Source: Candidatus Methylomirabilota bacterium
Lineage (GTDB): Bacteria > Methylomirabilota > Methylomirabilia > Rokubacteriales > DASRDR01
NCBI GenBank assembly: GCA_036005065.1
Contig: DASYQW010000161.1
Location: 2,898-66,897 of the forward strand
DNA: 64,000 nucleotides
Reading direction: 5' to 3'
Shown here: positions 1-64,000 of the stretch, one piece after another
How positions within the stretch are numbered: position 1 is the stretch's first letter
Layout of the letters: every line of letters begins with the position of its first letter
The notes under the pieces: generated by a model
Databases searched by the model: none
What the model was told of the DNA's origin: nothing
The model's input: the letters and a program-made list of their open reading frames with translations, nothing else
Position numbers and translations under genes: made by a program

Positions 1-248
1 TTCCCCAGGAACGTCGGAGGCCGGGTACGGCTCATGCAAGTCAACAGGTGGCGAGGACGCGCGGGGGCTCGAAGTGGCAAAGGGAGGGTAAGCAACCGCC
101 GGCAAGAAAGGAGGAACTCGCGCACTGGAACGCGCGCGACCCGGATGGTACTCGGGCCAAGATGTCGACTGCAGAAGACGAGGCGTGCGGGGATTCATAC
201 GGCGTCAGGCGAGGCCCGGCGCGGGCGGGCCCCCGAACGGAGCCTCGC

Positions 249-3200
249 ATGACGCCCTACGTCGAGCTCCACGCCCAGAGCGCCTTCAGCTTCCTCGAGG
301 CCGCCGCCTCGCCCGAGCGGCTCGCCGAGCAGGCGGCGGGGCTGGGGTACCCGGCCCTCGCGCTGCTCGATGCCGACGGCATCTACGGCGCGCCGCGCTT
401 CTATCGGGCGGCGTCCGAGCTGGGGCTCCGCGCGCTGGTGGGCGCCGAGCTCACCCTCACCGGCGGCGCCCGGTTGCCGGTCCTGGTGGAGACCCCGGAG
501 GGCTACCGGCGGCTGTGCCGCCTGCTGACGCGCGTGAAGCTGCGGGCCGCGAAGGGGAAGGCCCGGGCCACGCTCGACGACCTCGAGGGGGAGACTGCGG
601 GGCTCGTCTGCCTGACCGGCGGCGCCGACGGCCCGCTGGCCGCCGACCTCCTGGCGGGCCGCCGCGACGCCGCCCGGGGCACTCTCGAGCGGCTCGCCCG
701 GCTGTTCGGCCGCGAGCAGGTGTACGTGGAGCTCCAGCGACACGGGACGCGCGAGAGCGAGCTCCGGACGCGCCGCCTCGGTGAGTTGGCCCGCGACCGG
801 CGCCCCCCCTGCGTGGCGACCAACGGCGTGCGGTACGCGATGCCGGGCGAGCGCGTGGTCCTCGACGTCTTCACCGCCCTCCGCTACCGGACGACGCTGG
901 ACGCCGCCGGACGCCGCCTCGAGCCGAACGTCGAGCGGTGGCTCAAGCCGCCGTCCGAGATGGCCCGGCTCTTCGCCGATCGGCCGGACGCGCTGGCCGA
1001 GACCGCCGAGCTGGCCGCCCGGTGCGCCTTCACGCTGAAGGATCTCGGCTATCGCTTCCCGGACTTCCCGGTCCCGGACGGAGGCTCGCCGATCGCCTAC
1101 CTCCGGGCGCTGTCGGAGACCGGGGCGCGCGAGCGCTACCGGCGGGTCGGCGAGCGCGTCCGGCGTCAGCTCGATCGGGAGCTCGATCTCATCGAGAAGC
1201 TCGACCTGGCGGGCTACTTCCTGATCGTCTGGGACATCGTCCGCGAGTGCCGGGCGCGGGGCATCCTCGTGCAGGGCCGAGGCTCGGCGGCGAACAGCGC
1301 CGTGTGCTACAGCCTGGGCATCACCGCGGTCGACCCGGTCGGGATGGACCTCCTCTTCGAGCGCTTCCTCTCCGAGGAGCGTCACGAGTGGCCCGACATC
1401 GACCTCGATCTGCCTTCCGGGGACCGCCGCGAGGCGGTGATCCAGTACGTCTACCAGCGCTACGGGCAGACGGGCGCCGGGATGACGGCCAACGTCATCA
1501 CCTACCGCCCTCGCCGGGCGGCCCGGGAGGTCGGCAAGGTGCTCGGCTTCCCGCTCGAGATCCTCGACCGGCTCTCGAAGCACGTGAGCGACTGGGAGTA
1601 CCAGGATCCGGCCGACACCCCGGCCCGCCATCTCGCGCGGGTGGGACTCGACCCCGCCCATCCACGGGTCCGGCGCTTCGCGGAGGTGTGGGCGGCGGTC
1701 CAGGGGCTGCCGCGACACCTCGGCCAGCACTCGGGGGGCATGGTGCTCTGCGCCGGGCGTCTCGACGAGGTCGTGCCGCTCGAGACCGCCACCATGCCGG
1801 GCCGGGTGGTCGTCCAGTGGGACAAGGACGACTGCGCCGATATGGGGATCGTGAAGGTGGACCTCCTCGGGCTCGGGATGATGGCGGTCCTCGAGGACGC
1901 GCTGGTGCTCTGCCGCGAGGCCGGGCACGAGGTCGACCTTGCCCACCTCCCGCCGGACGATCCGCCCGTCTACGCGGCGCTCCAGGCGGCCGACACGGTC
2001 GGCGTCTTCCAGGTCGAGAGCCGAGCCCAGATGGCGACGCTCCCGCGGCTCCGGCCCGAGCGCTTCTACGACCTCGTGGTCGAGGTGGCCATCATCCGGC
2101 CGGGTCCGATCGTGGGCGACATGGTCCACCCCTACCTGGCCCGCCGGGCGGGACGGGCTCCGGTCAGCTATCCGCACCCCTCGCTCGAGCCGATCTTGAA
2201 GCGCACCCTCGGCGTGCCGCTCTTCCAGGAGCAGCTCCTCCGGATGGCCATGGTGGCCGCCGGCTTCACCGGTGGCGAGGCCGAGGAGCTGCGCCGGGCG
2301 CTGGGCTTCCGGCGCTCGGAGGCCCGGATGAAGGCGGTGGAGGCGAAGCTCCGGACCGGGATCGCGCGGAACGGGATCACCGGGGAGGCGGCCGAGGAGA
2401 TCGTGCGGTCCATCACCTCGTTCGCCGAATATGGCTTCCCTGAGAGTCACGCCGCCAGCTTCGCGCTCCTCGCCTACGCGAGCGCCTACCTCAAGGTGCA
2501 CTACCCGGCTCAGTTCTACGCCGCGCTCCTGAACAACCAGCCGATGGGCTTCTATCACCCGGCCACGCTCGTGAAGGACGCCCAGCGTCATGGCCAGGAA
2601 GTCCGCCCGGTCGACGCCACGCGCTCGGACTGGCTGTCGACGGTGGAGGACGGGGCGGTGCGGCTCGGGCTCATGACGGTCAAGGGCCTGCGCGAAGCAG
2701 CCGGCCGCCGGCTGGTGGCCGCGCGCCGCGAGCGGGCCTTCGATTCCGTGGACGACGTCGTCGCGCGGAGCACGCTCGCCCGGGACGAGCTCACCCGGCT
2801 CGCCGACATCGGCGCCCTCGAGTGTCTCGGGCTCACGCGGCGGGGGGCGCTGTGGGAGGCCGAGCGGGCCGCCCGGCCGCCGGGGCCGCTGTGGGTGGGC
2901 CACCGGCCGGCTCCGGACCCCTCGCCGCTCGCGGAGATGACGGTCGAGGAGCGCGTCGTGGCGGACTACCGCGGCACTGGCCTCACGGTCGGGCCGCATC
3001 CGATGGCGCTCCGCCGCGCCGAGCTCCGGCGCCTCGGGGTGACCGCGGCTGCCGGCCTGGCCGGAGTCCCCGACGGCGAGCCGGTCCGCATCGCGGGAGG
3101 CGTCATCGTCCGCCAACGCCCGGGCACCGCCAAGGGCTTCGTCTTCCTCTCGCTCGAGGACGAGACGGGGATCGCCAACGCAATCGTCCGTCCCGCGATC

Positions 3201-3353
3201 TTCGAGCGGGACCGCGCGGCGATCGTCCACGAAGCCTTCCTGCTGGTCGAAGGGATGCTGCAGCACCAGGAGGGCGTCACGTCCGTCCGGGCGACCGCCG
3301 TGCGGCCGCTTCCCCCATTCCCGGCCGCCGTTCCCTCCCACGACTTTCACTAG
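249..3353 (+). CDS. dnaE2: Error-prone DNA polymerase DnaE2 (PHP domain plus Pol III alpha core, ~1034 aa)
   Basis: N-terminus MTPYVELHAQSAFSFLEAAASPERL is the PHP domain start typical of DnaE2/ImuC; size and organisation fit Pol III alpha without the tau/beta-binding C-terminal extension. ORF-track frame 48..3353; ATG at 249 preferred over upstream in-frame starts because it places the PHP motif at the N-terminus. Confidence 0.85.
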   Translation: MTPYVELHAQSAFSFLEAAASPERLAEQAAGLGYPALALLDADGIYGAPRFYRAASELGLRALVGAELTLTGGARLPVLVETPEGYRRLCRLLTRVKLRAAKGKARATLDDLEGETAGLVCLTGGADGPLAADLLAGRRDAARGTLERLARLFGREQVYVELQRHGTRESELRTRRLGELARDRRPPCVATNGVRYAMPGERVVLDVFTALRYRTTLDAAGRRLEPNVERWLKPPSEMARLFADRPDALAETAELAARCAFTLKDLGYRFPDFPVPDGGSPIAYLRALSETGARERYRRVGERVRRQLDRELDLIEKLDLAGYFLIVWDIVRECRARGILVQGRGSAANSAVCYSLGITAVDPVGMDLLFERFLSEERHEWPDIDLDLPSGDRREAVIQYVYQRYGQTGAGMTANVITYRPRRAAREVGKVLGFPLEILDRLSKHVSDWEYQDPADTPARHLARVGLDPAHPRVRRFAEVWAAVQGLPRHLGQHSGGMVLCAGRLDEVVPLETATMPGRVVVQWDKDDCADMGIVKVDLLGLGMMAVLEDALVLCREAGHEVDLAHLPPDDPPVYAALQAADTVGVFQVESRAQMATLPRLRPERFYDLVVEVAIIRPGPIVGDMVHPYLARRAGRAPVSYPHPSLEPILKRTLGVPLFQEQLLRMAMVAAGFTGGEAEELRRALGFRRSEARMKAVEAKLRTGIARNGITGEAAEEIVRSITSFAEYGFPESHAASFALLAYASAYLKVHYPAQFYAALLNNQPMGFYHPATLVKDAQRHGQEVRPVDATRSDWLSTVEDGAVRLGLMTVKGLREAAGRRLVAARRERAFDSVDDVVARSTLARDELTRLADIGALECLGLTRRGALWEAERAARPPGPLWVGHRPAPDPSPLAEMTVEERVVADYRGTGLTVGPHPMALRRAELRRLGVTAAAGLAGVPDGEPVRIAGGVIVRQRPGTAKGFVFLSLEDETGIANAIVRPAIFERDRAAIVHEAFLLVEGMLQHQEGVTSVRATAVRPLPPFPAAVPSHDFH

Positions 3354-3485
3354 GTCATTTCGGGGGGGGCTCGGAAGACCCCCCCGATGCCCCCCCGGCG
3401 TGGCGGCGGCAAAGCCGTCGCTCGGAGCACTCCTCGATGAACCGCGCGCTCGGTGGTCGGCGCCGGATTACTCCGACAGACTCCT
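3351..3485 (+). repeat. Double-hairpin intergenic repeat, subfamily 1, copy A (begins at the TAG stop of dnaE2)
   Basis: CACTAGGTCATTTCGGGGGGGGCTCGGAAGACCCCCCCGATGCCCCCCCGGCGTGGCGGCGGCAAAGCCGTCGCTCGGAGCACTCCTCGATGAACCGCGCGCTCGGTGGTCGGCGCCGGATTACTCCGACAGACTCC. Near-identical inverted copy at ~39135-39269. G8/C7 stem-loop followed by GGCGGCGGC-AAA-GCCGTCGC stem-loop. Confidence 0.6.
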
Positions 3486-3540
3486 GGCGCGCGCTGCGCG
3501 CCCGGCGTGATCCCGGTCCCTCGGCGGCCCCGCGGCGGCA

Positions 3541-3570
3541 TTGACGTCTCGGAGGGGCGCCGGGTAGACT
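3541..3570 (+). promoter_or_regulatory. Candidate sigma-70 promoter for phnDCE (TTGACG -18 bp- TAGACT)
   Basis: TTGACG at 3541-3546 and TAGACT at 3565-3570, ~85 bp upstream of the phnD ATG. GGAGGAGG RBS at 3641-3648. Confidence 0.3.
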
Positions 3571-3654
3571 GACGCTCGAGGCTCGCGGGAGGCCCCAGGG
3601 CGCCGTACCGCGAGCCGCGGCGCGGCGTTTTTCGTGGCACGGAGGAGGACTCCG

Positions 3655-4542
3655 ATGACCAGGCGCGTGCTCGTCGCCCTCCTGGCCCTGGCGATGCTCG
3701 GCGGGCTCGTGACGTCGGCGCCGCCCGCCGGGGCGCAGGCCCCGAAGTCGCTCCACCTCGTGCTGACGCCGTCCCAGAAGCCGACCGACCTCCTGGCGGC
3801 CGGCGAGGAATTCGGCGCGGCCCTCGCCAAGCTGGTCGGCATCCCGGTCCGGGTGACGGTCGCCTCGGACTACGCGGCGGTCGTCGAGGCGCTCCGCAAC
3901 AAGACGGCAGACCTCGCGTTCGTGCACCCGGCCGGCTACGTGCTGGCCAACCGGGAAGCCAAGGCGATGATCGTCGCGCAGGACCGCTGGCATGGCAACA
4001 CCTCCTACCGGTCGCGCATCTACGTCCGGAAGGAATCGGGGCTCAAGTCGCTCGAGGAGCTCCGGGGCAAGACGATCGCCTTCGTGGACCCCGCCAGCAC
4101 GTCGGGATACGTCTGGCCGATGCTCCTCCTGATCAAGCGGGGCCTGGTCCAGAACCGTGACCCGAAGAGCTTCTTCAAGGAGGCCGTGTTCTCGGGCTCC
4201 CACGACGCCGGCCTCCAGGCGCTCCTCAAGGGCCACGTGGATGCGCTGGCCTCGTTCGACCAGGCCCGCGAGCAGTACCTGAAGGACCCGGCGGAGCGCG
4301 AGCGCCTCAGCTGGGTGGCCGAGACCGATCCCATCCCGGAGGGCGGCATCTGCGCGCGGGACGGCCTGGATCCGGCCGTCGTCGCCAAGGTGCGGGCGTC
4401 GCTCGTGGCGATGCGCGGAGCGGAGTACGAGCCGCTCCTGAAGAAGCTCTACGACATCGACGGCTTCGAGCCGGTCGACGACCGCGTGTACGAGCCGGTG
4501 CGGGCGGCGATGGATCTGGTCGGCTGGCGCCCGAAGCGCTGA
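3655..4542 (+). CDS. phnD: Phosphonate ABC transporter substrate-binding protein
   Basis: PhnD/SsuA-like periplasmic binding fold with a signal peptide (MTRRVLVALLALAMLGG...APPAGA). ATG 3655 has a GGAGGAGG RBS 7 nt upstream. The ORF-track start at 3634 is a GTG lying within/just before the RBS. Confidence 0.8.
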   Translation: MTRRVLVALLALAMLGGLVTSAPPAGAQAPKSLHLVLTPSQKPTDLLAAGEEFGAALAKLVGIPVRVTVASDYAAVVEALRNKTADLAFVHPAGYVLANREAKAMIVAQDRWHGNTSYRSRIYVRKESGLKSLEELRGKTIAFVDPASTSGYVWPMLLLIKRGLVQNRDPKSFFKEAVFSGSHDAGLQALLKGHVDALASFDQAREQYLKDPAERERLSWVAETDPIPEGGICARDGLDPAVVAKVRASLVAMRGAEYEPLLKKLYDIDGFEPVDDRVYEPVRAAMDLVGWRPKR

Positions 4543-4600
4543 AGGCTCGCGACCGATACCCGTCGCCCCCAGTCGTCCTCCGCCGGGCCCCGCCTCGTCG

Positions 4601-5343
<743 letters not shown>

Positions 5344-5347
<4 letters not shown>

Positions 5348-6090
5348 GCCGGTGGCAGGCGTCGATCCTGGCCGGGGCGGCGGTCCTGGTCGCCCTGGCC
5401 TGGGACACCGGGGCGGACCCGATCCGCTTCGTGCGCGGGATGCCCTGGATGGCGGACTTCGTGCGGCGGTCGCTGCCGCCGGACTTTTCGGTTCTGGTGC
5501 CCGCGCTGGAGGGCGCGTGGCGGACGCTGGAGATCGCGCTCCTTGGCACGGCGGTGGCAGCCGCCCTCGCCGTGCCGCTCGGGTTCCTGTCGGCGCGCAA
5601 TGTGGCGCCGCCGTCCGCCTTCTATCCGGCCCGGGCGGCGCTGAACTTCTTCCGCAGCATCGACACCCTGGTCTACGCCCTGCTCTTCGTGGCCGCGGTG
5701 GGGCTCGGCCCCTTTCCCGGGGTCCTGGCGGTCGTCGCATACACCACCACGTCGCTCGCCAAGCTCTACTCGGAGACCATCGAAGGCATCGATCCCGGCC
5801 CGGTGGACGCCATCACCGCGACCGGGGCCAGCCGCCTCCAGGTGCTCCGCTTCGCCGTGCTCCCCCAGGTCCTGCCGCTCTTCCTCTCGTACGTCCTCTA
5901 CCGGCTCGAGTCGAACATCCGCGCGGCCACCGTGCTGGGATTCGTGGGGGCGGGCGGGATCGGGTTCTACCTCCAGACCTACCTCCGGATGATCGACTAT
6001 CCGGCGGCCTCGACGGTGCTCCTGGTCACCGTCGTCATGGTGATGGTGGTCGACTTCGCGAGCTCGCGGCTGCGAGCCCGGCTGGTCTGA
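5344..6090 (+). CDS. phnE: Phosphonate ABC transporter permease
   Basis: Multi-TM permease in frame of ORF 4984..6090 (…ALEGAWRTLEIALLGTAVAAALAVPLGFLSARN…). GTG start at 5344 overlaps the phnC stop (GTGA), which indicates translational coupling. Confidence 0.8.
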
Positions 6091-6099
6091 CGGGCCCGG

Positions 6100-7044
6100 C
6101 TACCCAGCGGTCCGCGCGAGCACGGGCGCCCGCCGGCGGCGGCGCGACGGGGCCGCCACCTCGCGCACCGCCGCTCGCAGGGCCTGGAGGAAGGCGAGCG
6201 CTTCCACGCTCAGGGTCCGGTGGCGGGGGTGGATCACGTCGAGGCTCCGACTCAGCGGCTCGGCGCCCGCGATCTCGACCGCCACCAACGTCGCCCGGCG
6301 GATCTCCTGGGCGACCGCCAGGTGGGGGAGGAAAGCCAGCCCGAGCCCCCGCTCGACCATCTTCTTCGCGGTCTCGATCGTCTCCACTTCGAGGACGACG
6401 TTGGGGACGAGGCCGGCCCGGCGGAACAGCCCGTGGGTCAGGGTCCAATCGCTCGAACCCCGGTCGAAGAAGATGAGCGGTCGATCCGCCACCTCTTCCA
6501 GACGCGCGCGCCGCCCGCGCACGAGGCGATGCGCCCGATCCTGCACCAGGACGAGTGGATCGTCGCCCAGGCTCAGCGTTTCGACGGCGGGATGCTGGAG
6601 CGACCGGGCCAGGCCGATCTCCACCTCGCCGTGGAGGACCATCTCCAGCACCTCCTTGGAGTGGCCGGATCGGACCGTCATCATCACGCTCGGGTGCGCG
6701 GCCTGGAACCGCTTGAGCACCGCCGGCAGGAGGTACGTGCAGATGGAAAGGGCGGCGCCGATCTGGAGCGCGCCGCCGCTGGCCGGCCGCAGCTCGTGGA
6801 CGGCCTGGCGGGCCAGCGCGACGGCGTGCAAGAGCTGCTCGGCGTGCGGCCGGAGCGCGCGCCCGGCCGGGGACAGACCGAGCCCGCCGCGGGTGCGCTC
6901 GAAGAGTGAGACGCCCAGCGACGTCTCCAGCGCCCGGATCCGGGCGCTCACGGCCGGCTGACTGATCCGGAGCGCGGTCGCCGCCCGGCGGAAGCCGCCG
7001 AACGTCCCCACGGCCAGGAAGGTTTCGACCTGATCGATCTCCAC
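6100..7044 (-). CDS. LysR-family transcriptional regulator
   Basis: N-terminal wHTH (VETFLAVGTFGGFRRAATALRISQPAVSARIRALE) plus a LysR substrate-binding domain. GTG start. Divergent from the 7225-11018 operon. Confidence 0.85.
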   Translation of the reverse strand: MEIDQVETFLAVGTFGGFRRAATALRISQPAVSARIRALETSLGVSLFERTRGGLGLSPAGRALRPHAEQLLHAVALARQAVHELRPASGGALQIGAALSICTYLLPAVLKRFQAAHPSVMMTVRSGHSKEVLEMVLHGEVEIGLARSLQHPAVETLSLGDDPLVLVQDRAHRLVRGRRARLEEVADRPLIFFDRGSSDWTLTHGLFRRAGLVPNVVLEVETIETAKKMVERGLGLAFLPHLAVAQEIRRATLVAVEIAGAEPLSRSLDVIHPRHRTLSVEALAFLQALRAAVREVAAPSRRRRRAPVLARTAG

Positions 7045-7104
7045 GGCGCGACTCGTGGCCCGGGCCCATTATACGGACCGGCCGCCGACCGCGCAAAATT
7101 TGCC

Positions 7105-7121
7105 GATCAGATTTCCTGATC
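7105..7121. promoter_or_regulatory. Candidate LysR box (GATCAG-ATTTC-CTGATC, T-N11-A palindrome) in the AT-richer divergent promoter region
   Basis: Perfect 6-bp inverted repeat with a 5-bp spacer, 60 bp upstream of the lysR start and 105 bp upstream of the first operon ATG. Local AT content is markedly above the genome background. Confidence 0.35.
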
Positions 7122-7224
7122 GCTTCGATAAAGACAATCATCTTGCCCGTCACCCCCATTCACCGGCACAGTGCTAATAGAAGCCCGGGTGCCGCCCGGA
7201 GCGGACCCGGCCAGGAGGTCCTCC

Positions 7225-7392
7225 ATGAACGAGCGATGCTGGTGCGGTGATCCCCTGCGACACGCCTACGAGAGCTGGACGTGCGCCCGATGCCGACGTC
7301 CCTGCTGCCCGGCGTGCGCCGAACTCGACGAGATCGCGCCGACGTGCGTGGCGTGCCGGGAGCCCGGCCGCGGAGCGGAGGCCGCCGCCTGA
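7225..7392 (+). CDS. Cys-rich mini-protein (55 aa, 9 Cys; CWCG…CARC…CCPAC…CVAC), putative double zinc ribbon
   Basis: ATG at 7225 preceded by an AGGAGG RBS. First gene of the LysR-divergent operon. No family recognised. Confidence 0.45.
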   Translation: MNERCWCGDPLRHAYESWTCARCRRPCCPACAELDEIAPTCVACREPGRGAEAAA

Positions 7393-7479
7393 CGGCAACT
7401 CGGCCTGAGGTGGCGCGCCCGAACGCGGGAACGGTCCGGGGTCCATTCAACTGGTCCGCGCCGAAGGGAGACGGGATCC

Positions 7480-8448
7480 ATGGAGAGCAAGGGCAAGGCG
7501 TTCCGCGAGCTCCTGCGGGAGGAGCCGCACGTGTTCACCGGCGGCATCTACTCACCGCTCGACGCGCAGATCGCCGAACGGGTCGGGATGAAGGCGATCT
7601 ACATGAGCGGCTACTCGGTGGCCATGCTGAACGGGTGGCCGGACATGGGGTTCCTCACGATGACCGAGATGACCCGGACGGCCTCGATGATCGCCAGCGC
7701 CGTCGCCATCCCGATCATCGCCGACGCCGACGATGGCTACGGATCGGCGCTCAACACCATGCGAACCGTCGCCGAGTTCGTGAAGACGGGTGTGGCCGGC
7801 ATCCATCTGGAGGACCAGCAGTACCCGAAACGCTGCGGGCACATCGCCGGGAAGACGGTCGTGTCGCGCCCGGAGGCGATCGGGAAGTTCCGGGCCGCGG
7901 TGGCCGAGCGTGATCGCCTGGATCGCGACTTCGTGCTGATCGCGCGGACCGATGCCTACGGGGCGGTCGGCGGGAGCATGGAAGAGGCGATCGCGCGGAG
8001 TCGCGCGTACGCCGACGTGGGGGTGGATCTCGTCTGGTGCGAGCTCTCGAAGTCGGAGCGCCGGCCGGCCGAGGTCTTCGCCGAGGCCATGCGGAAGAGT
8101 CATCCCGATCTGCCGCTGGCGTTCAACTACTCCTCCTCGTTCAAGTGGCACGCGGACCCCGCTCCCCTGACGTTCCGGGAGTTGGGCGAGCTCGGCTATA
8201 AGTTCATCTTCATCACGCTGTTCGGTGCCCACGCGGCGATGTATGGCGTCTGGAACGCCATGGAGGACCTGGTCAAGAACCAGGAGGCCGCCCAGTGGTC
8301 GCTCGAGAAGTTGAAGAGCGGGCACCCGACCGAGAGCCACCACGTCATGGCCCGGGTCGCGCACTTCCAGGAGATCGAGCGCCGCTTCGTGCCGGGGGCC
8401 GCCGACCGCCACCAGGCGTCCGCCGGCTTCGGCGAGGGCGGGCACTAG
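7480..8448 (+). CDS. Isocitrate lyase / PEP mutase superfamily enzyme (ICL/methylisocitrate-lyase-like, 322 aa)
   Basis: Active-site motif EDQQYPKRCGHIAGKTVV matches the K(K/R)CGH lyase signature, followed by FVLIARTDA. Shorter than canonical ICL (~430 aa), closer to PrpB size. Confidence 0.8.
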   Translation: MESKGKAFRELLREEPHVFTGGIYSPLDAQIAERVGMKAIYMSGYSVAMLNGWPDMGFLTMTEMTRTASMIASAVAIPIIADADDGYGSALNTMRTVAEFVKTGVAGIHLEDQQYPKRCGHIAGKTVVSRPEAIGKFRAAVAERDRLDRDFVLIARTDAYGAVGGSMEEAIARSRAYADVGVDLVWCELSKSERRPAEVFAEAMRKSHPDLPLAFNYSSSFKWHADPAPLTFRELGELGYKFIFITLFGAHAAMYGVWNAMEDLVKNQEAAQWSLEKLKSGHPTESHHVMARVAHFQEIERRFVPGAADRHQASAGFGEGGH

Positions 8449-8500
8449 GTCATTTTCGGGGGAAGCCTCGGGGAACCCCCTGAGGCCCCCGGTGCCGTCG
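8446..8500 (+). repeat. Truncated copy (B) of the double-hairpin repeat, starting at the TAG stop of the ICL-family gene
   Basis: CACTAGGTCATTTTCGGGGGAAGCCTCGGGGAACCCCCTGAGGCCCCCGG shares the CACTAGGTCATTT head and the G-run/C-run hairpin with copy A. Confidence 0.4.
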
Positions 8501-8657
8501 CCTGCGCCAGCGGCGCCTGGGCTTCCTCCCAGGCGCCGGTCCGGCGTATGCTGAGGATGGCGGTTCCCGATCCGGCTAAGACGCCGTCCCGCGACGGCTG
8601 ACCGTAATCCCCTTCCGCAGGTAGGCCCGTTAGGAACGAGCTGAGGAGGCCGAGGCG

Positions 8658-11018
8658 ATGATCCGCGAGGACATTCTCCAGAAGTTCCCCGAGCTCTTCG
8701 GGACCAAGACGGTGAACGGCCGAGAAGTCAACGTCGAACAGGCGATTGCCACACTCACCGGAGAGCTCGGTCCCGAGATCGCCGCGGCCCTCACCGCGCG
8801 CCGGGCGCTCCTGCAGTCCCCCGCGCCGGTCCGCGAGAAATATGCCTGGCCCAAGTGGGACGACACGTTCGAGGATCCCGTCACGGGGCGGTTCTGGACG
8901 TTTCGCCAGATCGTCCAGGGCCTGATCGACAACGCTCTCGGTCGGGACAGCGAGTGGCGCTGGCGGCTCAACGACGAGGTGCCCATCCCGCCGGGCGCCC
9001 ACCCGTTGACGAATCCCGGCCTGGAGCTGACCGGGCCGTGGCATCCGCTGGACATGGCCTTCAACGCGTTGAACAGCCCGGCGCCCATGAACATGCCGGA
9101 CTTCGAGGACGCCTCCCCGCCCCATTTTCAGCCCGATGGCACACCCACGAATCAGCCGGTGGGGATCTTCGCAGCCATGCAGAACGCCAAAGAGATTTTC
9201 GAGGGCCGCTGGGCCGGCCGCCCCTACGAGGTGGTGAAGAAAGGCCAAGCGCGCGCGTACACGATCAAAACGTCCCCGGCGCAGTGGCCGACCCGGTTTG
9301 CGCGGCCTCCCGGCATCCACGTGCGGTACGACCACGTTCGGGTCGACGGCCACCCGGTGCCCGGGGTGATTCCCATCACCCTCCTCTGGGCCCTCAACAA
9401 CTATGGGTCTCTCACCCAGGCTGGCACCGGCGTGTATTTCTACATCCCGAAGATCCAGACCCCCCGGGAAGCCCTCGTCGTGGAGAAGCTCCTGGCGCGG
9501 CTGGAAGGCATGATCGGTGTCCAGCCCGGCACCATCAAGATCAAAGTCCTCTACGAGGAGGGGAATGCGGGCCGGTTCTTGCCGGCGATCGCCTGGGTCT
9601 TGCGGCGCCGGCTCCTCGGGACGAACGTCGGCCGCTGGGACTACCTGGCCAGTCTCATCGAGATGTGGAAGGACGACCCGCACGGCGTCTTTCCGGATCC
9701 GCAGTCGATCGGCATGGCCTCCCCGAACATGATCGCGTATCAGCGGTATAACGCGCTGGTGATGCTCATGGCCGGCATGAAGAGCGGCGAGCTCAGCCAC
9801 GGGGCCCCCATCGGCGGGATGGCGGCAGTCATGATCTACCCACCCACCGACCCCTATGGCCGCTCGAAGTACAACCCCCTGGCCCTGCGGGCGATGGTCA
9901 TCGACAAGCTGCGCGAGCGCCTGTTGGGTCTCGTGTTCATGCCCGAGGAGCCGCTGCCCGCCGGTCAGCCCCCCACCCTCGAGGACATCTTGGCCGGCCG
10001 AGTGAAGGGTCGGCTGTATGATGCCTATCGGCAGAGCTGGGTCGCCAGCCCGGAACCGACTTACGTCGCCGCTGGCAATGCCCCGTTGCGGGCTCCCGTG
10101 GCGGAGCTCCAGGGGATCCTCGATGCGTCGCCAGAGACGGTGGACGTGAAAGGCCACCCGGTGCCGACGGTGGCCAGTGGGCTGGTTGACGCGGAGCGGC
10201 TCCTGCTGCAGTCCCGCGGCTTGTTGAACCCGAAGGGCGCGATCACGCCCTGGGTCATCACCAAGGACATGTTCAGCACGCCGGAGAACCTCTTCACGCC
10301 AGAACTGTGGGACAGCATCTACGGGGTGCCGAAGGGTGAGATCACCATCGAGCACATTCAACACGCGTTCTACATGGCGGCGAACTATGGCTTCCAGATT
10401 CTCAATGGGAACTTCGCGGCCGCCATCGACGACTACGAGCTGTTCCTGCGGTTCATGAATGACCTCGCCACTTACCGGATCGATGTGTCCTGGCTGTGGA
10501 GCCTCGTGCATCACGAGGCCGCCATCACCAAGGCCGGCTCCCTCAAACGGCCCGCGCTGACCGAGGATGGGGTCGTGCCGGCGGTGAACGCTTTCCAGGT
10601 CAAGGCCGGGACCCGCTTCACCAAGGAGCTGTTCGAGAAGCTGTGGGACTACCACAACGAATGGACGGCGGCATTCTTCGCCGAGCTGGACCACCGCGGC
10701 GATCCCGGCCGCTTCGACCGCGCCAAGGCGCCCCTCATCATGGAGCTCTTGAAGCGGCAGCTCTCGTCGCCCCGCTACATCCAGCACAGCGCCCGCGTGC
10801 TCTTCGTCGTGGGGCAGGCGAACGAGCCGGAGCGCGCGCAGATCCTCGAGGCGATCTTCGACCTCTCCCGCGAGGAGATCGTCAAGCGCATTCACGCCGG
10901 CACCCTGAACACGATCGCGCTGGGCGCTCACGACTATATCTATGACATCTTTCCGGGCATCGAAGGAGACGAGCGCCCGGCGGTGAGATCAGAGACCTTG
11001 GCCTCCGCCAGAACGTGA
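8658..11018 (+). CDS. Malate synthase family protein, divergent (786 aa)
   Basis: Contains LLGTNVGRWDYLASL, matching the malate synthase LNCGRWDY(I/L)FS core motif. GAGGAGG RBS before the ATG. Longer than MSA (~530 aa) and MSG (~720 aa) and otherwise poorly alignable by eye. Confidence 0.55.
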   Translation: MIREDILQKFPELFGTKTVNGREVNVEQAIATLTGELGPEIAAALTARRALLQSPAPVREKYAWPKWDDTFEDPVTGRFWTFRQIVQGLIDNALGRDSEWRWRLNDEVPIPPGAHPLTNPGLELTGPWHPLDMAFNALNSPAPMNMPDFEDASPPHFQPDGTPTNQPVGIFAAMQNAKEIFEGRWAGRPYEVVKKGQARAYTIKTSPAQWPTRFARPPGIHVRYDHVRVDGHPVPGVIPITLLWALNNYGSLTQAGTGVYFYIPKIQTPREALVVEKLLARLEGMIGVQPGTIKIKVLYEEGNAGRFLPAIAWVLRRRLLGTNVGRWDYLASLIEMWKDDPHGVFPDPQSIGMASPNMIAYQRYNALVMLMAGMKSGELSHGAPIGGMAAVMIYPPTDPYGRSKYNPLALRAMVIDKLRERLLGLVFMPEEPLPAGQPPTLEDILAGRVKGRLYDAYRQSWVASPEPTYVAAGNAPLRAPVAELQGILDASPETVDVKGHPVPTVASGLVDAERLLLQSRGLLNPKGAITPWVITKDMFSTPENLFTPELWDSIYGVPKGEITIEHIQHAFYMAANYGFQILNGNFAAAIDDYELFLRFMNDLATYRIDVSWLWSLVHHEAAITKAGSLKRPALTEDGVVPAVNAFQVKAGTRFTKELFEKLWDYHNEWTAAFFAELDHRGDPGRFDRAKAPLIMELLKRQLSSPRYIQHSARVLFVVGQANEPERAQILEAIFDLSREEIVKRIHAGTLNTIALGAHDYIYDIFPGIEGDERPAVRSETLASART

Positions 11019-11134
11019 GGTGGGCATCCCGTCGTCGTCAAGCCCGCGCACCCCCGGGCAACCCCGACGCGCCCCCGCGCTCTGGACATGGCAGGGCTAT
11101 CTGGCCGGGCGTATGCTGGGAGGGGAAGTCTCTT

Positions 11135-12106
11135 ATGCGGGCGCCCAAGCTCAGCGACGACCAGCTTCAGGAGATGTATCACGCCCTCCGCCTTTCCCGG
11201 GCCTTCGAGGAGCGGCTCTCCCTGCTCCACCGGCAGGGGAAGATCCTGGGGGGCATCTACTCGGGGATCGGCCAGGAAGCGATCACCGTCGGCAGCGCCT
11301 ACGGGCTGCGCCGCGAGGACTTCATCAGCCCGCTTCACCGCGACCTGGGCGCCTTGCTCGTCAAAGGGGTGCCGCCGGGCGTCCTCATGGCCCAGGTCTT
11401 CGGCAAGCGCGACGGGCTCTCGCGCGGCAAGGACTCCTACCTCCACTCGGGTGATACCTCGCTCGGCGTCTATGGCAACACGTCGATGCTCGGCTCGAAT
11501 CTGCCGGTGGCGTGCGGCCTCGCCTATGGTTTCAAGCTGCGCAGCCAGGACCACGTCGTGGTCGCCTACTTCGGCGAGGGCGCCGCGAACTACGGCGACG
11601 TGCACGAGGCGATGAACTTCGCCGCCATCCAGCGGCTCGGGATCGTCTTCGTCTGCGAGAACAACCTCTACGCCTACTCCACGCCGTTCGAGAAGGCTTT
11701 CGCCATCCCCGAGGTCTCGGTGCGCGCTCAGGCGTACGGCTTCCCGGGCGTCGACGTGTATGGCAACGACCTCCTCCGCGTCTACGCCGCCACCCAGCGG
11801 GCCATCGCGCGGGCGCGGGCCGGCGAGGGCCCGACCCTGATCGAGTGCAAGACCTTTCGGTGGCACGGCCACTCCGAGCACGACAAGGCGTCGTACCGGA
11901 CCGAGGAGGAGCTCCTGGAGTGGAAGGCCCGCGACCCGATCCCCCAGTTCGAGCGCTATCTCACCGAGAAGCGGCTCCTGAACGACGCGAGCCGGGATGA
12001 GATGACGGCCCGCGTGGAGCGCGAGATCGACGAGGCCGTCGCGTTCGCCGAGTCGAGCCCCTGGCCCGAGGGGCCGGAGGCACTCGAGGACATCTATGCC
12101 CCCTGA
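11135..12106 (+). CDS. 2-oxoacid dehydrogenase E1 component alpha subunit (TPP-dependent; PDH/BCKDH/acetoin type)
   Basis: YRxxxEERLSLLHRQGKI…GIGQEA…GEGAANYGDVHEAMNFAA are typical heterotetrameric E1-alpha motifs. ATG 11135 with a GGGAGGGG RBS. Confidence 0.85.
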   Translation: MRAPKLSDDQLQEMYHALRLSRAFEERLSLLHRQGKILGGIYSGIGQEAITVGSAYGLRREDFISPLHRDLGALLVKGVPPGVLMAQVFGKRDGLSRGKDSYLHSGDTSLGVYGNTSMLGSNLPVACGLAYGFKLRSQDHVVVAYFGEGAANYGDVHEAMNFAAIQRLGIVFVCENNLYAYSTPFEKAFAIPEVSVRAQAYGFPGVDVYGNDLLRVYAATQRAIARARAGEGPTLIECKTFRWHGHSEHDKASYRTEEELLEWKARDPIPQFERYLTEKRLLNDASRDEMTARVEREIDEAVAFAESSPWPEGPEALEDIYAP

Positions 12107-13106
12107 GGCCGGCCGCTCTACCGACGAGGTGACCTATCTCGAGGCCATCCGCCAGGCCCTGTGGGAGGAGATGGAGCGGGACGAGGCGGTCTTCTGCCTC
12201 GGCGAAGACATCGGCGCCTACGGCGGCGCCTTCCAGATCACCAAGGGCTTCGTGGAGCGGTTCGGCGAGGCCCGCACCCTCGATACGCCCATCTCCGAGT
12301 CGTGCATCGTCGGGGTGGCGACCGGGGCCGCCCTGATCGGCTTCCGGCCCGTCGCCGAGATGCAGTTCGGCGACTTCATCGCGTGCGGGTTCGACCAGGT
12401 GGTCAACCAGGCGGCCACGCTGCGCTACCGCTACGGCGGCCGGCAGACGGTGCCGATCGTCATCCGCTGCCCGTGCGGGGCCGGCGTCCACGGCGGGCTC
12501 TACCACTCGCAGCAGCCAGAGGCCTGGTTCGTCCACCGTCCGGGGCTCAAGGTCGTCGCGCCGGCGACGCCCTACGACGCCAAGGGTCTCCTCAAGGCGG
12601 CGATCCGCGACGACAACCCGGTCCTCTACTTCGAGCACAAGGGGCTCTACCGACGGATCAAGGGCCCCGTCGGCGACGCCGAGACCGTGGTGCCCCTCGG
12701 CGTCGCCGACATCAAGCGCCCCGGCGACGCCCTCACCGTGGTGACCTACGGCGCGATGGTGCACCCGTGCCTCGAGGCGGCGGCCCGGCTGGCCGACGCC
12801 GAGAGCGTGGAGGCCGAGGTCCTCGATCTCCGGACGCTGGCCCCGCTCGACCGGGAGGCCATCCTGACGTCGGTCCGCAAGACCTCCAAGGTCGCCATCG
12901 TCCACGAGGCGTCGCGGACGTGCGGCGTCGGGGCCGAGGTCGCGGCGTTCGTCGCCGAGGAGGCGTTCGAGGACCTCGATGGGCCGATCGTGCGCGTCAC
13001 GACGCCCGACGTCCACCTGGCGCCCTTCAGCCCGCCGCTCGAGGAGTACGTCCTGCCCAACACGGAGAAGATCTTCGCCGCCCTGCGGAAGCTGGCGGCG
13101 TATTGA
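12096..13106 (+). CDS. 2-oxoacid dehydrogenase E1 component beta subunit
   Basis: Transketolase-like E1-beta (TYLEAIRQALWEEMERDEAVFCLGEDIG…). ATG overlaps the E1-alpha stop. Confidence 0.85.
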   Translation: MPPEAGRSTDEVTYLEAIRQALWEEMERDEAVFCLGEDIGAYGGAFQITKGFVERFGEARTLDTPISESCIVGVATGAALIGFRPVAEMQFGDFIACGFDQVVNQAATLRYRYGGRQTVPIVIRCPCGAGVHGGLYHSQQPEAWFVHRPGLKVVAPATPYDAKGLLKAAIRDDNPVLYFEHKGLYRRIKGPVGDAETVVPLGVADIKRPGDALTVVTYGAMVHPCLEAAARLADAESVEAEVLDLRTLAPLDREAILTSVRKTSKVAIVHEASRTCGVGAEVAAFVAEEAFEDLDGPIVRVTTPDVHLAPFSPPLEEYVLPNTEKIFAALRKLAAY

Positions 13107-13232
13107 GAGCCGTGGAGGAGCCGATGCGGGACGTGGCCGTGCGAGGACGACGGGAAGCAGCGGGCGGCTGGTGGGGGGGGTTGGGGGGAAGCGGCAGCAG
13201 GCGCTCCCGCCCCAAGCTGAACTGAGGCCGCA

Positions 13233-14654
13233 GTGGCCACGACCGTCCTCATGCCGCACATGGGCGAGTCCATCGTGGAGGGCAAGGTGCTCCGGTGGGT
13301 CCGCCGCGAAGGCCAGGCCGTGCAGAAGAACGAGACCATCGCGGAAGTCGAGACGGACAAGGCCGACGTCGAGATCCCGGCGCCCACCGACGGCGTGCTG
13401 GCCAAGATCCTCGTGCCCGAGGGCGCGACCGCCGCGGTCGGCGCCGAGCTGGCGGTGATCGAGCCGGCGGGCGCGGCGGAGGTCCGAACGGCCGAGCCGC
13501 CGCGGCCGGCGCCGGCCGCCCGGCGGCCCGCCGCGCCCGAGGCCGCTGAGCCCGAGGCCGCTGAGCCCGCGGCCGCCGCCCCCGCCCGCCCGGCCGCGCC
13601 CGCGCCGCGACCCGTCCCGGCCCGGCCGGCCGAGGCCGCGCGACCACCGCACGCGACGCCGGACGAGGGCGAGCCGGCCCCGACCGGGCGGCGGGTGATC
13701 AGCCCGGTCGTGGCCAAGCTCATGGAGCAGCACGAGCTGACGCTGGCCGACCTGGAGCGGGTCGAGGGCAGCGGGCTCGGGGGGCGCGTGACGAAGCAGG
13801 ACCTGCTGGCCCATCTCGAACGCCGCCAGGCGCGTGCCGCCGCGCCCGAGCGGCCGCCGCCGGACAGCCGCGCCCGTGTCGGGCCCGAGCCGCGACCAGC
13901 GCCGGCGGGGCCGGCCCGGCCGGCCCCGGCGGAAGCCCGGCCGTCGGGCGCGACCGAGGACGAGCCGGTCGAGGTCGTCCCGCTGGAGGGCCTTCGCAAG
14001 GCGATCGCCGAGCACATGGTCGCCTCGGTGCGCACGGCGCCGCACGTCACCACGGTGGCCGAGGTCGACGTGACCGAGCTGGTCCGCTTCCGCGCGTATT
14101 ACAAGGCCCGCTTCGAGAGCGAGGTGGGGGCCCCGCTCACCTATCTGCCGTTCATCGTGCGGGCGCTGCTGGCCGGGCTCCGGGCCTTTCCCATGCTCAA
14201 CAGCTCGCTGGAGGGCGAGCGCATCCTGGTCCGCCGCTACTACCACATCGGCGTGGCGGTGGCCGCCCCGGAAGGGCTCCTGGTCCCGGTCCTCCGGCAC
14301 GCCGACCGACTCTCGGTGCGGGAGCTGGCGCGGGCGATCCACGACCTCGTGGAGCGGGCCCGGGTGCGGAGGCTCCGACCCGAGGAGCTGGGCGGGGGGA
14401 CGTTCAGCGTGACCAACCCGGGGGTCTTCGGCGGGGTCCTCTCGACCCCGATCATCCACCAGCCTCAGGCAGCCATCCTGGGCGTCCAGGCGATCCGCAC
14501 GCAGCCGGCCGTCCGCGACGGCCAGATCGTGCCGCGGGAGCTCATGTACCTCTGTCTCTCCTACGACCACCGCATCGTGGACGGCGCCACGGCCGTCCAG
14601 TTCCTTCAGCATCTCCGAGCCGATCTCGAGCATCCGCTGGCGCTCTTGATCTGA
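13233..14654 (+). CDS. Dihydrolipoamide acyltransferase E2 component
   Basis: Lipoyl domain (EGKVLRWVRREGQAVQKNETIAEVETDKADVEIPAP), Ala/Pro linker, E1/E3-binding domain, and a catalytic domain with DHRIVDGA. GTG start at 13233 (alternative ATG at 13251). Confidence 0.85.
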   Translation: MATTVLMPHMGESIVEGKVLRWVRREGQAVQKNETIAEVETDKADVEIPAPTDGVLAKILVPEGATAAVGAELAVIEPAGAAEVRTAEPPRPAPAARRPAAPEAAEPEAAEPAAAAPARPAAPAPRPVPARPAEAARPPHATPDEGEPAPTGRRVISPVVAKLMEQHELTLADLERVEGSGLGGRVTKQDLLAHLERRQARAAAPERPPPDSRARVGPEPRPAPAGPARPAPAEARPSGATEDEPVEVVPLEGLRKAIAEHMVASVRTAPHVTTVAEVDVTELVRFRAYYKARFESEVGAPLTYLPFIVRALLAGLRAFPMLNSSLEGERILVRRYYHIGVAVAAPEGLLVPVLRHADRLSVRELARAIHDLVERARVRRLRPEELGGGTFSVTNPGVFGGVLSTPIIHQPQAAILGVQAIRTQPAVRDGQIVPRELMYLCLSYDHRIVDGATAVQFLQHLRADLEHPLALLI

Positions 14655-14718
14655 CCGGCGACGGTCCCGGCCGGGCGGGGGATTTCCGGCCCCACCGGAC
14701 TTGTGCTAAAGAGGGGCT

Positions 14719-16275
14719 GTGCCGTGGCTGGTGGTGCACGAAGAGGGCGAAGCCCCGCGGGTCCTGGAGATCGTGCGGCCGCCGTTTCGGATCGGCCGCC
14801 GGGCGGGCAACGACCTGATCCTGGCTGACGCGGGGGTCTCCCGCGCGCACAGTCTGATCGACCGCTATGGCCAGGGCTGGCACCTCGTCGACCTCGGCGG
14901 GGCGAACGGCACCTACCTGAACGGCCGGCGGCTCGCCACGAACCAGACCGAGCGGCTCCACCCGGGGGACGAAATCGGGGTGGGCGGGGTCAGCATCCAC
15001 TTCTTCGAGAAGCCGCCGGACACCGCCCTGGTCGCTCCGCCGCCGTCCGACGAGACCACCGACCGGACGCGGGTCACGCTCTCGCGCGCCCCCGACTTCG
15101 TCCGGTCACTCGACCAGGTCGCGCTCCCGCGGAGCGTCGAGTACTTCACGGTCCTCCACGAGCTGGCCAAGCTCCTGCTGGCCGCCCGCGAGCTGCGGGA
15201 GATCGGTCAGACGGCCCTGGACCTGCTCTTCCGCGTGTTGCCGGTCGAGCGCGCAGCGATCGCGCTCTCCACTCCGGATGGTTCGCTGGCCACCCTGGTG
15301 GAGCGCACGCAAAAGGGCAACGCCCAGGTGGCGATCAGCCACACGATCAGCAGCTGGGTTCTGCGGGAGCGGGTCGCCGTCATCACGTCCGACGCCCGCC
15401 ACGATCCCCGGTTCCAGCGGGGCGAGAGCATCCACGTGTACAACGTCCGCTCCGCGATGTGCGTGCCGCTCTGGTCGGCCACGGATACCCTGGGGGTGCT
15501 CTACCTGGACAACCTCTTCGACGCCCACGCTTTCACCGAGGAGGAGCTCGAGCTGGTGACCGCGGTCGCCAACCAGGTGGCGATCGGCATGCGCCAGATC
15601 CGTCTCGTCGAGCAGATCCGCGACGAGGCGATCATCCGCGCGAACCTCTCCGGCTACCATTCCCCCGACGTGGTCGAGATGATCCTGCGGCACTCCCGCC
15701 AGGGCCGGAGCCTGGGGATCGAGGTCACCGAAGAGGTCGTGACCGTCCTCTTCGGCGACATCTGCGGCTTCACTCCGCTGTCCGAGCGGCTCTCGGCCGC
15801 CGAGCTGGCGGCCCTCCTCAACGTGTTCTTCGACCGGATGACGCGGGCGATTTTCGACTTCAAGGGCTCCGTCAACAAGTACATCGGCGACGCCATCATG
15901 GCGATCTTCGGGGCCCCGCTCCCGATGGGGAACCACGCCGAGCAGGCCGTGGGGGCGGCCCTCCGCATGCAGGCGGAGGCCCGGGCCGTCCAGGAGACGC
16001 TCCCGGCCGACCGTCGCTTCCAGGTGCGGATCGGCGTCAATACCGGCCGGGTGGTCGTCGGCAACATCGGCTCGCCCCAGCGCATGGAGTTCACGGTGCT
16101 GGGCGACACCGTGAACGTGGCCCAGCGGCTCGAGTCCATCTGCGAGCCCGGCCGGGTGTTCGTCGGCGAGGAAACCTACCTCGAGACGCGCGAGCTCTTC
16201 CGCTATCGGGGCCTCGGGGAGGTGGCGCTCAAGGGCAAGCAGCAGCACACGCGCGCCTACGAAGTCCTCGCCTGA
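14719..16275 (+). CDS. FHA–GAF–class III adenylate/guanylate cyclase
   Basis: N-terminal FHA (FRIGRRAGNDLILADAGVSRAHSLI…GTYLNGRRL), a central GAF-like region, and a C-terminal CHD cyclase domain (VTVLFGDICGFTPLSE…KYIGDAIMAIFGAP…RIGVNTGRVVVGNIGS). GTG start with an AGAGGGG RBS. Confidence 0.8.
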   Translation: MPWLVVHEEGEAPRVLEIVRPPFRIGRRAGNDLILADAGVSRAHSLIDRYGQGWHLVDLGGANGTYLNGRRLATNQTERLHPGDEIGVGGVSIHFFEKPPDTALVAPPPSDETTDRTRVTLSRAPDFVRSLDQVALPRSVEYFTVLHELAKLLLAARELREIGQTALDLLFRVLPVERAAIALSTPDGSLATLVERTQKGNAQVAISHTISSWVLRERVAVITSDARHDPRFQRGESIHVYNVRSAMCVPLWSATDTLGVLYLDNLFDAHAFTEEELELVTAVANQVAIGMRQIRLVEQIRDEAIIRANLSGYHSPDVVEMILRHSRQGRSLGIEVTEEVVTVLFGDICGFTPLSERLSAAELAALLNVFFDRMTRAIFDFKGSVNKYIGDAIMAIFGAPLPMGNHAEQAVGAALRMQAEARAVQETLPADRRFQVRIGVNTGRVVVGNIGSPQRMEFTVLGDTVNVAQRLESICEPGRVFVGEETYLETRELFRYRGLGEVALKGKQQHTRAYEVLA

Positions 16276-16317
16276 CCCGGGGCGCCTCGCCCGCAGGCCG
16301 GGGAGGGTCCCTCCGCG

Positions 16318-17115
16318 TCACCCGAGGAGCGCCGGCAGCGGCGGAAAGGTCGCCCCGGGATGCGCGGCGACGCGCCCGAGCCACTCCGCCAGGAACTCCC
16401 AGAACGCCTCGTCCATGTCGCGGTGGTGCGTGAGGAGGCCGGTCGCCTCGTTGGCGTCCGCGCGGCCCCTCCGCCGATCGGCGAGGTGCGCCCGGAGGCC
16501 GTCCAGCGTCGCCGCGGCGCCGGCGAAGCGCTTGGCCTCGCGCCAGACGATGGGATCCGCGTGGCAGTTGAGCCTTCGGAGTTCCGGCGCGGGGTCGCCG
16601 GGGTGGCGCCGCCCGAAGGCCGAGAGCGCGCGGCAGCCGGCGCGGGAGAGTCCCTGGAGGACCGCGGGGGCGATGCGGTTCCACGGCGGCACGAAGACGG
16701 GCAGCCATCGGGCTCCGAAGGCCGCCGCGAGGTCGGCGCGCCCGGCGGTCACCTCGGCGAGGACGACCTCGGGAGGCCGGGCCGCCCCGCATTCGGCCGG
16801 GCGCACTTTGCGCTCGCCCGGCGGCGCGACGGTCTCGTGGTTCGCGTGCGCCCAGCCGTGCTGGAGGACGGCGACCGAGCCCGGCGCACCCCGGATCGCC
16901 GCGGCGACCTCGGGGATGAGCCACGCCGGCACGACGGCGAGCCCGAGCGGTATCCCGGTGCGCCCCGCCAGGGCCAGCAGCCGATCGAAGCCCGGATGGG
17001 GACGGCCGGCATCGTCGTCGCGCCACCAGAGGCTGGCCTCTCGTCCGTCCCGGTGCCAGGCGTCGAGCTCGGCCGCCAGCCTCTGCCAGGCGCCGTCGTC
17101 CCAGGCCGCACTCAT
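16318..17115 (-). CDS. Polysaccharide deacetylase (NodB/CE4 family)
   Basis: WWRDDDA … QHGWAHANH motifs. ATG overlaps the upstream gene stop (ATGA). Confidence 0.7.
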   Translation of the reverse strand: MSAAWDDGAWQRLAAELDAWHRDGREASLWWRDDDAGRPHPGFDRLLALAGRTGIPLGLAVVPAWLIPEVAAAIRGAPGSVAVLQHGWAHANHETVAPPGERKVRPAECGAARPPEVVLAEVTAGRADLAAAFGARWLPVFVPPWNRIAPAVLQGLSRAGCRALSAFGRRHPGDPAPELRRLNCHADPIVWREAKRFAGAAATLDGLRAHLADRRRGRADANEATGLLTHHRDMDEAFWEFLAEWLGRVAAHPGATFPPLPALLG

Positions 17116-17642
17116 CCGGGAGTATCGCCGGACGGGCTGACCTGGCGGCGGTACACGTAGTAGCGGTCGGCGTGCTCGACGGCGCCGGTGGTGTCGACCC
17201 GCAAGAGCCGCCAGCCTCGCTCGAGCGACAGATCCTGATCGCTGAGCACGACGGCGCCCGGCGTGAGCCAGGGGTGAATGTGTGCCAGCACGAATTCAGG
17301 CAGCCGCTCGTCCTCCGAATCGCCGCGGCCGACGTCCAGATGAGCCAGGATGACGCGGCCGGTGAAGCGGCAGTGGAGGGCGGTATCGGCGAGCACCGCG
17401 TCGAACTCGCCGAGGTAGAGGTGATCGGCGGGCGGTCGGGAGCGCGGGTGACAGACATCGCGCCGGTCGAAGCAGAACACCTCCCGTCCCGGGAAGCGCT
17501 CCCGGAGATGGGAGTAAGAGCGCCCGGTGCCGAGGCCGAACTCGACGAGGACGCCGTCGGCCCCGGTCAGCCAGCTCGCGGCGAGGTTGATGCTGTCCCG
17601 CTTCGCGATCGACTGGCGGATATGGGAATCCAGGCGACTCAT
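17112..17642 (-). CDS. Class I SAM-dependent methyltransferase (small)
   Basis: Gly-rich SAM motif VLVEFGLGTGRS. 4-bp overlaps on both sides. Confidence 0.5.
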   Translation of the reverse strand: MSRLDSHIRQSIAKRDSINLAASWLTGADGVLVEFGLGTGRSYSHLRERFPGREVFCFDRRDVCHPRSRPPADHLYLGEFDAVLADTALHCRFTGRVILAHLDVGRGDSEDERLPEFVLAHIHPWLTPGAVVLSDQDLSLERGWRLLRVDTTGAVEHADRYYVYRRQVSPSGDTPG

Positions 17643-18877
17643 CCGGGTCCGCCCCGCCGCGCCGCGACGACGCCGTCGACCATGCCCGCCAGGAGCGCCG
17701 CGGCGCGGGCGGCCCCACCCGTATCGAGGCGGGCCGGGGCGGGAAGGTCCGGCGCGGCGAGCGCGGCCTCCATCGCGGCGGCGAGCCGGGCCGGGCCGAG
17801 CTCCGATTCCGGGACCACCGTGAGCCGCCCGCGGGCGGCGAGGAGTCGAGCCCGGAGCGGTTGCTCGTCACCGCTTCCCTCGAAGGGCACCACGACGGCC
17901 CGGACGCCGCTCTGGAGGACGTCGAGCACGGTGTTGTATCCCGCCTGGCTGATCGAGAGCGCAGCCCCGCGCAGGAGCGCCGGGAAGTCGTCGCGGAAGC
18001 GCTCCACGACGACCCCGGGCCGGCCCGCCTGGGGCGGAAGGGCGGCCGCCTCCGCGGCGAGCTCGGCCTGGACGTCGGCGGGCAGGTAGGGCCCGGTGAT
18101 GAGGCGCCAGGGCAGCGCGGCGGCCGCGGGAGCGAGGGCCCGTGCCGCCAGTGCCGCGCGGAAGAGCGGGCCCGCCACGCGCCCGCCGCCTCCCGACACC
18201 ACGACTTCGCCCCGGGGTGTCGCCTCGCCGGGCGGGGCGGGGTCCGGCACCACGTACCCCGTGTAAACCAGCCGGTCGGCCAGGGCGCCGGCCAGGCCGA
18301 AGGTGCGGTCGAGCGGGATCAGATCGGGACTCCCGTGCACGAGGACGCGGTCCACCCACTGCATGATCACGGCCACGACGCTCAGCTCGTACCACGACGG
18401 GTTCTTCTTGCTCACCACGATGTCGCGCACACTGACCGCCACTCGCGGAGCCGCGTCGCCGCGTCGAGCCCGATCGGCGGCGAGCTGGAGGAGCAGGGGG
18501 CCGAGCTCGAAGGCCAGGGCGTGACGACCGAAGGGGAACAGCTCGAGCAGCACGATCGCGGGATCGTGCCGGACGAGCAGCGCCAGGAGCGCCGCGCGCC
18601 GCTCGGCGAGGTACCGCGCGTCCGGCGGGCGCCCGTCGGGCCGCGCGATGGTGCTGGCCGCCTCGTCGGCGGCGGCGAGGGGCGGAAGCGCGACGGGCTC
18701 GACGCCGCCGAGCTCGAGGCCGGGCACCGGCAGGCCGCCGGTCACGAACAGGACGTGCTCGCCGCGCTTCGCGAGCGCGCGGGCGAGGAGGGCCGCCCGC
18801 TGCACGTGGCCGAGGCCCAGCAAGTGCTGACAGTGGAGAAGGATCGGCGGTCGCGCCACGGCGCCCCGGGCGGTCAC
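17639..18877 (-). CDS. Glycosyltransferase (MGT/GT28-like, GT-B fold)
   Basis: N-terminal CQHLLGLGHVQRAALLARAL motif, shared with the 21948..23228 paralogue (SFGLGHLRRCRAIAHAL). GTG start overlaps the histidine phosphatase stop. Confidence 0.65.
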   Translation of the reverse strand: MTARGAVARPPILLHCQHLLGLGHVQRAALLARALAKRGEHVLFVTGGLPVPGLELGGVEPVALPPLAAADEAASTIARPDGRPPDARYLAERRAALLALLVRHDPAIVLLELFPFGRHALAFELGPLLLQLAADRARRGDAAPRVAVSVRDIVVSKKNPSWYELSVVAVIMQWVDRVLVHGSPDLIPLDRTFGLAGALADRLVYTGYVVPDPAPPGEATPRGEVVVSGGGGRVAGPLFRAALAARALAPAAAALPWRLITGPYLPADVQAELAAEAAALPPQAGRPGVVVERFRDDFPALLRGAALSISQAGYNTVLDVLQSGVRAVVVPFEGSGDEQPLRARLLAARGRLTVVPESELGPARLAAAMEAALAAPDLPAPARLDTGGAARAAALLAGMVDGVVAARRGGPG

Positions 18878-19473
18878 AGCGGCGTGAGCGGCTCGTTGAG
18901 TGTCACGAGCTGAAGGTGGCCATCGCCTCGCCGTCGGATGCGGTGGAGCCGGTCAGGCAGCAGGCGGAGCGGAGCCGGCGGCCTCAGGTCCCAGCCGATC
19001 GCCGCGGCGAGGAGGGCTCGGATGACGCCGCCGTGGGTGACGGCGGCCCACGTCTCGTGGCCGCGGCCGGCCGCGATCTCGTCGAGCCACGCCCGGACGC
19101 GGGCGAGAACCTCCGCCGGCGACTCCCCGCCGGGCGGTCTCGCGTCCCACCCCCCGCCCTCCGTGAGCGCGTCGATCTCGTCGAAGCTTCGCCCGTGCCA
19201 CGCCCCGTAGTGCATCTCGATGAGCCGCGCGTCGCGCACCGGCTGGCTCGCGCCCAGCCGGGCGGCGGTCGCCAGGGCCCGCTGCAGCGGACTCACGGCC
19301 CAGGCGAGCCGGCCGTCCGCATGAAGCCGCGCCAGGTCGGCCGGGAGTCGCCAGCGCGCGACCTGCGCCTCGCCGTCGGCCGACAGCGGCGGGTCCGCGT
19401 GGCCCAGGATGCGCCGCTCGGCCGTCCACGTCGTGGCGGCGTGGCGGATGAGGGCCACGTGCGTCGACCTCAC
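18874..19473 (-). CDS. Histidine phosphatase superfamily protein (phosphoglycerate-mutase-like)
   Basis: RHG catalytic motif in VALIRHAATTW…GHADPPLSADGEAQ. I place the start at a GTG overlapping the upstream glycosyltransferase stop (GTGA). The ORF-track 386-aa form has a low-complexity N-terminal extension that overlaps the glycosyltransferase in another frame. Confidence 0.6.
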   Translation of the reverse strand: MRSTHVALIRHAATTWTAERRILGHADPPLSADGEAQVARWRLPADLARLHADGRLAWAVSPLQRALATAARLGASQPVRDARLIEMHYGAWHGRSFDEIDALTEGGGWDARPPGGESPAEVLARVRAWLDEIAAGRGHETWAAVTHGGVIRALLAAAIGWDLRPPAPLRLLPDRLHRIRRRGDGHLQLVTLNEPLTPL

Positions 19474-20666
19474 GCTGGGGAGCCTGCCGGCACGCGACTC
19501 CCCAGCGAAAGACGGGCGAGGCCGTCCCGGAGCCGCCGGGTCCACGCCTCCATCGTCCGCTCGGCGGCGACGAAGGCGCGAGCGGCGTGCCCCATCTCGC
19601 GGCACCGGGCCGGGTCGTCCAGGAGCTGGGCGATTCCCGCGGCATAGGCGGCGGGTGTCGCGTCGGTCAGGAGGCCGCCGCCTGGCGCCACCATGAAGTC
19701 CGGGCCGGGTCCCCGGCAGGCCACCACGGGCAGCCCGGCGGCCGCCGCCTCCAGGTAGACGAGCCCGAGGGCGTCCCCGATTCCGGGGAAGGCGAAGAGG
19801 TCCGCCCCGAGATAGACAGCCGGCAGCGCCGCGGGCTCGAGCGCGCCGAGGAGGCACACCCGGTCCGCCGGCACGGCGGCCAGGACCGCCTCCACCGCGC
19901 GGCGGGCCGGCCCGTCCCCCACGACGACGAGATGCCACCGGCGGCCGGCACTCTCGCGCGAGAGCTCGGCGAGCGCCGCGGCGAGGAGTCGGTACGAATC
20001 GAGCTTGTCCGCCTCGCGCATCATGGCGACACACAACACGAGCGGGCCCTCCGTGGCAGGGATCCGACGGGCCAGCGCCGCCCGATGCCGCGCCCGGACC
20101 GTCTCACTCGCCGCGAATCGCGCGAGGTCCACGGCCGGGGGCAAGAGCAGCAGCCGCTCGGCCGCGAACCGCGGACCCCGGATCGCCGCCAGCCGCGGCA
20201 CGTCGCGCGGGCTCATGGCGAAGATGAGGTCCGCTCGCCGGACGGCGAGCCGGGCGGCGCTCACCCACGGGCGGAAGGGTGTCCGGCGGCTCGACGTCGA
20301 GAGCGCGGTGTCGACCAGGATGTACGGGAGGGCGAGGGCCGTCGCCACGGGGGGCCCGAGGAGGTCCGGGCACCGGGCGTAGTTCTGGTAGGTCATCCAG
20401 CAGCAGGGCTGCGCCGCGTGCGGCCGCCGCCGGTAGCGACGCACGAGCTGGGCCGCGACGAGGGCGGCCCGCCGCTCCAGCCGCACGGCGTCGGCGGGCT
20501 CGAAGCGGCGCCGCCAGCTCAGGAGCCGGCTCGCCAGCTCGGGCGCGAGGTCGCAGGCGGTGAGGCCCGCCATCAGCGCCCGCGCGATCTCGCGGTCGCC
20601 GGAGGCCTCGCCCTCGAACGGGTGTTTGAGCGGCGCGTAGAAGGCCGCCCGCCGCGCGTTGCTCAC
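19470..20666 (-). CDS. Glycosyltransferase family 4 (GT-B, group 1)
   Basis: C-terminal GT1 domain (…LVVVGDGPARRAVEAV…LLGALEPAALPAVYLGADLFAFPG…EAAAAGLPVVACRG). GTG start (VSNARRAAFYAPLKHPFEGEA) overlaps the upstream stop. The ORF-track 640-aa form includes a spurious N-terminal extension. Confidence 0.7.
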   Translation of the reverse strand: MSNARRAAFYAPLKHPFEGEASGDREIARALMAGLTACDLAPELASRLLSWRRRFEPADAVRLERRAALVAAQLVRRYRRRPHAAQPCCWMTYQNYARCPDLLGPPVATALALPYILVDTALSTSSRRTPFRPWVSAARLAVRRADLIFAMSPRDVPRLAAIRGPRFAAERLLLLPPAVDLARFAASETVRARHRAALARRIPATEGPLVLCVAMMREADKLDSYRLLAAALAELSRESAGRRWHLVVVGDGPARRAVEAVLAAVPADRVCLLGALEPAALPAVYLGADLFAFPGIGDALGLVYLEAAAAGLPVVACRGPGPDFMVAPGGGLLTDATPAAYAAGIAQLLDDPARCREMGHAARAFVAAERTMEAWTRRLRDGLARLSLGSRVPAGSPA

Positions 20667-21979
20667 GGCACCGGGACGCGGGTCGACCGCACCGGGGCGT
20701 CCTCGAGCCAGGGACTCAGGAGCGCGGTGAGGCGCCCGACCCCGGCCTCGAGGTCCCAGCCCTCGGCGACCCGCCGAATGCCGGCCGCACCGAGCCGCCG
20801 GCGCGTGGCCGGATCGGCCGCGAGACGGGCGAGCGCCGAGGCCAGCGCCGCCGGGTCCTCGGGCGGCACCAGGACGCCGTTCAGGCCGTCCTCCACGATT
20901 TCGCCGACGGCCGCCGCGCGGGTGGCCACGACCGGGAGGCCCTGGGAGAGCGCCTCCACCACGACGTTGGGCAACCCGTCTCGGTCGCCGTCCGCCGCGA
21001 CCCGCGGGGCGAGGACGAAGAGATCGCTCGTGCGGTAGAGCGCCCGGACGGCCGGATGGTCGAGCTGACCGAGCCAGCGGACGCGCGCCTCCAGGCCGAG
21101 GGCGCTCGTGAGGGACCGGAGGCTGGACTCGGCCGGCCCGTAGCCGACGAGCGTGAGGACCGCGTGCCCCGGCAGGCGAGCCAGGGCGCGCAGCACCAGG
21201 TCGAAGCCCTTCTTGGGCTGCAGCCGACCCACGGCGAGCAGCCGCACCGGGTCGTTCGCGTCGCGGCCGTCCCGCGGCGAGCCGAAGGTCGCCGGGGGCG
21301 CGAAGAAGGCGCGGTCGAGGCCGTGGTAGACGAGATCGACGCGCGCCTGGGGCATGAGGCGCCGGAGGTACTCCCGGTTCTCCGCGGTGCACGTCACGCA
21401 GAAGCGTGCCCCGGCGAGCTTCGCGCGGAGCTCCCAGGCCGGTCGCGTCCAGATGTCCTTGGCGTGGGCCGAGAGGCTGTAGGTGAGCCCGGCCATGGCC
21501 GCGGCGTACCGCGCCACCGAGGCCGGTGTGTGGAGGAAGTGCACGTGCATGTGGCGGGCCTCCGGCCAGAGCTCGGCGGCGAGGACTCCCGCCTGACCGA
21601 AGCGGCGCCCGCGGTTCGGTGTCGGGTCACGCGCGAGGTCGGAGAGCCAGAGGCGGAGGCTCCGGAGGTACCGCCCGGGGGCCCGTCGAAAGGCCTGCAG
21701 GTGGCCGCGCAGGACCCGCCGCGGGTCCTCGATCAGGTACTCGGGCAGGTAGAGGACCGGAGCCCGCACCTCGGCGTGGACCGGTTGGGTGATCCGGTCA
21801 TAGGGGCGGCGCAGCGAGACGATCGCCAGGGCGAACCCCCGGCGCTCGAGGGCGGCCAGCTCCTGCGCGACGAAGGTCTCGGAAACCCGCGGATAGCCCT
21901 TGACCACGACGACCAGCGGAGGGCGCGGCCCGAGGGCATCCCGTCGCTCAGACGACGGCGCGGCGCCACTCCTGTCCAT
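20663..21979 (-). CDS. Glycosyltransferase family 4 (GT-B, group 1)
   Basis: LVVVVKGYPRVSETFVAQE … GT1 C-terminal domain (EALSQGLPVVATRAAAVGEIVEDGLNGVLVPPEDPAALASAL). The annotated start overlaps the upstream gene by 32 bp, so the true start may be further downstream. Confidence 0.7.
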   Translation of the reverse strand: MDRSGAAPSSERRDALGPRPPLVVVVKGYPRVSETFVAQELAALERRGFALAIVSLRRPYDRITQPVHAEVRAPVLYLPEYLIEDPRRVLRGHLQAFRRAPGRYLRSLRLWLSDLARDPTPNRGRRFGQAGVLAAELWPEARHMHVHFLHTPASVARYAAAMAGLTYSLSAHAKDIWTRPAWELRAKLAGARFCVTCTAENREYLRRLMPQARVDLVYHGLDRAFFAPPATFGSPRDGRDANDPVRLLAVGRLQPKKGFDLVLRALARLPGHAVLTLVGYGPAESSLRSLTSALGLEARVRWLGQLDHPAVRALYRTSDLFVLAPRVAADGDRDGLPNVVVEALSQGLPVVATRAAAVGEIVEDGLNGVLVPPEDPAALASALARLAADPATRRRLGAAGIRRVAEGWDLEAGVGRLTALLSPWLEDAPVRSTRVPVP

Positions 21980-23228
21980 TCATCCGCCAGCGAGCGACCG
22001 TGGCATTGATCTGCTTGAGCCCGTTCAGCAAGCCGGGGATGCGGTGGCTGGCCGGGAGCGGCTGCTCCGGCAGATGGACGAGGGCCTCGGCGAGCGACTC
22101 GGGTGTGAGCCGATCGGGGTGGAGCATCTGGACGAGCCCGAGCTCGCGCGCCGCCTCGGCGCGGAGCAGCTGCTCGGCGCGAGGCGTGACACGGGGAACG
22201 ATCAGGGTCCGCTTGTTCAGCGAGAGCACCTCGCAGAACGTGTTGTAGCCGCCCAGGCAGACCACGGCGGCCGCCTTCTCCATCAGGTTCTCGAGGTGCT
22301 CGTGGAAGGTGAGGGTCATCACCCCGGGGAGCCGCGCAGCCCGCCGCTCGAAGGCGGCTCGCTGGCGGGTCGGCAGGAACGGGCCGTAGACGACCAGCGC
22401 CCGCCAGGGCAGTCGCCCGTCGAAGCGCTCGTAGGCGGCCAGGGTCGTGTCCACGAGGTCGGCGCCGTCCCCGCCGCCTCCCGGCGTGACGAGCACGAAG
22501 GGTCCCTTGTCGAGGGCCGCCGCCACGTCGGGGGGCAGGTACGCCTCGGGCTGGGGCTCGCGCTGGAGGTACCCCGTGAAGACGGTCTTGGCCGCCACGT
22601 CCGCCGGAAGCCCGTAGGCGCTGACTGGATCGTAGATCTGAGGGAGGCCATAGACCCAGATGTGGTCGTAGAGACGTTTGAGGGCGGGCATGACGCGCTT
22701 GCGCCGCCACTCCCGGGCCAGGAGGTCCGGGTCGTCCATGATGTCGCGGAGCCCCAGCACGAGGCGACAGCCGCCCCGCCGCTTGAGCAGCCGAAGGGTC
22801 TTGGCGACCTCGCCCAGGAGGCCCAGCGGCTCCTTGTCCACCAGGAAGAGGTGCGGGTCGAAGACCTGGGCGGTGTGCTCGATGATCGAGCCCCGGAGGG
22901 CGAGGGTGTGCTCGATGTCGACGTCCAGGCTCAAGCTCGTGTATTCCCCGTTTCGAAGCTTGATGATGCCTGGAACCCGGACGAAGTCCACCCGTGCCCG
23001 GAAGCTGAAGCGCCCGATGATCGGCGAGCCGCTGAGGATGAGGACGTTGAGCTTCTTGTGATGGCCCACCAGGGCGTGCGCGATGGCCCGGCAGCGCCGC
23101 AGGTGGCCGAGTCCGAAGGAGTCGTGGCTATAAATGAGGACGCGGTAGCTGGACCCCCGCGCGGCCGGCTCCGGCCGATGGCGGCCCCCATCCTCCGGCG
23201 CTCCGGCATTCGAGCGTGATGGCATCAC
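21948..23228 (-). CDS. Glycosyltransferase (MGT/GT28-like), first gene of the glycoconjugate cluster
   Basis: YSHDSFGLGHLRRCRAIAHAL N-terminal motif and a GT-B C-terminal half (VVCLGGYNTFCEVLS). Confidence 0.7.
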   Translation of the reverse strand: MMPSRSNAGAPEDGGRHRPEPAARGSSYRVLIYSHDSFGLGHLRRCRAIAHALVGHHKKLNVLILSGSPIIGRFSFRARVDFVRVPGIIKLRNGEYTSLSLDVDIEHTLALRGSIIEHTAQVFDPHLFLVDKEPLGLLGEVAKTLRLLKRRGGCRLVLGLRDIMDDPDLLAREWRRKRVMPALKRLYDHIWVYGLPQIYDPVSAYGLPADVAAKTVFTGYLQREPQPEAYLPPDVAAALDKGPFVLVTPGGGGDGADLVDTTLAAYERFDGRLPWRALVVYGPFLPTRQRAAFERRAARLPGVMTLTFHEHLENLMEKAAAVVCLGGYNTFCEVLSLNKRTLIVPRVTPRAEQLLRAEAARELGLVQMLHPDRLTPESLAEALVHLPEQPLPASHRIPGLLNGLKQINATVARWRMNGQEWRRAVV

Positions 23229-23587
23229 CCTCGCCCCGTCCTCCCTGTCCCCGCGACCCGTCGAGGGGGCCTCACGGGCCCCGAGGCGGACGACGGCCAG
23301 GGCCGACCGTCCCGCGAGGCCCCGACGGAAGCCCCCCGCATTTGCCTGCCTCCACGAGTCGTGCGGATGGTAGGATCGTATGCCGTATCACGATGGTCGA
23401 CAAGCGAGCGTCCGCGCCCTCCCCAGAGGGGCGCGAGCCCGTGGCGCCGGGCCGCGAGTCTCGAGTGGGCTCGGGACCCCGCCTACTATGTCACAAACCG
23501 AAGGGCAACAGAAGAGCCTGGCCAGGGGCGGTCGTGCCCGGGTCCGGGGGCCTTTCCTGAGGAACGGAGGAGTGGTACATCTCCCCC

Positions 23588-24601
23588 ATGGCTGAGCCTC
23601 TCCTCCGGGTCGAGGATCTGCGGACTTACATCTACCTGGATGAAGGGGTGGTCCGGGCCGTCAACGGGGTCTCCTTCACCTTGGACCGTGGTCAGACCAT
23701 GGCCATCGTGGGAGAGTCGGGCTCCGGCAAGACCGTGGTCGCCCAGTCGATCCTGCGCATCCTCCCCGACCGGGCCCGGATCGAGGGGGGGCGGGTCCTC
23801 TTTTCGGCGGACGGGAGCCCCCCGCTGGACCTGGTCGGGCTTCCCGCCAACGGGAAGGCGATGCGGGAGATCCGGGGGGGGTCCATCGCCATGGTCTTCC
23901 AGGAGCCCATGACGTCCTTCTCCCCGGTCCACACGATCGGCAACCAGATCGGGGAGGCGGTGCGCCTCCACCGGGGGGCCAGCCGGGCCGAGGCGCGGGC
24001 GGTCGCCATCGAGACGCTCCGAGCCGTGGGGTTTCCGGAGCCCGAGCGGAAGGTCGACAGCTACCCCTTCGAGCTCTCCGGGGGGCTGCGCCAGCGGGCC
24101 ATGATCGCCATGGCCCTGGCCTGCCGGCCGGCCCTGCTGATCGCCGACGAGCCGACCTCCGCGCTCGACGTCACGATCCAGGCCCAGATCCTGGACCTCT
24201 TGCTGGCGCTGCAGAAGGAGTCGGGGATGGGCCTCCTGCTCATCACCCATGACCCCGGCGTGGTGGCCTACGTCGCCGATCTCGTCACCGTGATGTACTG
24301 TGGCAAGATCATGGAGACGGGTCCCGTCAGCACCCTGTTCGACAATCCCCGGCACCCGTACCTCCAGGCCCTGCTCCGGAGCACGCCTCACTTCGGGATC
24401 CCCGAGGGGGAACGGCTCGAGGCGATCGCCGGGACCGTGCCCGACCCACTCTCGATGATCCGGGGCTGCCCGTTCCTCTCGCGGTGTCCCGAAGGGGAAC
24501 CGGAGCTGTGTGGGCGGACGATGCCGGCGCTCACGCCCCTGGCGCCGGACCATCACGTGGCCTGCTACAAGCGGGGGTCGCCGCCGGAGGCGGAAGCGTG
24601 A
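23588..24601 (+). CDS. Oligo/dipeptide ABC transporter ATP-binding protein (OppD/DppD-like)
   Basis: Walker [17 protein letters not shown] signature, and a C-terminal oligopeptide-transporter extension with Cys residues ([15 protein letters not shown]). Confidence 0.85.
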
Positions 24602-24650
24602 GGGGGCTCGGGCCGCGGCCCGTCGCCTCTCGGCGTCCGCAGGTGTCCCG

Positions 24651-25760
24651 GTGACCCGGAACGGCGGCGGGCGCGCGACGGTCGAGGCGGGGCAGACCCC
24701 CGCGCGCCCTTCTTCGCCCGGGCCGCTCCTGACCGTGCATGATCTCACCAAGCACTTTGCCCTCTACCAGCCCTGGCTGCTGGGCCTCGCCCGCCGGCGG
24801 GTCGGGACGGTCAAGGCGGTGGAAGAGGTGAGTTTCGCGCTCCAGCGCGGGGAGACCCTGGGGCTGGTGGGTGAGTCCGGCTGCGGGAAGACCACGACCG
24901 CCCGGCTCATCCTGCGCGCGATCCGGCCCACCCGGGGCGAGATCCTCTTCAATCTCGACGGCAACGTGGTGCGGGTAGACCAGCTCGAGGGCAAGGCGCT
25001 GCGGGCCTTGCGCCGGCACATCCAGCTGATCTTTCAGGACCCCTTCTCCTCGCTCAATCCGCGCATGCCGGCCGGGGAGATCATCGCCGAGCCGTTGAAG
25101 CTCCATCAGGCCGGGTCCCCGGCCCAGATCACCGAGCGGGTGAAGGCGCTCATGGCGATGGTCGGGCTCGACGTCCAGTATCTCCGCCGTTACCCGCACT
25201 CCTTCTCGGGCGGCCAGCGCCAGCGGATCGGCATCGCGCGGGCGCTGGCCCTGAACCCCGAGCTGATCGTCTGCGACGAACCGGTGTCCGCCCTCGACGT
25301 GTCGATCCAGGCCCAGGTGCTGAACCTCCTCAAGGATCTCCAGGCCGAGCTCGGCCTGACCTATCTCTTCATCTCGCACAACCTCGCCGTCGTGGACTAT
25401 GTGGCCGATCGCGTCGCCGTGATGTATTCGGGGCGGATCGTCGAGCTGGCCGGCAAGCGCGAGCTCTTCGCGCGCCCCCGGCATCCGTACACCGAGGCTC
25501 TGCTGGCCGCCGTCCTCCAACCCGACCCGAAGCTCCGCCCCGACCACGCGGCCCTGGGGGATGGCCAGGTGATCGAGGCCCCGGTGGAGGGGTGCCCCCT
25601 CGCCCCCCGGTGCCGCTACGCCGTCGAGCGGTGCCAGATCGAGGATCCGCCACTCCGCGAGGTCGAGCCGGATCACTGGGTCCGGTGCCATCGGGTCGAC
25701 GAGATCCGGCTCGCGCCGCTCCTGAGGCGGCCCCGTCTCACGCAGGAGAAATCGGCATGA
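24651..25760 (+). CDS. Oligo/dipeptide ABC transporter ATP-binding protein (OppF/DppF-like)
   Basis: GESGCGKTT, FSGGQRQRIGIARAL, LIVCDEPVSALD, and a C-terminal CPLAPRCRYAVERC. Start uncertain: GTG 24651 (alternative GTG 24735), no ATG available. Confidence 0.8.
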   Translation: MTRNGGGRATVEAGQTPARPSSPGPLLTVHDLTKHFALYQPWLLGLARRRVGTVKAVEEVSFALQRGETLGLVGESGCGKTTTARLILRAIRPTRGEILFNLDGNVVRVDQLEGKALRALRRHIQLIFQDPFSSLNPRMPAGEIIAEPLKLHQAGSPAQITERVKALMAMVGLDVQYLRRYPHSFSGGQRQRIGIARALALNPELIVCDEPVSALDVSIQAQVLNLLKDLQAELGLTYLFISHNLAVVDYVADRVAVMYSGRIVELAGKRELFARPRHPYTEALLAAVLQPDPKLRPDHAALGDGQVIEAPVEGCPLAPRCRYAVERCQIEDPPLREVEPDHWVRCHRVDEIRLAPLLRRPRLTQEKSA

Positions 25761-27661
25761 TCGAGCGAAGGCTGGGGTGGTTCATCGGGCTGGTCGGAGT
25801 CGGGCTGGCCGCGGCCGCCGCGGCCGCCCCCGGGAGCGCCCCTCCCGAGCCGCCCTCCCTGGCGGCCCGCGCGGCATCGGGCGAGCTCCCGCCGCTCGCC
25901 CGGCGGCTGCCGGAGCATCCGATGGTGGTGACGACGGCGGCGGAAGCCGCCTATGGCGGCGAGCTGCGGACGCTCATCGGGACGCCCAAGGACCTGAAGC
26001 TCGCCTTCGTCTACGGCTACGCCCGCCTGGTCCGGTTCAATCACCGCTATCAGATCGTTCCCGACATCGCCGAGCGGGTCGACGTGGCGGAGGGGCGCAC
26101 GTTCACGTTCCACCTGCGCAAGGGGCACCGCTGGTCGGACGGGACGCCGTTCACCAGCGCCGATTTCCAGTACTGGTGGGAGCACGTCGCCAACAACAAG
26201 GAGCTGTCCCCCGGGGGGCCGCCGGCGCTTCTCCTGGTGGATGGGGAGTTGCCGCGCGTGGAGTTCCCGGACGCGCAGACCGTGCGGTTCAGCTGGTCCA
26301 AGCCCAACAACCTCTTCCTGCTGGACCAGGCCGGCGCGGCGCCGACGATCCTCTATCGGCCGGCCCACTACCTCAAGCGGTTCCACAAGGCCTTCGCCGA
26401 CGCCGAGAAGCTGGCCGCGCAGGCCAAGCAGGAGCGGCGGCGGAGCTGGGCCGGGCTCCACAACGCGCGCGACGCCCTCTACGTGATGGACAATCCCGAG
26501 CTGCCGACCCTCCAGCCGTGGAAGCCCACGGTGGCGCCGCCCGCCGAGGTGTTCCACGCCGAGCGCAACCCCTACTTCCACCGGGTCGACCAGCGCGGGC
26601 GGCAGCTCCCGTACATCGACCGCCTCAAGATGATCCTGGCCGACAAGGCGGTCATCCCGGTCAAGGCGTCCACGGGGGAAACCGACCTTCAGGCGCGCTA
26701 CCTGACGTTCGACCAGTACACGTTTCTCAAGCGGAACGAGCAGCAGGCTGGCTATCGGGTGTACCTCTGGTCGACGGCCGCCAGCGCCGCCGTCGCCCTC
26801 TACCCGAACCTCACGACCGGCGACCCCGTGATGCGGAAGCTGCTCCAGGACCGGCGCTTCCGTCAGGCGCTGTCCCTGGGCATCGATCGGGAGGAGATCA
26901 ACAAGATCCTCTACTACGGCTTCGGCACCATCGGCCAGAACACCGTCCTCCGGAGCCCGGCCTCCCACGAGGACACTCGCATGGCCTACGCCCGGTTCGA
27001 TCCCGCCCAGGCCAACCGGCTCCTCGACGAGCTGGGGCTCAAGGGGCGCGACGCGAAGGGTTTCCGGCTGCGCCCCGACGGCCAGCGCCTGGACGTCATC
27101 GTGGAGACCGCGGGCGAGTCCACCGAGCAGACCGACGTGCTGGAGCTGGTGGCGGACACCTGGGCCCAGCTCGGCGTCGAGCTCCTGATCCGGCCGACTC
27201 AACGGGAGATTTTCCGGCGCCGGGTCTTCTCCGGCGAGGCGATGATGAGCATCAGCAACAGCGACCTGTTCGGGCTCCCCACGCCCGACATGAGCCCGAG
27301 CTGGCTGGCGCCCGTGGCCGAGGAGCAGCTCCAGTGGAGCCGCTGGGGCGTGTATTTCGAGACGAAGGGCAAGCGCGGGGAGGCTCCCGAGCTGCCGTCG
27401 GCCCGCCGGCTGGTCGAGCTGTACCGGCGGTGGCTCGTCTCGACCGAGCGCGCCGAGCGGGAGCGGGTCTGGGGCGAGATGCTCGACATCAACGCGGAAG
27501 AGGTGTTCACGATCGGGATCCTGGGGGGCACCCTCCAGCCGGTCGTCGTGGCCAACGGCCTCCGCGGCGTGCCGGAGAAGGGCATCTACGCCTGGGACCC
27601 CGGCGCCCACTTCGGGATCCACAGCCCGGACACGTTCTACTGGCAGGGGGGCCGTCCGTGA
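25757..27661 (+). CDS. ABC transporter substrate-binding protein, family 5 (peptide/nickel type), 634 aa
   Basis: Signal peptide, then an SBP_bac_5-like sequence. ATG overlaps the preceding stop (ATGA) and has an AGGAGAA RBS. Confidence 0.85.
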   Translation: MIERRLGWFIGLVGVGLAAAAAAAPGSAPPEPPSLAARAASGELPPLARRLPEHPMVVTTAAEAAYGGELRTLIGTPKDLKLAFVYGYARLVRFNHRYQIVPDIAERVDVAEGRTFTFHLRKGHRWSDGTPFTSADFQYWWEHVANNKELSPGGPPALLLVDGELPRVEFPDAQTVRFSWSKPNNLFLLDQAGAAPTILYRPAHYLKRFHKAFADAEKLAAQAKQERRRSWAGLHNARDALYVMDNPELPTLQPWKPTVAPPAEVFHAERNPYFHRVDQRGRQLPYIDRLKMILADKAVIPVKASTGETDLQARYLTFDQYTFLKRNEQQAGYRVYLWSTAASAAVALYPNLTTGDPVMRKLLQDRRFRQALSLGIDREEINKILYYGFGTIGQNTVLRSPASHEDTRMAYARFDPAQANRLLDELGLKGRDAKGFRLRPDGQRLDVIVETAGESTEQTDVLELVADTWAQLGVELLIRPTQREIFRRRVFSGEAMMSISNSDLFGLPTPDMSPSWLAPVAEEQLQWSRWGVYFETKGKRGEAPELPSARRLVELYRRWLVSTERAERERVWGEMLDINAEEVFTIGILGGTLQPVVVANGLRGVPEKGIYAWDPGAHFGIHSPDTFYWQGGRP

Positions 27662-27688
27662 CCACGCCGGTCCCGGGGTAGGCCGGCC

Positions 27689-28687
27689 ATGCTCCGCTAT
27701 CTCGTTCAGCGAGTGCTCCTGATGATTCCGACGCTCCTGGCCATCTCCATCCTCACCTTCGTGATCATCCAGCTTCCCCCGGGGAACTACCTGGACACGC
27801 TCATCAGCGAGCTGCGGTCGGCCGGCGAGACGGCGGACCTTCAGAAGATGGAGTTCCTCCGGAAGCAGTACGGCCTCGATCAGCCGGTCTGGATGCAGTA
27901 CTGGATCTGGCTCCGGGGCCTCTTCCACGGCGACCTGGGCTATTCGTTCGAGTACGACCGGCCGGTCACGGCGATCATCGGGGAGCGCCTGGCCCTCACC
28001 TTCGTCGTCTCGTTCGGGGCCATCTTATTCACCTGGCTGGTCGCGTTCCCCATCGGCGTCTACTCGGCGACGCACCAGTACAGCTGGGGGGACCACGGCC
28101 TGACCTTCCTGGGCTTCCTGGGGCTGGCCACCCCCAACTTCCTACTAGCCCTCGTGCTGATGTTCGTCTCGTTCACCTGGTTCGGGGTGAGCGTGGGAGG
28201 TCTCTTCTCGCCCGACCTCCAGGAAGCCCCCTGGGGCTGGGCCAAGATCGTCGACCTGCTCGAGCACCTGTGGATCCCCGTGGTGGTGATCGGCACCGCC
28301 GGCACCGCCGGGATGATCCGTCGCCTCCGGGCCAACCTCCTCGACGAGCTCAAGAAGCAGTACGTCGTGACCGCGCGGGCCAAGGGGCTTCCGCCCGGGC
28401 GGCTGCTCGTCAAGTACCCGCTGCGCATCGCCCTGAATCCCTTCATCAGCGACATCGGCAACCTGCTGCCGGAGGTGGTCTCGGGGTCGGTCATCGTCTC
28501 GATCGTGCTGTCGCTGCCCACGACCGGCCCCATGCTGCTGCGCGCGCTCCGAACCCAGGACATGTACCTGGCCGGCTCCTTCCTCATGCTGCTGGCCTCC
28601 CTCACCGTGCTGGGGGTCTTCCTGTCGGACCTGGCGCTGGCCGCGCTGGATCCGCGGATTCGCCAGGGCGCCGAGCGCAGCCGATGA
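27689..28687 (+). CDS. Peptide ABC transporter permease (OppB/DppB-like)
   Basis: Six-TM BPD_transp_1 permease; MLRYLVQRVLLMIPTLLAISILTFVIIQL is a typical OppB N-terminus. Confidence 0.85.
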   Translation: MLRYLVQRVLLMIPTLLAISILTFVIIQLPPGNYLDTLISELRSAGETADLQKMEFLRKQYGLDQPVWMQYWIWLRGLFHGDLGYSFEYDRPVTAIIGERLALTFVVSFGAILFTWLVAFPIGVYSATHQYSWGDHGLTFLGFLGLATPNFLLALVLMFVSFTWFGVSVGGLFSPDLQEAPWGWAKIVDLLEHLWIPVVVIGTAGTAGMIRRLRANLLDELKKQYVVTARAKGLPPGRLLVKYPLRIALNPFISDIGNLLPEVVSGSVIVSIVLSLPTTGPMLLRALRTQDMYLAGSFLMLLASLTVLGVFLSDLALAALDPRIRQGAERSR

Positions 28688-29823
28688 GCGTGCCGGTGGT
28701 GATCGCGGCGCCCGCCCCGGACGTGCGGACGCTGACCCCCGAGCAAGAGCGCTACTACCTCGCTTCCCAGTGGCAGCTCATCTGGTGGCGCCTCCAGAAG
28801 CATCGGCTGGCCATGGCGGCGCTCTGGTTCCTGGTGGCGTTCTACGCCATCATCCCGTTCGTCGAGTTCCTGGCGCCCTACGCGCTGCGGACGCGGCATG
28901 CGGACTACGTGTACTTCCCGCCCCAGCGGGTGCACGTCTTCCACGACGGGCGGCTGGTCGGGCCGTTCGTGTATGGCCACGTCATGACCATCAACATGGA
29001 GACCCTCAAACGGGAGTACCGTGAGGACTTCACCCGGCGCTACCGGGTCCGGCTCCTCGCCGAGGGCGAGCCCTACGCCTTCCTGGGTCTGTGGCAGGCC
29101 CGCGTGCATCTCTTCGGGTCGGAGGAGGGCGGGACGCTGTTCCTGCTCGGGACCGATCGGCTCGGGCGCGACATGCTCTCGCGAATCCTCCACGGCGCCC
29201 GGATCTCGCTCACGGTGGGACTGGTGGGGATCTCGGTGAGCTTCGTCCTGGCGCTGATCTTCGGCGGACTGTCGGGATACTACGGCGGCAAGGTGGACAT
29301 CGTCATCCAGCGCCTGATCGAGGTGATCCGATCGTTCCCCGAGCTTCCGCTCTGGATGGCGCTCTCCGCCGCGCTGCCGGCCCGCCTGGAGCCGATCCTC
29401 GTCTACGTGGGCATCACGATCATCCTGGGCATCATCGACTGGACCGGGCTCGCCCGGAGCATCCGCGGCAAGCTTCTCTCCCTGCGGGAGGAGGACTTCG
29501 CCACCGCGGCGCTTCTGATGGGGGGCTCGCCGGCCTACGTGATCCGCCGGCATCTGCTGCCGGCCTTCACCAGCCATCTCATCGTCTCCGCCACGCTGAG
29601 CATCCCTCGGATGATCCTGGGGGAGACCGCCCTGAGCTTCCTGGGCCTCGGCCTGCGGTCGCCGATCACGAGCTGGGGCGTGCTTCTCACCGAGGCTCAG
29701 AACATGAACGCCGTCGCCCTCTATCCCTGGCTGATGGCGCCGGTCGTGGCCGTCGTCCTGACGGTGCTCGCCTTCAACTTCCTGGGCGACGGCCTCCGCG
29801 ACGCCGCCGATCCGTACGCGTGA
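28684..29823 (+). CDS. Peptide ABC transporter permease (OppC/DppC-like)
   Basis: ATG 28684 overlaps the OppB stop. OppC-like TM core (…GTDRLGRDMLSRILHGARISL…). Confidence 0.85.
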   Translation: MSVPVVIAAPAPDVRTLTPEQERYYLASQWQLIWWRLQKHRLAMAALWFLVAFYAIIPFVEFLAPYALRTRHADYVYFPPQRVHVFHDGRLVGPFVYGHVMTINMETLKREYREDFTRRYRVRLLAEGEPYAFLGLWQARVHLFGSEEGGTLFLLGTDRLGRDMLSRILHGARISLTVGLVGISVSFVLALIFGGLSGYYGGKVDIVIQRLIEVIRSFPELPLWMALSAALPARLEPILVYVGITIILGIIDWTGLARSIRGKLLSLREEDFATAALLMGGSPAYVIRRHLLPAFTSHLIVSATLSIPRMILGETALSFLGLGLRSPITSWGVLLTEAQNMNAVALYPWLMAPVVAVVLTVLAFNFLGDGLRDAADPYA

Positions 29824-29901
29824 TGGGAATCTGGCGGCGCTGCCGACGATATCCCGAGTCGACGAAGAGGGGACCCTCCCCTCCGGCTGGAGCGTAACCG
29901 G

Positions 29902-32460
29902 ATGGAAACCAATCTCTATCGCTACATCATCCGACGGAGCCTCAGGCACCAGCTCATCCTGATCGCCATCATCTTCGTGCTGGCGTTCCTGAACCCCTGG
30001 ATGTTGTCCCTGACGAAACAGATCATCAACAAGGCCATCGGGAAGGGCGACCTGGGCGCGCTGGTGTGGCTGTGCACGCTGTTCCTGGGGGCCGTGCTGG
30101 CCTCGGGGGCGCTCAAGTACGTCAAGCAGAACATGGAGGGGCTGATCTCGGAGCGGATGCTGCGGAACCTGCGGAGCGAGCTGTACGAGCGGATCCTGCG
30201 CTTCCCGCTGCCGCATTTCCGGAACACCTCGACGGGACAGCTGGTGGCCATGATCCTGGGCGAGGTGGAGGACCTCGGCAACTTCTTCGGTGAAGCCCTC
30301 TCGATCCCCGCGTTTCAGGGCTCCATGCTGATCGGCACGCTGGCGTTCATGGTGTATCAGAACCCCTGGATGGCCCTGGCCGGCATGGCGCTGTTCCCCG
30401 TCCAGGTCTGGCTGGTTCGGAAGCTCCAGCGCCGCGTCACCCAGCTCTCGCGCGAGCGGGTCCGGCTGGTGCGGGGGCTCTCCGACAAGATCCAGGAGTC
30501 GGTCGGGAGCATCCAGGAGATCTACGTCCACAACACGCTGGCCTACGAAGCCACCGGTTTCCGGGGCCAGCTCCGGCGGATCTTCAAGGTGCGGCTCCGG
30601 ATCTACAACCTCAAGTACCTGGTCAAGTGGATCAACAACTTCCTGGAGAAGTTCGGGCAGTTTGTCCTCCTCCTCCTCGGGGGGTGGCTGATCATCACGC
30701 GACCGGACCTCTTCGACGTCGGCAGCCTGGTGGCCTTCCTGCAGGCCTACAACCAGCTGAACGAGCCGTGGCGGGAGCTCATCAACTACTTCCAGCAGAA
30801 GGAGAACGCGCGCGTCAAGTACGAGCAGGTCATCCTCAACTTCGACGTGCCGGGCATCCGGCCGGAGTTCCCGCTGGAGGAGCGCCTCCCGGAGCCGGTG
30901 CCGAAGCTGGCCGGCGCCTACGACGTCCGCGGCGCCACCGTGCTGCTGGACGGCTCAGTCAAGGCCCTCGACCAGATCAAGCTGGCCACGCCGCCCCACG
31001 AGCACGTGGCCATCGTGGGGACGGCCGGCAGCGGGAAGTCGACCCTGGCCCTGGTGCTGGCCAAGCTCTACGGCTACACGGGCACCGTCTTGCTCGACAA
31101 CGTTGAGCTGGCCCAGATCCCCTCGGCGGTGGCCGGTCGCCAGATGGCCTACGTGGGCAGCGAGGCCCGGCTGTTCACCGGCACCGTGCTCGACAACGTG
31201 GTGTATGGCCTCCGTCACCGGCCGGGTACCGGCGACGCCCGGCCGGACTCGGACGACTGGCTCGATCTCTCTCCGCTGGGGGTGTCGGATCGGGCGGGGC
31301 TGGTGGCCGCCGTCCTCGAGTCGGCCCGGGTGGGGAGGTTGGACGACGACCTCTTCGCGCTCGGTCTCCGGTCGACCATCGATCCGGCGAAGCAGCCGGA
31401 GATCGCCGCCCGGCTCCTCACCGCCCGCCGGCTGGTGGCGGAGCGCTTCGCCCGCGAGGGGGGCGAGCCGGCCATCGAGTTCTTCGACCGGGAGCGCTTC
31501 GCGACCTACGCGTCCATCGGCGAGAACATCCTGTTCGGGCACAGCGCGGTCCCGGCCCTCGCGCTGGAGCGACTGCCCGCCAGCGAATACTTCCTGCGGG
31601 TCATTACCGAGGTCGAGCTGCGAGCGCCACTGCTGACGCTGGGCGCCGAGATCGCCAGGGAGACGGTCGAGATCTTCAAGGACATCGCGCCCGACAACGA
31701 GCTGTTCGCCAACTTCAGCTTGATCACCGCCAGCGAGCTCCCGGAGTACACCCGGCTGGTCTCGCGCCTGGACGGAGGCCCGCCGGACGGGTTGCCCGCC
31801 GAAGATCAGGAACGACTGATCGCGCTTTCCCTTCGGCTCATCCCGGCTCGCCACCGACTGGGCCGCGTCGACGAGGCGTTCATGGCCAAGATCGTCCTGG
31901 CCCGGCGGCGCTTCGCCGAGACCTTGCCGCCCATGCTGGCCGAGACCTTCGCGCCCTACGACCGCGAGCGGTATTTCGCGGACGGCACCCTGCTGGAGAA
32001 CATGCTGTTCGGAAAGGTCGTGGCCACCAGCAGCCTGGCCGTCAAGCGCGTCAACGCCATCGTCGAGGAGGTGATCACCGCTCATGGCCTGCGCGACGTC
32101 GTGATGGAAGCGGGACTGGGCTATCACGTCGGGCTCTTCGGCAGCCGGCTGTCCCCCGCCCAGCGCCAGAAGGTGGCGCTGACGCGGGCCCTGCTCAAGC
32201 GGCCGCACATCCTCATCATGGACCAGGCGGTGAGCGTCCTGGAGGGGGACAAGCGCGGCGAGGTCCACCAGCGGGTCACGGCCGCCATGAAGGGGCGAAC
32301 GATCATCGCCGTCGTCGACCGGCTGGACCTGGCCCGGTACTACGATCGGGTGGCGGTGCTCGACGCGGGCAAGGTCGCGGAGTTCGGGACCTACCAGGAA
32401 CTCGTGACGCAGGGAAGCCTGTTCCGTCAACTCGCGGTCCAGGCCGGGGTCACGGCCTGA
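29902..32460 (+). CDS. Atypical ABC exporter-like half-transporter (TMD plus degenerate NBD with ~290-aa insertion), 852 aa
   Basis: The N-terminal ~330 aa is a 6-TM ABC exporter domain. Walker A (VGTAGSGKST) is intact. The Q-loop Gln is replaced (YVGSEA). There is a ~290-aa insertion between the Q-loop and signature motifs containing repeated (L)F.G(T)(V/L)L(D/E)N…FG segments. The signature LSGGQ is replaced by LSPAQ, Walker B hhhhDE by ILIMDQ, and the H-loop His by Asp (VDRL). Confidence 0.75.
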   Translation: METNLYRYIIRRSLRHQLILIAIIFVLAFLNPWMLSLTKQIINKAIGKGDLGALVWLCTLFLGAVLASGALKYVKQNMEGLISERMLRNLRSELYERILRFPLPHFRNTSTGQLVAMILGEVEDLGNFFGEALSIPAFQGSMLIGTLAFMVYQNPWMALAGMALFPVQVWLVRKLQRRVTQLSRERVRLVRGLSDKIQESVGSIQEIYVHNTLAYEATGFRGQLRRIFKVRLRIYNLKYLVKWINNFLEKFGQFVLLLLGGWLIITRPDLFDVGSLVAFLQAYNQLNEPWRELINYFQQKENARVKYEQVILNFDVPGIRPEFPLEERLPEPVPKLAGAYDVRGATVLLDGSVKALDQIKLATPPHEHVAIVGTAGSGKSTLALVLAKLYGYTGTVLLDNVELAQIPSAVAGRQMAYVGSEARLFTGTVLDNVVYGLRHRPGTGDARPDSDDWLDLSPLGVSDRAGLVAAVLESARVGRLDDDLFALGLRSTIDPAKQPEIAARLLTARRLVAERFAREGGEPAIEFFDRERFATYASIGENILFGHSAVPALALERLPASEYFLRVITEVELRAPLLTLGAEIARETVEIFKDIAPDNELFANFSLITASELPEYTRLVSRLDGGPPDGLPAEDQERLIALSLRLIPARHRLGRVDEAFMAKIVLARRRFAETLPPMLAETFAPYDRERYFADGTLLENMLFGKVVATSSLAVKRVNAIVEEVITAHGLRDVVMEAGLGYHVGLFGSRLSPAQRQKVALTRALLKRPHILIMDQAVSVLEGDKRGEVHQRVTAAMKGRTIIAVVDRLDLARYYDRVAVLDAGKVAEFGTYQELVTQGSLFRQLAVQAGVTA

Positions 32461-32472
32461 GGGACGACAGCG

Positions 32473-32925
32473 ATGCAGCCGCTAGAACGAGACGTCGAGA
32501 CCCTGCGCAACATCCCCCTGTTCGCCGGCCTGCCGACGGCGCGGCTCAAGCTCATCGCCTACACGGCCGAAGTCGTACGCTTCGAGCCCGGCGAGGTGAT
32601 CGTGCAGCAAGGCGACGCGGCCGATGCCGTGTACATCATCGCCGAGGGCGAGGCCGAGGTGTGGCTCACCGACGCCGACAGCCACCGCCTGCTCCTGCGG
32701 ACCATGGGGCCCCACAGCCTGTTCGGGGAGACGGCCGTGCTGTGCAAGCGGCGACGGACGGCCACCGTGAAGGCCAAGGATCGCGTGGTGACATTCAAGA
32801 TCTCGGCCCAGCTGTTCCTCGACCTCGTGCGCCAGAGCCCGGAGATCGGGATGCAGGTGATGACGGTGCTGGCCGAGCGCCTGGAGAGCAGCACCGCCCT
32901 CTTGCAGCAGCACGACCGCCACTGA
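32473..32925 (+). CDS. Standalone cyclic-nucleotide-binding (cNMP/CAP effector) domain protein, 150 aa, no DNA-binding domain
   Basis: LRNIPLFAGLP…FEPGEVIVQQGD…FGETAVL…RRTATVKA. Its start lies 13 nt after the ABC gene stop. Confidence 0.8.
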   Translation: MQPLERDVETLRNIPLFAGLPTARLKLIAYTAEVVRFEPGEVIVQQGDAADAVYIIAEGEAEVWLTDADSHRLLLRTMGPHSLFGETAVLCKRRRTATVKAKDRVVTFKISAQLFLDLVRQSPEIGMQVMTVLAERLESSTALLQQHDRH

Positions 32926-33010
32926 GTGAGTTTCGGAGGGGGTGTCGGAACACCCCCTCCGAGGCCTCCCCCAAGAATCGTGGCGGCGGCAAAGCCGCCG
33001 CTCGGAGCGG
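32923..33010 (+). repeat. Double-hairpin intergenic repeat, subfamily 2, copy C (begins at the TGA stop of the cNMP-binding gene)
   Basis: TGAGTGAGTTTCGGAGGGGGTGTCGGAACACCCCCTCCGAGGCCTCCCCCAAGAATCGTGGCGGCGGCAAAGCCGCCGCTCGGAGCGGGACATCC. Perfect 12-bp stem CGGAGGGGGTGT/ACACCCCCTCCG plus a GGCGGCGGC-AAA-GCCGCCGC stem. Confidence 0.55.
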
Positions 33011-33150
33011 GACATCCAGGCCGCCGCGTGCTCGAGCGAGCGCGAGGGCCGTGCTGAGTTCAACCGGAGGCTCCGCGGTGGCGACTCCGTCGGCGGCCGC
33101 CTCTCCTGGGCCGGGTGTGGGAGGGAGCCGTGGGGACTCCCTCGCGGGAT

Positions 33151-33606
33151 CTACGGCCGCTCGACGATATCGGTCTTCAGGGTCCCGAGGAGCGCCAGCA
33201 CCTCGCCCTTTTCCTTCTCCGGCACCTTGAACTTCTCGAGGGTCGCCACCAGGTGGTTCACCGCGATGGTCCAGTCCCGCTCCGAGATCCCCGACCCGGC
33301 GTGGGAGGCTTTCATGGTGCGCCCGGTGTAGATGCAGGGCCCGCCCGTCGCCGCGCAGAGCTGGTCGACCACGTGCTGGCGGATCCGGGTCTTGGAGTCC
33401 GTGCTGAACACCTCGAAAAAGCGGCGGAGCTGGGGGTCGCCGACGAGGCGCCCGATGAACTCGTCCACCACGGCGGCGATCGCGTCGTATCCGCCCAGCC
33501 GCTTGTAGAGAGTGTCGGCGGACTGGGCCGACACGCTCGGCGCCAGGGAGGCCACCGTCAACAGAGCGACGAGGGTGAAGCCGATGCAGAGAGCACGGAT
33601 CCGCAT
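33151..33606 (-). CDS. Truncated haemoglobin (group I 2/2 Hb) with an N-terminal Sec signal peptide
   Basis: trHbN hallmark LYKRLGGYDAIAAVVDEFIGRLVGDPQLRRFF and the proximal-His region MKASHAGSGISERDW. Signal peptide MRIRALCIGFTLVALLTVASLAPSVSA. Confidence 0.75.
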   Translation of the reverse strand: MRIRALCIGFTLVALLTVASLAPSVSAQSADTLYKRLGGYDAIAAVVDEFIGRLVGDPQLRRFFEVFSTDSKTRIRQHVVDQLCAATGGPCIYTGRTMKASHAGSGISERDWTIAVNHLVATLEKFKVPEKEKGEVLALLGTLKTDIVERP

Positions 33607-33891
33607 GAGCGATGCTCCTTTCCCAGCGTGACGCTGGCCCGAGTCGCCGGACCACCGGCGATCACCTCTCCTCTACGCCGCGACCCCCCCGCTCGGATTG
33701 AGAGCCGCGCCTCAGCATACGCCGGTGAACCGCTCAGTCAAGGGCTCGCCGTGTCGCCTAATGCGGTTGGACCCGCCGCCGAAGGAGTGGCTTGAGACGG
33801 GAGCCCTCTTCCCCTATGCTGACGATCGCCGGCTCCGCGAGCGCAGTCGCGCCGCGAGCCGTGTCCGAGACACGGCGATGGCCGCCGGAGG

Positions 33892-34950
33892 GTGCCGATG
33901 AGACGGGTTGGATTGTCGGTGGGCGCGTTCATCCTGCTGGCACTGGCTTCCCCGCTGCTGGCGGTCGGGCTGGAGGACCCGCCTGACGTCGAGGTTCCCG
34001 GCGCGGCTCCCTGCATCATTGGCGGGGACGCCTGTCTCGCGAATCTCGCGCTGGGGAACGGCGCCCGCTTGAGCTACTACCGGACATTCCCGCTGCAGCC
34101 GCTGCCGGGGACCACTTACGCCGGCATCAAACGGGCGGTGATCGTGATCCACGGGCTCAGCCGCAACGCGCCCGGCTATTTCAGCTACGTGGTCCAATCG
34201 GCCATCGTGGCGGGCAAGCTCAACGAGACGATCGTCATGGCGCCGTACTTCCGGCCCGCCGCGTCGGACGCCCGGGTGCTCTACTGGAAAGGGGACGGCT
34301 GGCGAGAAGGCGAGCTGTCCAACGACCCGGGCGGGGGCGCGCCGCGCATGACGTCCTTTCACGTCATCGACGTGCTCCTGGCGATGCTCAACCACCAGGC
34401 GCTCTTCCCCGATCTCGACGCCATCGTCATCGCGGGGCACTCGGCCGGAGGCCAGTTCACCCAGCGCTACGCGGCCACCAGCCCGGCCGCCAGCTACTTC
34501 GCGGGAAGTCGGTTCCGCTTCGTGGTCTCGAACCCGTCGTCGTACATGTACCTGGGGCCCGAGCGCTGGATCAGCGACCGCTTCCGCATCCCACCCCTGG
34601 AGGTGCGCCTGCTATGCGGCGGCTGGGACCGCTACAAGTACGGCCTCGGCGGCCGGGACGGCTACGTCGGACAGCTCCATGCCTCGGCGATCCGCCAGCA
34701 GTATCGGGTCCGCGACGTGATCTACCTGATCGGCCAGGCCGACACCGGCAACGCCGAGCTGGATCGGGGCTGCGAAGCCAACCTTCAGGGCCGCCACCGG
34801 TACCGTCGCGGAGTCATCTTCAAGGACTTCATGCAGACGTTCTACCCGGGCAACGGCCACCGGCTGCTCATCGTGCCTGGTGTCGGCCACGACGCCAATC
34901 AGATGTTCAACTCGGCGCCGGGGCGGTCCGCGCTCTTCGGCGTGCCCTGA
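33892..34950 (+). CDS. Secreted alpha/beta hydrolase (GHSAGG nucleophile elbow), function unknown
   Basis: Signal peptide. VIVIHGLSRN (oxyanion region) … AGHSAGGQF (GxSxG). Confidence 0.6.
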   Translation: MPMRRVGLSVGAFILLALASPLLAVGLEDPPDVEVPGAAPCIIGGDACLANLALGNGARLSYYRTFPLQPLPGTTYAGIKRAVIVIHGLSRNAPGYFSYVVQSAIVAGKLNETIVMAPYFRPAASDARVLYWKGDGWREGELSNDPGGGAPRMTSFHVIDVLLAMLNHQALFPDLDAIVIAGHSAGGQFTQRYAATSPAASYFAGSRFRFVVSNPSSYMYLGPERWISDRFRIPPLEVRLLCGGWDRYKYGLGGRDGYVGQLHASAIRQQYRVRDVIYLIGQADTGNAELDRGCEANLQGRHRYRRGVIFKDFMQTFYPGNGHRLLIVPGVGHDANQMFNSAPGRSALFGVP

Positions 34951-34967
34951 GGGAGGGAGGCCGGCCC

Positions 34968-35354
34968 ATGGCGCGCATCGTCCACATCGCGCTTCGCGTC
35001 CGCGATCTCGAGGCGACGACCCGCTTCTACGAGGAGGTGTTCGGCTTTCGGCGCGTCGAGGAAGGACGGGTGCGGGACCACGTCTCCCGGCACCTGAGCG
35101 ACGGCACCATCGACCTGGCGCTCATCCAGTACGACGCCGGTGCGGACTCGGCGGAAGCGCGCGCGTCGGGGGTGGAGCCGTGCATCCACCATTTCGGGGT
35201 CGAGGTCGAGGACGTCGACACGACGCGGAAGCGGCTGCTAGCGGCCGGCTGCCGGATGATCAGTGAGCCCGGCGTCGTCCCCATCAAGTTCCGCGACCCG
35301 GGCGGGGTCGTGGCCGAGATCGTACCCGAGGGGCGCTACCGGACGCCCGAGTGA
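34968..35354 (+). CDS. VOC family protein (glyoxalase I / bleomycin-resistance fold)
   Basis: IVHIALRVRDLEATTRFYEEVFGF … HHFGVEVEDVD. ATG with a GGGAGGGAGG RBS. Confidence 0.7.
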   Translation: MARIVHIALRVRDLEATTRFYEEVFGFRRVEEGRVRDHVSRHLSDGTIDLALIQYDAGADSAEARASGVEPCIHHFGVEVEDVDTTRKRLLAAGCRMISEPGVVPIKFRDPGGVVAEIVPEGRYRTPE

Positions 35355-35393
35355 GTCGAGTTCGGTGGGCGCGCGGCCCTGCCGGATACGAGC

Positions 35394-36665
35394 TCAGGCG
35401 CTCGCGGCCGCGGCCCTCCCGGCGCGCGGCGTCCGGGGCTCGCGTACCCGGGCGAGGAGCAACGCCAGCCCCACCAGGCCGAAGACCGCCGCGGTCGCGA
35501 ACACGGCCGGGAACCCGACGCGGTCCGCCAGCAGGCCGGCGGCGAGAGGCGCCCCGGCCGAGAGCGGACCCAGCGCGGTGTTGGCGAGACCCAGGTAGGT
35601 CGGCCGGGCCCGCTCGTCGGGCGCGAACTCGAGGACGATGGTCCGCGCCGAGACGTGGATGGCCGCCAGATGGATGCCGACGAGCACGAAGACCGGCCCG
35701 AACGCCTCCACCGATGGCGCCGTCAAGGCGCCGAGGTTCCCGACCATCAGCGCGGCGATGCCGAGGGCGATCACCAGGCGGTGCCCGGCCCGGTCGGCCA
35801 GCCAGCCGAGCACGAGGTTGCCCACCGTCTGGCCACCGAGGAAGAGCATCGTGAAGAGGCCGACTCTCCACTCCGGCGCGCCGAAGGCGCGCAGGGCGTA
35901 CACCGTGTAGAAGCCGGTGGCCATCGCTCCCACGACCGCGAAGCCGCGCGCCGCGATGAACCAGGCGAGGTTCCGGTCGCGCCGCAGAAGCGCCGGCATC
36001 CCACGCAGGTAAACCCGGAGGGGCATGGGGACGGAGGGCGCGGCCGCGGTCGGCTCGCGCACCGAGGCCAGCGCGACGTAGGACAGTGCGAGGAAGATGC
36101 TCGCGGCAAGAAAGCAGAGTCCGTAGCTGCGAGGCGCCGGGAACGTCACCAGGATGTACGCGGTCCCGGCGCTGCCAACCAGCCCCCCCACGCTCGCCAG
36201 CAGGTTCGCCGCTCCGAAGAAGCGACCGCGGAGCTCGACCGGAATCGTCCGGCCCATGATGTCCATCCAGGCCGGCATGAGCGCCCCGCCCACCCCGCTC
36301 GCCACCAGGAGCAGGGCGAGGAAGACCCCGAGAGCCAGGCGCGGGGCCGGCTCGGCGAGGACAATCGCGAGCGCCGCCAGCGCGGGAAACGGCAGGCGCT
36401 CCCAGACCGTGTAGCGCAGGACGAACGGCAGTTTCCGCGGCAGCGTCTCGGTGTAGTGCGCGACGAACAGCGAGGGGAGGAACCAGCCCAGCATCAGCAC
36501 GGCGGGGATCGCGCCGATCACCACATTGGGCGCGCCCAGGTGCGTGGCGAAGGCCGGCAGGATCGTCGTCTGGGAGGCGAACGACCAGCCGATGAGGAAG
36601 CAGGCGTAATCGAGCCCGAGGGCGAGGAAATTGTGCCGGGCGTTGGCGCCGGCCACGGCGGCCAT
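35394..36665 (-). CDS. MFS transporter
   Basis: 12-TM profile and MFS-like loop motifs (…GWLADRAGHR…). Confidence 0.8.
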   Translation of the reverse strand: MAAVAGANARHNFLALGLDYACFLIGWSFASQTTILPAFATHLGAPNVVIGAIPAVLMLGWFLPSLFVAHYTETLPRKLPFVLRYTVWERLPFPALAALAIVLAEPAPRLALGVFLALLLVASGVGGALMPAWMDIMGRTIPVELRGRFFGAANLLASVGGLVGSAGTAYILVTFPAPRSYGLCFLAASIFLALSYVALASVREPTAAAPSVPMPLRVYLRGMPALLRRDRNLAWFIAARGFAVVGAMATGFYTVYALRAFGAPEWRVGLFTMLFLGGQTVGNLVLGWLADRAGHRLVIALGIAALMVGNLGALTAPSVEAFGPVFVLVGIHLAAIHVSARTIVLEFAPDERARPTYLGLANTALGPLSAGAPLAAGLLADRVGFPAVFATAAVFGLVGLALLLARVREPRTPRAGRAAAASA

Positions 36666-36952
36666 AGCGGTTCCTCATGCTACCACGAGCGGGCCCTGGC
36701 GCGGCGGGCGCCGCCGAGCCTCGCCGGTGCCCACGGTCTGGGCAGCGCTGCCTCCGAAGGCGGCAGCTGTGAATGACGGATGGCGGGGCGCCGGCGAGGT
36801 AAGTCCTCGCCGTCACGTCGTTCGGGCATCGCGCCTCGAACGGAAGTCCGGCACAGCCCTTGCACCGCTGACCACGGCGCCATCCGCACGTTTCGGACCC
36901 CGTCGAGTATGCCGGCCGTGCCGAGTCCCGAGCGAACGGAGGAAGGAGTCCC

Positions 36953-37432
36953 ATGGGATCCCGACAATGGGCGATGGAACACCGGAAGCGGATCGCCCTG
37001 GTGGCGCACGACAACAAGAAGCATGATCTGCTGGAATGGGCGGCCTTCAACCGAGAGCTCCTGGCTCGACACGAGCTGTACGCGACCGCCACCACCGGGA
37101 CCCTCCTCCGGCAAGAGCTCGAACTCGAAGTCATCTCGCTGCAGAGCGGACCGCTCGGCGGTGACCAGCAGATCGGCGGGAAGATCGCGGAGGGCGCGGT
37201 CGACTTCTTGATCTTCTTCTGGGATCCTCTCAAACCACAGCCCCACGATCCCGATGTGAAGGCTCTCCTGCGGATCGCGGTGGTATGGAACATTCCCGTC
37301 GCGTGCAACCGAGCGTCGGCGGATTTCATGATCTCGTCGCCGCTGATGTCGGCGGGCTACCAGCGTCTTCTTCCCGACTACGGGGATCCGCATAAAGCGG
37401 TCGCCGATCCGAGTTCCTCCGGCTCTCGCTAG
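36953..37432 (+). CDS. mgsA: Methylglyoxal synthase
   Basis: [17 protein letters not shown]…[11 protein letters not shown]…[11 protein letters not shown]…LIFFWDPL…[24 protein letters not shown] before the ATG. Confidence 0.85.
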
Positions 37433-37641
37433 AAGCCTGTCGGGTGGAGCGCGGGCAGCGTGATGCCCAAACGCTGGCGTATGGGGGCCCACTCAGAGCG
37501 CGGGCTTTGCCCGCGGGCCCACCCACGGAAGCCCGAGAGGTGGGGGGAGGTTCGAGAGGGGGCCGTCGAGGCCCCCTCACTGCAAGAATTGCGGCGCGGC
37601 CCCGGACGCCGAACTGGTCCACCCGCTCGGCCGGAGGGCTG

Positions 37642-38793
37642 ATGGCCCGGTGGCAGACCGCCTTCGATTTCGTGGTCCTGGCCGGCGCGATTTATCTCCT
37701 GCTCCGGTGGGCTCGCGACGCCCGAGCCTTCCGTGTGACGTTCGCGATCCTCGGGCTCGCGGCCGGGGCGGTCCTTGCGCGGCAGCTTGAGCTGCTGATC
37801 ACGAGCTGGATCCTCGCGCTGGCGAGCCTGGCGGCCCTCGTCTTGGTACTGATCGTGCTGCAGAACGAGCTCCGTCACGCCCTGATGCGGCTCGACGTCG
37901 TCGCCTGGCTCCTGCGCCGCCGGCAGGGCACCACGGAGCGGCTGGTGCAGGTCATCAGTACGGCAGCCTTCTCCCTCGCCCAAGCGCGGCGCGGAGCCCT
38001 CATCGTGCTATCTGGCCGGGATCCTGCGGATGAGCTCGTCGACGGCGGTGTGCCGCTCGGCGGCGAGGTGTCCCAGGAGATCCTCGAGGCGATTTTCCGC
38101 AAGGTGTCTCCCGTCCACGATGGCGCCGCGATCGTCCAGGGCGAACGAATCAGTCGGGTCGCGGTCATCCTTCCCTTGACGCAACGCCGGGATGTCCCGC
38201 GGGGGTACGGGACACGGCACCGGGCCGCCTTGGGACTGGCCGAGCGCTGTGACGCAATCGTGATCGTCGTGTCCGAGGAACGCGGTACGGTGAGCCTGGC
38301 CCATGGCGGCGAGATCGCGACGATCCAGTCGCCCGAGGAGCTGGCCCAGCGCGTGCGCGAGCTGCGCGCCCCGCCGACGGCCGCGACCGGCACGCGATGG
38401 CGGCGACTCCTCCTCGCCGACTACCGCCTCAAGGCCGTCGCCTTCGGCCTGGCGGGAGTGCTGTGGACCGCGTCGTTCCTGTTGGGCGGGACTTCTATTC
38501 GCTCGGTCACGGCCGGCGTCGAGTTCCGTAACGTCCCGGCCGATCTGGAAATCGCCCAGTTGTCGGTGCAGGTCGTCCAGGTCCAGCTCCGCGGCAGCCC
38601 CTGGGTTCTGGAGTCCTTCGGCATGACGCCCCTCGTGGCTCGGTTTGACCTCGCCGGTACGCGAGAGGGCACTCTGACTCTCCGGGTGCAGCCCGGCACG
38701 CTCGGTCTGCCCCCCGGACTCGAGATCCAGCGGGTCTTCCCCCCAACCGTCACGATTCAGCTCGTTCCTCGCCGGGCGCCGCTGAGACGATGA
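37642..38793 (+). CDS. cdaA: Diadenylate cyclase CdaA (3 TM plus DAC domain) fused to a C-terminal YbbR-like (CdaR-type) region
   Basis: DAC motifs HDGAAIV and GTRHRAALGL. The ~120-aa C-terminus carries YbbR-like beta repeats (…EFRNVPADLEIAQLSVQVVQVQLRGSPWVL…TLTLRVQPGTLGLPPGLEIQRVFPPTVTIQL). ATG 37642 with a GGAGGG RBS. The ORF-track start at 37444 is an upstream low-complexity extension. Confidence 0.75.
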   Translation: MARWQTAFDFVVLAGAIYLLLRWARDARAFRVTFAILGLAAGAVLARQLELLITSWILALASLAALVLVLIVLQNELRHALMRLDVVAWLLRRRQGTTERLVQVISTAAFSLAQARRGALIVLSGRDPADELVDGGVPLGGEVSQEILEAIFRKVSPVHDGAAIVQGERISRVAVILPLTQRRDVPRGYGTRHRAALGLAERCDAIVIVVSEERGTVSLAHGGEIATIQSPEELAQRVRELRAPPTAATGTRWRRLLLADYRLKAVAFGLAGVLWTASFLLGGTSIRSVTAGVEFRNVPADLEIAQLSVQVVQVQLRGSPWVLESFGMTPLVARFDLAGTREGTLTLRVQPGTLGLPPGLEIQRVFPPTVTIQLVPRRAPLRR

Positions 38794-39134
38794 GCACGGA
38801 CCGCTACGATGCGCGCCACACGACCCCGTGGAACGACCACGGCAAGCGCCCAGGAGCGCCGTCGACTGCAGGATTTGCGGTCGCAGATGGCGGTGCGGGC
38901 GCCACGACCGTGCAATCCGCAACCGGCACGCGCGAGTAGCGCGTTTGGTACGCCCGGTGCTTGCCTGATCTCTGGTGGTGGCACTGGCGGTGGGGCGAGG
39001 ATGGGCTCGTCGCGGTTCCCAGGGCACGTTCCCGCCGGAGTGCCGGGGTGCTACAGTGCGGGGGATGAGGAAGTGCCGCTGCCGAACCTGCTTTCCGCCC
39101 CACGGGCCCTGGGGCGGTTCCCGGGAGGCGGTCT

Positions 39135-39269
39135 AGTGTGTCCGAGTAATCCGACGCCGACCACCAAGCGCGTGGTGCATCGAGAGGCGCTCCGCGCGGC
39201 GGCTGTGCCGCCGCCACCGAGGGGGGGCATCGGGGGGGTCTTCCGAGACCCCCCCGAAAAGACCTAGCC
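39135..39269 (-). repeat. Double-hairpin intergenic repeat, subfamily 1, copy D (inverted relative to copy A), ending immediately before the histidine-kinase ATG
   Basis: The reverse complement is GGGCTAGGTCTTTTCGGGGGGGTCTCGGAAGACCCCCCCGATGCCCCCCCTCGGTGGCGGCGGCACAGCCGCCGCGCGGAGCGCCTCTCGATGCACCACGCGCTTGGTGGTCGGCGTCGGATTACTCGGACACAC, ~90% identical to copy A over ~135 bp. Confidence 0.6.
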
Positions 39270-39270
39270 C

Positions 39271-40644
39271 ATGCTTCGCCCGGCTCCGGCTCGCTCGCTC
39301 CTGGGATATGTCCCACTTCGCCTGGCCGCGTCGGTCTTTCTGCTCTTCGCCTTGCTCCTGGCGGCCGCCGTCGTGGTGGGCATTCAATTCGAACGGTATT
39401 CCCTTTTGAGTTCCGGCGCCATTCCGTCGCCCGAGGGACTCCCTGGCGGCCTCACATGGAAAGATGCGCTGAAGATTGTGGCGATCCTCCTCACGCTCGC
39501 CGCCGCCGCCATCCTGCTGTTCACCACATTCCAGAACTACCGGTCGACCACCCAGACGTTTGAGCGCGTCAAGACGCTCATGCGGAATGTGCTGGAAAGC
39601 ATCCCGACCGGCGTGTTGACGCTGGATTCAGACGGCGCGCTCACCTCGCTCAATAGCGCCGCCGAACGCTTGCTCGGGGTCCGGGCCTCGATGGTCGTCG
39701 GCCGCCCCCTGGAAGACGCGCTCCAGCACACGACGGAACTCGCCGCCTGGGTTCGCGCGGCACTCAGCGGACGGGGACTGTTCCAGGAGAGTGATCTGTC
39801 TGTGTCCGGTGCCGAGAGTCGCCGGCTGACGCTGCGCGTGTCGGCGGCTGAGCTCCGTAACGAATCGAATCGGTTCGACGGGCTGGTCGTTCTCCTCCGC
39901 GACGTCACCGAGGTCAGCCGGCTGGAGCTTCAGCTCCGGCGAGCGGACAAGCTCGCCGCACTCGGCACGCTGGCCGCCGGCGTCGCCCACGAAGTGAAGA
40001 ATCCGCTTCATGCCCTCGGCCTCAATCTCCACCTGCTCGTCCAAGAGCTCGGCGCGCCCCAGCCGTCCAAAGTGGAGCTCGAGGATTATCTTGGGATTCT
40101 TCGCGCGGAGATCGAGCGCATTCACCAGATCGTGGAGAACTTCCTCCGTTTTTCGAAGCCCTCGATCCCGGAAGTGAAGCCGCTCGATCTCAATGCGCTC
40201 GTCGAGCGGGTACTCAGTCTCGTCGGGTTCGAAGCGGCGGGGCACCGGGTCGGGATCCAGACCGAGTTTGACCCCGAGCTCGATACGATCGCGGGTGACG
40301 AAGGCCAGCTGGCCCAGGTCGTCCTCAATCTCGTGATCAACGCCATGCAAGCTATGCCGACCGGCGGGAACCTGACGCTCACGACTCGGCGCGACAACGG
40401 CTGGGGGGAACTCACGGTGAGAGATACGGGTGAAGGCATCCCGCACGACGTCGTTCCGCAGATCTTCGACCCGTACTTCACCACCCGGCAGGGCGGCTCC
40501 GGGCTTGGGCTGGCGATTGCCCACCGTATCGTCGAGGGCCACAACGGCACCATTGACGTCGAGAGCAAGGCTGGCCTGGGTACGACCATGGTCGTCCGCC
40601 TCCCGCTGGCCGGTCGGCCTATGCAGGCCGCGAGGAGCGCCTGA
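39271..40644 (+). CDS. Sensor histidine kinase (2 TM, PAS, HisKA, HATPase; NtrB/ZraS-like)
   Basis: H-box LAALGTLAAGVAHEVKNPLHAL. N, G1 and G2 boxes (…NLVINAMQAM…RDTGEGIP…GGSGLGLAI). Confidence 0.85.
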   Translation: MLRPAPARSLLGYVPLRLAASVFLLFALLLAAAVVVGIQFERYSLLSSGAIPSPEGLPGGLTWKDALKIVAILLTLAAAAILLFTTFQNYRSTTQTFERVKTLMRNVLESIPTGVLTLDSDGALTSLNSAAERLLGVRASMVVGRPLEDALQHTTELAAWVRAALSGRGLFQESDLSVSGAESRRLTLRVSAAELRNESNRFDGLVVLLRDVTEVSRLELQLRRADKLAALGTLAAGVAHEVKNPLHALGLNLHLLVQELGAPQPSKVELEDYLGILRAEIERIHQIVENFLRFSKPSIPEVKPLDLNALVERVLSLVGFEAAGHRVGIQTEFDPELDTIAGDEGQLAQVVLNLVINAMQAMPTGGNLTLTTRRDNGWGELTVRDTGEGIPHDVVPQIFDPYFTTRQGGSGLGLAIAHRIVEGHNGTIDVESKAGLGTTMVVRLPLAGRPMQAARSA

Positions 40645-42047
40645 TGCGAGGCCGCATTCTGATCGTCGACGACGAGTTGAACATTCGGACCGCGCTGGCA
40701 AAGATCCTCGAGAAGGCTGGCCACACGGTCATGACGGGAGAGAGCGGCGAACGGGCGCTCAGTCTACTCCACGAAATGTCGTTTGACGTGATTCTCACCG
40801 ACCTCAAGATGGTGGGCACGGGAGGCCTGGATGTTCTGCGTGCCGTCAAGCAGGGACAGCCGGAGGCCGAGGTGATCCTGTTGACGGCGTTCGGCACGAT
40901 CGACAGTGCCGTCGAAGCGATGAAGATCGGGGCGTACGACTATCTGACCAAACCGACCGACCCCGACCGGCTCGTCCACGTCCTGGCGAAGGCACTCGAG
41001 CACAAGGCGCTGCGCGAGGAAGTCCGGCAATTGCGCGAGCGCGCGGCAGTGCGTGAGGCGTTCGAACACATCGTGGGACGAAGTCTCCGGATGTGCGAGG
41101 TCTACGAACGGGTCCGCCAGGTCGCATCGACGACCGCGACCGTGCTCATCAGCGGCGAGTCCGGGACCGGCAAGGAGCTGGTGGCCCGGGCCATTCACAA
41201 TCGCAGCGCCCGAAAAAGCGGCCCCTTCGTCACGCTGAACTGCGGCGCGCTGCCGGAGACCCTGCTCGAGTCTGAGCTCTTCGGCCATGAGCGCGGCGCG
41301 TTCACCGGCGCGCTGGCGGCGAAGGTCGGGCGGATCGAGCAGGCCGACGGTGGAACGCTGTTCCTCGACGAAGTGGGCGAGATGAGCCCCAAAACCCAGG
41401 TGGACTTCCTTCGAGTCCTCCAAGAACGGGACTTTCGCCGAGTCGGGGGGACCTACCCGGTCACGGTCGATGTTCGCTTCATCGCGGCAACCAACAAGGA
41501 CCTCGAGGCGGCCGTCAAACGGGGCGCGTTCCGGGAGGATCTGTATTACCGACTCGCCGTAGTGCCGATCATCCTGCCACCGCTTCGCGAACGCACGGAA
41601 GACCTTCCCGTACTGGCGACCGCATTTCTACGGGAGTTCTGCACCCGGTACGATCGACCGGAGAAGGCCTTCTCGGCGCCGGCGCTCCAGGCGCTCCGCG
41701 AGTACGCGTGGCCGGGCAACGTCCGCGAGCTTCGCAATCTCGTCGAGCGGCTCGTCGTGACCGTTCCCGATCGGGTAGTCCGCCCCGTCCACCTGCCCTC
41801 CACGATCCTGACCGGCGAGCGCCCTGAACACAGTCTGACGATCCCGTTGGGCATCCCACTCCACGTCGTCGAGGAACAGGTGATCCGTCGAACCCTCGGT
41901 GCGATCACCGCGAACCGGGAGCGGGCAGCCAAGGTCCTCGGCATCAGTCCGCGCGCGCTGCACTACAAGCTGCGGCAGTACGGGATCGAGAAGTTGTCGC
42001 GCGAGCGATCCGAGGAGGAAGAGTCGCCTCGGGCAACCCATCAGTAA
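40644..42047 (+). CDS. Sigma-54-dependent response regulator (NtrC family: REC, AAA+, Fis-type HTH)
   Basis: REC (ILIVDDE…DVILTDLKMVG), AAA+ (GESGTGKELVARAIH), a GAFTGA motif (ERGAFTGA) and a C-terminal HTH. ATG overlaps the kinase stop. Confidence 0.9.
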   Translation: MRGRILIVDDELNIRTALAKILEKAGHTVMTGESGERALSLLHEMSFDVILTDLKMVGTGGLDVLRAVKQGQPEAEVILLTAFGTIDSAVEAMKIGAYDYLTKPTDPDRLVHVLAKALEHKALREEVRQLRERAAVREAFEHIVGRSLRMCEVYERVRQVASTTATVLISGESGTGKELVARAIHNRSARKSGPFVTLNCGALPETLLESELFGHERGAFTGALAAKVGRIEQADGGTLFLDEVGEMSPKTQVDFLRVLQERDFRRVGGTYPVTVDVRFIAATNKDLEAAVKRGAFREDLYYRLAVVPIILPPLRERTEDLPVLATAFLREFCTRYDRPEKAFSAPALQALREYAWPGNVRELRNLVERLVVTVPDRVVRPVHLPSTILTGERPEHSLTIPLGIPLHVVEEQVIRRTLGAITANRERAAKVLGISPRALHYKLRQYGIEKLSRERSEEEESPRATHQ

Positions 42048-42212
42048 CCCCCGGGCCTCCCTCCCTGCCCCTCGAGCCAGCTGGTCCCCGTCGGACCGGC
42101 TGCAACTCTTGCGGTCCGTTTCCGAGCCTCGGCCGGCCGCATCGCCCCGTTCGGTGTGAGTCCCGGATACTAAGTCCCCGTCCCGCCGAGAGTTTCTGGC
42201 GTCACCTCCCAC

Positions 42213-42228
42213 CGGCACGCGAATTGCC
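42213..42228 (+). promoter_or_regulatory. Candidate sigma-54 (-24/-12) promoter CGGCACG-N4-TTGCC
   Basis: GGCACGCGAATTGC at 42214-42227 fits TGGCACG-N4-TTGC(A/T) with only the first T mismatched. It lies ~165 bp upstream of the zinc-ribbon ORF and immediately downstream of the NtrC-family regulator. Confidence 0.45.
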
Positions 42229-42391
42229 CTGCAGGGGCGCGAGGCCGTATGGCGTTACTGTGTGCCCCAACTCCGGTGGCTGCCGCCGTGGGCGTCTCGC
42301 CATGACGCGCCGGCAGCCGCCAGATGCTCCACCACGCCGCACGGACTGCGGCCGCTGCCGCCGGTGGTGGTCGCCACAGAGGGGATAGCGG

Positions 42392-42589
42392 GTGGACACA
42401 CTCATTGTGGTCGTCACGTGTGAGCTCTGCGGGCAAAGCTGGCAGCGACGGACTGTCTCGCCGGAGCAGGTGCTGGAGTGCATCTTCTGCGGCAGCCGTG
42501 GACGCCTGAGCATCGGCCCTGTCCAGGCGGATCTGAACGGGGTCCAGCATGCGGAAGCCCGGCTGCGCTGCCGGCGCGGGTCGCGCTGA
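42392..42589 (+). CDS. Zinc-ribbon mini-protein (65 aa; CxxC-x17-CxxC)
   Basis: MDTLIVVVTCELCGQSWQRRTVSPEQVLECIFCGSRGRL…. GTG start with a GAGGGG RBS ~8 nt upstream. Confidence 0.4.
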   Translation: MDTLIVVVTCELCGQSWQRRTVSPEQVLECIFCGSRGRLSIGPVQADLNGVQHAEARLRCRRGSR

Positions 42590-42611
42590 GCCGCCGCCGC
42601 TGAGATAGGCC

Positions 42612-43091
42612 GTGGGCTTTTTCTTTGGCGCTGACGCAGAGCGGGCTCTGGGCGAGGACCTGACGCCGACGATCACCGCGGGGGAGTATCTCGAGGCGAT
42701 GACCGATGTCATCCAGGAATTGACCGAGTCGCCGCGCGATCGATGTCACATGTGCATCCCCGGAATTCGCGCTCTCGCAGCGGGCTTCGCGGGGCGGGCG
42801 ACCCTCGTGTTCTCGACTCACGTGCGCCGCCACCTGAGCGACGAGCATACCTACCGCCTGCTGGGGCTCGCGCACCTCACCTGGGGGAACGATCGGTTGG
42901 CGGTGAAGCATCTCGAGATCGCGCTCGGCCTTCTGCGCCGCAGGGCTGTCCGGGCCATAAGCCTGCGTGACAAGTTACGCCTCCAGTGTGAAGCGGCGCT
43001 ATTGCGGACCGTGCTCATCCGGTTGTACTCCCGGCTCGGTGAGGTCCAGGCTGTGCGGTGGCTCGTCCGCGAGGGAGAGGAGTTGCTCTGA
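42612..43091 (+). CDS. Hypothetical protein (159 aa), helical
   Basis: ORF-track ORF with no recognisable motif. Start uncertain: GTG 42612 or the internal ATG at MTDVIQELT. Confidence 0.35.
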   Translation: MGFFFGADAERALGEDLTPTITAGEYLEAMTDVIQELTESPRDRCHMCIPGIRALAAGFAGRATLVFSTHVRRHLSDEHTYRLLGLAHLTWGNDRLAVKHLEIALGLLRRRAVRAISLRDKLRLQCEAALLRTVLIRLYSRLGEVQAVRWLVREGEELL

Positions 43092-43122
43092 ACCCCGACC
43101 AATAGGGAGGAGGGTCGCTGCT

Positions 43123-43782
43123 GTGAACCGAAGGCGAGGACTGACTCTGAGTATTGCGCTGTTGGGGACGGCGCTGCTCCTTGCGGGGTGCCCCAAGAAG
43201 TCGAGCCCGACGCCGGGTGGCAGTGCCGCCGTCGCAGGCCCGGCCCAGGGCGCCGGCGCGACCGGTACCCGGTCGAGCGGTGGGGCGCCGGCCGGGCCGG
43301 GGACTGGGGTGGCGACTGCGCCGGGCGCGGTTACCGGGAGCGGCGCCGGTGGCCCCGGAGCGTCGGGCGCCTCCCCATCGCCAGGGTCGATGGCGGCCGC
43401 GGGCACCACTCTACCGGCTCTGCCCGCGCCCGGGGAGTACGTCGAGAATCCGGCCCTGACGGAGATTCACTTCGATTTCGACCGGTACGACCTTCGGCCG
43501 CAGGACAAGGCAGGGCTGGCCAGGAACGCGGAGTGGCTCAAAGCGCACGGCGGGGCGCTACTCCTGATCGAAGGGCATGCCGACGAGCGCGGCACGAACG
43601 AGTACAACCTCGCGCTGGGCGAACGCCGGGCAAAGGCCGCCCGCGACTACCTCGCCAGTCTCGGCATCGTCGGCAGCCGGGTCACTATCATCAGTTACGG
43701 AGAGGAGCGGCCCCTGTGTACCGAGCGTGACGAGAGCTGCTGGGCCAAGAACCGGCGCGCGCACTTTCTCGTCAAACCGTGA
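43123..43782 (+). CDS. pal: Peptidoglycan-associated lipoprotein (OmpA-like)
   Basis: Lipobox LLAGC, a Gly/Ala/Pro-rich linker, and an OmpA_C domain (YDLRPQDKAGLARNAEWLKAHGGALLLIEGHADERGTNEYNLALGERRAKAARDYL). GTG start with a GGGAGGAGGG RBS. Confidence 0.8.
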   Translation: MNRRRGLTLSIALLGTALLLAGCPKKSSPTPGGSAAVAGPAQGAGATGTRSSGGAPAGPGTGVATAPGAVTGSGAGGPGASGASPSPGSMAAAGTTLPALPAPGEYVENPALTEIHFDFDRYDLRPQDKAGLARNAEWLKAHGGALLLIEGHADERGTNEYNLALGERRAKAARDYLASLGIVGSRVTIISYGEERPLCTERDESCWAKNRRAHFLVKP

Positions 43783-43846
43783 GGGCTGCGCTCACGCGCC
43801 CGCCAGGCTCCGGCACGTCCGCAGGCACCGGGTGCGAGCGGCGGGG

Positions 43847-45172
43847 TCACGCCGGGAGACCGTACCGCCGGTAGATGGCGACCATCTCCTCCTGGCACTT
43901 GCCGACCGCCTCGGCCGCGTCGATGCGATCGACCAGCACCTTCTGGAGCCACTTGACGACGATCGACTGGTTGACGATCTCGCCCAGGGCGACGTTGACC
44001 TTCCCCGGCCAGTACGTGGTGATCGTCCCCAGCGCGATGTCGATCAGGCCCCTGAAGGCCGGGCGCGACTTCCAGAACGGGTCCTTCGTCATCTCCGGGT
44101 AGACGGGCAGGTAGCGGCCGCCCGCTCCGAAGATCAGCTTGCTGTAGTTCTTCGGCTCGATCAGGTGGCGGATCAGGCCCTTGGCGATCTCCGGATAGGG
44201 CGAGAGCTTGAAGGCGGCCCAGTAGTCCGTGTACCCGTTCTTGAACCGCCCGGCCGGGCCCCCGGGGGCCGGGAACAATCCGGTCTTTTCCAGGAACGGG
44301 CTCTTGTTGTTGAGCAGGCTCGAGTAGATGCTCGGTGGGTTGAGCACGTAGGCGACCTGGCCGGACTCGTAGGCCTTGTTGTTGCCGGAATTGTCCCAGC
44401 TCAGGGTTCCTCGCGGGATGATCTTGTGCTTGTTGTACATGTCGTCGATCAGCCGGAAGGCCTGCACGGTGCCCGGCGAGTTGAACGCCGGCCGGCTCTC
44501 CTTGTCGACCAGCGCGCCGCCATAGGGCCAGACCACCGACATGACGTCGGCCAGGCTGTCGGACGGCGTCAGGCCGAGGGCCATCCCGTAGGCGTAGAAC
44601 GGCGGCTTGGTGATCTTCTGTCCCGCCTCGATGAATTTCTCCCAGGTGTCGGGAAAGTCGGTGTAGCCGGCTTTCTCGAAGGCGTCCATCCGGGCGTGGC
44701 CCGCCTGGGGGTTCAGGCCGAACGGGGCCCCGTAGTATTGCCCGCTCTCTTCCGCGATGGGCAGGACGTTCGCGTTGACGCCGCCCGCCACCTTGCCCAT
44801 GTCCTTCACGACGTCGGTGATCGGCAGGAGCTGCTTCTGGCTGATCAGCCGGGCCAGGTCCTCCTCGTTGAATCGCGTGACGTCGGGTGGGGCGCCCACC
44901 TCGAGGGCGGCGGCCATGCGCTTGGCGACCTCGCCCCCGGGTACCGTGAGGATCTGCAGCTCGTTGTCCTTCAGGCCGGCCTGCCGGGCGTACTCCCGCA
45001 CCTGGCCCAGCATGATCTCGTCGGCGTCCTTGTTGAACAGCGGCTGCATCCAGAAGATGAGCTTCTGCTCCCGGGCCGCGAAGCTCTTCCGCGGCGGAAG
45101 CAGGTGAGTGGCGGCCGCCACGGTGGCCCCCAGCTTCAGCACGGTCCGGCGCGACATCGATCCCTGTGCCAT
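43847..45172 (-). CDS. Sugar ABC transporter substrate-binding protein (SBP family 1) with a Tat-type signal
   Basis: SRRTVLKLGATVAAATHLL twin-arginine leader; MalE-like fold length (441 aa). Confidence 0.8.
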   Translation of the reverse strand: MAQGSMSRRTVLKLGATVAAATHLLPPRKSFAAREQKLIFWMQPLFNKDADEIMLGQVREYARQAGLKDNELQILTVPGGEVAKRMAAALEVGAPPDVTRFNEEDLARLISQKQLLPITDVVKDMGKVAGGVNANVLPIAEESGQYYGAPFGLNPQAGHARMDAFEKAGYTDFPDTWEKFIEAGQKITKPPFYAYGMALGLTPSDSLADVMSVVWPYGGALVDKESRPAFNSPGTVQAFRLIDDMYNKHKIIPRGTLSWDNSGNNKAYESGQVAYVLNPPSIYSSLLNNKSPFLEKTGLFPAPGGPAGRFKNGYTDYWAAFKLSPYPEIAKGLIRHLIEPKNYSKLIFGAGGRYLPVYPEMTKDPFWKSRPAFRGLIDIALGTITTYWPGKVNVALGEIVNQSIVVKWLQKVLVDRIDAAEAVGKCQEEMVAIYRRYGLPA

Positions 45173-45201
45173 GATGGCCTCCTTGCTCGGGTGGGGACAG
45201 A

Positions 45202-46077
45202 CTATGCCTTGATGGCGCCGGTGGTCAACCCGGCGATGAGGAGTCGCTGGAAGACGAAGTAGACGACCAGGGGTGGGATGGCGCTCAGCAGGGTGGAGGC
45301 CATCATCGGACCCCAGAAGAAGACGTCCTCCACGATGAAGCTCGGGATACCGGTCGGGATCGTCCGCACGTTCACGTTACTGACGAAGACCGAGGCGTAC
45401 AGGTACTCGTTCCAGGAGAGCGTGAAGGAGAAGAAGGCGACGACGGCGAGGGCGGGTAGCGTGACCGGAAACACGATGCGGAAGAGCACGCCCAGACGAC
45501 TGCAGCCGTCGACCAGCCCCGCCTCCTCCAGCTCGATGGGGACGGACATGAAGTAGCCCATCAGCAGCCACGTACAGAAGGGCACGGTAAAGCCCAGGTA
45601 GACCCACACCAGGCCGGTCCGGGTGTCCTGCAGCCCGAGCGTCATCAGGATGCTCAAGAGGGGGATGAACAGCATCGAGGTCGGCATCAGGTACGTGTAG
45701 ACGAGGCCCTGGGCGAGGACGGTCCGCCCGGGAAACCGAAGGCGCGTGAGGGCGTAGGCGCCGAGCGACGCGAACAGCAGGGAGAGCAGGGTCGTCGCCG
45801 ACGAGACGACCAGGCTGTTGCGGAAGTAGAGCAGGTACGGCGTTTTCCGGAAGAGGAGCGCGAAATTCTCCAGGGTCGGCTCCTGGGGCCAGAGCGACAG
45901 ACCCGCCCCGTAGATCTCGTTGGGGATCTTGAACGAGGTCGTCACCATCCAGTAGAGCGGTCCGAGCGTCCAGACGATGAGCGCCGCCAGGACCACGTAG
46001 GCGAGCCCGGAGGTCAGCCGGCCGGTGAGCGTCCGGCTCCGCGACCACGAGGGGCGCCGGGACCCGGTGGCAATCAT
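45202..46077 (-). CDS. Sugar ABC transporter permease (MalG-like)
   Basis: The real gene is the C-terminal 291 codons of ORF 45202..47127. ATG 46077 overlaps the MalF-like stop (ATGA). EAA loop LEEAGLVDGCSRLGVLFRIVFP. Confidence 0.8.
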   Translation of the reverse strand: MIATGSRRPSWSRSRTLTGRLTSGLAYVVLAALIVWTLGPLYWMVTTSFKIPNEIYGAGLSLWPQEPTLENFALLFRKTPYLLYFRNSLVVSSATTLLSLLFASLGAYALTRLRFPGRTVLAQGLVYTYLMPTSMLFIPLLSILMTLGLQDTRTGLVWVYLGFTVPFCTWLLMGYFMSVPIELEEAGLVDGCSRLGVLFRIVFPVTLPALAVVAFFSFTLSWNEYLYASVFVSNVNVRTIPTGIPSFIVEDVFFWGPMMASTLLSAIPPLVVYFVFQRLLIAGLTTGAIKA

Positions 46078-47033
46078 GGGCTCCGCCGGAGCAGGCGGCG
46101 ACTCAGCAGGACCACGACCGACACGAGCACCGGGAAGAAGACGATGTTCACCGCCGACCCGATCCCGAGCCGGCCGCTGACGATGGCGAAGTTGTAGGAG
46201 AAGTTGGGGACGATGTCGGTGCGGAAGGCCGGGGCGCCGTTGGTCAGGATGTGGACGGCCACCAGGCTGGTGGAGGTGAAGACGCTGGACAGCATGACGG
46301 TGACCATGAAGACGTTCTTCATGGACGGGATCGTGATGTGGCGAAAGCGCTGGAGGATGGTCGCGCCGTCCACCTCGGCCGCCTCGTAGAGCTCCTTGGG
46401 AATGGCCTGGAGCCCGGCCAGGAAGTGCATCGTGTAGAAGGGCGTCCCGTTCCAGACCACGACCGCGATGACGGCCCACATGGCCAGCCGCGGCTCGGCC
46501 AGCCAGGCCACCGGCTCGGTGAGGAGTCCCAGGCGGACGAGGACGACGTTGAGGAGCCCGTTGAACTCGTCGTAGACCCACAACCAGTTCAGCGAGGCCA
46601 GCACCGTCGGGATCGCCCAGGGCACGAACAGAATGGTGCGATAAAGGGCGTTGAAGGGGCGTTTCTCGGCGAGGACGAGGGCGGTCACCAGGCCGATGAG
46701 GAACTTCAGGACGACCGCGAAGAAGGTGTAGAAGAGCGTGTTGCAGAAGATCCGGGCGAAGTTCGGGTCGCGAGCCAGCTCCGCGTAGTTGGCCAGCCCC
46801 ACGAACCGGCCGGGCAGGCCGGCGACCTTGGACTGGAGGCTGATCCAGAGGGCGGAGAGGAATGGGTAGACGACGACGCTGCCGAGGATGAGGACGGTGG
46901 GCAGGACGAAGGCGTAGGCCAGCGCCACCTCGCTGTGCGTGAGCCGCTCCCACGCCGAGGGTCGCGGCCAGGCCAGCGCGGGACGGCGAGCGGCGGCGTC
47001 GGCGGTGGGCGCCGTGGTGCCGGGGCGGCGCAT
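46074..47033 (-). CDS. Sugar ABC transporter permease (MalF-like)
   Basis: EAA loop YEAAEVDGATILQRFRHITIPSM. Confidence 0.8.
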   Translation of the reverse strand: MRRPGTTAPTADAAARRPALAWPRPSAWERLTHSEVALAYAFVLPTVLILGSVVVYPFLSALWISLQSKVAGLPGRFVGLANYAELARDPNFARIFCNTLFYTFFAVVLKFLIGLVTALVLAEKRPFNALYRTILFVPWAIPTVLASLNWLWVYDEFNGLLNVVLVRLGLLTEPVAWLAEPRLAMWAVIAVVVWNGTPFYTMHFLAGLQAIPKELYEAAEVDGATILQRFRHITIPSMKNVFMVTVMLSSVFTSTSLVAVHILTNGAPAFRTDIVPNFSYNFAIVSGRLGIGSAVNIVFFPVLVSVVVLLSRRLLRRSP

Positions 47034-47486
47034 GGGATCGGATCCGGTCCACTCGAACTGTTCCGCGAAGGGCGCGCTTTGTCAACGCCCCTCGCTCCGC
47101 CCGGCACGTGCGCGAGGCGTGGGGCACTCCCGGTTCTCGCCGCGACGGATCGGCGGCGGTCCGTCATCGCCGGCGGATGCCATACGTGAAGTGCGAGTTC
47201 GACCAGGCCGGATCCGTCACGATGGACGGCCAGAGCGCGTCCTGGTCCGACCTCAAGGAGGGGACGAAGGTCAGGGTCTCTACGAGGTCAAGGATGGCCG
47301 TAACGTCGTGAGCCGCATCGAAAGCGTCAAGTAGTCGGTCGACGACGCGGCGTCGAGACCCCCGCAGGGGTGACGCCTCCGGGCGTCACCCCTGTTCCTT
47401 CGCCCCGACGAGACGGATGGACGCCATGCGATTCCGGAAGCAGAGGCACCAGCAGGCCAAGCAGATGGCGGGGCCCTGAGGAGGAA

Positions 47487-47890
<404 letters not shown>

Positions 47891-47954
47891 TGGCGCCGAC
47901 GAACCATTATACCGCGAGGCGCAGGAAGGAACCGTCGCGGCCCCTTCCGAGAAC

Positions 47955-48662
47955 TCAGGGCTGGTAGTAGAGGATTCGCCCGCAGGACTCGCAGGGGAGG
48001 ATCTGGCTCGACTGGCGGACCTCGTTGAAGCGCTGAGGAGTCAGGGAGATCCGGCATCCCGAGCACATACCGTTCTGGCCGACGATGGCCACGGCCAGCC
48101 CCCCGCGCCCCCGCAGGAGGCGCATGTAGTGCTGAAGGAGGTCTCGGGTGACGTCGCGGGCGAGGGACTCGCGCTCCGCGCGGACGCCAGCCAGATCGGT
48201 CTCCAGCGCCCGGAGCTCTTCGGTGGCGGCGGCCTCCTGGCGCTTGGACTCCTCCTCTTCCCGCCGGAGGCGCGCCTCGGCCTCGCCGATCTCGCGGGTC
48301 ATGCGCTCCTGGGCCTCCATGAGGGCCAGGACCTCTTCCTCGATGCGCCCCTTCTCGACCTTCAGCGACTCGATCTCGGCGAGGACGGCCGAGTACTCCT
48401 TGTTGGTCTTGACCTCGTAGAGCCTCGCCTCGCACTTGGCCCGCTGGCTGGCCTGGTAGTCCAGCTCCTTCTCCTTGGCGCGGATTTCCTTGCGCCCGAC
48501 ATCGAGCTTGGCCCGCAGGGACTCGACGGTCGACTTCGCCCGCTCGTAGGCCTCTCGGATGGCCTTGACGCGGACCGGGATCGCCTCGAGCCTCCGCTCG
48601 AGACCGCTGATGCGGGTGTCGAGGGTCTGCAGGTCGTGAAGCCGCTGAAGATCGAGATTCAT
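47955..48662 (-). CDS. Coiled-coil protein with a C-terminal C4 zinc ribbon (COG1579/DUF164-like)
   Basis: Long heptad-rich coiled coil, then CSGCRISLTPQ…CESCGRILYY. ATG 48662 chosen because the ORF-track GTG at 48680 lies inside the tRNA. Confidence 0.65.
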   Translation of the reverse strand: MNLDLQRLHDLQTLDTRISGLERRLEAIPVRVKAIREAYERAKSTVESLRAKLDVGRKEIRAKEKELDYQASQRAKCEARLYEVKTNKEYSAVLAEIESLKVEKGRIEEEVLALMEAQERMTREIGEAEARLRREEEESKRQEAAATEELRALETDLAGVRAERESLARDVTRDLLQHYMRLLRGRGGLAVAIVGQNGMCSGCRISLTPQRFNEVRQSSQILPCESCGRILYYQP

Positions 48663-48668
48663 GTCAGA

Positions 48669-48744
48669 TGGTGGGCCCACCCGGACTCGAACCAGGACCC
48701 GACCGGTTATGAGCCGGTGGCTCTGCCAGTTGAGCTATGGGCCC
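48669..48744 (-). tRNA. tRNA-Met (anticodon CAT), elongator-like (could also be tRNA-Ile2 with lysidine)
   Basis: The reverse complement GGGCCCATAGCTCAACTGGCAGAGCCACCGGCTCATAACCGGTCGGGTCCTGGTTCGAGTCCGGGTGGGCCCACCA folds as a cloverleaf: 7-bp acceptor, D-stem GCTC/GAGC, anticodon loop CTCATAA, T-arm CCTGG-TTCGAGT-CCGGG, encoded CCA. G1-C72 and no GGG/CCC in the anticodon stem argue against an initiator tRNA. Confidence 0.85.
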
Positions 48745-48854
48745 GCAATTGGCGATGCTAACAGATTTCCCGGAGCGACACAAATTCGGCTCGCCGAGTC
48801 GTGACTCCAGGGGCCGAGGACGACCCGGGGCGACGGGGCTCGGTGCCGCAGCGG

Positions 48855-50615
48855 TCACGATTCCAGGAAGCTCCTGAGCTTCTTCGACCGCGACGGGTGG
48901 CGCAGCTTGCGGAGGGCCTTGGCCTCGATCTGGCGGATCCGCTCGCGGGTCACCGCGAAGTCCTGTCCGACCTCCTCCAGCGTGTGCTCGCACCCGTCGG
49001 TGAGGCCGAAGCGCAGCCGGAGGACCTTCTCCTCGCGCGGCGTCAGCGTCGCCAGGACCTTGTTCGTCTGCTCCCGAAGGGAGAGCCCGATGATGGACTC
49101 CACCGGCGAGACGACCTGCTTGTCCTCGATGAAGTCGCCCAGGTGGCTGTCCTCCTCCTCGCCGATGGGCGTTTCCAGGCTGATCGGCTCCTGGGCGATC
49201 TTGAGGACCTTGCGCACCTTCTCCACGGGCACGTCCATCTTGACGGCGATCTCCTCGGGGGTCGGCTCGCGGCCCAGCTCCTGGACGAGCTGCCGGGAGG
49301 TCCGGATGAGCTTGTTGATCGTCTCGATCATGTGCACGGGAATCCGGATCGTCCGGGCCTGATCGGCGATGGCCCGGGTGATGGCCTGGCGGATCCACCA
49401 GGTGGCGTAGGTCGAGAACTTGTACCCACGGCGGTACTCGAACTTGTCCACGGCCTTCATGAGGCCGATGTTCCCTTCCTGGATGAGGTCGAGGAACTGG
49501 AGCCCGCGGTTGGTGTACTTCTTGGCGATGGAGATCACCAGCCGCAGGTTGGCCTCCACCATCTCCTTCTTGGCCTGGGCCGCCTTCTCCTCGCCGCCCC
49601 GGATCACCCGGACGATGCGCTTGAGCTCGTCCACCTTGGCCTCGCCGTCCGACTCGACCCGTTTGATCTTCCGCACCGCGTACCGCTTCCACCGCTCGCG
49701 GGGGGCCAGCCGGCGGTCGGCCGGGGTGTTCAGGAGGTCGAAGTCCTCGGCGTCGTCGAGCGAGGCGAAAAAGGCGTGGAACTCGTCCGGCTTCCCCTTC
49801 TCCGGATCGCCCCAGAGTCCGATCTCTCGCTCGGCCTTCTGAACCTTGGCCACCATCTGCTTGAGACGCTGGGCCAGCCGCTCGATGACGCCGGAGTTGA
49901 GGCCGATCTCCCGCAGGGTGGAGAAGATCCGCTCTTCCTTGGTCCGGACGGCGAGCTCCACCTTCTGGCGCCTCGTGTGGCGAGGGCCGTGCTTCTTCCG
50001 CTCGCGGTAGAGCGCCTGCGTCTCGCGCACCAGCCGGTCGACGAGGGCGAGGCCGGCCAGCACGTCACGGACCAGCTCGTCCTCCTTCTCCTCCACGAAG
50101 TCCTCGTCGGAGCTGTCGACGATGTCCCGCACCGCGATGCGGCCCTTCCGGAGGCCCTCCCGCAGCGCCTGGAACTCGCGCTTGGCGAGGTTCGTCCCCA
50201 TGACGGCGCGGGTGACCTCTTCCTTGCCCTCCTCGATCCGCTTGGCGAGCGCGATCTCGCCCTCGCGCGTGAGGAGGGAGACGCGCCCCATCTCGCGGAG
50301 GTACATGCGGACCGGGTCCTCGGTGCGCCCGATGGGCCCGGGCGTGAGATCGATGGGCTCCCCGCTCTCACTGGCCGCGGGCTCTTCCCGCTCGTCGATG
50401 GCGTCCTCGATCTCGGCGGGGATCCGCGCGGCCTTGGCGGAGTCCACCACTTCGATGTCCATGGCGCCGAACATCATCATGATGTCGTCGAGCTGGTCCA
50501 GGGAGACCAGGTCCGAGGGAAGGGCATCGTTCACCTCGTCGTAGGTGACGTACCCTTTCTGCTTACCCATGGAGATCAGCTTGTCCAGCTCTTCGAGCTT
50601 GGGGTCGTCACTCAT
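48855..50615 (-). CDS. rpoD: RNA polymerase primary sigma factor
   Basis: Regions 1.1-4.2 present (…[54 protein letters not shown]…). ATG 50615 with a GGGAGGA RBS; it overlaps the dnaG stop (ATGA). The ORF-track 1168-aa ORF is an open upstream extension of this frame. Confidence 0.9.
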
Positions 50616-52471
50616 GGACGAACATCCTCCCTGAATTGGGATTTCGGCGCACTGGGGTCGGTCGAGAGCTCGCGGACCCGCCGCGCCTCGCCCTGGAGGG
50701 CCAGCTGCAGGTCCTCCACTCCGGTGCCACCGGCAGCCTGGACCTGGGCGATGGCTTGACTGATCTCGCGGATGCGACGCAGATGACGGCGACGCTCCAG
50801 GCGTCGCCGCAAGTCGTCGATGAGGGTCGCCACGGGATCGGGCCAGGTCCGCTCCTCGACCAGCAACCGGGACAGGAGCGCGCGCTCGGGCTCGCCCGGC
50901 AGCTGTTGCACCAGGGCCGCCGGACTGGCGTCCGGATGGGCCTCGAGGCCGACCAGGATCGCGCGGAGCGCGGCGTGGGCGAGGTCCTGCGGATTGGCCA
51001 GGGGGGCCAGCTCCGTGCGCGCCTCCGGAACCTGCACCAGCAGCTGGACCAGATCGCGCTCGAACGAGCCGGGCGGAGCCGGGGGCGCCCCGGGAGCGGC
51101 CGGCGGGACCGGACGTCGCACCGCCGCCCCGAGGCGCTGGGCCTGGTTCCACAGGTCGCTCGGGTCGATGCCGAGGCGGCGGGCGGCCTCGCGACCGAGC
51201 TCGATCGCCTCGTCGGCGTCCTGGACTTTGGAGAGCAGGAGCGCGATCCGCGCCACCCCCGTCGTCTTGCCCCGCGGGCTGGTGGTGTCTTCCTCCGCGA
51301 AGATCCGGTCGATCGCGAACAGGAGGAGGTTGCGGGCCGCCGCGCACCGCGCCTCGAAGGCCTCCCGCCCCTCCTGCCGCAGGAAGGTGTCGGGATCGTG
51401 CCCGGCGCTGAGCGTCGCCACCTTGAGGCGGAGCCCGCTCTTGGCCAGCGTGTTCGGCTTCCGGTCGAGCGCCCACCAGTGAGGGTCGGCCGAGTGCTCC
51501 AGGAGCTCTTCGGCCCGGCGGGCGGCGTCGATGCCGGCCCGGTCGGCGTCGAAGAAGAGCACGACCTCGTCCGCGTACCGCCGGAGGAGGCCGAGGTGGT
51601 GGGGCGTCAGCGCCGTCCCGAGGACCGCGACGGTCTCCCCGAAGCCGTGCTGGTGCGCCATCAGGCAGTCGATGTAGCCTTCGACCAGGAGCGCGCGCCG
51701 GGAGACCGCCATCCGCTCCCGCGCGAGATGGAGCGCGTAGAGGGTCTGACCCTTCTGGTAGAGGGGGGTCTCGGGGGAGTTGAGATACTTCGGCTCTTCG
51801 CCGCCGAGAGCGCGGCCGCCGAAGGCGATCACGCGCCCCTGGCTGTCGGCGATGGGGAAGATGAGCCGGCCACGGAACCGGTCGTAGTGACCGCTCCCGG
51901 TCTGGCGAACCAGGACGAGCCCGGCTCCCACCAGCGCGTCGGCGCCGAACCCCTCGGCGCGCGCCGCCGAGAGGAGGTGGTCCCACCCCTCGGGGGCGTA
52001 GCCGAGCCGAAACGTGCGCGCCACCTCGAGGGCGATGCCGCGCTCGGCCAGATACCCCCGCGCCCGCTGGGCGTCGTCCCTGTCCCAGAGCCACGTCTCG
52101 TATCGGTGCGCGGTCCACTCCACCAGGCGATAGAGCGCTTCGCGGGCGCCTGTCTCGGCCCGCGCCCCCGGCTCCGCGCGCGATGGGAGCGCGACCCCGG
52201 TCCGCTCGGCGAGGAGCCGCACGGCCTCGGGGAACTCGAGCCGGTCGTGCCGCTTGAGGAACTCGAAGGCGTCCCCGCCGGCGTGACAGCCGAAGCAGTG
52301 GAAGATGCCGAGCTTCGGGTTGACCGTGAACGAGGGCGTCTTCTCCTGATGGAAGGGACACAGGCCCTTCCAGCGCTCGCCGGCCCGCTTGAGGGGCACG
52401 TAGCTCCCGATGAGGTCCACGAGGTCGACGCGGGTCCGGATGTCATCGAGCACATCGGACGGCACCATCAT
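50612..52471 (-). CDS. dnaG: DNA primase
   Basis: Zinc-binding domain [25 protein letters not shown], a TOPRIM domain, and a C-terminal helicase-interaction region. ATG(ATG) at 52471; the ORF-track start at 52675 adds a low-complexity extension. Confidence 0.85.
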
Positions 52472-52529
52472 GGGCGTCTCGCCTCGCCATCGCCCGACCC
52501 ACCGCTCGGGTCTCGGCCCGGGAAGCTCA

Positions 52530-54884
52530 TCAGTCGCGCCGACCTTCCACCAGCTCGACCACCGTGGCGCCGGCCCCGCCCTCCCCGGGCCTGCCCGCCC
52601 GGAAGGCGCTGACCAGGGGATGCGCGCGCAGGCACGCCTCGACGGCGCGCTTGAGCGCCCCCGTCCCCTTGCCATGGACGACGCGCACCGTGTCGTGGCC
52701 GGCCAGGACCGCGTCGTCCAGGAACTTCTCGACGGCGACGCGCGCCTCGTCGGTGGTCCACCCGAGCAGGTGGAGCTCGCGAGGCACGTCGTGCCGCTCG
52801 GGCACCGAGATGGCGGGTGTCCGGGCGCGGCCCCGGGCGGCCGGCGCCGACTCGACCTCGCTCCGCGGCACCCGGACGGTGAGGCTCCCGGCTTGCACCG
52901 TGACGAGGCCGGCGTCTTCGGCGACGATGCGGCCCCGGAGCCCGAGGCCCCGCAGGCGGACCTCGCCCGGCTCGGCGTCGACCCGCGAGGCCTCCGCGGG
53001 CTCGGTCGGCGGCGCCGGCAGCTCGGCCTCGGCGCTGCGGAGGCGATGGTAGGCTTCCTGCGCCCGCCGCCGCGTGGCCTCCTCGGTCTTCAGCCGGTCG
53101 AGCTCTTGCCCCACGCGTCGGCGCGCATCGCCGAGCAGGGCGCGCGCCTCGGCGTGAGCGCTCCGGCGCACGCCGGCTGCCTCCGCTTCGGCCTGGGCCA
53201 GGGCGCGCCGGGCGTGGTCGAGAGCCGCGGCCGCCTCGGCCTCGCGGCGCGCGGCATCGGCCACCCGGGTCTCGGCCTCGCGCTCGCGTGTCGCGAGGTC
53301 GGCCAGGAGCGTCTCGATGCGCCGGCTGGCCTCCGAGAGGTGCGCGCGCGAGCGCGCGATGACAGTCGACGGCAGGCCCAGCCGCTCGCCGATGGTCAGC
53401 GCGTAGCTCGGCCCGGGACGCCCGTACTCGAGGCGGAAGGTCGGCGCGAGCCGCTCGGCGTCGAAGGCGACGCTGGCGTTCTCGAGACGAGGCTCCAGCT
53501 GGGCGAAGACCTTCAACGGCTCCAGGTGAGTGGTGGCGATCACGCGGGCGCCCCGGTCGAGGAGTGCCTCGACGAGGGCCGCCCCGAGCGCCGCGCCCTC
53601 GGCGGGATCGGTGCCCGCCCCCAGCTCGTCGAGCAGCACGAGCGAGCGGGAGGTGGCGGCATCGAGGATGTCGCGCAGCTGGCGCACGAAGGAGGAAAAG
53701 GTCGAGAGGTTCTGGGCAAGGCTTTGGTCGTCCCCGATCACCGCGAAGACCCGATCGCAGAGCGGGAGGCGGCTGCCTGGCTCGACCGGCAGGTGACACC
53801 CCGCCTGGGCCATCAGGACGAGGAGCCCGGCCGTCTCCAGGGCCACTGTCTTGCCGCCGGCGTTGGGTCCGGTGATGAGGAGGCCGGGACGCTCGGCCGG
53901 CACTCGAACGTCCACGGGCACGACCGGGCTGCCCCCCTCCCACTGCTGCAGGACGAGCAGGGGATGCCGGGCCCCCCGCAGGTCGAGGTCGCCGCCGTCC
54001 TGGACCTCGGGCGCGGTGGCGCCGAGCCGCTCGGCGAGACCCGCCCGCGCGAACGCGAGGTCGACCGTGGCGAGCCCCTCGACGGTCAGGTCGAGCTCAC
54101 CGAGGTGGCGGCACACCCGACGCGTGAGCTCGCGCAGGAGCCGCGCCTCCTCGTCGCGCTCCTCGAGGCCGCGCTGGGTGAGCTGGTTGTTCAGCTCGAT
54201 GACCTCCTCGGGCTCGATGAAGAGGGTCGCCCCGCTCCCGGAGCGATCGTGGACGATGCCGCGGATCGCTCGCCGGGCGTCACCGCGGACCGGCAGCACG
54301 TACCGGCCGTTGCGGACGGTGATGTACCGCTCCTGGAGCGCCGGGGCCACGGTCGGCCGATCGAGGAGCCCTTCGAGCCGGGCCTGGAGCTCGGCCCGGA
54401 GCGTGGCGATCTGGCGCCGGATGGTCCGCAGCCGCGGGCTGGCGCGGTCGAGCAGACGGCCCTCGGCATCGAGGTCGTGGGCGAGCGCGGCCGCCAGGTC
54501 GGGACAGGCCGGAACCCGCCGGCACCGCTCACTGATGGTCGGGGCGACGTGGGCGACACGCCGGCCGTAGTCATGGAGGCGCTCGGCGGCGGCGAGGGTC
54601 CGTCCGAGGGCGACGAGCGCGGCGCCCTCGAGCGCGGCGCCGTCGGGAGCCGCCTCGGCCAGCGCGGGCCGGATGTCGCTCACCCCGTCCCACGGAGGGT
54701 CGCCCTCGCAGGTGAGGGCGGCTCGCGTCTCTCCGGTTTCCTGAAGGGCGGCCTGGATGACCGTCAGCGTGTCACTCGGCGCGAGCACCAGCGCGCGCTC
54801 GCGCCCGAGGGGGGTCACAGCGAAGCGGGCCAGAAACGCGCGAAATGCCTCCCAGCCGAGAACGTCCCCGGGGGTCAACTCCAC
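52530..54884 (-). CDS. mutS2: Endonuclease MutS2 (MutS domain plus C-terminal Smr)
   Basis: Walker A GPNAGGKT and a C-terminal Smr domain (LHLLGWTTDEARVAVEKFLDDAVLAGHDTVRVVHGKGTGALK). Confidence 0.85.
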   Translation of the reverse strand: MELTPGDVLGWEAFRAFLARFAVTPLGRERALVLAPSDTLTVIQAALQETGETRAALTCEGDPPWDGVSDIRPALAEAAPDGAALEGAALVALGRTLAAAERLHDYGRRVAHVAPTISERCRRVPACPDLAAALAHDLDAEGRLLDRASPRLRTIRRQIATLRAELQARLEGLLDRPTVAPALQERYITVRNGRYVLPVRGDARRAIRGIVHDRSGSGATLFIEPEEVIELNNQLTQRGLEERDEEARLLRELTRRVCRHLGELDLTVEGLATVDLAFARAGLAERLGATAPEVQDGGDLDLRGARHPLLVLQQWEGGSPVVPVDVRVPAERPGLLITGPNAGGKTVALETAGLLVLMAQAGCHLPVEPGSRLPLCDRVFAVIGDDQSLAQNLSTFSSFVRQLRDILDAATSRSLVLLDELGAGTDPAEGAALGAALVEALLDRGARVIATTHLEPLKVFAQLEPRLENASVAFDAERLAPTFRLEYGRPGPSYALTIGERLGLPSTVIARSRAHLSEASRRIETLLADLATREREAETRVADAARREAEAAAALDHARRALAQAEAEAAGVRRSAHAEARALLGDARRRVGQELDRLKTEEATRRRAQEAYHRLRSAEAELPAPPTEPAEASRVDAEPGEVRLRGLGLRGRIVAEDAGLVTVQAGSLTVRVPRSEVESAPAARGRARTPAISVPERHDVPRELHLLGWTTDEARVAVEKFLDDAVLAGHDTVRVVHGKGTGALKRAVEACLRAHPLVSAFRAGRPGEGGAGATVVELVEGRRD

Positions 54885-54900
54885 CTCGACGGGCGCGAGC

Positions 54901-55095
54901 TCAGTCCGAGTATCGCTCCCGCCGCTTGGCTTTCTTGCGTGCCGCCAGCGCCTTGCGCTTCCGCCGAACGCTGGGCTTCTCGTAGTGCTGGCGCTTCTTG
55001 AGCTCGGAGAGAAGGCCGGCCTTCTCGCACTGCTTCTTGAAGCGTTTGAGCGCGCTCTCGAAGGACTCGTCTGGTTCTACGATGACCTTCGTCAA
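54901..55095 (-). CDS. rpsU: 30S ribosomal protein S21
   Basis: …[62 protein letters not shown] start at 55095 with an AAGGGGGG RBS gives 64 aa; the upstream ATG at 55173 would add 26 non-conserved residues. Confidence 0.7.
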
Positions 55096-55244
55096 CTCGC
55101 GGTTCCCCCCTTCCCTCCGACGCTCGACCGGATAAACGTTTAGTTTATACCACAATCCCCCCACCCTGTCCATTGCGGGACACCCGGATCTCAGCCCTTG
55201 GTGGGAAAGCCTCTCGGCGAAGGGGGCGCGCCCTCATGCGTGAC

Positions 55245-55345
55245 CGCCGACCACCCGCATGGTCGCTCCGAGCAGCGGCTTTTGTCGCCGCCACGATTCC
55301 TGGGGGAGGCTTCGGAGGGGGTGTTCCAACACCCCTCCGATCTCT
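55245..55345 (-). repeat. Double-hairpin intergenic repeat, subfamily 2, copy E (inverted), beginning at the TGA stop of pth
   Basis: The reverse complement TGAGAGATCGGAGGGGTGTTGGAACACCCCCTCCGAAGCCTCCCCCAGGAATCGTGGCGGCGACAAAAGCCGCTGCTCGGAGCGACCATGC is collinear with copy C. Confidence 0.5.
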
Positions 55346-55899
55346 CACGCGTCCCGCGCCGGCGGGGAGGCCGCCAGCCGGAGCACCGCGTCCGCGGCCT
55401 GCTCGAGGATGACCGGGAGCGCCTCTCGCTCGGCCGAGTCGAAGCCGGCCAGCACCCAGTCGACCACTTCGTCCTTGGTGTCGGGTCGGCCAACGCCCAC
55501 CTTGACCCGCCGGAATCCCTCGGTGCCGAGGGCGTCGATGAGCGAGCGCACCCCATTGTGCCCGCCATGGCGACCCTTGTGGCGAATGCGCACCCGGCCG
55601 AACGGAAGGTCGATGTCGTCGTGGACCACGATCAGGGTCGTCGGGTCGAGCCCGAGGTCGCGGAGGAGCCGCGCCACCCCCGGCCCGACGACGTTCATGA
55701 AGGTGACGGGCTTGGCGAGATGGAGCGGCGCGCCGTTCCACGTCGTCTCCGCGAGGACGGCCGGCCCCCGGAGTCGAAAGCGACCACCCAACCGCTGGGC
55801 CAGGCGATCGAGGACCGCCTGGCCCACGTTGTGCCGCGTGTCCTGGTAGGCCGGGCCCGGATTGCCGAGGCCGACGACCAGCTGCGGAACCGACGGCAC
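55345..55899 (-). CDS. pth: Peptidyl-tRNA hydrolase
   Basis: LVVGLGNPGPAY…RHNVGQ…HDDIDLPFGRVRIRHKGRHGGHNG. Confidence 0.85.
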   Translation of the reverse strand: MPSVPQLVVGLGNPGPAYQDTRHNVGQAVLDRLAQRLGGRFRLRGPAVLAETTWNGAPLHLAKPVTFMNVVGPGVARLLRDLGLDPTTLIVVHDDIDLPFGRVRIRHKGRHGGHNGVRSLIDALGTEGFRRVKVGVGRPDTKDEVVDWVLAGFDSAEREALPVILEQAADAVLRLAASPPARDA

Positions 55900-55953
55900 C
55901 GTGGTGGTCTCTGGCGGCCGTCCCGGGGTCGGCGTCCGAGCACCCGGCGGGCG

Positions 55954-56661
55954 CTACTTTTCCTTTTCCTTCTTCGCTCTCGGCTCGGCCTTGGCCTCGG
56001 GCTTTCCCGCCTCCTCTTCTTTGCCTTCCTCCGGCTTGCGCTCGGTGACGACCTCGGGCTCCGCCGCCGGAGCCGCCGTCGGCGCCGCAACCTCCTCGGC
56101 CATGGGCGGCGAGACGGTGACGACGGGCTGGGTGGAGGGCGTGGTCACCCGGACGCCCTCCGGCGGTCTCAGGTCGGCGACCGTGAGGACGTCGTGGATG
56201 CGGAGGGCCGAGACATCGACGTCGAGCCGCTCGGGAATGAGCGAGGGAAGGCACGCCACGGCCACGGTGCGGAGGAGGACGGCGAGGACCCCGCTCTGCT
56301 CCTTGACCCCGGCCGCTTCGCCGATCACATGGATCGGGACCTCGACGGTGATCTCCTCGTCCATGCGGACGGCCTGGAGGTCGACATGGAGGAGTGTCTC
56401 GCGAACGGGATCGAACTGGAGGTCGCGCACGACGGCCGTCCGGGCGTCCGGCTCGCCGAGCAGGCGCAGGTTCACCAGCACGCCGCCCCCGGCGTGGGCG
56501 TGGAGGACCCGCTGCACGTCCTTGGGCGACACCGAGAGCGGCAGGGGTTCGGAACGGGCGCCGTAGAGAATGGCGGGAATCAGCCCGCGCCGCCGCAGGC
56601 GCCGGGCCGCCTCCTTGCCGCGGCTGTCGCGGCGCTCCACCGTGAGCTCACGAATTTCCAT
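55954..56661 (-). CDS. rplY: 50S ribosomal protein L25 / general stress protein Ctc
   Basis: L25 N-terminal domain (RDSRGKEAARRLRRRGLIPAILYG) plus a Ctc-type C-terminal extension with an Ala/Pro/Glu/Lys-rich tail. Confidence 0.8.
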   Translation of the reverse strand: MEIRELTVERRDSRGKEAARRLRRRGLIPAILYGARSEPLPLSVSPKDVQRVLHAHAGGGVLVNLRLLGEPDARTAVVRDLQFDPVRETLLHVDLQAVRMDEEITVEVPIHVIGEAAGVKEQSGVLAVLLRTVAVACLPSLIPERLDVDVSALRIHDVLTVADLRPPEGVRVTTPSTQPVVTVSPPMAEEVAAPTAAPAAEPEVVTERKPEEGKEEEAGKPEAKAEPRAKKEKEK

Positions 56662-56676
56662 GACCGGACTCCCTCA

Positions 56677-57615
56677 TCACACGAATAGCGTGGACACGGA
56701 CTCCTCGTCGTGAATGCGTCGGATCGCCTCCGCCAGGAGCGGAGCCACCGAGAGGACCGTGATCTTGGGATGCTGCTTGTCCTTGGCCAGCGGGATCGAG
56801 TTGGTCACGACGACTTCGTCGATCGGGGCCCGTTCGAGTCGCGCCATCGCCGGCCCCGACAGGACCGGGTGGACGCCGCAGGCGAAGATGCGGTGGGCCC
56901 CCTCGCGCTCGAGGGCGTCAGCCGCCTGGACCAGCGTCCCGGCGGTGTCGATCATGTCGTCGATGATCAGGACGTCGCGCCCCTTGACGTCGCCGATCAG
57001 GCGCATGAACACCGAGACATTGGCGCTTTCCCGCCGCTTGTCGATGATCGCCAGGCCGGCGTAGAGCCGCTTGGCGATGGCCCGGGCTCGCTCCACGCCG
57101 CCGGCGTCGGGGGAGACGACCACCAGGTCCGTCCAGCCCCGCTGGGCGACGTAGTCGATGATGACCGGGGCGGCGAAGAGATGATCCACGGGAATGTCGA
57201 AGAAGCCCTGGATCTGGCCCGCGTGGAGATCGATCGCCAGCAGGCGCTGGGCGCCGGCGACGGTCAGCAGATCGGCCACGAGCTTCGCGGAGATCGGGAC
57301 ACGGGGCTGCACCTTGCGGTCCTGGCGCGCGTACCCGTAGTAGGGGAGCACGGCGGTGATGCGCTGGGCGGAGGCCCGCTTGAAGGCGTCGAGCATCACC
57401 AGGAGCTCCATGAGGTTGTCGTTGACCGGCGGGCAGGTGGGCTGGACGACGAACACGTCCGTTCCGCGGACGTTCTCGTCGATCTGCACGAACACCTCGC
57501 CGTCCGAGAACCGCGCCACCTCGGCCTGACCCAGCGGGACGCCGAGCATCGCCGCGATCTCTTCGGCCAGGGCCCGGTGGGCATTGCCCGAGAAGAGCTT
57601 CAGCTCGTACGGCAT
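56677..57615 (-). CDS. prs: Ribose-phosphate pyrophosphokinase
   Basis: [17 protein letters not shown]… with a PRPP-binding motif [16 protein letters not shown]…[14 protein letters not shown]. Confidence 0.9.
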
Positions 57616-57691
57616 GGCGTCTCCTCGTTGCTCCCCGATGGCCGTCGTCTCGGTTGCGGCCCTCCCTCCGCCCGACGGGCCGGGTGGGCGG

Positions 57692-57766
57692 TGGTTGGGG
57701 CGGCAGGATTCGAACCTGCGAATACGGGATCCAAAGTCCCGCGCCTTACCGCTTGGCCACGCCCCA
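57692..57766 (-). tRNA. tRNA-Gln (anticodon TTG)
   Basis: The reverse complement TGGGGCGTGGCCAAGCGGTAAGGCGCGGGACTTTGGATCCCGTATTCGCAGGTTCGAATCCTGCCGCCCCAACCA has U1-A72, anticodon loop CUUUGGA, T-arm GCAGG-TTCGAAT-CCTGC and an encoded CCA. It closely resembles canonical bacterial tRNA-Gln. Confidence 0.85.
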
Positions 57767-58738
57767 AGCCGCCTCCTGCCGCCGGGCCTTCGCCGGGCCC
57801 GCGTCCTCGCCGTCGCCGATCGAGAGCACCGGACCCGCGACGGTCCGGGCCACCCAGACCGACCACCTCGGCCCCCCGCCCGTGGCCAGTGCCGCGCGGA
57901 TGCGTAGCGCGGCTGCGCGAGAGGCCGCGATCCCGATGACCGTCGGACCGCTCCCCGACATCACCGCCCCGAGCGCTCCGGCGTCGAGGAGGGCCGCCTT
58001 GACATCCCCCAATCCCGGCCAGAGCGACAGCGCGGCCGGCTCCAGGCCGTTCACGACGCGCGACGCGACGGCCGCGGCCCCGTCGCCCAGCGCCGCCACC
58101 AGGGTCCGGACCCGCGTGCCGTCGGTGAAGTCCACCGGCCGGAGCCGCGCGTAGACGTCCCGGGTCGGCAGCGGAAAGCCCGGGTTCACCAGAACGACCG
58201 CCAGCGACTGATGCGGCGGAACGGCCGCGAGTCGCTCCCCTCGGTCCGCCCCGAGTGCCGGACTCTGCCCCAGGAAGAACGGGACGTCCATCCCGAGCTT
58301 GGTCGCCAGCGCGAGCAGTCGCGCCGGCGCGAGCGAGAGCCCCCACAGCCGACTCAGGCCGACGAGGACCGCCGCCGCATCGGCCGATCCACCGCCGAGT
58401 CCCGCCGCCACCGGGATCGCCTTCGCGATCCGAATCCGCGCCCCCACGCGGACCTGCCCCTCGCGCCGGATCAGCTCCGCCGCGCGCCACGCGAGATTGT
58501 CTCGGCCCCGGGGCACGCCCGGGGCGTCGCACGCGACCTCGATGCCGGAAGACCCGGGCGCCTCGGGCTGGATGGTCTCGAGGGTCACCCGATCGGCCAG
58601 ATCGATGGCCGCGAGGAAGGTCAGGAGCTCGTGGTACCCATCGGCCCGACGGCCCAGCACCTCGAGGCCCAGATTCACCTTCGCCCGGGCCCGCACGGTG
58701 AGGTGCCGCCCGCGTTCGAGCACGGAAAACCCTAGCAT
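57746..58738 (-). CDS. ispE: 4-diphosphocytidyl-2-C-methyl-D-erythritol kinase
   Basis: GHMP kinase motifs ([20 protein letters not shown]…[17 protein letters not shown]). As called, the 3' end overlaps the tRNA-Gln 5' end by 21 nt. Confidence 0.8.
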
Positions 58739-58753
58739 GACGGGGGTTTCCTG

Positions 58754-59539
58754 TCAATCAACGGCTTCGATCGGCACGCCTGGCGGGATGGGGAGCTCGA
58801 AGGCGTCGGGCGGCGGGGCCATGTTCTCGCCCGAGACGTATCGGAGATGGGCCTCCAGACTCCGACCCGGCGCCTCCACCACGAGCTCCTGCAGGCCCCC
58901 CCCGAGGGCTCGCTCGAACGTGACGGTCAGACGCTCGCCGTTCTCGAGCTGGAGCCGTGCCGGCTGGCCCTCGGCCGTCACCCAGACTCGCTGGCGGGCG
59001 CCGTCCGCCTCGAACACGATGTGGGCGCCGCGATCCTCGGCGACGCGAACGGCGACGCCCGGCGGGGGCGTCGGGACGTGTCCGGCCAGCAGCCGGATGA
59101 GCGTCTCCGGGCGGACCGGGACCCCGAGCCAGCGATTCATCGATTCAGGAGTCGGCCGCGCCCGCCACGCCTTCCGCTCGGTGGGGCTATAGATGGTGAG
59201 GGACTCGGGCCCGGTGGTGACGATGAGCGCGGGCAGGCCCAGCGGGCTGATGGCCTCGAAGCGAAGCCGGGTCGGCGAGACGAGAAGCGCGCCCGCGCTC
59301 CGCTGGGCCCGTCCCTGTCGCACCACCGTCAGGTCGACGGCGGCCCGCAGGCCCGAGAACGCCTGCCACTCCCGCTCCCAGCGACGCACGAGCTCGGCCG
59401 CCTCTCCGGCCGCCACGCCGCCGAGGACGGGCGGGCGGCGTTCGGGGACGCTGGCGCAGCTCGAGGCCAGGAGCACGAGGGCGGTGAGCGCGCCCAGGCG
59501 CCGGTTCGGCCGCCGCGGGCCGGTCTTCACGCTCCGCAT
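58754..59539 (-). CDS. Outer-membrane lipoprotein, LolB-like / DUF4292
   Basis: Lipobox LLASSC after a signal peptide. Its position upstream of ispE and downstream of a TPR lipoprotein matches a common conserved neighbourhood. ATG 59539 (the ORF-track start at 59698 adds a basic, low-complexity extension). Confidence 0.55.
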   Translation of the reverse strand: MRSVKTGPRRPNRRLGALTALVLLASSCASVPERRPPVLGGVAAGEAAELVRRWEREWQAFSGLRAAVDLTVVRQGRAQRSAGALLVSPTRLRFEAISPLGLPALIVTTGPESLTIYSPTERKAWRARPTPESMNRWLGVPVRPETLIRLLAGHVPTPPPGVAVRVAEDRGAHIVFEADGARQRVWVTAEGQPARLQLENGERLTVTFERALGGGLQELVVEAPGRSLEAHLRYVSGENMAPPPDAFELPIPPGVPIEAVD

Positions 59540-59564
59540 GTCCCGGGGGCCGAACCGGCCGAGC

Positions 59565-61322
59565 TTACTTTCGGCCTTCCCGCTTCTGCCGGGCCTGCTC
59601 GACCTTCCGCTTGACGCCCTCGTTGGCGGGGTCGATCTCGAGCGATTTTTCCCAGGCCCGGAGCGCCTCGGTGTCGTTGCCGATCTTGAGATGGGCATCC
59701 CCGAGGTGCTCGTAGATGACGGCGTCTTCTTTCCCCTTGGTCAGCTCGATGGCCCGGTTGAGCTCGCGAAGAGCCTCGTCGTACCGGCCTTGCTGGTAGT
59801 AGGCCCAGCCCAGGCTGTCGACGAAGTACCCGTTTTCGGGCTCGAGCTCGAGGGCCTTCCGGATGAGCCCCTCGGCCTCGTCGAGCCGGATCCCCTTCTC
59901 GGCGAACATGTAGCCCACGTAGTTGTAGGCCTCGGCGTGCTTGGGATCGAGCGCGATCACCCGCCGGAACTGGGTCACGGCGTCCTCGAACTTGCCCATC
60001 TTCTCGTAGGCGACGCCGAGCTGGAAGCGGAGATCCTTGTGCTTGTCGTCGAGCGTGAGCCCTTCCTCGTAGGCGCGGACCGCCCGGTCCTGCTGGTTGG
60101 CCCGGGAGTACGCCATCCCGAGGTAGAGGAAGAGCTCGGGGCGCTTCGGGTCGAGGTTGATCGCCTCCTGCAGGACCTTGATGGCCTCGTCGTAGCGCTT
60201 GGCGCGGCTGTGGAGGAAGCCCAGCTGGAGCCGAGCATCGATCGACTTGGGGTCGCTCTGGAGGACCTGCCGGAGCTCCTCGAGCGCCTCCTTCTCCCGC
60301 CCGGCGTCGAGGTAGGCGGACGAGAGGTAGAAGCGCGCGCGCAGGTTGGTGGGTTCCAGCGTGAGGACGCGCTGGAAGGCCTCGATCGCCTTGTCGTAGG
60401 CCTTCCGCTCGTACTCGACGGCTCCCAGCTTCGTCCACACGCGGGGGTCACTGGGAAGCTGGTCGGCCAGCGTCGCGTACTCCTCGCTCGCGTCCTGGAG
60501 CTTGCCGAGCCGGATCAGCAGCTCCCCGAGGCGGTCGCGCAACGCCGGGTTGTCCGGGTTCGCCTCCAGCGCCTGCCGGTAGACGGCGACCGCCTGGTCG
60601 TCTTTCTTCTGCTGCTCGTAGACGAAGGCGAGGGCGGCCCAGGCGCCGTCCTGGTCCGGGTCGAGCTCGACCGCCCGACGGAGGAGGCGGACGGCGTCGT
60701 CCCAAGCCTCCCGCTCGACCGCGAGCCGACCCAGCAGGTAGTGCGCCCGTGCGTGTTTCGGGTCGACCTGGAGCAACCGCTCGAGCACGCCTCGGGCCTT
60801 CTCGTAGTCCTTCCGCTCGGCGTAGTAGCGGGCGAGGGTCTCGTACGGCTCGGTCGCGGGCGGGTTCAGGCGGATCGCCTGCTCGAGTTCGGCCACCGCC
60901 TCCGTGTCCTTCTTCTGGGCGTGGTAGAGGTCGGCCAGCGTGATGTAGGCGCCGACGGCGCCGGGATCGAGGGTCCGGGCCCGGTGGGCCGCCGCCATGG
61001 CATCGGTGTACTGCTCCTGCCGGCCCAGCCACTTGGCGAGGGTGAGCCAGAGCGCGGGACTCTTCGGGTCCCGGTCGATGGCCTTCTTGATCTCGGTGAT
61101 CGCGTCGCCCATGCGTCCCGCCTGGGCGTAGAGGAGGGCCAGGGCGGTGTGGAGGTAGGCCGCCGGATCGGCCGGCCGCCGAGAAACGGCGATCGAGGTC
61201 GAGGCCGTCGAGGCCGTGGCGGAGCCGGCGTCGGTCGCCGCCGCGCCTCCGTGCGGCACCGCCGCGCATCCCAGGAGCAGCAGCAGCACGGCGGCGCACA
61301 ACCCGGTGCGGGTGAACCTCAT
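59565..61322 (-). CDS. Tetratricopeptide-repeat lipoprotein (≥12 TPR units)
   Basis: Signal/lipobox LLLGCAAV, then tandem 34-aa TPR-like units (W-LG-Y…A…F…A…P). Confidence 0.75.
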   Translation of the reverse strand: MRFTRTGLCAAVLLLLLGCAAVPHGGAAATDAGSATASTASTSIAVSRRPADPAAYLHTALALLYAQAGRMGDAITEIKKAIDRDPKSPALWLTLAKWLGRQEQYTDAMAAAHRARTLDPGAVGAYITLADLYHAQKKDTEAVAELEQAIRLNPPATEPYETLARYYAERKDYEKARGVLERLLQVDPKHARAHYLLGRLAVEREAWDDAVRLLRRAVELDPDQDGAWAALAFVYEQQKKDDQAVAVYRQALEANPDNPALRDRLGELLIRLGKLQDASEEYATLADQLPSDPRVWTKLGAVEYERKAYDKAIEAFQRVLTLEPTNLRARFYLSSAYLDAGREKEALEELRQVLQSDPKSIDARLQLGFLHSRAKRYDEAIKVLQEAINLDPKRPELFLYLGMAYSRANQQDRAVRAYEEGLTLDDKHKDLRFQLGVAYEKMGKFEDAVTQFRRVIALDPKHAEAYNYVGYMFAEKGIRLDEAEGLIRKALELEPENGYFVDSLGWAYYQQGRYDEALRELNRAIELTKGKEDAVIYEHLGDAHLKIGNDTEALRAWEKSLEIDPANEGVKRKVEQARQKREGRK

Positions 61323-61651
61323 CAGGATACCTCTCCTTCCGCGGTCTCGGGCGACGGCCGACCGCCGTCAGCCGGGGCCAGATGGAATCGGATGGCCCGG
61401 ACTTCCACGGTGGGCGCGACGGCCCGGCAGCGTGCCAGCAGCGCCTCTTCCGTGAGCGTGAGGCGGTGAAGCCAGCCGGAGCCGTCCACGGCCACCTGCA
61501 GAATGCCTCCTTCGATGCCCTCGGCCCGGGACCGGCGCGCGGCCGGCCCCGCGATTTCGGGCCAGGCCGCCAGCAGACGGACCTCGGCCAGGCGATCGGT
61601 CAGTCCTGGCAGGGTCCCCAGGAGGTCCCCGACGCGGACCGGCTCAGCCAT
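61322..61651 (-). CDS. DUF721 (DciA-like) domain protein
   Basis: …LAAWPEIAGPAARRSRAEGIEGGILQVAVDGSGWLHRLTL… resembles the DUF721 W..IVG…A…T.P…G.L.V.V.SS.W core. Weak assignment. Confidence 0.4.
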   Translation of the reverse strand: MAEPVRVGDLLGTLPGLTDRLAEVRLLAAWPEIAGPAARRSRAEGIEGGILQVAVDGSGWLHRLTLTEEALLARCRAVAPTVEVRAIRFHLAPADGGRPSPETAEGEVS

Positions 61652-62966
61652 CGGGCGCTTGTCCGGAGCTTACCATGCCGAGGGTCCGCTCGACCCGGCG
61701 CATGTCGGCCGCCACGACCGCCACCGCCGCCAGGGCGATCACGCCCGCGAAGAAGACCACGACGGGCAGGAGGAGCATGGCCGCCTGGAGTGATCGGCGT
61801 CGATCCGAGATGAGCCCCACGATGCCCGGCGAGAGGAAATCGCCGCCGAGGTGGATCAGGAACACGAAGATCGCCACCGCCGTGGCCCGCAGCGAGGGGT
61901 TCACGACGTTGTGAATCACGGCGTTGACGCTGCCGACGTAGAGCACGAGGAAGAACACGGCCAGGAACAGGGCGGGCAGGAACACCGAGCGGTCGTCGTG
62001 GAGGAGGAACACCAGCGCGAACGGGGCGGACAGGATGAAGCCGCCTGCGATCGTGAGCAAGTGGCCCGCCGCGGTCCGGCGCGCCAGGGCATCGCCGATC
62101 AGCCCGCCGACGATCACCCCGAGGAGTCCCGCGCTGGCCGAGAGCGAGCCGTACCAGATGGACGCCTCGAGGACGGAGAACCCTTTCACCCGGTGCAGAT
62201 AGCTCGGCAGCCACGCCGCGAACGCCCCCGTCGCGAAGGCCACCAGCATCCCGACGGCGCAGACCATGACGAAGGTCGGCGTGCGGAACAGCCCGAGAAT
62301 GCCCACTACCAGTCCCGGCGCCGCGGGGGCCGGGAGGGCCAGCAGGACGGGGTCCTCCTCGGGCGCGACGTCCTGCCCGCCCCGCGGCGGGTCCGCGAGG
62401 CGCCAGGCCAGCACGGCCAGGACGAGGCTGGGGATGCCGATCAGGAGAAACGCGCCGCGCCACCCGAAGCGGCTGCCGACGAGCCCGCCGACCGTCACGC
62501 CGATGGCCCCGCCCACCGGGATGGCCGCGTTGAAGAGGCTGTTCACGAAGCCCCGCCGCGCCTTCGGGAAGAAGTCCGACACCATGGCGGTGGCCGTCGG
62601 CCCGTAGGACGCCTCGCCGATGCCGACCAGCGCCCGCGTGAAGAAGAGCTGCCCATAGGAGCGGGCCAGGCCGGACAGGAAGGTCGCGGCGCCCCAGACG
62701 GCCACGCCGACTCCGATCAGCCGATTCCGCGGGAGCCGATCGCCCAGGACGCCGAGCGGAATGGACCCGAGCAGGTAGAGGAAGACGAACGCGGAGGCCA
62801 GCCACCCGAGCTCGGCGTCGGACAGCTCGAGGTCGGCCTGAACGAGCGGGAACACTCCGAAGATGATCTGGCGGTCGATGTAATTGAACAGGTTGATCGT
62901 GAACAGCACCCAGAGCGCGTACCGGGCGTAGCGCGGGGAGAAGAACAGGGGCGTGGGGGAACTCAT
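61644..62966 (-). CDS. MFS transporter
   Basis: 12-TM protein with MFS loop motifs (LGDRLPRNRLIG; GVIVGGLIGDALARR). Confidence 0.8.
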   Translation of the reverse strand: MSSPTPLFFSPRYARYALWVLFTINLFNYIDRQIIFGVFPLVQADLELSDAELGWLASAFVFLYLLGSIPLGVLGDRLPRNRLIGVGVAVWGAATFLSGLARSYGQLFFTRALVGIGEASYGPTATAMVSDFFPKARRGFVNSLFNAAIPVGGAIGVTVGGLVGSRFGWRGAFLLIGIPSLVLAVLAWRLADPPRGGQDVAPEEDPVLLALPAPAAPGLVVGILGLFRTPTFVMVCAVGMLVAFATGAFAAWLPSYLHRVKGFSVLEASIWYGSLSASAGLLGVIVGGLIGDALARRTAAGHLLTIAGGFILSAPFALVFLLHDDRSVFLPALFLAVFFLVLYVGSVNAVIHNVVNPSLRATAVAIFVFLIHLGGDFLSPGIVGLISDRRRSLQAAMLLLPVVVFFAGVIALAAVAVVAADMRRVERTLGMVSSGQAPDG

Positions 62967-63082
62967 CGGGGTCGCGCTCGAACGGCTATCCTAGCACGCG
63001 CGCGCGAACGGCCACAAGGTTTCGGGCCTGCGCAGGCGCCGCGTTTGACGCAGTGGGCGCGGAGGCTGTAGCATGCAGGCCA

Positions 63083-64000
63083 CATGGCTCACGCGCGTCG
63101 CGGCGATCTCCTGACGGTGGACGTGACGGATCTCGCCTTCGGCGGAGAAGGCGTGGCCCGCGCCGGCGGCTACGTCGTGTTCGTGCCCGGTGGGGTGCCC
63201 GGGGACCGGCTCGACGTCCGCCTGACCCAGGTCCGGCCGCGGTTTGCCCGCGGCCAGATCGAGCGCGTCGTGACCCCGTCCGGGCTCCGCGCCGAGCCGC
63301 CCTGTCCCTACTTCGGCCGCTGCGGCGGGTGCCGACTCCAGCACGTCCGCTACGAGGCGCAGCTTGCGTTCAAGCAGCGCCAGGTCGCCGAGTGCCTGGC
63401 GCGGCTCGGCGGGCTCGGCCCGGCCGAGGAGATCCCGGTCCGACCGATCGTCGGCGCGCCCGAGATCTACGGGTACCGCAACAAGATGGAGTTCACGTTC
63501 GCCGAGGCGGACGGCCGGGCCGTCGTCGGGCTCCACGAAGCGGAGCGATACGACGCGATCCTGGACATCGAGCGGTGCCTCATCCAGTCCGAGACGCTGA
63601 ACGCGGTCCTGCGGGAGGTCCGCGCCTTCGTGCACGAGCACGGTGGGACCGTCTATCGCCAGGATCGGGAGGAAGGGCTGCTCCGCTTCCTGATGCTGCG
63701 GGAAGGGCGGGCGACTGGCGAGGCGATGGTGAACCTCGTGACCGCCTCACATGATCTGGCGTTGGCCAGGGCCCTGGCCGACCACCTGCGCGCCCGGTGC
63801 CCGCAGGTGACCTCCGTCGTCCTCAACGTGAATCCGAAGAAGGCGGCGGTGGCGGTGGGCGTGGAGGAGCACCCCATCGCCGGCCACGAGCGGATCCGCG
63901 AGCGGCTCGGCGGCCTCGACTTCTCGATTTCGGCCAACTCGTTCTTCCAGACCAACACTCCCCAGGCCGAGCGGCTCTTTTCCGTGGTCGCCGAGTACGC
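63083..64000 (+). CDS. rlmD: 23S rRNA (uracil-5)-methyltransferase RlmD/RumA, 3'-truncated at the window edge
   Basis: TRAM domain (LLTVDVTDLAFGGEGVARAGGYVVFVPGGVPGDRLDVRLT), Fe-S cluster cysteines (CPYFGRCGGCRLQH), then the SAM-MTase core. No stop codon before the window end, which is why it is absent from the ORF track. Confidence 0.8.

Follow-up and report, generated by a model that had tools for sequence, protein, structure and literature searches.

The window, as we call the whole 64-kb stretch of DNA analyzed here, encodes Pth and DnaE2 proteins that are 100% identical to NCBI proteins labeled "MAG TPA Methylomirabilota bacterium". Its spacers hold a genuine family of dispersed two-hairpin DNA repeats, with six copies (n=6; Table 1), every one of them intergenic. 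The initial annotation had listed five, A to E, all of which are confirmed as repeats; it had overlooked the sixth, copy F, which we recovered through a descriptor search. Copy F is bordered on one side by the stop of an MGS-like gene (36953-37432, +) and on the other by cdaA, which likely starts at the ATG near 37639; the CTAG at the end of the copy (37429-37432) contains the MGS-like stop. The head of copy D is 3 nt from the ATG at 39271 of a PAS/histidine-kinase gene, as expected from the earlier remark that this copy adjoins a gene start. No credible ORF was found in the spacer of D; an ORF on the plus strand (38809-39267) that ends at its CTAG was rejected for its non-coding composition (GC2 0.69, GC3 0.72). 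At copy E, the inserted segment may continue to about 55165.

Table 1. Copies of the repeat in the window, with their parts, scores with two covariance models (R1 and R2, in bits) and setting.
Copy	Type	Position	Strand	Head	H1	C-run	H2	Following motif	Tail	R1	R2	Setting
A	A-type	3350..3482	+	CTAGGTCATTT 3350-3360 (TAG = dnaE2 stop)	3361-3386	3387-3396	3402-3421	CGGAGC 3423-3428	GGATTACTCCGACAGACT 3465-3482	81	79	directly after dnaE2 stop
B	A-type, partial/decayed	8445..8497	+	CTAGGTCATTTT 8445-8456	nested G/C hairpin 8457-8491	short				undetected	undetected	directly after stop of ICL/PEP-mutase-like gene
C	GTGAG-head	32923..33074	+	TGAGTGAGTTT 32923-32933	32934-32961	32962-32972	32982-33001	CGGAGCG	TTCAACCGGAGGCTCC 33059-33074	99.6	89.9	after stop of cNMP-binding-domain gene; convergent with globin gene
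F	divergent full copy	37429..37580	-	GTGAG 37576-37580	37556-37578	37542-37552	CGCGGGC-AAA-GCCCGCG 37499-37515	CTCTGAGTGG 37489-37498	CCACCCGACAGGCTT plus CTAG 37429-37447		54.4 (E 1.6e-6)	antisense to neighbors
D	A-type	39133..39267	-		39231-39256		39196-39215		39137-39152	84.9	80.8	antisense to neighbors, in a 477-nt non-coding spacer
E	GTGAG-head	55206..55347	-	(CG)CGTGAGAGAT, holding pth stop TGA	55313-55339		55272-55292		TTCGCCGAGAGGCTTT 55206-55221	81	71	between pth (55345-55899, -) and conserved rpsU promoter

The unit opens with a short head and a G-run/C-run hairpin (H1; a palindrome of 23-28 nt). A C-rich linker leads to a second hairpin, of GC pairs (H2), and beyond CGGAGCG and a variable segment the unit closes with the tail motif CCGACAGRCT (CCGAsAGRCT in the form shared by all full copies). 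The whole is about 133-155 nt long, a copy designated L010a reaching about 250 nt owing to an internal insert. Copies C and E, as full copies, reach about 60 nt beyond the ends first assigned to them, to this common tail motif, and the H1 loop, given earlier as CGGAA, is CGGA in C. By their heads the copies fall into two subfamilies, CTAGGTC and (CGC)GTGAG, both of which are stop-like motifs (the second type can also be given as CGCGTGAG.., with ..CCGACAGRCT at the opposite end). The tag is CTAG in A, B, D, L010a and L017a, GTGAG in C, E, F and L007, GTAG once (L004a), and CTAA or ATAG in the others, at a distance of 1-9 nt from the stem. The stop triplet is retained at the head even where there is no upstream sense ORF (CTAG in D and L010a, GTGAG in F). 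The tail CTCCGACAGRCT inverts the head (GTC..CGGAG), with a gap, making up a short and gapped terminal inverted match (head GTC(N2-4)CGGRG versus tail CYCCGAC). The repeat is non-coding and multi-copy, with reading frames that vary from copy to copy; a small-peptide gene was likewise rejected as a candidate, because the frame that follows the linker ATG of A-type copies differs among A, D, L005 and L001, and the C-type copies lack this ATG.

Copies A and D are 87% identical across 133 nt, close to the roughly 90% over about 135 bp estimated at the outset, and C and E form the second subfamily proposed there, with a shared core, GTGAG heads and 93% identity across 55 nt; both covariance models align about 80 nt of this pair. 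The core GTGGCGGCGGCAAAGCCGCCGCTCGGAGC occurs in A, C and D with ≤2 mismatches, where shuffles expect none, and in E with a 1-nt insertion and two substitutions; such a 29-nt core has a chance expectation of 0. The head CTAGGTCATTT recurs in A, B and D, where chance would give 0.09. Copy B shares its head, H1 and C-run with A (local alignment score 75.5 versus 39 ± 6 for shuffles, with a shuffle maximum of 65), but the kinship claimed for it goes no further: it contains neither an intact H2 nor CGGAGC, and neither covariance model detects it. Its putative "tail" (GGTCCGGCGTATGCT downstream) was discarded, being the conserved promoter region of a malate-synthase-like gene that is also found in L016 and L017.

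Outside the window, we retrieved nine more copies, eight full and one cut by a contig end, all on high-G+C contigs (0.68-0.74), a range of hosts that appears confined to Methylomirabilota/Rokubacteria. The contigs come from Rokubacteria-type MAG assemblies (L001, L014, L017, of which L001 and L017 are so named), from L010, which is syntenic with the window, or from unlabeled metagenome contigs (L004, L005, L007, L008). The ordered architecture is common to 14 full copies (R2 scores of 47-90 bits); this sample, drawn from about 243 kb of related DNA, is small, and part of it was collected by means of a pattern or model derived from the window copies. Density is patchy: there are six copies in the 64-kb window, two in 20 kb of L010 and two in 9 kb of L004; L011, L018 and L019 have none, and in L012 and L016 no copy reaches the R2 hit threshold. 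Exact-pattern scans with the H2 core gave one true match in genome contigs, eight matches in metagenome contigs (four true and four by chance in coding DNA) and none in viral contigs; because H2 co-varies, such scans under-sample the family.

Both hairpins are conserved as structures. In the hairpin alignment 89-92% of cells are paired, compensatory changes occur in both stems (pairs with double changes: six to eight in H1 and two in H2) as well as in the H2 of F, and none of 500 shuffles matched the observed paired fraction or covariation score; in slid registers, pairing falls to about 50%. Copy C has a folding z-score of -5.3. Folding is about as good for the antisense as for the sense strand, and a strand-specific (RNA-level) structure was discarded, no asymmetry being seen. 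A hairpin-plus-T-run scan of the window found no T-run after the hairpins of the elements, and detected a canonical hairpin with T-run terminator nearby at 3608-3626. Several unrelated GC-rich hairpins are also present in the window. At the gathering score, Rfam 15 recovered only RNase P and two tRNAs in the window, with no match to the element, and searching A, C and the F-D region permissively yielded sub-threshold noise only.

A sense-strand stop lies 1-9 nt ahead of H1 in A, B, C and E, bearing out the description of these copies as beginning at or near the stop of the upstream gene, and six of the eight full copies found outside the window show the same spacing. All told, in 10 of 14 full copies no more than 10 nt separate the start from a preceding same-strand stop, where about 3% would be expected (P ~ 1e-12). 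The other four (D, F, L005 and L010a) have the opposite orientation, antisense to their neighbors, giving a mild sense bias (10:4, P = 0.09). As A, B and E sit just upstream of the next promoter and C between convergent genes, all four end transcription units. The additional claim that the element supplies the TAG stop in A and B does not hold; supply of a stop applies to E only, where, in relatives that lack the element, the pth frame stays open for another 10 codons, into the promoter TGGACA-17-TATAAA. At the site of A, dnaE2 stops at the same codon in element-free orthologs: this codon is TAG in the two of two genomes with the element and TGA in the three of three without it.

A link to the tetranucleotide CTAG emerges from several directions. 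There are 10 CTAGs in the 64 kb, five of which are at element ends (P ~ 6e-11), and all three C-TAG stop codons of the window carry an element end. Copy D is flanked by CTAG at both ends (39264-39267 and 39133-39136); L010a is bounded by GCGCTAG on each side, with a single TAGCGC in the empty sites; and L017a, at the dnaE2 site, is bounded on each side by CCACTAG, a 7-nt duplication which indicates that the TAG there was a pre-existing target. Clear flanking duplications are seen in only three of about 10 full copies, with none, or only decayed ones, in A, F, C, E and others; their length (4 versus 7 nt) and their spacing from the tail motif are inconsistent among copies, and the GTGAG-head copies C, E and L007 have no convincing one. 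The direct repeats at C and E (CTGAGT and TGAGA) were dropped as evidence because they are too short to tell from chance.

Comparison of orthologous loci uncovered four syntenic sites at which one genome carries the element and relatives do not. The E site is filled in the window and empty in L010, L012, L013 and L014. Conversely, L010 carries L010a and L010b, neither of which occurs in L011, L012 or the window; the L010a site is empty in L014 as well, where unrelated repeats occupy the prs-L25 spacer. The dnaE2-stop site is filled in the window (A) and in L017, and empty in L016, L018 and L019. The two occupants of this site, A and L017a, belong to different subtypes, while A and D show 87% identity within one genome.

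Taken together, syntenic presence/absence, the direct repeats at three copies, the occurrence in both orientations and the far greater likeness of copies within a genome than of copies at the same site across genomes point to a small, non-coding, non-autonomous mobile element, MITE- or REP-like, that is dispersed in some Methylomirabilota (Rokubacteria-type) genomes, and on balance we consider this the probable explanation. Of the two interpretations offered in the initial annotation, that of a miniature mobile element at gene 3' ends is therefore retained, while a terminator or 3'-UTR RNA loses its place as the main explanation. On the mobile-element view, a transposase with its gene at some other place in the genome would choose CTAG-like sites for insertion and duplicate a short piece of the target; since nearly all tolerated CTAG sites in a genome of 70% G+C would be C-TAG stops, copies would come to gather at gene ends. 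The GTGAG-head subfamily, which carries its own TGA, could insert just inside the 3' end of a gene, and owing to that TGA the resulting truncation of the host gene, as in pth, would be harmless. The hairpins would be maintained by a need of the transposition machinery or the host. As reported for the REPs of E. coli, a stable hairpin 1-9 nt past the stop would probably also influence, as a by-product of insertion, how translation of the upstream gene terminates and how stable the 3' end of its mRNA is. Against a mobile element stand the weak and gapped terminal inverted repeats. A scan of about 50 window ORFs encountered no transposase, RAYT, Y1-transposase domain or integrase, and the called genes of the related loci L010-L019 include no mobilizing-enzyme gene. 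Similarity within a genome could also be accounted for by gene conversion between copies rather than recent transposition, and the covariation and mild sense bias would also fit a selected RNA or DNA structure.

Among characterized elements, bacterial MITEs (Correia elements, ERIC and IS-derived forms; PMC10969869) resemble the family in being about 100-300 nt long, non-coding, multi-copy and structured, with insertion polymorphism and a location in transcribed intergenic DNA; their short target-site duplications have a clear counterpart in three copies of the family. The family differs from them in its lack of clear terminal inverted repeats and of a known parent IS. Several insertion sequences target CTAG, namely IS630 (which inserts in CTAG and duplicates TA), the IS5 group (YTAR, 4 bp) and IS481/IS1002 (NCTAGN, 6 bp). 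With these the repeat has in common a preference for the rare CTAG and, in some copies, a short duplication containing it; however, its duplications of 4 and 7 nt and its ends are not known to match any of them, and no such transposase was found. Integron attC sites were rejected, as the neighbors are unrelated housekeeping genes in conserved synteny and not cassette arrays.

The best-surviving alternative is a selected cis-acting transcript structure, a 3'-UTR module acting to end transcription, shield the 3' end of the mRNA or delay the release of ribosomes at the stop codon, its copies persisting through function and spreading via recombination rather than transposition. We regard it as unlikely. 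It would suit the start of H1 1-9 nt past the stop in 10 of 14 full copies, the location of A, B, C and E at transcription-unit ends, the compensatory changes in both hairpins and the dissimilar copies at one dnaE2 site in two genomes. There is also a precedent: E. coli REPs ≤15 nt from a stop are reported to cause ribosome stalling with tmRNA involvement and to lower expression (Liang, Rudd and Deutscher 2015, as cited in PMC12306157). As in these stop-proximal REPs, a stable hairpin sits a few nt past the stop, where the terminating ribosome must therefore melt it, and a large fraction of the family is so placed; unlike in them, the sequences are unrelated, and the effect, tested in E. coli alone, is for the present repeat an inference. 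What tells against the module is that neither hairpin has a T-run, as the canonical terminator at 3608-3626 does, that both strands fold equally, that 4 of 14 copies are antisense to their neighbors, that no Rfam family matches and that the same sites are empty in close relatives; the CTAG flanks and 7-nt duplications would, moreover, be left unexplained. A 3'-UTR role is nevertheless compatible with secondary co-option of a mobile element.

Less likely still is a REP/REPIN moved by a RAYT (an HUH tyrosine transposase), with H1 and its tag as the REP unit and the whole as a REPIN- or BIME-like composite. The near-perfect GC-rich palindrome of 26-28 nt with a nearby CTAG, GTAG (L004a) or GTGAG tag, the lack of strand asymmetry and copy B, which could pass for a solo head-plus-hairpin unit, are all in keeping with it. 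HUH transposition, as in the IS200/IS605 and RAYT families, is not known to leave a target duplication, with which the direct repeats at D, L010a and L017a conflict; no Y1-transposase domain is encoded by the window ORFs; and as H1 and H2 are unrelated, the element is not a pair of inverted copies of one palindrome. GTAG- and CGTC-tagged REPs and REPINs, too, are GC-rich palindromes of small size in extragenic DNA, with a conserved short tag next to the stem; they are dispersed, vary between related genomes and often touch or overlap coding regions. GTAG REPs, in particular, overlap stop codons, and their termini "often provide the stop codon (TAG)" to the flanking ORF (Di Nocera et al. 2013, PMC3733652), the tag of the present element being stop-like too. 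Yet the conserved GTAG or CGTC at the foot of the palindrome is replaced here by CTAG or GTGAG at 1-9 nt from the stem, and the repeat, at 133-155 nt, combines two unrelated hairpins and a tail, with flanking direct repeats in some copies and no RAYT seen. Finally, ordinary, independently evolved terminator hairpins or chance likeness at 70% G+C hardly deserve credence: GC-rich hairpins are common in such genomes and the window has several unrelated ones, but the sequence conservation that plain terminators would lack is evident in A and D (87% over 133 nt), the 29-nt core (0 expected) and the architecture common to 14 copies (R2 47-90 bits), and T-runs are absent.

Returning to the mobile element that we favor, a bolder version of it, which we put forward tentatively and think more doubtful than otherwise, is an unrecognized element type that has the stop codon as its very landing site, inserting at C-TAG with a duplication of 7 nt, and of which one subfamily carries its own TGA: a mobile, possibly domesticated, termination or 3'-UTR module. 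If so, it would systematically define and re-define gene 3' ends in these high-G+C genomes, install a ribosome-proximal hairpin there and implicate a mobilizing transposase family not previously linked to such targets.

Searches of the literature and Rfam found no published description of the family, and nothing relevant was found in the literature on repeats in Rokubacteria or Methylomirabilota. Its behaviors have precedents already described, in TAG-providing repeats (PMC3733652) and, as reported within PMC12306157, in REPs ≤15 nt from stops. It adds a new dispersed-repeat family to a large uncultured phylum of soil and groundwater, in which we found none described. Practically, its covariance model could be used for annotating Methylomirabilota MAGs and its insertions as a strain-typing marker, and it provides a warning for gene callers, as false ORFs extend across the elements, which also change the ends of genes (pth). 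It also offers a simple reason for stop-abutting repeats in a G+C-rich genome, namely that a target CTAG is tolerated almost only as a C-TAG stop. Should the hairpin next to the stop influence termination in the way reported for E. coli, the family would constitute a widespread expression-tuning device.

We confirmed copies A-E of the five-copy list in the initial annotation, and added a sixth, F, which that list had missed. The repeats are real: copies A and D are 87% identical across 133 nt and C and E 93% across 55 nt, and a 29-nt core, GTGGCGGCGGCAAAGCCGCCGCTCGGAGC, recurs in A, C and D at two mismatches or fewer (0 in 100 shuffles) and is interrupted in E by a 1-nt insertion. The head CTAGGTCATTT is common to A, B and D (expected 0.09). 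The resemblance of copy B to A is confined to this head plus the first hairpin and C-run (local alignment score 75.5; shuffles 39 +/- 6), and B was recovered by neither of our two covariance models, R1 and R2. All full copies display the same order of parts: head, hairpin H1 (G-run 5′ arm and C-run 3′ arm, 9-12 bp, loop often CGGA), a C-rich linker (GCCYCCCCC; some copies continue with GGGGAGG, able to pair with it), hairpin H2 (GGCGGCGGC-AAA-GCCGCCGC, with co-varying versions GCGCCGGC/GCCGGCGC and CGCGGGC/GCCCGCG), CGGAGCG, a variable stretch of 40-60 nt and the tail CYCCGACAGRCT. The overall length is 133-155 nt, an internal insert extending L010a (a copy on the syntenic contig L010) to ~250 nt. 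Two head types are seen, CTAGGTC (A, B, D, L010a, L017a) and GTGAG (C, E, L007, F), with CGCGTGAG common to the heads of E and L007. When 13 copies were aligned with MAFFT, blind to structure, pairing held in 89% of cells, with both-sided changes in six pairs of H1 and two of H2; none of 500 shuffles reached the observed pairing or covariation score, slid registers dropped to ~50%, and a model-fitted alignment gave a similar outcome. No reading frame is conserved across the copies.

Element copies and associated features (window coordinates unless a contig is named)
Feature	Position	Strand	Details
Copy A	3350-3482	+	Sequence match to D; CTAG at head, 3350; upstream dnaE2, downstream the PhnD/NMT1-like binding-protein gene's own promoter; sense
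Copy B			CTAG at head, 8445; upstream ICL/PEP-mutase-like gene, downstream malate-synthase-like gene; sense
Copy C			Upstream cNMP-binding-domain gene, downstream globin gene (convergent); sense
Copy F	37429-37580	-	Full-length, divergent (R2 54 bits); CTAG at tail, 37429; upstream MGS-like gene, downstream cdaA; antisense
Copy D	39133-39267	-	Sequence match to A; CTAG at tail, 39133, and head, 39264; upstream cdaA (3′ side of spacer), downstream PAS histidine-kinase gene (ATG 3 nt away); antisense
Copy E			Upstream pth, downstream rpsU promoter; sense
cdaA-copy D spacer	38794-39132		Further 340 nt
PhnD/NMT1-like gene leader	3541-3633		Promoter TTGACG-18-TAGACT, 3541-3570; canonical hairpin-plus-TTTTT terminator, 3608-3626
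Orthologous locus with TPP riboswitch aptamer	L016 13612-13731		Rfam TPP, 60.8 bits
RNase P RNA, class A	47493-47891	-	287 bits
tRNA gene	48672-48744	-	
tRNA gene	57695-57766	-	
rpsU promoter/leader	55095-55160; L010 10535-10625; L012 10532-10625; L014 about 9300-9400		
L011 pth-rpsU insert	L011 10540-10700		~150 nt
Hairpin past globin stop	33068-33149	-	R2 18.7 bits
Hairpin past ICL stop	L016 18631-18706	-	24 bits
Hairpin past cNMP-gene stop	L014 about 18700-18740	-	CGGAGGCC-GGC-GGCCTCCGACAGCT
Second short repeat	L014 about 7850-7900; L017 about 13320-13370		GAGACCCGAGCAGCCCTAGGAC

Comparisons of filled with empty sites at four syntenic loci from relatives revealed insertion polymorphism. Between pth and rpsU, where the window has E, four relatives (L010, L012, L013, L014) have a 46-64-nt spacer without the element, and their pth is 10 codons longer, running into the conserved rpsU promoter (TGGACA-17-TATAAA); the window pth stop (TGA) therefore lies within the inserted segment. 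The rpsU promoter and leader are strongly conserved (TGGACAGGGTGGGGGGAYTGTGNTATAAACTAAACGTTT...GGAGGGAAGGGGGGA), and the overlapping pth of the element-free relatives ends inside the -10 box. Between prs and L25, L010 has a copy (L010b) lying after the TAG stop and before the L25 Shine-Dalgarno sequence, whereas the spacers of the window and L011 are 13-15 nt and lack it. Between L25 and pth, L010 has the antisense L010a with GCGCTAG at both flanks, whereas nothing is inserted in the window, L011, L012 and L014, and the empty sites show one TAGCGC. The dnaE2 stop is filled in the window (A) and L017 (L017a), both reading CAC TAG GTCA, and empty in L016, L018 and L019, which read CAC TGA. Both flanks of L017a show CCACTAG and both flanks of D show CTAG. 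At this same dnaE2 site in two genomes A and L017a are of different subtypes; at different sites in one genome A and D are 87% identical. The proposal of a stop codon supplied by the element is borne out for E; at A, the dnaE2 TAG is probably the target and not the element's contribution.

CTAG occurs just 10 times in the window, five times at element ends, four in coding sequence and once in another intergenic position; its presence at 5 of 12 element ends has a chance probability of ~6e-11. Just three window genes have a C-TAG stop (dnaE2, the ICL-like gene and the MGS-like gene), and each bears an element end there. This explains the stop abutment of the CTAG-head subfamily without any RNA function, because C-TAG stops are essentially the sole sites that offer the CTAG target; as CTAG is palindromic, the element can lie with either end towards the gene, as seen for the head of A and B and the tail of F and L010a. 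Among the 14 full copies, 10 start at most 10 nt past a same-strand stop (~3% expected, P ~ 1e-12); four are antisense (D, F, L005, L010a), a 10:4 bias that is not significant (P = 0.09). A stop triplet is found in the head even where there is no upstream sense ORF (CTAG in D and L010a, GTGAG in F).

An RNA function as terminator or 3′-UTR structure, offered earlier as an alternative, is not supported as the primary explanation: no T-run follows H1 or H2, although a canonical hairpin-plus-TTTTT terminator lies nearby at 3608-3626; the structure is symmetrical, folding being about as good on the antisense as on the sense strand (mean difference -0.65 kcal/mol); and no Rfam family matches the element. 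The earlier reading of a mobile element at gene 3′ ends is supported by the polymorphism at four syntenic sites, the CTAG association, the flanking repeats in three copies and the stop proximity. A non-autonomous, mobile, MITE/REP-like element that prefers CTAG/stop-codon sites and makes a short target duplication is the best-supported interpretation; the transposition mechanism and its enzyme are inferred, as is any effect on the host gene. The terminating ribosome must melt a hairpin that starts 1-9 nt past the stop. For E. coli REPs lying no more than 15 nt from a stop, ribosome stalling and lowered expression are reported (PMC12306157, citing Liang et al. 2015); a similar side effect is plausible here.

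The neighbouring genes of the copies were assigned via Pfam. About 50 ORFs of the window are housekeeping genes, with no transposase, RAYT or integrase among them. The apparently non-coding spacer between cdaA and D holds no credible ORF, Rfam match or identifiable repeat. The RNase P and tRNA neighbourhood recurs in syntenic L010. An intein (Pfam Intein_splicing, in some cases accompanied by a LAGLIDADG domain) is present in many close DnaE2 homologues of related genomes (1174-1458 aa; proteins P0126-P0129 and P0136-P0139, and L018 10001-13540); the window DnaE2 (1034 aa by the NCBI call) has none. Upstream, relatives have the usual RecA_N-like/IMS (imuA-imuB-like) mutagenesis cassette. In orthologous L016 a TPP aptamer sits between the promoter and terminator of the PhnD/NMT1-like gene, and the L017 version is interrupted and contains an internal duplication; the window keeps promoter and terminator with the aptamer missing, and therefore appears to hold a riboswitch remnant from which it was deleted.

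The window Pth and DnaE2 are 100% identical to NCBI "MAG TPA: Methylomirabilota bacterium" proteins (82.7-kb contig). Core-pattern scans and the two models recovered eight further full copies (candidates L001, L004a, L004b, L005, L007, L008, L010a, L010b, L017a), and L014 has one more, cut at the contig end. All are on high-G+C contigs, several of which either bear the label Rokubacteria/Rokuibacteriota or share synteny with the window. Their occurrence is patchy: six in the 64-kb window, two over 20 kb of L010, two over 9 kb of L004, none in L011, L018 or L019, and no hit that reaches the R2 threshold in L012/L016. Element-like hairpins that are weak and score below threshold lie immediately past other stops (globin, ICL, cNMP gene) and may represent decayed copies or solo units. 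The different pth-rpsU insert of L011, with an H2-like hairpin (GCGGCGCGGCGAAACCGCCGCGC) and TTCGGAGCGCGGAGCC, lacks the H1/linker architecture and went undetected by both models; it is possibly a rearranged or distant relative. Intergenic spacers of two different Rokubacteria-type genomes share a second short repeat, unrelated to the element, that includes CTAG.

Unlike REP/REPINs, the element has a wrong tag, set apart from the stem, two mutually unrelated hairpins, and flanking duplications; unlike MITEs, its terminal inverted repeats are weak and it has no known parent IS. As it departs from REP/REPINs on these three points and its fit to MITEs is incomplete, we treat it as a new member of the broad group of small, dispersed extragenic repeats and not as a class of its own. 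IS630, the IS5 group and IS481 are CTAG-targeting IS families and offer leads. The family is apparently undescribed and its CTAG-stop logic is neat, the phenomenon itself being of a well-known kind.

Follow-up and report, generated by a model that had tools for sequence, protein, structure and literature searches.

An exporter-fold ABC protein with a triplicated helical subdomain and a cyclic-nucleotide-binding partner in a conserved glycosyltransferase and importer cluster

ABC exporters of the MsbA/ABCB kind (type IV) carry a six-TM ABC_membrane domain followed by a nucleotide-binding domain (NBD) in one chain, and the glycan or lipid exporters PglK and NdvA/ChvA are found in glycosyltransferase neighbourhoods. 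In CFTR (ABCC7), the exporter fold forms a conduit with a degenerate site that is controlled by the cAMP pathway, through PKA phosphorylation of the R domain and not through direct cyclic nucleotide (cNMP) binding, and one ATP site is active. In MloK1, CNG and HCN, the membrane protein is gated by a C-terminal cNMP-binding domain. NHLP/Nif11 bacteriocin export combines an exporter-type ABC protein with a cNMP-binding domain that lies N-terminally. c-di-GMP gates polysaccharide secretion through BcsA-PilZ, Alg44 and PelD, where a messenger receptor sits on a glycan export or synthesis machine and the cyclase gene is sometimes found in the cluster. To our knowledge, direct bacterial effectors of cAMP or cGMP are almost all CRP-type transcription factors, and researchers have long looked for a post-translational cNMP output in organisms that encode dozens of cyclases. 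On the import side, E. coli GsiABCD and other PepT/Opp importers share one domain set (two oligo_HPY ATPases, an SBP_bac_5 protein and two permeases).

Here we analyse a 64,000-nucleotide stretch of DNA (the window) from a Candidatus Methylomirabilota bacterium of the Rokubacteriales (contig DASYQW010000161.1), in which the genes of an Opp-type importer are followed by those of an ABC protein, hereafter ABCx, and of a cNMP-binding protein (Table 1).

Table 1. Positions of the genes, ABCx repeats and non-coding features discussed in the text
Feature	Positions	Strand	Description
FHA-GAF class III nucleotidyl cyclase	14719-16275	+	Pfam FHA, GAF, Guanylate_cyc
Divergent operon	16318-23228	-	Pfam, NCBIfam; belongs to the same conserved cluster
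265-aa protein without assigned family	16318-17115	-	divergent operon
Methyltransf_17	17112-17642	-	divergent operon
GT28-like	17639-18877	-	divergent operon
Histidine phosphatase	18874-19500	-	divergent operon
GT4	19470-20690	-	divergent operon
GT4	20663-21979	-	divergent operon
GT28-like	21948-23228	-	divergent operon
Seven-gene operon	23588-32925	+	oppD, oppF, SBP, oppB, oppC, ABCx, cNMP-binding gene
oppD-like ABC importer ATPase	23588-24601	+	337 aa; Pfam ABC_tran 1e-24, oligo_HPY 3e-17
oppF-like ABC importer ATPase	24651-25760	+	Pfam ABC_tran 9e-31, oligo_HPY 7e-16
SBP, family-5 (cluster C)	25757-27661	+	634 aa; Pfam SBP_bac_5 4e-54; signal peptide
oppB-like permease	27689-28687	+	Pfam BPD_transp_1, BPD_transp_1_N
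oppC-like permease	28684-29823	+	Pfam BPD_transp_1, OppC_N; ATGA overlap with oppB
oppC-ABCx spacer	29824-29901	+	78 bp
ABCx	29902-32460	+	852 aa; Pfam ABC_membrane 2e-33, split ABC_tran
ABCx repeat 1	31135-31467	+	residues 412-522; Q-loop strand, GTVLDNVVYG, helical-subdomain copy 1
ABCx repeat 2	31468-31941	+	residues 523-680; SIGENILFG, helical-subdomain copy 2, extra helical extension
ABCx repeat 3	31942-32271	+	residues 681-790; GTLLENMLFG, genuine helical subdomain, LSPAQRQ, ILIMD-Q
cNMP-binding protein	32473-32925	+	150 aa; PF00027 1.5e-22, residues 35-121; 12 bp past ABCx
Hairpin	32934-32961	+	11-bp perfect, GC-rich, 3' of the cNMP gene; read from sequence

The seven co-directional genes described in an initial annotation of this DNA are all present on one strand and form one operon, as had been claimed. 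Gaps between them nowhere exceed 78 bp, and the start of the SBP gene overlaps the oppF stop (ATGA). The reported junctions, ATGA overlaps or gaps of at most 80 bp, hold for SBP/oppF, for oppC/oppB and for the gap sizes; oppF itself probably starts at the GTG at 24651, 49 bp past oppD, and not in an ATGA overlap. A promoter/terminator pair 3' of oppC would have divided the operon, and a pattern scan of the oppC-ABCx spacer found no promoter-like or terminator-like site; its RNA fold is no better than that of shuffled sequence (z = -0.36). In addition, the seven-gene order, whose conservation had been proposed as a check, is kept in 18/18 related species genomes of Rokubacteria/Methylomirabilota, with gaps of 10-28 bp from oppC to ABCx and of 1-19 bp from ABCx to the cNMP gene. 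The hairpin that follows the last gene is the probable end of the operon; it lacks a T-run and was not flagged by a scan that depends on one. The operon is flanked upstream by a divergently oriented gene and downstream by a convergent globin gene. In this genome of roughly 70% GC, a GC3/GC2 screen listed five of the frames (oppD, oppF, oppB, ABCx and the cNMP gene) at GC3 values of 0.88-0.93, typical for real genes here; SBP and oppC had no entries of their own, since the frames of both extend into long non-coding stretches upstream.

The first five genes encode a binding-protein-dependent importer of the PepT/Opp-Dpp family (TC 3.A.1.5). In fact, the OppD-like and OppF-like ATPases both combine PF00005 with PF08352, and the SBP_bac_5 protein is accompanied by BPD_transp_1 permeases of OppB and OppC type. 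The OppD-like protein has four Cys in its oligo_HPY C-terminal region, and the OppB-like permease is 61-72% identical to its orthologues in distant clusters. An order in which ATPase genes come first and the SBP gene stands centrally had been regarded as unusual, but it is that of E. coli gsiABCD (ATPase-SBP-permease-permease) and is ancestral for this type of cluster. The name of peptide importer is not supported either: "peptide" is a family label only, and the closest characterised relatives of the SBP bind carbohydrates. Its nearest solved structures are 5ipw (2e-96), a Thermotoga protein without known ligand, the pectin binder SPH1118 (6e-79) and an alpha-galactoside binder (3e-26), a likeness to the carbohydrate-binding family-5 SBPs of the SPH1118 and AgpA type. 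Arg57 and Arg438, the substrate-binding residues of SPH1118, are not conserved in the SBP (PMC9314435). Every match of the importer proteins, including those of the OppD-like protein to OppD/DppD-type models, falls below the NCBIfam equivalog cut-offs and so assigns no ligand. Unlike GsiABCD and the SPH1118 and AgpA-type systems, the importer sits inside a glycosyltransferase cluster.

The seven genes make up one half of a conserved cluster of ~14 genes for glycoconjugate synthesis and trafficking. Four glycosyltransferases, a histidine phosphatase and a methyltransferase lie beside the Opp, ABCx and cNMP genes; a priming phosphoglycosyltransferase, a polymerase and an outer-membrane component are all missing from the cluster. 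Within Rokubacteria conservation extends to the flanking glycosyltransferase genes, so that synteny inside this clade alone proves little. The cluster recurs in rearranged form, however, across Rokubacteria, marine/soil Alphaproteobacteria, Rhizobium plasmids and S. meliloti pSymB. Orthologues of the divergent-operon genes are found together with the ABCx-cNMP pair and Opp genes at metagenome loci and on rhizobial replicons. In most lineages ABCx, the cNMP gene and the methyltransferase form a separate operon, divergent from the glycosyltransferase/Opp genes (oppC<oppB<SBP<oppF<oppD<h265<GT28b<HisP<GT4b<GT4a<GT28a, then ABCx>cNMP>MT17), and at loci with this layout ABCx is only 34-41% identical to that of the window. 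Opp genes are present in 15 of the 20 loci having 10 kb of upstream sequence. R. leguminosarum carries the set on one strand (cyclase-OppDF-SBP-B-C-GT-GT-GT-ABCx-cNMP), and S. meliloti pSymB (about 828-846 kb) has the same gene set, to which genes for a polysaccharide lyase and for an FkbM methyltransferase are added. We found no literature on this ABCx/cNMP/Opp/glycosyltransferase system. The divergent glycosyltransferase operon of the window, and the cluster that it shares with the seven genes, had gone unnoticed in the initial annotation.

The cyclase gene of the window is convergent with the glycosyltransferase operon and lies 42 bp from its end. The initial annotation had recognised this FHA-GAF cyclase, correctly according to its Pfam domains, and had suggested that it could supply the ligand of the cNMP-binding protein. 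It is a plausible candidate for that role, judging from gene neighbourhoods: cyclase-domain genes recur beside ABCx-cNMP pairs in the window, at 13 other loci and in both rhizobial clusters, of which they are the first gene, a minority of loci overall.

ABCx has the TMD of a type IV exporter (residues about 1-310; PF00664 spans residues 19-289), six TM segments N-terminal to an NBD with non-catalytic motifs. Its AF2 model (pLDDT 80.7) and sequence match MsbA, TM287/288 and TmrAB in the PDB (Foldseek, phmmer), leaving residues about 445-725 uncovered. The best matches are MsbA and ABCB lipid or glycan exporters; the score against the MsbA lipid A flippase model TIGR02203, at 252 bits for a cut-off of 602, remains far from equivalog level. 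In contrast to the MsbA/ABCB type, the NBD is not a contiguous catalytic domain: it is split at those same residues, and motif tables reveal no catalytic Glu, H-loop His or Q-loop Gln, the Q-loop reading YVGSE, the signature LSPAQ and Walker B ILIMD-Q. Thus the description of ABCx as a degenerate, exporter-like ABC protein is borne out by both fold and motifs. The predicted hydrolytic residues of the NBD are lost in most lineages of the ABCx family, across which the catalytic positions are not conserved and three ENxLFG motifs are nearly invariant. One member, L028, combines the insert with ATPase motifs that are fully canonical, and is accompanied by genes for a cNMP-binding protein and a cyclase; the family therefore descends from a working transporter.

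What splits the NBD is two extra copies of its own Q-loop/helical-subdomain module (about 280 aa), which amounts to a tandem triplication. In hhalign comparisons, repeat 1 matches repeat 3 (Prob 96.8, E 2.6e-10, 83 columns) and repeat 2 (Prob 94.1, E 1.3e-7), and repeat 2 matches repeat 3 (Prob 98.4, E 8.6e-15); controls gave Prob 2.5 or less. Repeat 1 holds a relic of the signature helix. Each of the three tandem modules has the motif (E/D)N-x-L-(F/Y)-G, as in the family proposed here, and the E-N-x-L-F-G of repeat 2 is nearly invariant among 70 family representatives. The predicted architecture of this NBD is unlike that of any solved exporter, and we found neither a solved structure nor a paper describing a triplicated helical subdomain. 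That the "atypical" portion of ABCx is such a triplication had been missed in the initial annotation.

The cNMP-binding protein is, as had been noted, a CAP-family domain without the DNA-binding part. It has the N-terminal cNMP-binding domain of CRP/FNR proteins without their C-terminal HTH: the CRP model matches residues 28-141 only, Pfam gives no HTH family match beside PF00027, and the chain stops at residue 150. Its phosphate-binding cassette is intact (FGE...RRTAT; motif FGETAVLCKRRRTATVKA), in agreement with the G-E ... R-[TS]-A pattern, and among homologues the cassette Arg is conserved in 91/91, the Gly in 86/91 and the Glu in 85/91. The gene belongs with ABCx well beyond this genome. 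A search with the ABCx insert returned 696 cluster representatives at E <= 1e-3. A cNMP-binding gene lies directly 3' of ABCx at 66 of the 76 metagenome loci and at 17/17 Rokubacteria loci, and among 69 full-length distant representatives 18 have a cNMP_binding domain fused C-terminally, some with GGDEF in addition. Some unfused homologues have no cNMP-binding neighbour (L027, L029, L094-L108). Because fused forms exist in other phyla, ABCx and the cNMP-binding protein are predicted to work together; by homology, the window pair, with the cNMP domain in the next gene after ABCx, represents a widespread, uncharacterised family in its two-polypeptide form. The resemblance to NHLP/Nif11 export is limited: matches lie far below cut-offs (172 versus 709 bits for TIGR03797, 35 versus 161 bits for TIGR03896), precursor-peptide or peptidase genes were not found, the cNMP domain of the ABCx family is C-terminal or separate, and the neighbours are glycosyltransferases and an importer.

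How might this gene set operate? We propose, tentatively, that ABCx is quite possibly a cNMP-controlled exporter-fold gate for the glycoconjugate made by the cluster, the importer serving for its recapture. A cNMP from the nearby class III cyclase, here FHA-GAF, would bind the 150-aa protein, which would then dock on the NBD of ABCx, probably with the two extra helical subdomains as its platform. Docking would govern closure of the NBD dimer, and hence whether the TMD pathway opens or closes. ATP binding is probably retained in rokubacterial ABCx because neither Walker A (GTAGSGKST) nor the Walker B Asp has been lost; hydrolysis is likely slow or nil, and thus the cNMP, not ATP turnover, would set the state of ABCx. 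The gated pathway would release or flip the product of the adjacent glycosyltransferases, and the importer would recapture this product or its fragments. CFTR is our working analogy for an exporter fold used in this way, and MloK1, CNG and HCN for its possible gating, although homology with CFTR and MloK1 is limited to shared domains and, unlike in CFTR, both sites of the presumed ABCx homodimer are non-canonical. Functionally, the system might parallel c-di-GMP control of polysaccharide secretion, with a putative cAMP/cGMP messenger, a CAP-type receptor and an ABC exporter fold instead. GGDEF-fused relatives, which suggest signalling rather than transport, count against a gate, and it is hard to see how a homodimer whose two sites are both dead would be reset. 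The missing priming, polymerase and outer-membrane components, the loci that lack a cyclase and the unfused homologues without a cNMP-binding neighbour weigh in the same direction. Docking on the extra subdomains is itself speculation, since a model of the insert alone was poor and matched nothing.

The same initial annotation suggested a cNMP-responsive peptide uptake or signalling module. In a reading of this kind, ABCx and its partner would transport nothing themselves and would, as a regulatory subunit, turn the Opp-type importer on or off in response to cNMP. The pairing is real, and in favour of such a subunit ABCx shares a transcription unit with the importer genes in both Rokubacteria and rhizobia and has lost its hydrolytic residues. 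Q-loop/helical subdomain surfaces dock the coupling helices of ABC permeases, and the extra copies resemble them and may act likewise here. Opp proteins are also better conserved across phyla (50-72% identity) than ABCx (31-41%). We nevertheless consider this role unlikely. ABCx is not specifically tied to the importer, which already owns two ATPases: in most lineages the pair lies in its own operon with the methyltransferase, divergent from Opp, and many fused proteobacterial homologues stand alone, without Opp or glycosyltransferase genes. Furthermore, conservation in the family is highest along TM5-TM6 of a complete exporter-fold TMD, which a mere regulator would have no need to keep. The stand-alone homologues also mean that export of a glycosyltransferase product is not the family-wide function.

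These stand-alone genes, found in varied contexts and often near two-component systems, could instead hint at a membrane sensor or "transceptor", whose TMD would sense a membrane or periplasmic ligand and whose cNMP domain would integrate the cNMP signal, with output through GGDEF in fused forms or through the glycosyltransferases/methyltransferase in the cluster. TMD-NBD-CNB-GGDEF fusions (about 1180 aa) are common, and family-wide catalytic degeneracy alongside strict conservation of other motifs fits a sensor. We judge it improbable: the cluster forms lack an output domain, the canonical ATPase motifs of L028 speak against it, and the tight glycosyltransferase/importer linkage better fits substrate traffic. 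Finally, that a generic peptide importer, a generic multidrug/lipid exporter and a small cNMP protein adjoin by chance in inherited synteny, as generic database names and the conserved flanking glycosyltransferase genes of Rokubacteria might suggest, is very hard to believe given a gene set that recurs rearranged in different phyla at 31-41% ABCx identity, ABCx-cNMP domain fusions and an NBD matched by no solved exporter.

Returning to the exporter-fold gate, its most general form would make the ABCx family a new ABC class, in which direct cAMP/cGMP binding to a CAP-type domain, not ATP hydrolysis, drives an exporter-fold pathway and the extra helical subdomains dock the cNMP domain; a circuit of cyclase, cNMP, gate and importer, from Rokubacteria to rhizobia including S. 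meliloti pSymB, would then control glycoconjugate release and recapture. We regard this broad version as rather doubtful, if conceivable. In any case, the "oligopeptide transporter" label on this SBP subfamily is not to be trusted, and the triplicated NBD may show how an ABC domain is repurposed after hydrolysis is lost. Rokubacteria, like rhizobia, appear cyclase-rich, and in S. meliloti Clr is the known cNMP receptor (PMC10127613). If ABCx is truly a membrane ABC-fold effector, it would provide a post-translational cNMP output, and a second kind of effector. Because S. meliloti and R. leguminosarum, both open to genetic manipulation, carry the cluster, direct tests can be made of what this gene set from an uncultured soil phylum does.

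Seven co-directional genes form an operon in the window (table), and the initial annotation of their order and domain identities holds, with slight corrections to coordinates, on Pfam and NCBIfam matches and on the junctions, at which consecutive genes overlap in an ATGA or lie 12-78 bp apart. The window has a GC content of ~70%, its closest protein relatives bear names that place it in the Rokubacteria/Methylomirabilota, and five of the seven frames, those passing a GC3/GC2 screen, have a GC3 of 0.88-0.93. A promoter/terminator pair was looked for in the 78-bp spacer between oppC and the gene of the exporter-fold protein (ABCx) and none was found: a pattern scan gave no promoter- or terminator-like site, and shuffled sequence folds just as well as the spacer (z = -0.36). 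An 11-bp perfect hairpin lies 3' of the last gene, which encodes the cNMP-binding protein. The operon is flanked by a divergent gene upstream and by a convergent truncated globin gene downstream; among relatives, only the closest (L003) shares the globin. An Rfam scan of the whole window found no riboswitch or leader RNA in the operon, its only matches being RNase P RNA and two tRNAs.

Features of the window, with positions on the 64,000-nt stretch
Feature	Position	Strand	Remarks
Transketolase-like E1 beta and E2 (2-oxoacid dehydrogenase acyltransferase) genes	12006-14654	+	just upstream of FHA-GAF cyclase
FHA-GAF cyclase	14719-16275	+	class III nucleotidyl cyclase
Glycosyltransferase-side genes	16318-23228	-	operon
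oppD	23588-24601	+	ABC_tran and oligo_HPY (Pfam, NCBIfam)
oppF	24651-25760	+	ABC_tran and oligo_HPY; GTG at 24651 is the likeliest start
SBP (substrate-binding protein)	25757-27661	+	SBP_bac_5; signal peptide
oppB	27689-28687	+	permease
oppC	28684-29823	+	permease
ABCx	29902-32460	+	852 aa; ABC_membrane and ABC_tran, matched as two separated pieces
cNMP-binding protein	32473-32925	+	150 aa; sole domain cNMP_binding
Truncated (Bac_globin) haemoglobin	33151-33606	-	convergent to operon; apparent N-terminal signal peptide MRIRALCIGFTLVALLTVASLAPSVSAQ
DisA-type diadenylate cyclase (DAC) domain protein	37396-38793	+	465 aa
RNase P RNA, bacterial class A	47493-47891	-	Rfam, 287 bits
tRNA gene	48672-48744	-	Rfam
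tRNA gene	57695-57766	-	Rfam

By domain content, OppDF-SBP-BC is a bona fide PepT/Opp-family system. Both ATPases end in a four-cysteine motif within the oligo_HPY region (CPFLSRC...C...C in oppD, 24480-24590; CPLAPRC...C...C in oppF, 25640-25740), presumably resembling the Fe-S-binding C-termini reported in some Opp ATPases. The ATPase-first order with the SBP in the middle had been called unusual; in fact, E. coli gsiABCD has the same ATPase-SBP-permease-permease order, which is ancestral in this type of cluster and therefore no anomaly. As for the proposed peptide ligand, no importer protein reaches an NCBIfam equivalog cut-off, and because of the gene context a glycoside should be considered at least as likely. 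The nearest solved relatives of the SBP are 5ipw, a Thermotoga maritima protein without known ligand, SPH1118, and an alpha-galactoside binder. SPH1118 binds pectin and hardly peptides, despite having once been annotated as oligopeptide-binding (PMC9314435). Hints of an acidic glycan come from the similarity to SPH1118, from a polysaccharide lyase in the Sinorhizobium meliloti cluster and from a nucleotide-sugar dehydrogenase adjacent to the Rhizobium leguminosarum one. We do not assert that the window SBP binds pectin or uronate, since the carboxylate-binding Arg57 and Arg438 of SPH1118 are replaced in it by Phe and Gly.

The description of ABCx as a degenerate exporter-like ABC protein proved apt. 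In both sequence and fold searches its first ~445 and last ~125 residues align on MsbA/ABCB-type exporters, and residues ~445-725, here termed the insert, find no solved counterpart; nor does any Pfam or NCBIfam model cover them. An AF2 model of ABCx (mean pLDDT 80.7) predicts the insert with confidence as all-helical. Modelled alone, the insert is uninformative (pLDDT 66, no Foldseek match in the PDB at E <0.5). The 66 close homologues retain Walker A (GTAGSGKST) and the Walker B Asp, the residue after that Asp varies (Q/R/D/E/T/G/M), and ABCx and these homologues lack the H-loop His and the Q-loop Gln and carry the signature LSPAQ.

What is the insert? Three ABCx segments (residues 412-522, 523-680 and 681-790) each open with an (E/D)N-x-L-(F/Y)-G motif, and hhalign profiles built on 70 diverse family members find them mutually similar (probability 94-98%, E 1e-7 to 9e-15), with controls against other parts of ABCx at a probability of <=2.5%. 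Because the segments match each other and the controls do not, the insert is, on these profiles, evidently not foreign: the nucleotide-binding domain (NBD, residues 330-852) has three tandem Q-loop-to-helical-subdomain modules, the signature motif terminating only the third. Across the family the motif of copies 2 and 3 is nearly invariant (Asn in 70/70 and 68/70, final Gly in 69/70 and 70/70), and the catalytic residues are poorly kept (Walker A Lys 25/70, Walker B Asp 20/70, catalytic Glu 21/70, H-loop His 5/70). One member (L028; ENA ERZ21862645 ctg13955l, 246-4925) has fully canonical ATPase motifs (GKST, Q-loop Gln, LSGGQ, DE, His) and retains the triplicated helical subdomain, followed downstream by a cNMP-binding gene and a cyclase-domain ORF. 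It follows from this combination that the family arose from a functional transporter, with hydrolysis lost more than once.

The 150-aa protein had been described as a CAP-family effector domain devoid of a DNA-binding part, and Pfam and NCBIfam indeed find only the cNMP_binding domain in it. Searching with the insert alone returned 696 relatives among 1.84 billion cluster representatives. Of 69 full-length representatives, 18, at 1026-1206 aa, have a C-terminal cNMP_binding domain fused to ABCx, and some of these 18 carry an additional GGDEF domain. Such proteins of ~1180 aa (L025, 10001-13549; P0220, P0322-P0383) read transmembrane domain (TMD), triplicated NBD, cNMP_binding, GGDEF, an architecture that would tie cNMP and c-di-GMP signalling together on one ABC scaffold. 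Where the two are unfused, the cNMP-binding gene lies directly 3' of ABCx in 17/17 rokubacterial and 66/76 metagenomic loci. The phosphate-binding cassette is intact across homologues (Arg 91/91, Gly 86/91, Glu 85/91). Fusion in some homologues and separate adjacent genes in others speak strongly for the window's ABCx and 150-aa protein acting together, the latter as a predicted cyclic-nucleotide binder. Three fused proteobacterial homologues stand alone, unlike the cluster forms. Membership in the bacteriocin cNMP/ABC system was ruled out by score.

A check of synteny in relatives, as had been proposed, shows the operon order retained in 18 species genomes of Rokubacteria, with 10-28 bp between oppC and ABCx. 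The SBP gene changes place within Rokubacteria: among loci L002-L019, L004, L006 and L017 have it between oppF and oppB, like the window, and 13 have it 3' of the cNMP-binding gene in convergent orientation; in L002 and L003 it was not found within the flanks covered. Synteny within Rokubacteria is insufficient as proof of linkage, since the upstream divergent glycosyltransferase genes are likewise conserved. That conservation is itself a meaningful signal, because distant loci recur with the same genes. In these loci, whose ABCx is 34-41% identical to the window's, leftward genes in the map order oppC, oppB, SBP, oppF, oppD, h265 (a 265-aa protein), GT28b, HisP (histidine phosphatase), GT4b, GT4a and GT28a (GT, glycosyltransferase) diverge from rightward ABCx, cNMP-binding gene and MT17 (Methyltransf_17), and the window has an orthologue of each. 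Opp genes occur in 15 of the 20 loci whose upstream sequence reaches 10 kb; three of the five Opp-less loci are also without the cNMP-binding gene. For the glycosyltransferases, phosphatase, methyltransferase and 265-aa protein, matches in NCBIfam and the PDB were all generic and point to no particular pathway.

Conservation crosses phyla and extends to cultured bacteria, whose replicons carry the cluster in 144 records of Rhizobium and 80 of Sinorhizobium, with Ensifer, Mesorhizobium, Phyllobacterium and others also represented. The R. leguminosarum cluster, which is on a plasmid, runs on a single strand as cyclase, fused OppDF, SBP, two permeases, three glycosyltransferases, ABCx and cNMP-binding protein, and a nucleotide-sugar dehydrogenase adjoins it (L111, 2798-4135). 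On pSymB of S. meliloti 1021/2011, at about 828.5-846 kb, the same order gains a PF14099 polysaccharide lyase after the cyclase-domain gene (L112, 4090-5070; strain 2011, pSymB 825727-860435) and a terminal FkbM methyltransferase. Lyase and dehydrogenase hint at a possible uronic acid component of the rhizobial product.

The FHA-GAF cyclase, suggested as a source of ligand, is real and lies next to where the glycosyltransferase operon ends. In 13 other loci, too, ABCx and the cNMP-binding gene have a cyclase-domain ORF as neighbour, in many cases directly 3' of the latter, and a cyclase is the first gene of both rhizobial clusters; the association is recurrent, not universal, and in other Rokubacteria such adjacency lies beyond the reach of the 10-kb flanks. 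In one locus (L104, 5960-7567) a cyclase-domain ORF overlaps the cNMP-binding match position directly 3' of ABCx, possibly a fusion of the two domains. The DAC-domain protein counts as a third nucleotide-messenger enzyme in the window besides the FHA-GAF cyclase. The E1 beta and E2 genes appear unrelated to the cluster.

We envision that the neighbouring cyclase supplies cNMP to the 150-aa protein, which would bind it, dock on the ABCx NBD and set the state of the exporter-fold TMD; the TMD may then flip or release the glycosyltransferase product, and the importer would recover it. Alternatively, ABCx could be a sensor or transducer, a role that the GGDEF fusions suggest, or ABCx and its partner could regulate the importer; both readings are live. 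Mere coincidence of the three as neighbours is contradicted by clusters that are rearranged yet conserved and by the ABCx/cNMP-binding-domain fusions. Our literature search found no description of the ABCx family, the triplicated NBD or the cluster. The system is best filed as a protein of the ABC-exporter kind with a cyclic-nucleotide receptor, within an uncharacterised glycoconjugate cluster that is open to experiment in S. meliloti and R. leguminosarum.

Follow-up and report, generated by a model that had tools for sequence, protein, structure and literature searches.

Introduction

ABC exporters are the textbook ATP-driven pumps, and their natural exceptions are few and very informative: the channel CFTR, the regulator SUR, and SbmA/BacA, which have no NBD. 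In CFTR and SUR1/2 (ABCC7 and ABCC8/9), nucleotide binding to an exporter fold with a degenerate site gates or regulates, and a second messenger provides input (for CFTR, PKA/cAMP). SbmA/BacA and Rv1819c are homodimers with the type IV exporter fold; SbmA/BacA work without ATP hydrolysis and occur in the same rhizobia as the family described here. ATP binding and closure persist in ABC mutants with a Glu-to-Gln substitution, and slow turnover persists in some natural degenerate NBDs. The SMC/Rad50 and UvrA ABC ATPases carry large insertions between Q-loop and signature, the topological point at which the protein studied here is also enlarged.

Here we describe an ABC protein of 852 aa, for which we use the working label ABC-ins, encoded in a 64,000-nucleotide stretch of DNA (the window) from a Candidatus Methylomirabilota bacterium. 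No Pfam model, solved structure or paper was found for its family, and a literature search on cNMP-linked or degenerate bacterial ABC exporters yielded HetC alone. At a probability of about 0.5, we favor the reading that ABC-ins would be an export conduit or a regulator for the glycoside of its gene cluster, controlled by cNMP and not hydrolysing ATP.

ABC-ins has the fold of a type IV exporter and degenerate ATP-site motifs

The ABC-ins gene (29902..32460, + strand) has an ATG start and encodes an exporter-fold half-transporter with a triplicated helical subdomain; its N-terminus, METNLYRYI, is kept among homologues. The transmembrane domain (TMD; 29902..30846, + strand, aa 1-315) matches the Pfam family ABC_membrane (PF00664) over aa 19-289 with an E-value of 1.6e-33 and 117 bits against a cut-off of 28. 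In the AF2 model (mean pLDDT 82.9) it forms the six long helices of the type IV exporter fold (aa 5-46, 51-98, 123-146, 160-202, 213-266, and 288-314), in agreement with the six-helix half-transporter that an earlier note had read from the DNA. The best Foldseek matches of the model are MsbA, TM287/288, and TmrAB, with Rv1273c/72c also near. The match to ABC_tran (PF00005; 63 bits against a cut-off of 25) is split into two stretches, the first at aa 356-449, corresponding to profile positions 1-80, and the second C-terminal. Likewise, MsbA-type NCBIfam models cover aa 13-438 and resume at aa 699-850. With a six-helix ABC_membrane TMD and an NBD containing Walker A and Walker B, ABC-ins is a type IV ABC half-transporter by fold and motifs.

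The ATP-site motifs were called by residue-by-residue alignment of ABC-ins to solved ABCB proteins. Walker A (31018..31044, + strand, G373-T381) reads GTAGSGKST and keeps the canonical GxxGxGKST. In the Q-loop, VGSEA stands in place of the canonical VSQEP, with Ser420 at the position of the Gln, and the signature (32149-32163, + strand) is LSPAQ instead of LSGGQ. The Walker B half of the NBD (32206..32457, + strand, aa 769-852) contains ILIMD, ending in D774 and followed by Q775, the D-loop SVLE (canonical SALD), and Asp at the H-loop position 806. Thus, LIMDQA replaces LLLDEA with the catalytic Glu changed to Gln775, and VDRL replaces AHRL with the His changed to Asp806. The earlier note had called Walker A intact and the Q-loop Gln, signature, catalytic Glu, and H-loop His replaced; the alignment agrees on all five, and none of the replaced motifs had been misassigned. 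ABC-ins therefore lacks four features of a catalytically competent ATPase, namely the catalytic Glu, the H-loop His, LSGGQ, and the Q-loop Gln, and, as judged from the alignment, the residues needed for ATP hydrolysis are lost. With both Walker A and the Walker B Asp preserved, the window protein probably still binds ATP.

The NBD helical subdomain is triplicated

The sequence beyond a canonical NBD (31210..31995, + strand, aa 437-698; hereafter the insertion) comprises 262 aa between the Q-loop and the signature. The earlier note had placed an insertion at this point correctly, whereas its estimate of about 290 aa at residues 450-740 was too large and set too far towards the C-terminus; aa 699-850 align to the canonical C-terminal half of the NBD in both NCBIfam and PDB alignments. 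No Pfam match was obtained for aa 437-735 even at an E-value of 10, a PDB profile search returned no relative, and a Foldseek fold search found the insertion absent from every solved ABC structure; the known accessory domain that the note had considered as an alternative was thus sought in all three and found in none.

The region is instead made up of three tandem units. Unit 1 (31138..31467, + strand, aa 413-522) consists of a strand, the Q-loop-like VGSEA with Ser420, TVLDNVVYG, helices, and a signature-like helix DPAKQPEIAARLL. Unit 2 (31468..31941, + strand, aa 523-680) contains IEFFDRERFATYASIGENILFG, helices, a helical elaboration at about aa 585-640 that is extra relative to unit 3, and the near-invariant LRLIPARHRL, of which ARHR is A649-R652 (nt 31846-31857). 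Unit 3 (31942..32205, + strand, aa 681-768) contains FAPYDRERYFADGTLLENMLFG, a helical subdomain, and the degenerate signature LSPAQ. Profile-profile comparison with hhalign related unit 2 to unit 3 with a probability of 97.7% (E 1.3e-12), unit 1 to unit 2 with 86% (E 4.7e-6), and unit 1 to unit 3 with an E-value of 1.4e-4, confirming that the three repeated ENxxxG segments singled out in the earlier note are real. This clear result was obtained with a 64-sequence alignment; a shallow alignment of 18 sequences peaked at a probability of 53%. The profile comparison and the fold search show that the insertion is the helical subdomain of the NBD repeated twice more in diverged form. We rejected a foreign domain as its source, since the profile comparison identifies the helical subdomain itself as the duplicated element, and we found no described precedent for such a triplication.

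The insertion is conserved and the ATP sites drift

A search with the insertion alone as query recovered 689 cluster representatives. The insertion-bearing family ranges over Rokubacteria, many Alphaproteobacteria, and the Sinorhizobium meliloti megaplasmid pSymB, with relatives of ABC-ins on many Rhizobium plasmids, and its hundreds of sequence clusters come from soil, marine, and plant-associated bacteria. The ABC-ins architecture is kept by more than 1,300 homologues and is therefore not due to chance.

Conservation was counted in 69 full-length representatives and in a closer-homologue alignment (A3) of 64 members. Among the representatives, the insertion residues N542 (69/69), G546 (68/69), R652 (65/69), and H651 (60/69) are kept, and the window protein carries both family insertion motifs, ENxLFG in unit 2 and ARHR. 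The Walker A Lys is kept in 24, the Walker B Asp in 19, and the catalytic Glu in 21 of the 69. Unit 2 is the best-conserved portion of the NBD. Within the clade of the window protein, Q, E, D, R, G, M, or N follows the Walker B Asp (position 775), D, E, K, or N stands at the H-loop position 806, and S, A, P, or G takes the place of the Q-loop Gln, while Walker A Lys379 and Ser/Thr380 are kept in 14/14 Rokubacteria-clade members. Of the features whose conservation the earlier note had asked about, the insertion is conserved, whereas the E-to-Q and H-to-D substitutions are not fixed. These data support ATP hydrolysis being dispensable, since positions 775 and 806 drift within the clade and ATP-site residues are lost across the family while insertion residues are kept.

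The main alternative is that ABC-ins may still be an ATP-driven exporter, with an unconventional active site containing compensating residues and a cNMP protein that only modulates its rate. The candidate compensators would be the invariant Arg-His-Arg of unit 2, where ARHR occupies a signature-like position, and, in the alphaproteobacterial clade, a relocated acidic residue of Walker A. In that clade, a change of the Walker A Ser/Thr to Asp/Glu is paired with a change of the Walker B Asp to Asn; this paired swap could preserve metal binding, and some alphaproteobacterial members may therefore still hydrolyse ATP. The catalytic Glu (30/50) and the His (20/50) kept in alphaproteobacterial members count against a non-hydrolysing family, as does P0209, the sole representative with a full set of Walker A, Walker B, signature, and H-loop, which nevertheless bears the insertion. 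The ATP binding and closure of Glu-to-Gln mutants and the slow turnover of some natural degenerate NBDs weigh in the same direction. The intact Walker A and Walker B Asp of the window protein and the conservation of the signature Ser751 (56/64) and Gln754 (62/64) in A3 are also consistent with ATP-driven export. However, the residues found at 775 and 806 look like drift, with no new conserved catalytic residue, the Walker A Lys is gone in 45 of the 69 representatives, including the S. meliloti copy, and LSGG occurs in no representative but P0209. We therefore consider ATP-driven export unlikely.

A cNMP-binding protein is the obligate partner of ABC-ins

A stand-alone cNMP-binding protein of 150 aa (32473..32925, + strand; Pfam cNMP_binding, PF00027, E 1.5e-22) is encoded immediately downstream, its start lying 12 nt past the ABC-ins stop. 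Its phosphate-binding cassette, G-E-x-A ... R-[ST]-A, is present as FGETAVLCKRRRTATV and is highly conserved, with G85 kept in 81 of 81 loci, E86 in 78, R95 in 81, T96 in 76, and A97 in 79. The co-occurrence of the two genes, which the earlier note had proposed to check, is complete: a cNMP gene lies directly downstream of the ABC gene in 51/51 loci, and a cNMP domain is fused to the ABC C-terminus in 28 of 149 representatives, including all 18 of at least 1000 aa. Adjacency and fusion identify the 150-aa protein as an obligate partner of ABC-ins.

At the cluster edge, an FHA-GAF-class III adenylate/guanylate cyclase is encoded (14719..16275, + strand; Pfam Guanylate_cyc, E 2.8e-32, with GAF and FHA). 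A cyclase adjoins the cluster in S. meliloti too, and in four other loci (L024, L029, L033, and L081) it directly follows the cNMP gene; a cyclase thus lies beside the cluster in three different arrangements. In L025 and L066, the cyclase match is elsewhere in the locus.

ABC-ins is embedded in a conserved biosynthetic and import cluster

Upstream of ABC-ins and on the same strand, Pfam identified an Opp-type ABC importer (23588..29823, + strand), in line with the peptide-importer context given in the earlier note. It comprises two OppD/F ATPases (23588-24601 and about 24600-25760), an SBP_bac_5 protein in the frame of 25592-27661, and two OppB/C permeases (27689-28687 and about 28700-29823), all on the + strand. 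OppD/F-like genes were found in 44 and 42 of 51 related loci. A scan of 23000-33600 for promoters and terminators gave counts not above those of shuffled sequence.

Divergently transcribed biosynthetic genes (16318..23228, - strand; Pfam and NCBIfam) encode a GT28-C-like protein (21948-23228), two GT4 glycosyltransferases (20663-21979 and 19470 to about 20699), a histidine phosphatase (18874 to about 19470), a second GT28-C-like protein (17639-18877), a Methyltransf_17 protein (17112-17642), and a 265-aa protein without an assigned family (16318-17115), all on the - strand. Counterparts of these genes neighbour the ABC gene in 35-50 of 51 alphaproteobacterial and rokubacterial loci. Against NCBIfam, the neighbouring enzymes show generic GT4, MurG-like, and CobC-like similarity, all below the cut-offs. 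The S. meliloti homologue of ABC-ins lies at 841.7-845.0 kb of pSymB, and its cluster is not mentioned in the Clr regulon paper.

This setting bears on two further readings. ABC-ins could be a membrane-anchored signalling or scaffold protein that transports nothing and passes the cNMP signal on, either to the glycosyltransferases or to the Opp importer, as SUR regulates Kir6.2 and the CesCD ABC proteins tether cereulide synthetase. Such a role would fit the family-wide degeneracy of the ATP sites, the tight coupling to a signalling domain, to which some members add a GGDEF domain, and the constant co-occurrence of enzymes and importer; a role other than transport has a precedent in an ABC protein from a biosynthetic cluster (PMC7527721). 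The TMD, however, shows the highest conservation between clades (43% identity, against 33-39% for the parts of the NBD), which argues for a retained membrane function and fits a retained translocation pathway, and neither two loci with called genes nor the S. meliloti cluster yielded another exporter that could serve the cluster product. We regard a purely scaffolding role as rather improbable.

Alternatively, ABC-ins might be one half of a heterodimer in which a competent ABC half-transporter encoded elsewhere provides one working ATP site, as in TM287/288, TmrAB, and BmrCD. Natural ABC exporters with degenerate sites are usually heterodimers, and TM287/288, TmrAB, and Rv1273c/72c are among the Foldseek neighbours of ABC-ins. 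Against this, no second ABC_membrane gene is present in the 64-kb window, in the two called-gene loci, or in the S. meliloti cluster, and the degeneracy of ABC-ins affects the signature side as well as the Walker B/H-loop side, so that even pairing with a canonical half would leave both composite sites impaired; we consider a heterodimer very unlikely. A decaying gene or an assembly artefact (pseudogene, frameshift fusion, or chimeric contig), suggested by the homologous region of S. meliloti strain ml28, which is split into two ORFs and has no CDS annotation, is refuted by the unbroken 852-aa reading frame, a 100% identical protein on a separate metagenome contig, the uniform length of about 860 aa in more than 120 homologues with 65-80% identity, the presence of the insertion in 689 representatives, and its better conservation than that of the remaining NBD.

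Proposed mechanism and significance

In our preferred reading of a non-hydrolysing, cNMP-controlled conduit or regulator, ABC-ins would probably form a homodimer, in keeping with the regulatory or channel-like role that the earlier note had suggested for a homodimer with two non-hydrolytic ATP sites. The FHA-GAF cyclase would produce cAMP or cGMP, to be sensed by the 150-aa cNMP-binding protein, which would dock on the enlarged NBD, to whose C-terminus it is fused in other lineages. Docking would control NBD closure and thereby the opening of the transmembrane pathway. Our guess for the cargo, drawn from the gene neighbourhood, is a small glycoside or oligosaccharide produced by the GT4, GT28-like, phosphatase, and methyltransferase enzymes encoded next to ABC-ins, and the co-encoded Opp-type importer could recapture this cargo or its precursor. 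More tentatively, and with some doubt on our part, ABC-ins may represent a new class of the ABC fold, in which second-messenger control replaces hydrolysis and a pseudo-NBD of three subdomains docks a cNMP receptor, creating a cNMP-gated glycoside conduit. The secreted glycoside might then be a signal or a metallophore-like compound recaptured by the Opp-type importer, within a system conserved from Rokubacteria through to rhizobial symbiosis plasmids.

The family has kept the exporter fold and an enlarged NBD while its hydrolysis residues drift and a cyclic-nucleotide sensor is hard-wired to it, and thus provides a natural experiment on the capacities of an ABC NBD that does not hydrolyse ATP. 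Such direct cNMP control over a membrane transport protein other than an ion channel would be rare in bacteria. The conserved cluster of glycosyltransferases, phosphatase, methyltransferase, and importer points to a small glycoside. Because the system is found on pSymB and on many Rhizobium plasmids, it is open to genetic work and may have a bearing on symbiosis.

Comparison with known systems

ABC-ins finds its best matches in sequence and fold among the homodimeric type IV exporters of the MsbA/ABCB group (TIGR02203, PDB 3b5w and others), in which a single NBD likewise follows a six-helix ABC_membrane domain. However, ABC-ins scores 252 bits against TIGR02203, in a match split in two and far below the equivalog cut-off of 602, and in contrast to MsbA/ABCB its NBD is broken by 262 extra residues and has the Q-loop Gln, LSGG, Glu, and His replaced. 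TM287/288, TmrAB, BmrCD, and Rv1273c/72c are near in fold and have natural substitutions of the Glu, the H-loop His, and the signature like those of ABC-ins. These degenerate-site heterodimers are encoded by two adjacent genes and keep one consensus site, whereas ABC-ins is a single gene with both site halves degenerate and the subdomain triplicated.

HetC and the NHLM-type PCAT (TIGR03797; PMC10986499) resemble ABC-ins in coupling an ABC exporter to a cNMP_binding-type domain needed for function. ABC-ins falls well short of the cut-offs of TIGR03796 (180 against 853) and TIGR03797 (172 against 709) and, because its TMD begins at aa 5, has no N-terminal extension. HetC has the domain at its N-terminus beside a C39 peptidase; the domain binds ppGpp in vitro, and HetC cannot do without its catalytic Glu, E970 (PMC10986499). 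Ligands other than cNMP can be bound by cNMP-type domains, which counts against cNMP gating of ABC-ins. In ABC-ins, which has lost the ATPase residues, the partner domain is C-terminal or separate and its cNMP cassette is canonical.

An ABC exporter within a pSymB glycosyltransferase operon is known in S. meliloti MsbA2 (SMb21191), the loss of which does harm only in the presence of intact neighbouring glycosyltransferases, a genetic precedent for an exporter of a cluster product. MsbA2 itself was rejected as the S. meliloti homologue of ABC-ins, being of canonical length (597 aa) and located at about 941 kb, some 95 kb away from the homologue. BacA is among the subjects treated in PMC12912959; SbmA/BacA have no NBD whatever, whereas ABC-ins retains an enlarged and conserved pseudo-NBD. 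The insertions of SMC/Rad50 and UvrA are coiled coils or zinc- and DNA-binding modules in soluble, active proteins, unlike the duplicated helical subdomain of ABC-ins, a membrane protein. Finally, the likeness to CFTR and SUR is a functional analogy only: these are eukaryotic proteins with two TMDs, two NBDs, an R domain or TMD0, and one catalytic site, and their regulatory parts are not homologous to those of ABC-ins.

Domain organization of ABC-ins

The ORF at 29902..32460 (+) of the window is intact, has an ATG start, and encodes an 852-aa protein, termed ABC-ins. Pfam assigned an ABC_membrane domain to aa 19-289 (E = 1.6e-33) and a split ABC_tran match, in which profile positions 1-80 correspond to aa 356-449 and the remainder lies near the C-terminus. 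Likewise, the NCBIfam exporter models (MsbA, HlyB, CydD, NdvA, and others) align with aa 13-438 and then with aa 699-850. By fold and domain content, ABC-ins belongs to the type IV ABC exporter superfamily. It scores far under every NCBIfam exporter cut-off (252 bits vs 602 for MsbA), and it falls below the equivalog cut-offs of MsbA, HlyB, and NHLM. The full-length AlphaFold2 model has a mean pLDDT of 82.9. A weak NBD-like tblastn match to the Walker A region at 4607-4777 of the window (32% over 57 aa, E = 2.5e-4) presumably belongs to another ABC ATPase, with no ABC_membrane-like partner there.

The earlier note had placed an insertion of ~290 aa at residues 450-740 of ABC-ins. The insertion is present but slightly shorter and shifted, comprising 262 extra aa of the NBD (aa 437-698). 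Comparison with known accessory domains yielded none: no Pfam model matches the insertion, its profile found nothing among PDB sequences, and it is absent from all solved ABC structures. Three repeat segments share a common 22-residue layout (MAYVGSEARLFTGTVLDNVVYG, IEFFDRERFATYASIGENILFG, and FAPYDRERYFADGTLLENMLFG), and the repeat copies proposed from the sequence were borne out by profile-profile comparison of three units, drawn from a 64-sequence family alignment. Unit 2 (aa ~523-680) matched unit 3 (aa ~681-768) with 97.7% probability (E = 1.3e-12, 62 columns), unit 1 (aa ~413-522) matched unit 2 with 86% probability (E = 4.7e-6, 85 columns), and unit 1 matched unit 3 with 53% probability (E = 1.4e-4, 80 columns); in this last alignment, DPAKQPEIAARLL faces the signature helix LSPAQRQKVALTRALL. 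Modelled alone by AlphaFold2, the insertion is mostly helical and confident (mean pLDDT 81.7), and the models support the triplicated-unit reading. From profile-profile comparison and structure prediction, we conclude that the NBD is ordered as the Walker A half, three tandem units, and the Walker B half, each unit having its own strand, Q-loop, helical subdomain, and signature-type helix. Unit 2 has an extra helical elaboration, and its LIPARHRL motif is nearly invariant.

Distribution of the family

A protein 100% identical to ABC-ins is encoded on an independent metagenome contig, and more than 120 homologues with 65-80% identity, all of about 850-870 aa, occur in Rokubacteria, NC10, and Methylomirabilis MAGs; their alignment extends over the ABC-ins N-terminus, its insertion, and its replaced motifs. 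The intact ORF, the identical independent copy, and the conserved homologues refute the reading of ABC-ins as a pseudogene or artefact. The insertion is conserved in orthologues, a point that the earlier note had asked to be checked: used alone as the query, it retrieves 689 cluster representatives at E ≤ 1e-3, of which 425 reach E ≤ 1e-10. The best 150 of the 689 matches are mostly 800-1200 aa in length or fragments, and all nine matches scanned with Pfam (9/9) combine ABC_membrane with a split ABC_tran, the insertion being in the identical place. A profile search and genome scan gave at least 507 species-level matches and extended the family to many Alphaproteobacteria, including Sneathiella, Thalassobaculum, Oceanibacterium, Geminicoccaceae, Stellaceae, and Rhodospirillaceae. 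The family is also found in 247 plasmid or chromid records (144 from Rhizobium and 80 from Sinorhizobium), including pSymB of S. meliloti (homologue QND29298.1; 841.7-845.0 kb of pSymB in strain 1021). On pSymB of S. meliloti ml28 (locus L083, 7403-10152), the homologous ABC gene consists of two ORFs of 154 and 762 aa in different frames, in a region without a CDS in the PLSDB table, and the gene of strain RCAM1750 is intact (903 aa); a true frameshift, pseudogenization, or an error in sequencing could explain the split.

Decay of the ATP site

The motif calls of the earlier note, namely an intact Walker A with the other motifs replaced, were each verified by residue-level alignments to solved ABCB proteins. 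ABC-ins has GTAGSGKST at Walker A (canonical GxxGxGKST), VGSEA at the Q-loop (VSQEP), LSPAQ at the signature (LSGGQ), DQ at Walker B (DE), SVLE at the D-loop (SALD), and VDRL at the H-loop (AHRL). As judged from sequence, ABC-ins fails all motif tests of a catalytically competent ABC ATPase. In the clade of the window protein, neither the Walker A Lys-Ser/Thr nor the Walker B Asp varies, and the 'catalytic' position is occupied by Q, E, D, R, G, M, or N and the H-loop position by D, E, K, or N. The substituted motifs align among homologues, but the Glu-to-Gln and His-to-Asp replacements themselves are not fixed across the clade; the variation is drift, with no new conserved residue substituted. 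With the catalytic positions of this clade drifting, we consider it unlikely that ABC-ins is an unconventional but active ATPase.

Among 69 full-length representatives of the family, the Walker A Lys is kept in 24, the Walker B Asp in 19, the catalytic Glu in 21, and the H-loop His in about 5. The corresponding counts for residues of the insertion are 69/69 for N542, 68/69 for G546, 65/69 for R652, 60/69 for H651, and 54/69 for R650. Identity between the two main clades is 43% in the TMD, 39% in unit 2, and 33-36% in other parts of the NBD. Residue retention and clade identities together place the constraint on the membrane domain and the insertion, and not on ATP chemistry. In the S. meliloti copy, Walker A is replaced by GGTSGGGEAL, which lacks the Lys. 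The sole representative of the 69 with a fully canonical ATP site, P0209 (845 aa), has SGSGKST with its Lys and Ser/Thr, the Q-loop Gln, LSGGQ, DEAT (Asp-Glu), and AHR (His), yet the insertion is present (33% identity, E = 8.5e-29). P0209 may represent a catalytically active, ancestor-like form, and since it has the insertion, the insertion is probably older than the decay of the ATP site.

Alphaproteobacterial members often pair Lys/Arg-Asp/Glu at Walker A with Asn-Glu at Walker B, and Rokubacteria members have Lys-Ser/Thr with the Walker B Asp (residues 380 and 774 in an alignment of closer homologues, A3). Of the 37 A3 sequences in which Walker A residue 380 is acidic, none has the Walker B Asp (774). 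This apparent relocation of charge between Walker A and Walker B might preserve a metal site, but it is confounded with phylogeny, and the swap may be a single phylogenetic event.

Genomic context

The gene for a 150-aa cNMP-binding protein (32473-32925, +) begins 12 nt 3' of the ABC-ins gene. The earlier note had asked whether the two co-occur. They do so in each of the 51 genome loci whose 10-kb flanks are complete, the ABC gene being followed immediately by a cNMP_binding gene of about 150 aa. The ABC protein carries the cNMP domain as a C-terminal fusion in 28 of 149 representatives, among them every one of the 18 that reach 1000 aa, and a GGDEF domain sometimes follows. This diguanylate cyclase domain stands behind the cNMP fusion in P0170 (1156 aa) and P0218 (1206 aa) and hints at cross-talk with c-di-GMP. 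From domain architecture, the adjacent-or-fused cNMP domain reads as the classic fusion/fission signature of direct physical cooperation with the ABC protein. The phosphate-binding cassette of the cNMP protein is essentially invariant (G85 in 81/81 loci, E86 in 78/81, R95 in 81/81, T96 in 76/81, and A97 in 79/81), and it matches the residues through which CRP-type domains canonically contact cNMP.

A class III nucleotide cyclase gene (14719-16275, +; FHA-GAF-Guanylate_cyc, adenylate/guanylate) marks the cluster edge in the window. A cyclase gene adjoins the cluster in S. meliloti (QND29307.1), and one lies immediately 3' of the cNMP gene in four loci (L024, L029, L033, and L081), with a cyclase match elsewhere in two more. 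Just upstream of the cyclase in the window, a dihydrolipoamide acyltransferase gene (13233-14654, +; E2 component with Biotin_lipoyl, E3_binding, and 2-oxoacid_dh) is probably unrelated housekeeping.

The context was as the earlier note described it, with an Opp-type importer upstream of ABC-ins on the same strand (Opp-type ATPases, an SBP_bac_5 protein, and two permeases) and the cNMP gene downstream. Two long ORFs overlap in different frames at 25592-27681 (+): the 634-aa ORF at 25777-27681 has no Pfam match, and the frame of 25592-27661, with SBP_bac_5 (E = 5e-54), is the real substrate-binding protein gene. Farther upstream, a divergent gene set (16318-23228, -) encodes four glycosyltransferases (two GT28-C-like and two GT4), a CobC-like histidine phosphatase, a Methyltransf_17 protein, and a 265-aa protein of no assigned family. 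This set is common to Rokubacteria, Oceanibacterium, and most alphaproteobacterial loci, and thus to two phyla; pSymB of S. meliloti also has the cluster. In the 51 loci, the GT4 gene was found in 50, each GT28-C-like copy (a and b) in 44, the histidine phosphatase and the 265-aa protein in 41 each, the Methyltransf_17 protein in 35, and the OppD- and OppF-like ATPases in 44 and 42, respectively; the second GT4, which the window and Oceanibacterium share, was left out of these counts. Two contigs of a Thalassobaculum MAG (sp. G1-WW12-27; L022 and L031) each carry a complete cluster (ABC, cNMP, glycosyltransferases, phosphatase, Methyltransf_17, and OppDF), so that either the genome has paralogous clusters or the bin is mixed.

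NCBIfam gave no specific function for the cluster genes. Taken together, the GT4, the phosphatase, the other glycosyltransferases, and the methyltransferase suggest that the product could be a small methylated glycoside or oligosaccharide assembled in the cytoplasm. Family proteins bear the generic database name 'ABC transporter ATP-binding protein/permease', and no description of a triplicated helical subdomain or of the ABC-ins family was found in the literature, Pfam, NCBIfam, or structures. ABC-ins thus represents a large conserved family with a defined partner and cluster that is apparently undescribed.

Proposed function

The initial observation of a degenerate NBD with an insertion is confirmed, and its interpretation as a regulatory or channel-like protein is supported. 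ABC-ins probably retains ATP binding here without hydrolysis at a useful rate. The enlarged pseudo-NBD would serve as a receptor for the cNMP-binding protein, so that locally made cyclic nucleotide would govern how the NBDs associate and which state the conserved transmembrane pathway adopts. When open, this pathway would allow exit of the cluster product, and the Opp-type importer may recapture the product or supply a precursor. Alternatively, ABC-ins might be a signalling or scaffold protein that transports nothing, as its cyclic-nucleotide partner could also suggest; considering the constraint on the membrane domain, we regard this as rather improbable. The 64-kb window and the cluster contain no second ABC_membrane gene, which makes a homodimer the most economical reading and a heterodimer half with a distant partner very improbable. 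We regard the structural and evolutionary facts as solid and offer the gating mechanism and cargo as hypotheses, which are directly testable in S. meliloti.

Comparison with known systems

S. meliloti MsbA2, a 597-aa protein encoded elsewhere on pSymB, is a different protein from the S. meliloti homologue of ABC-ins. Loss of MsbA2 is harmful only when the neighbouring glycosyltransferases are intact (PMC12239276). The genetics of MsbA2 provide a useful experimental template for the ABC-ins family. ABC-ins does not belong to the heterodimeric exporters with one degenerate site. In function, it would recall both CFTR and SUR, which are nucleotide-gated or regulatory ABC proteins, and SbmA/BacA, which has the exporter fold without ATP, while being a member of neither group. 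The closest characterised cNMP-coupled ABC exporter is the cyanobacterial HetC, in which an N-terminal cNMP-type domain binds ppGpp and the catalytic Glu is essential (PMC10986499).
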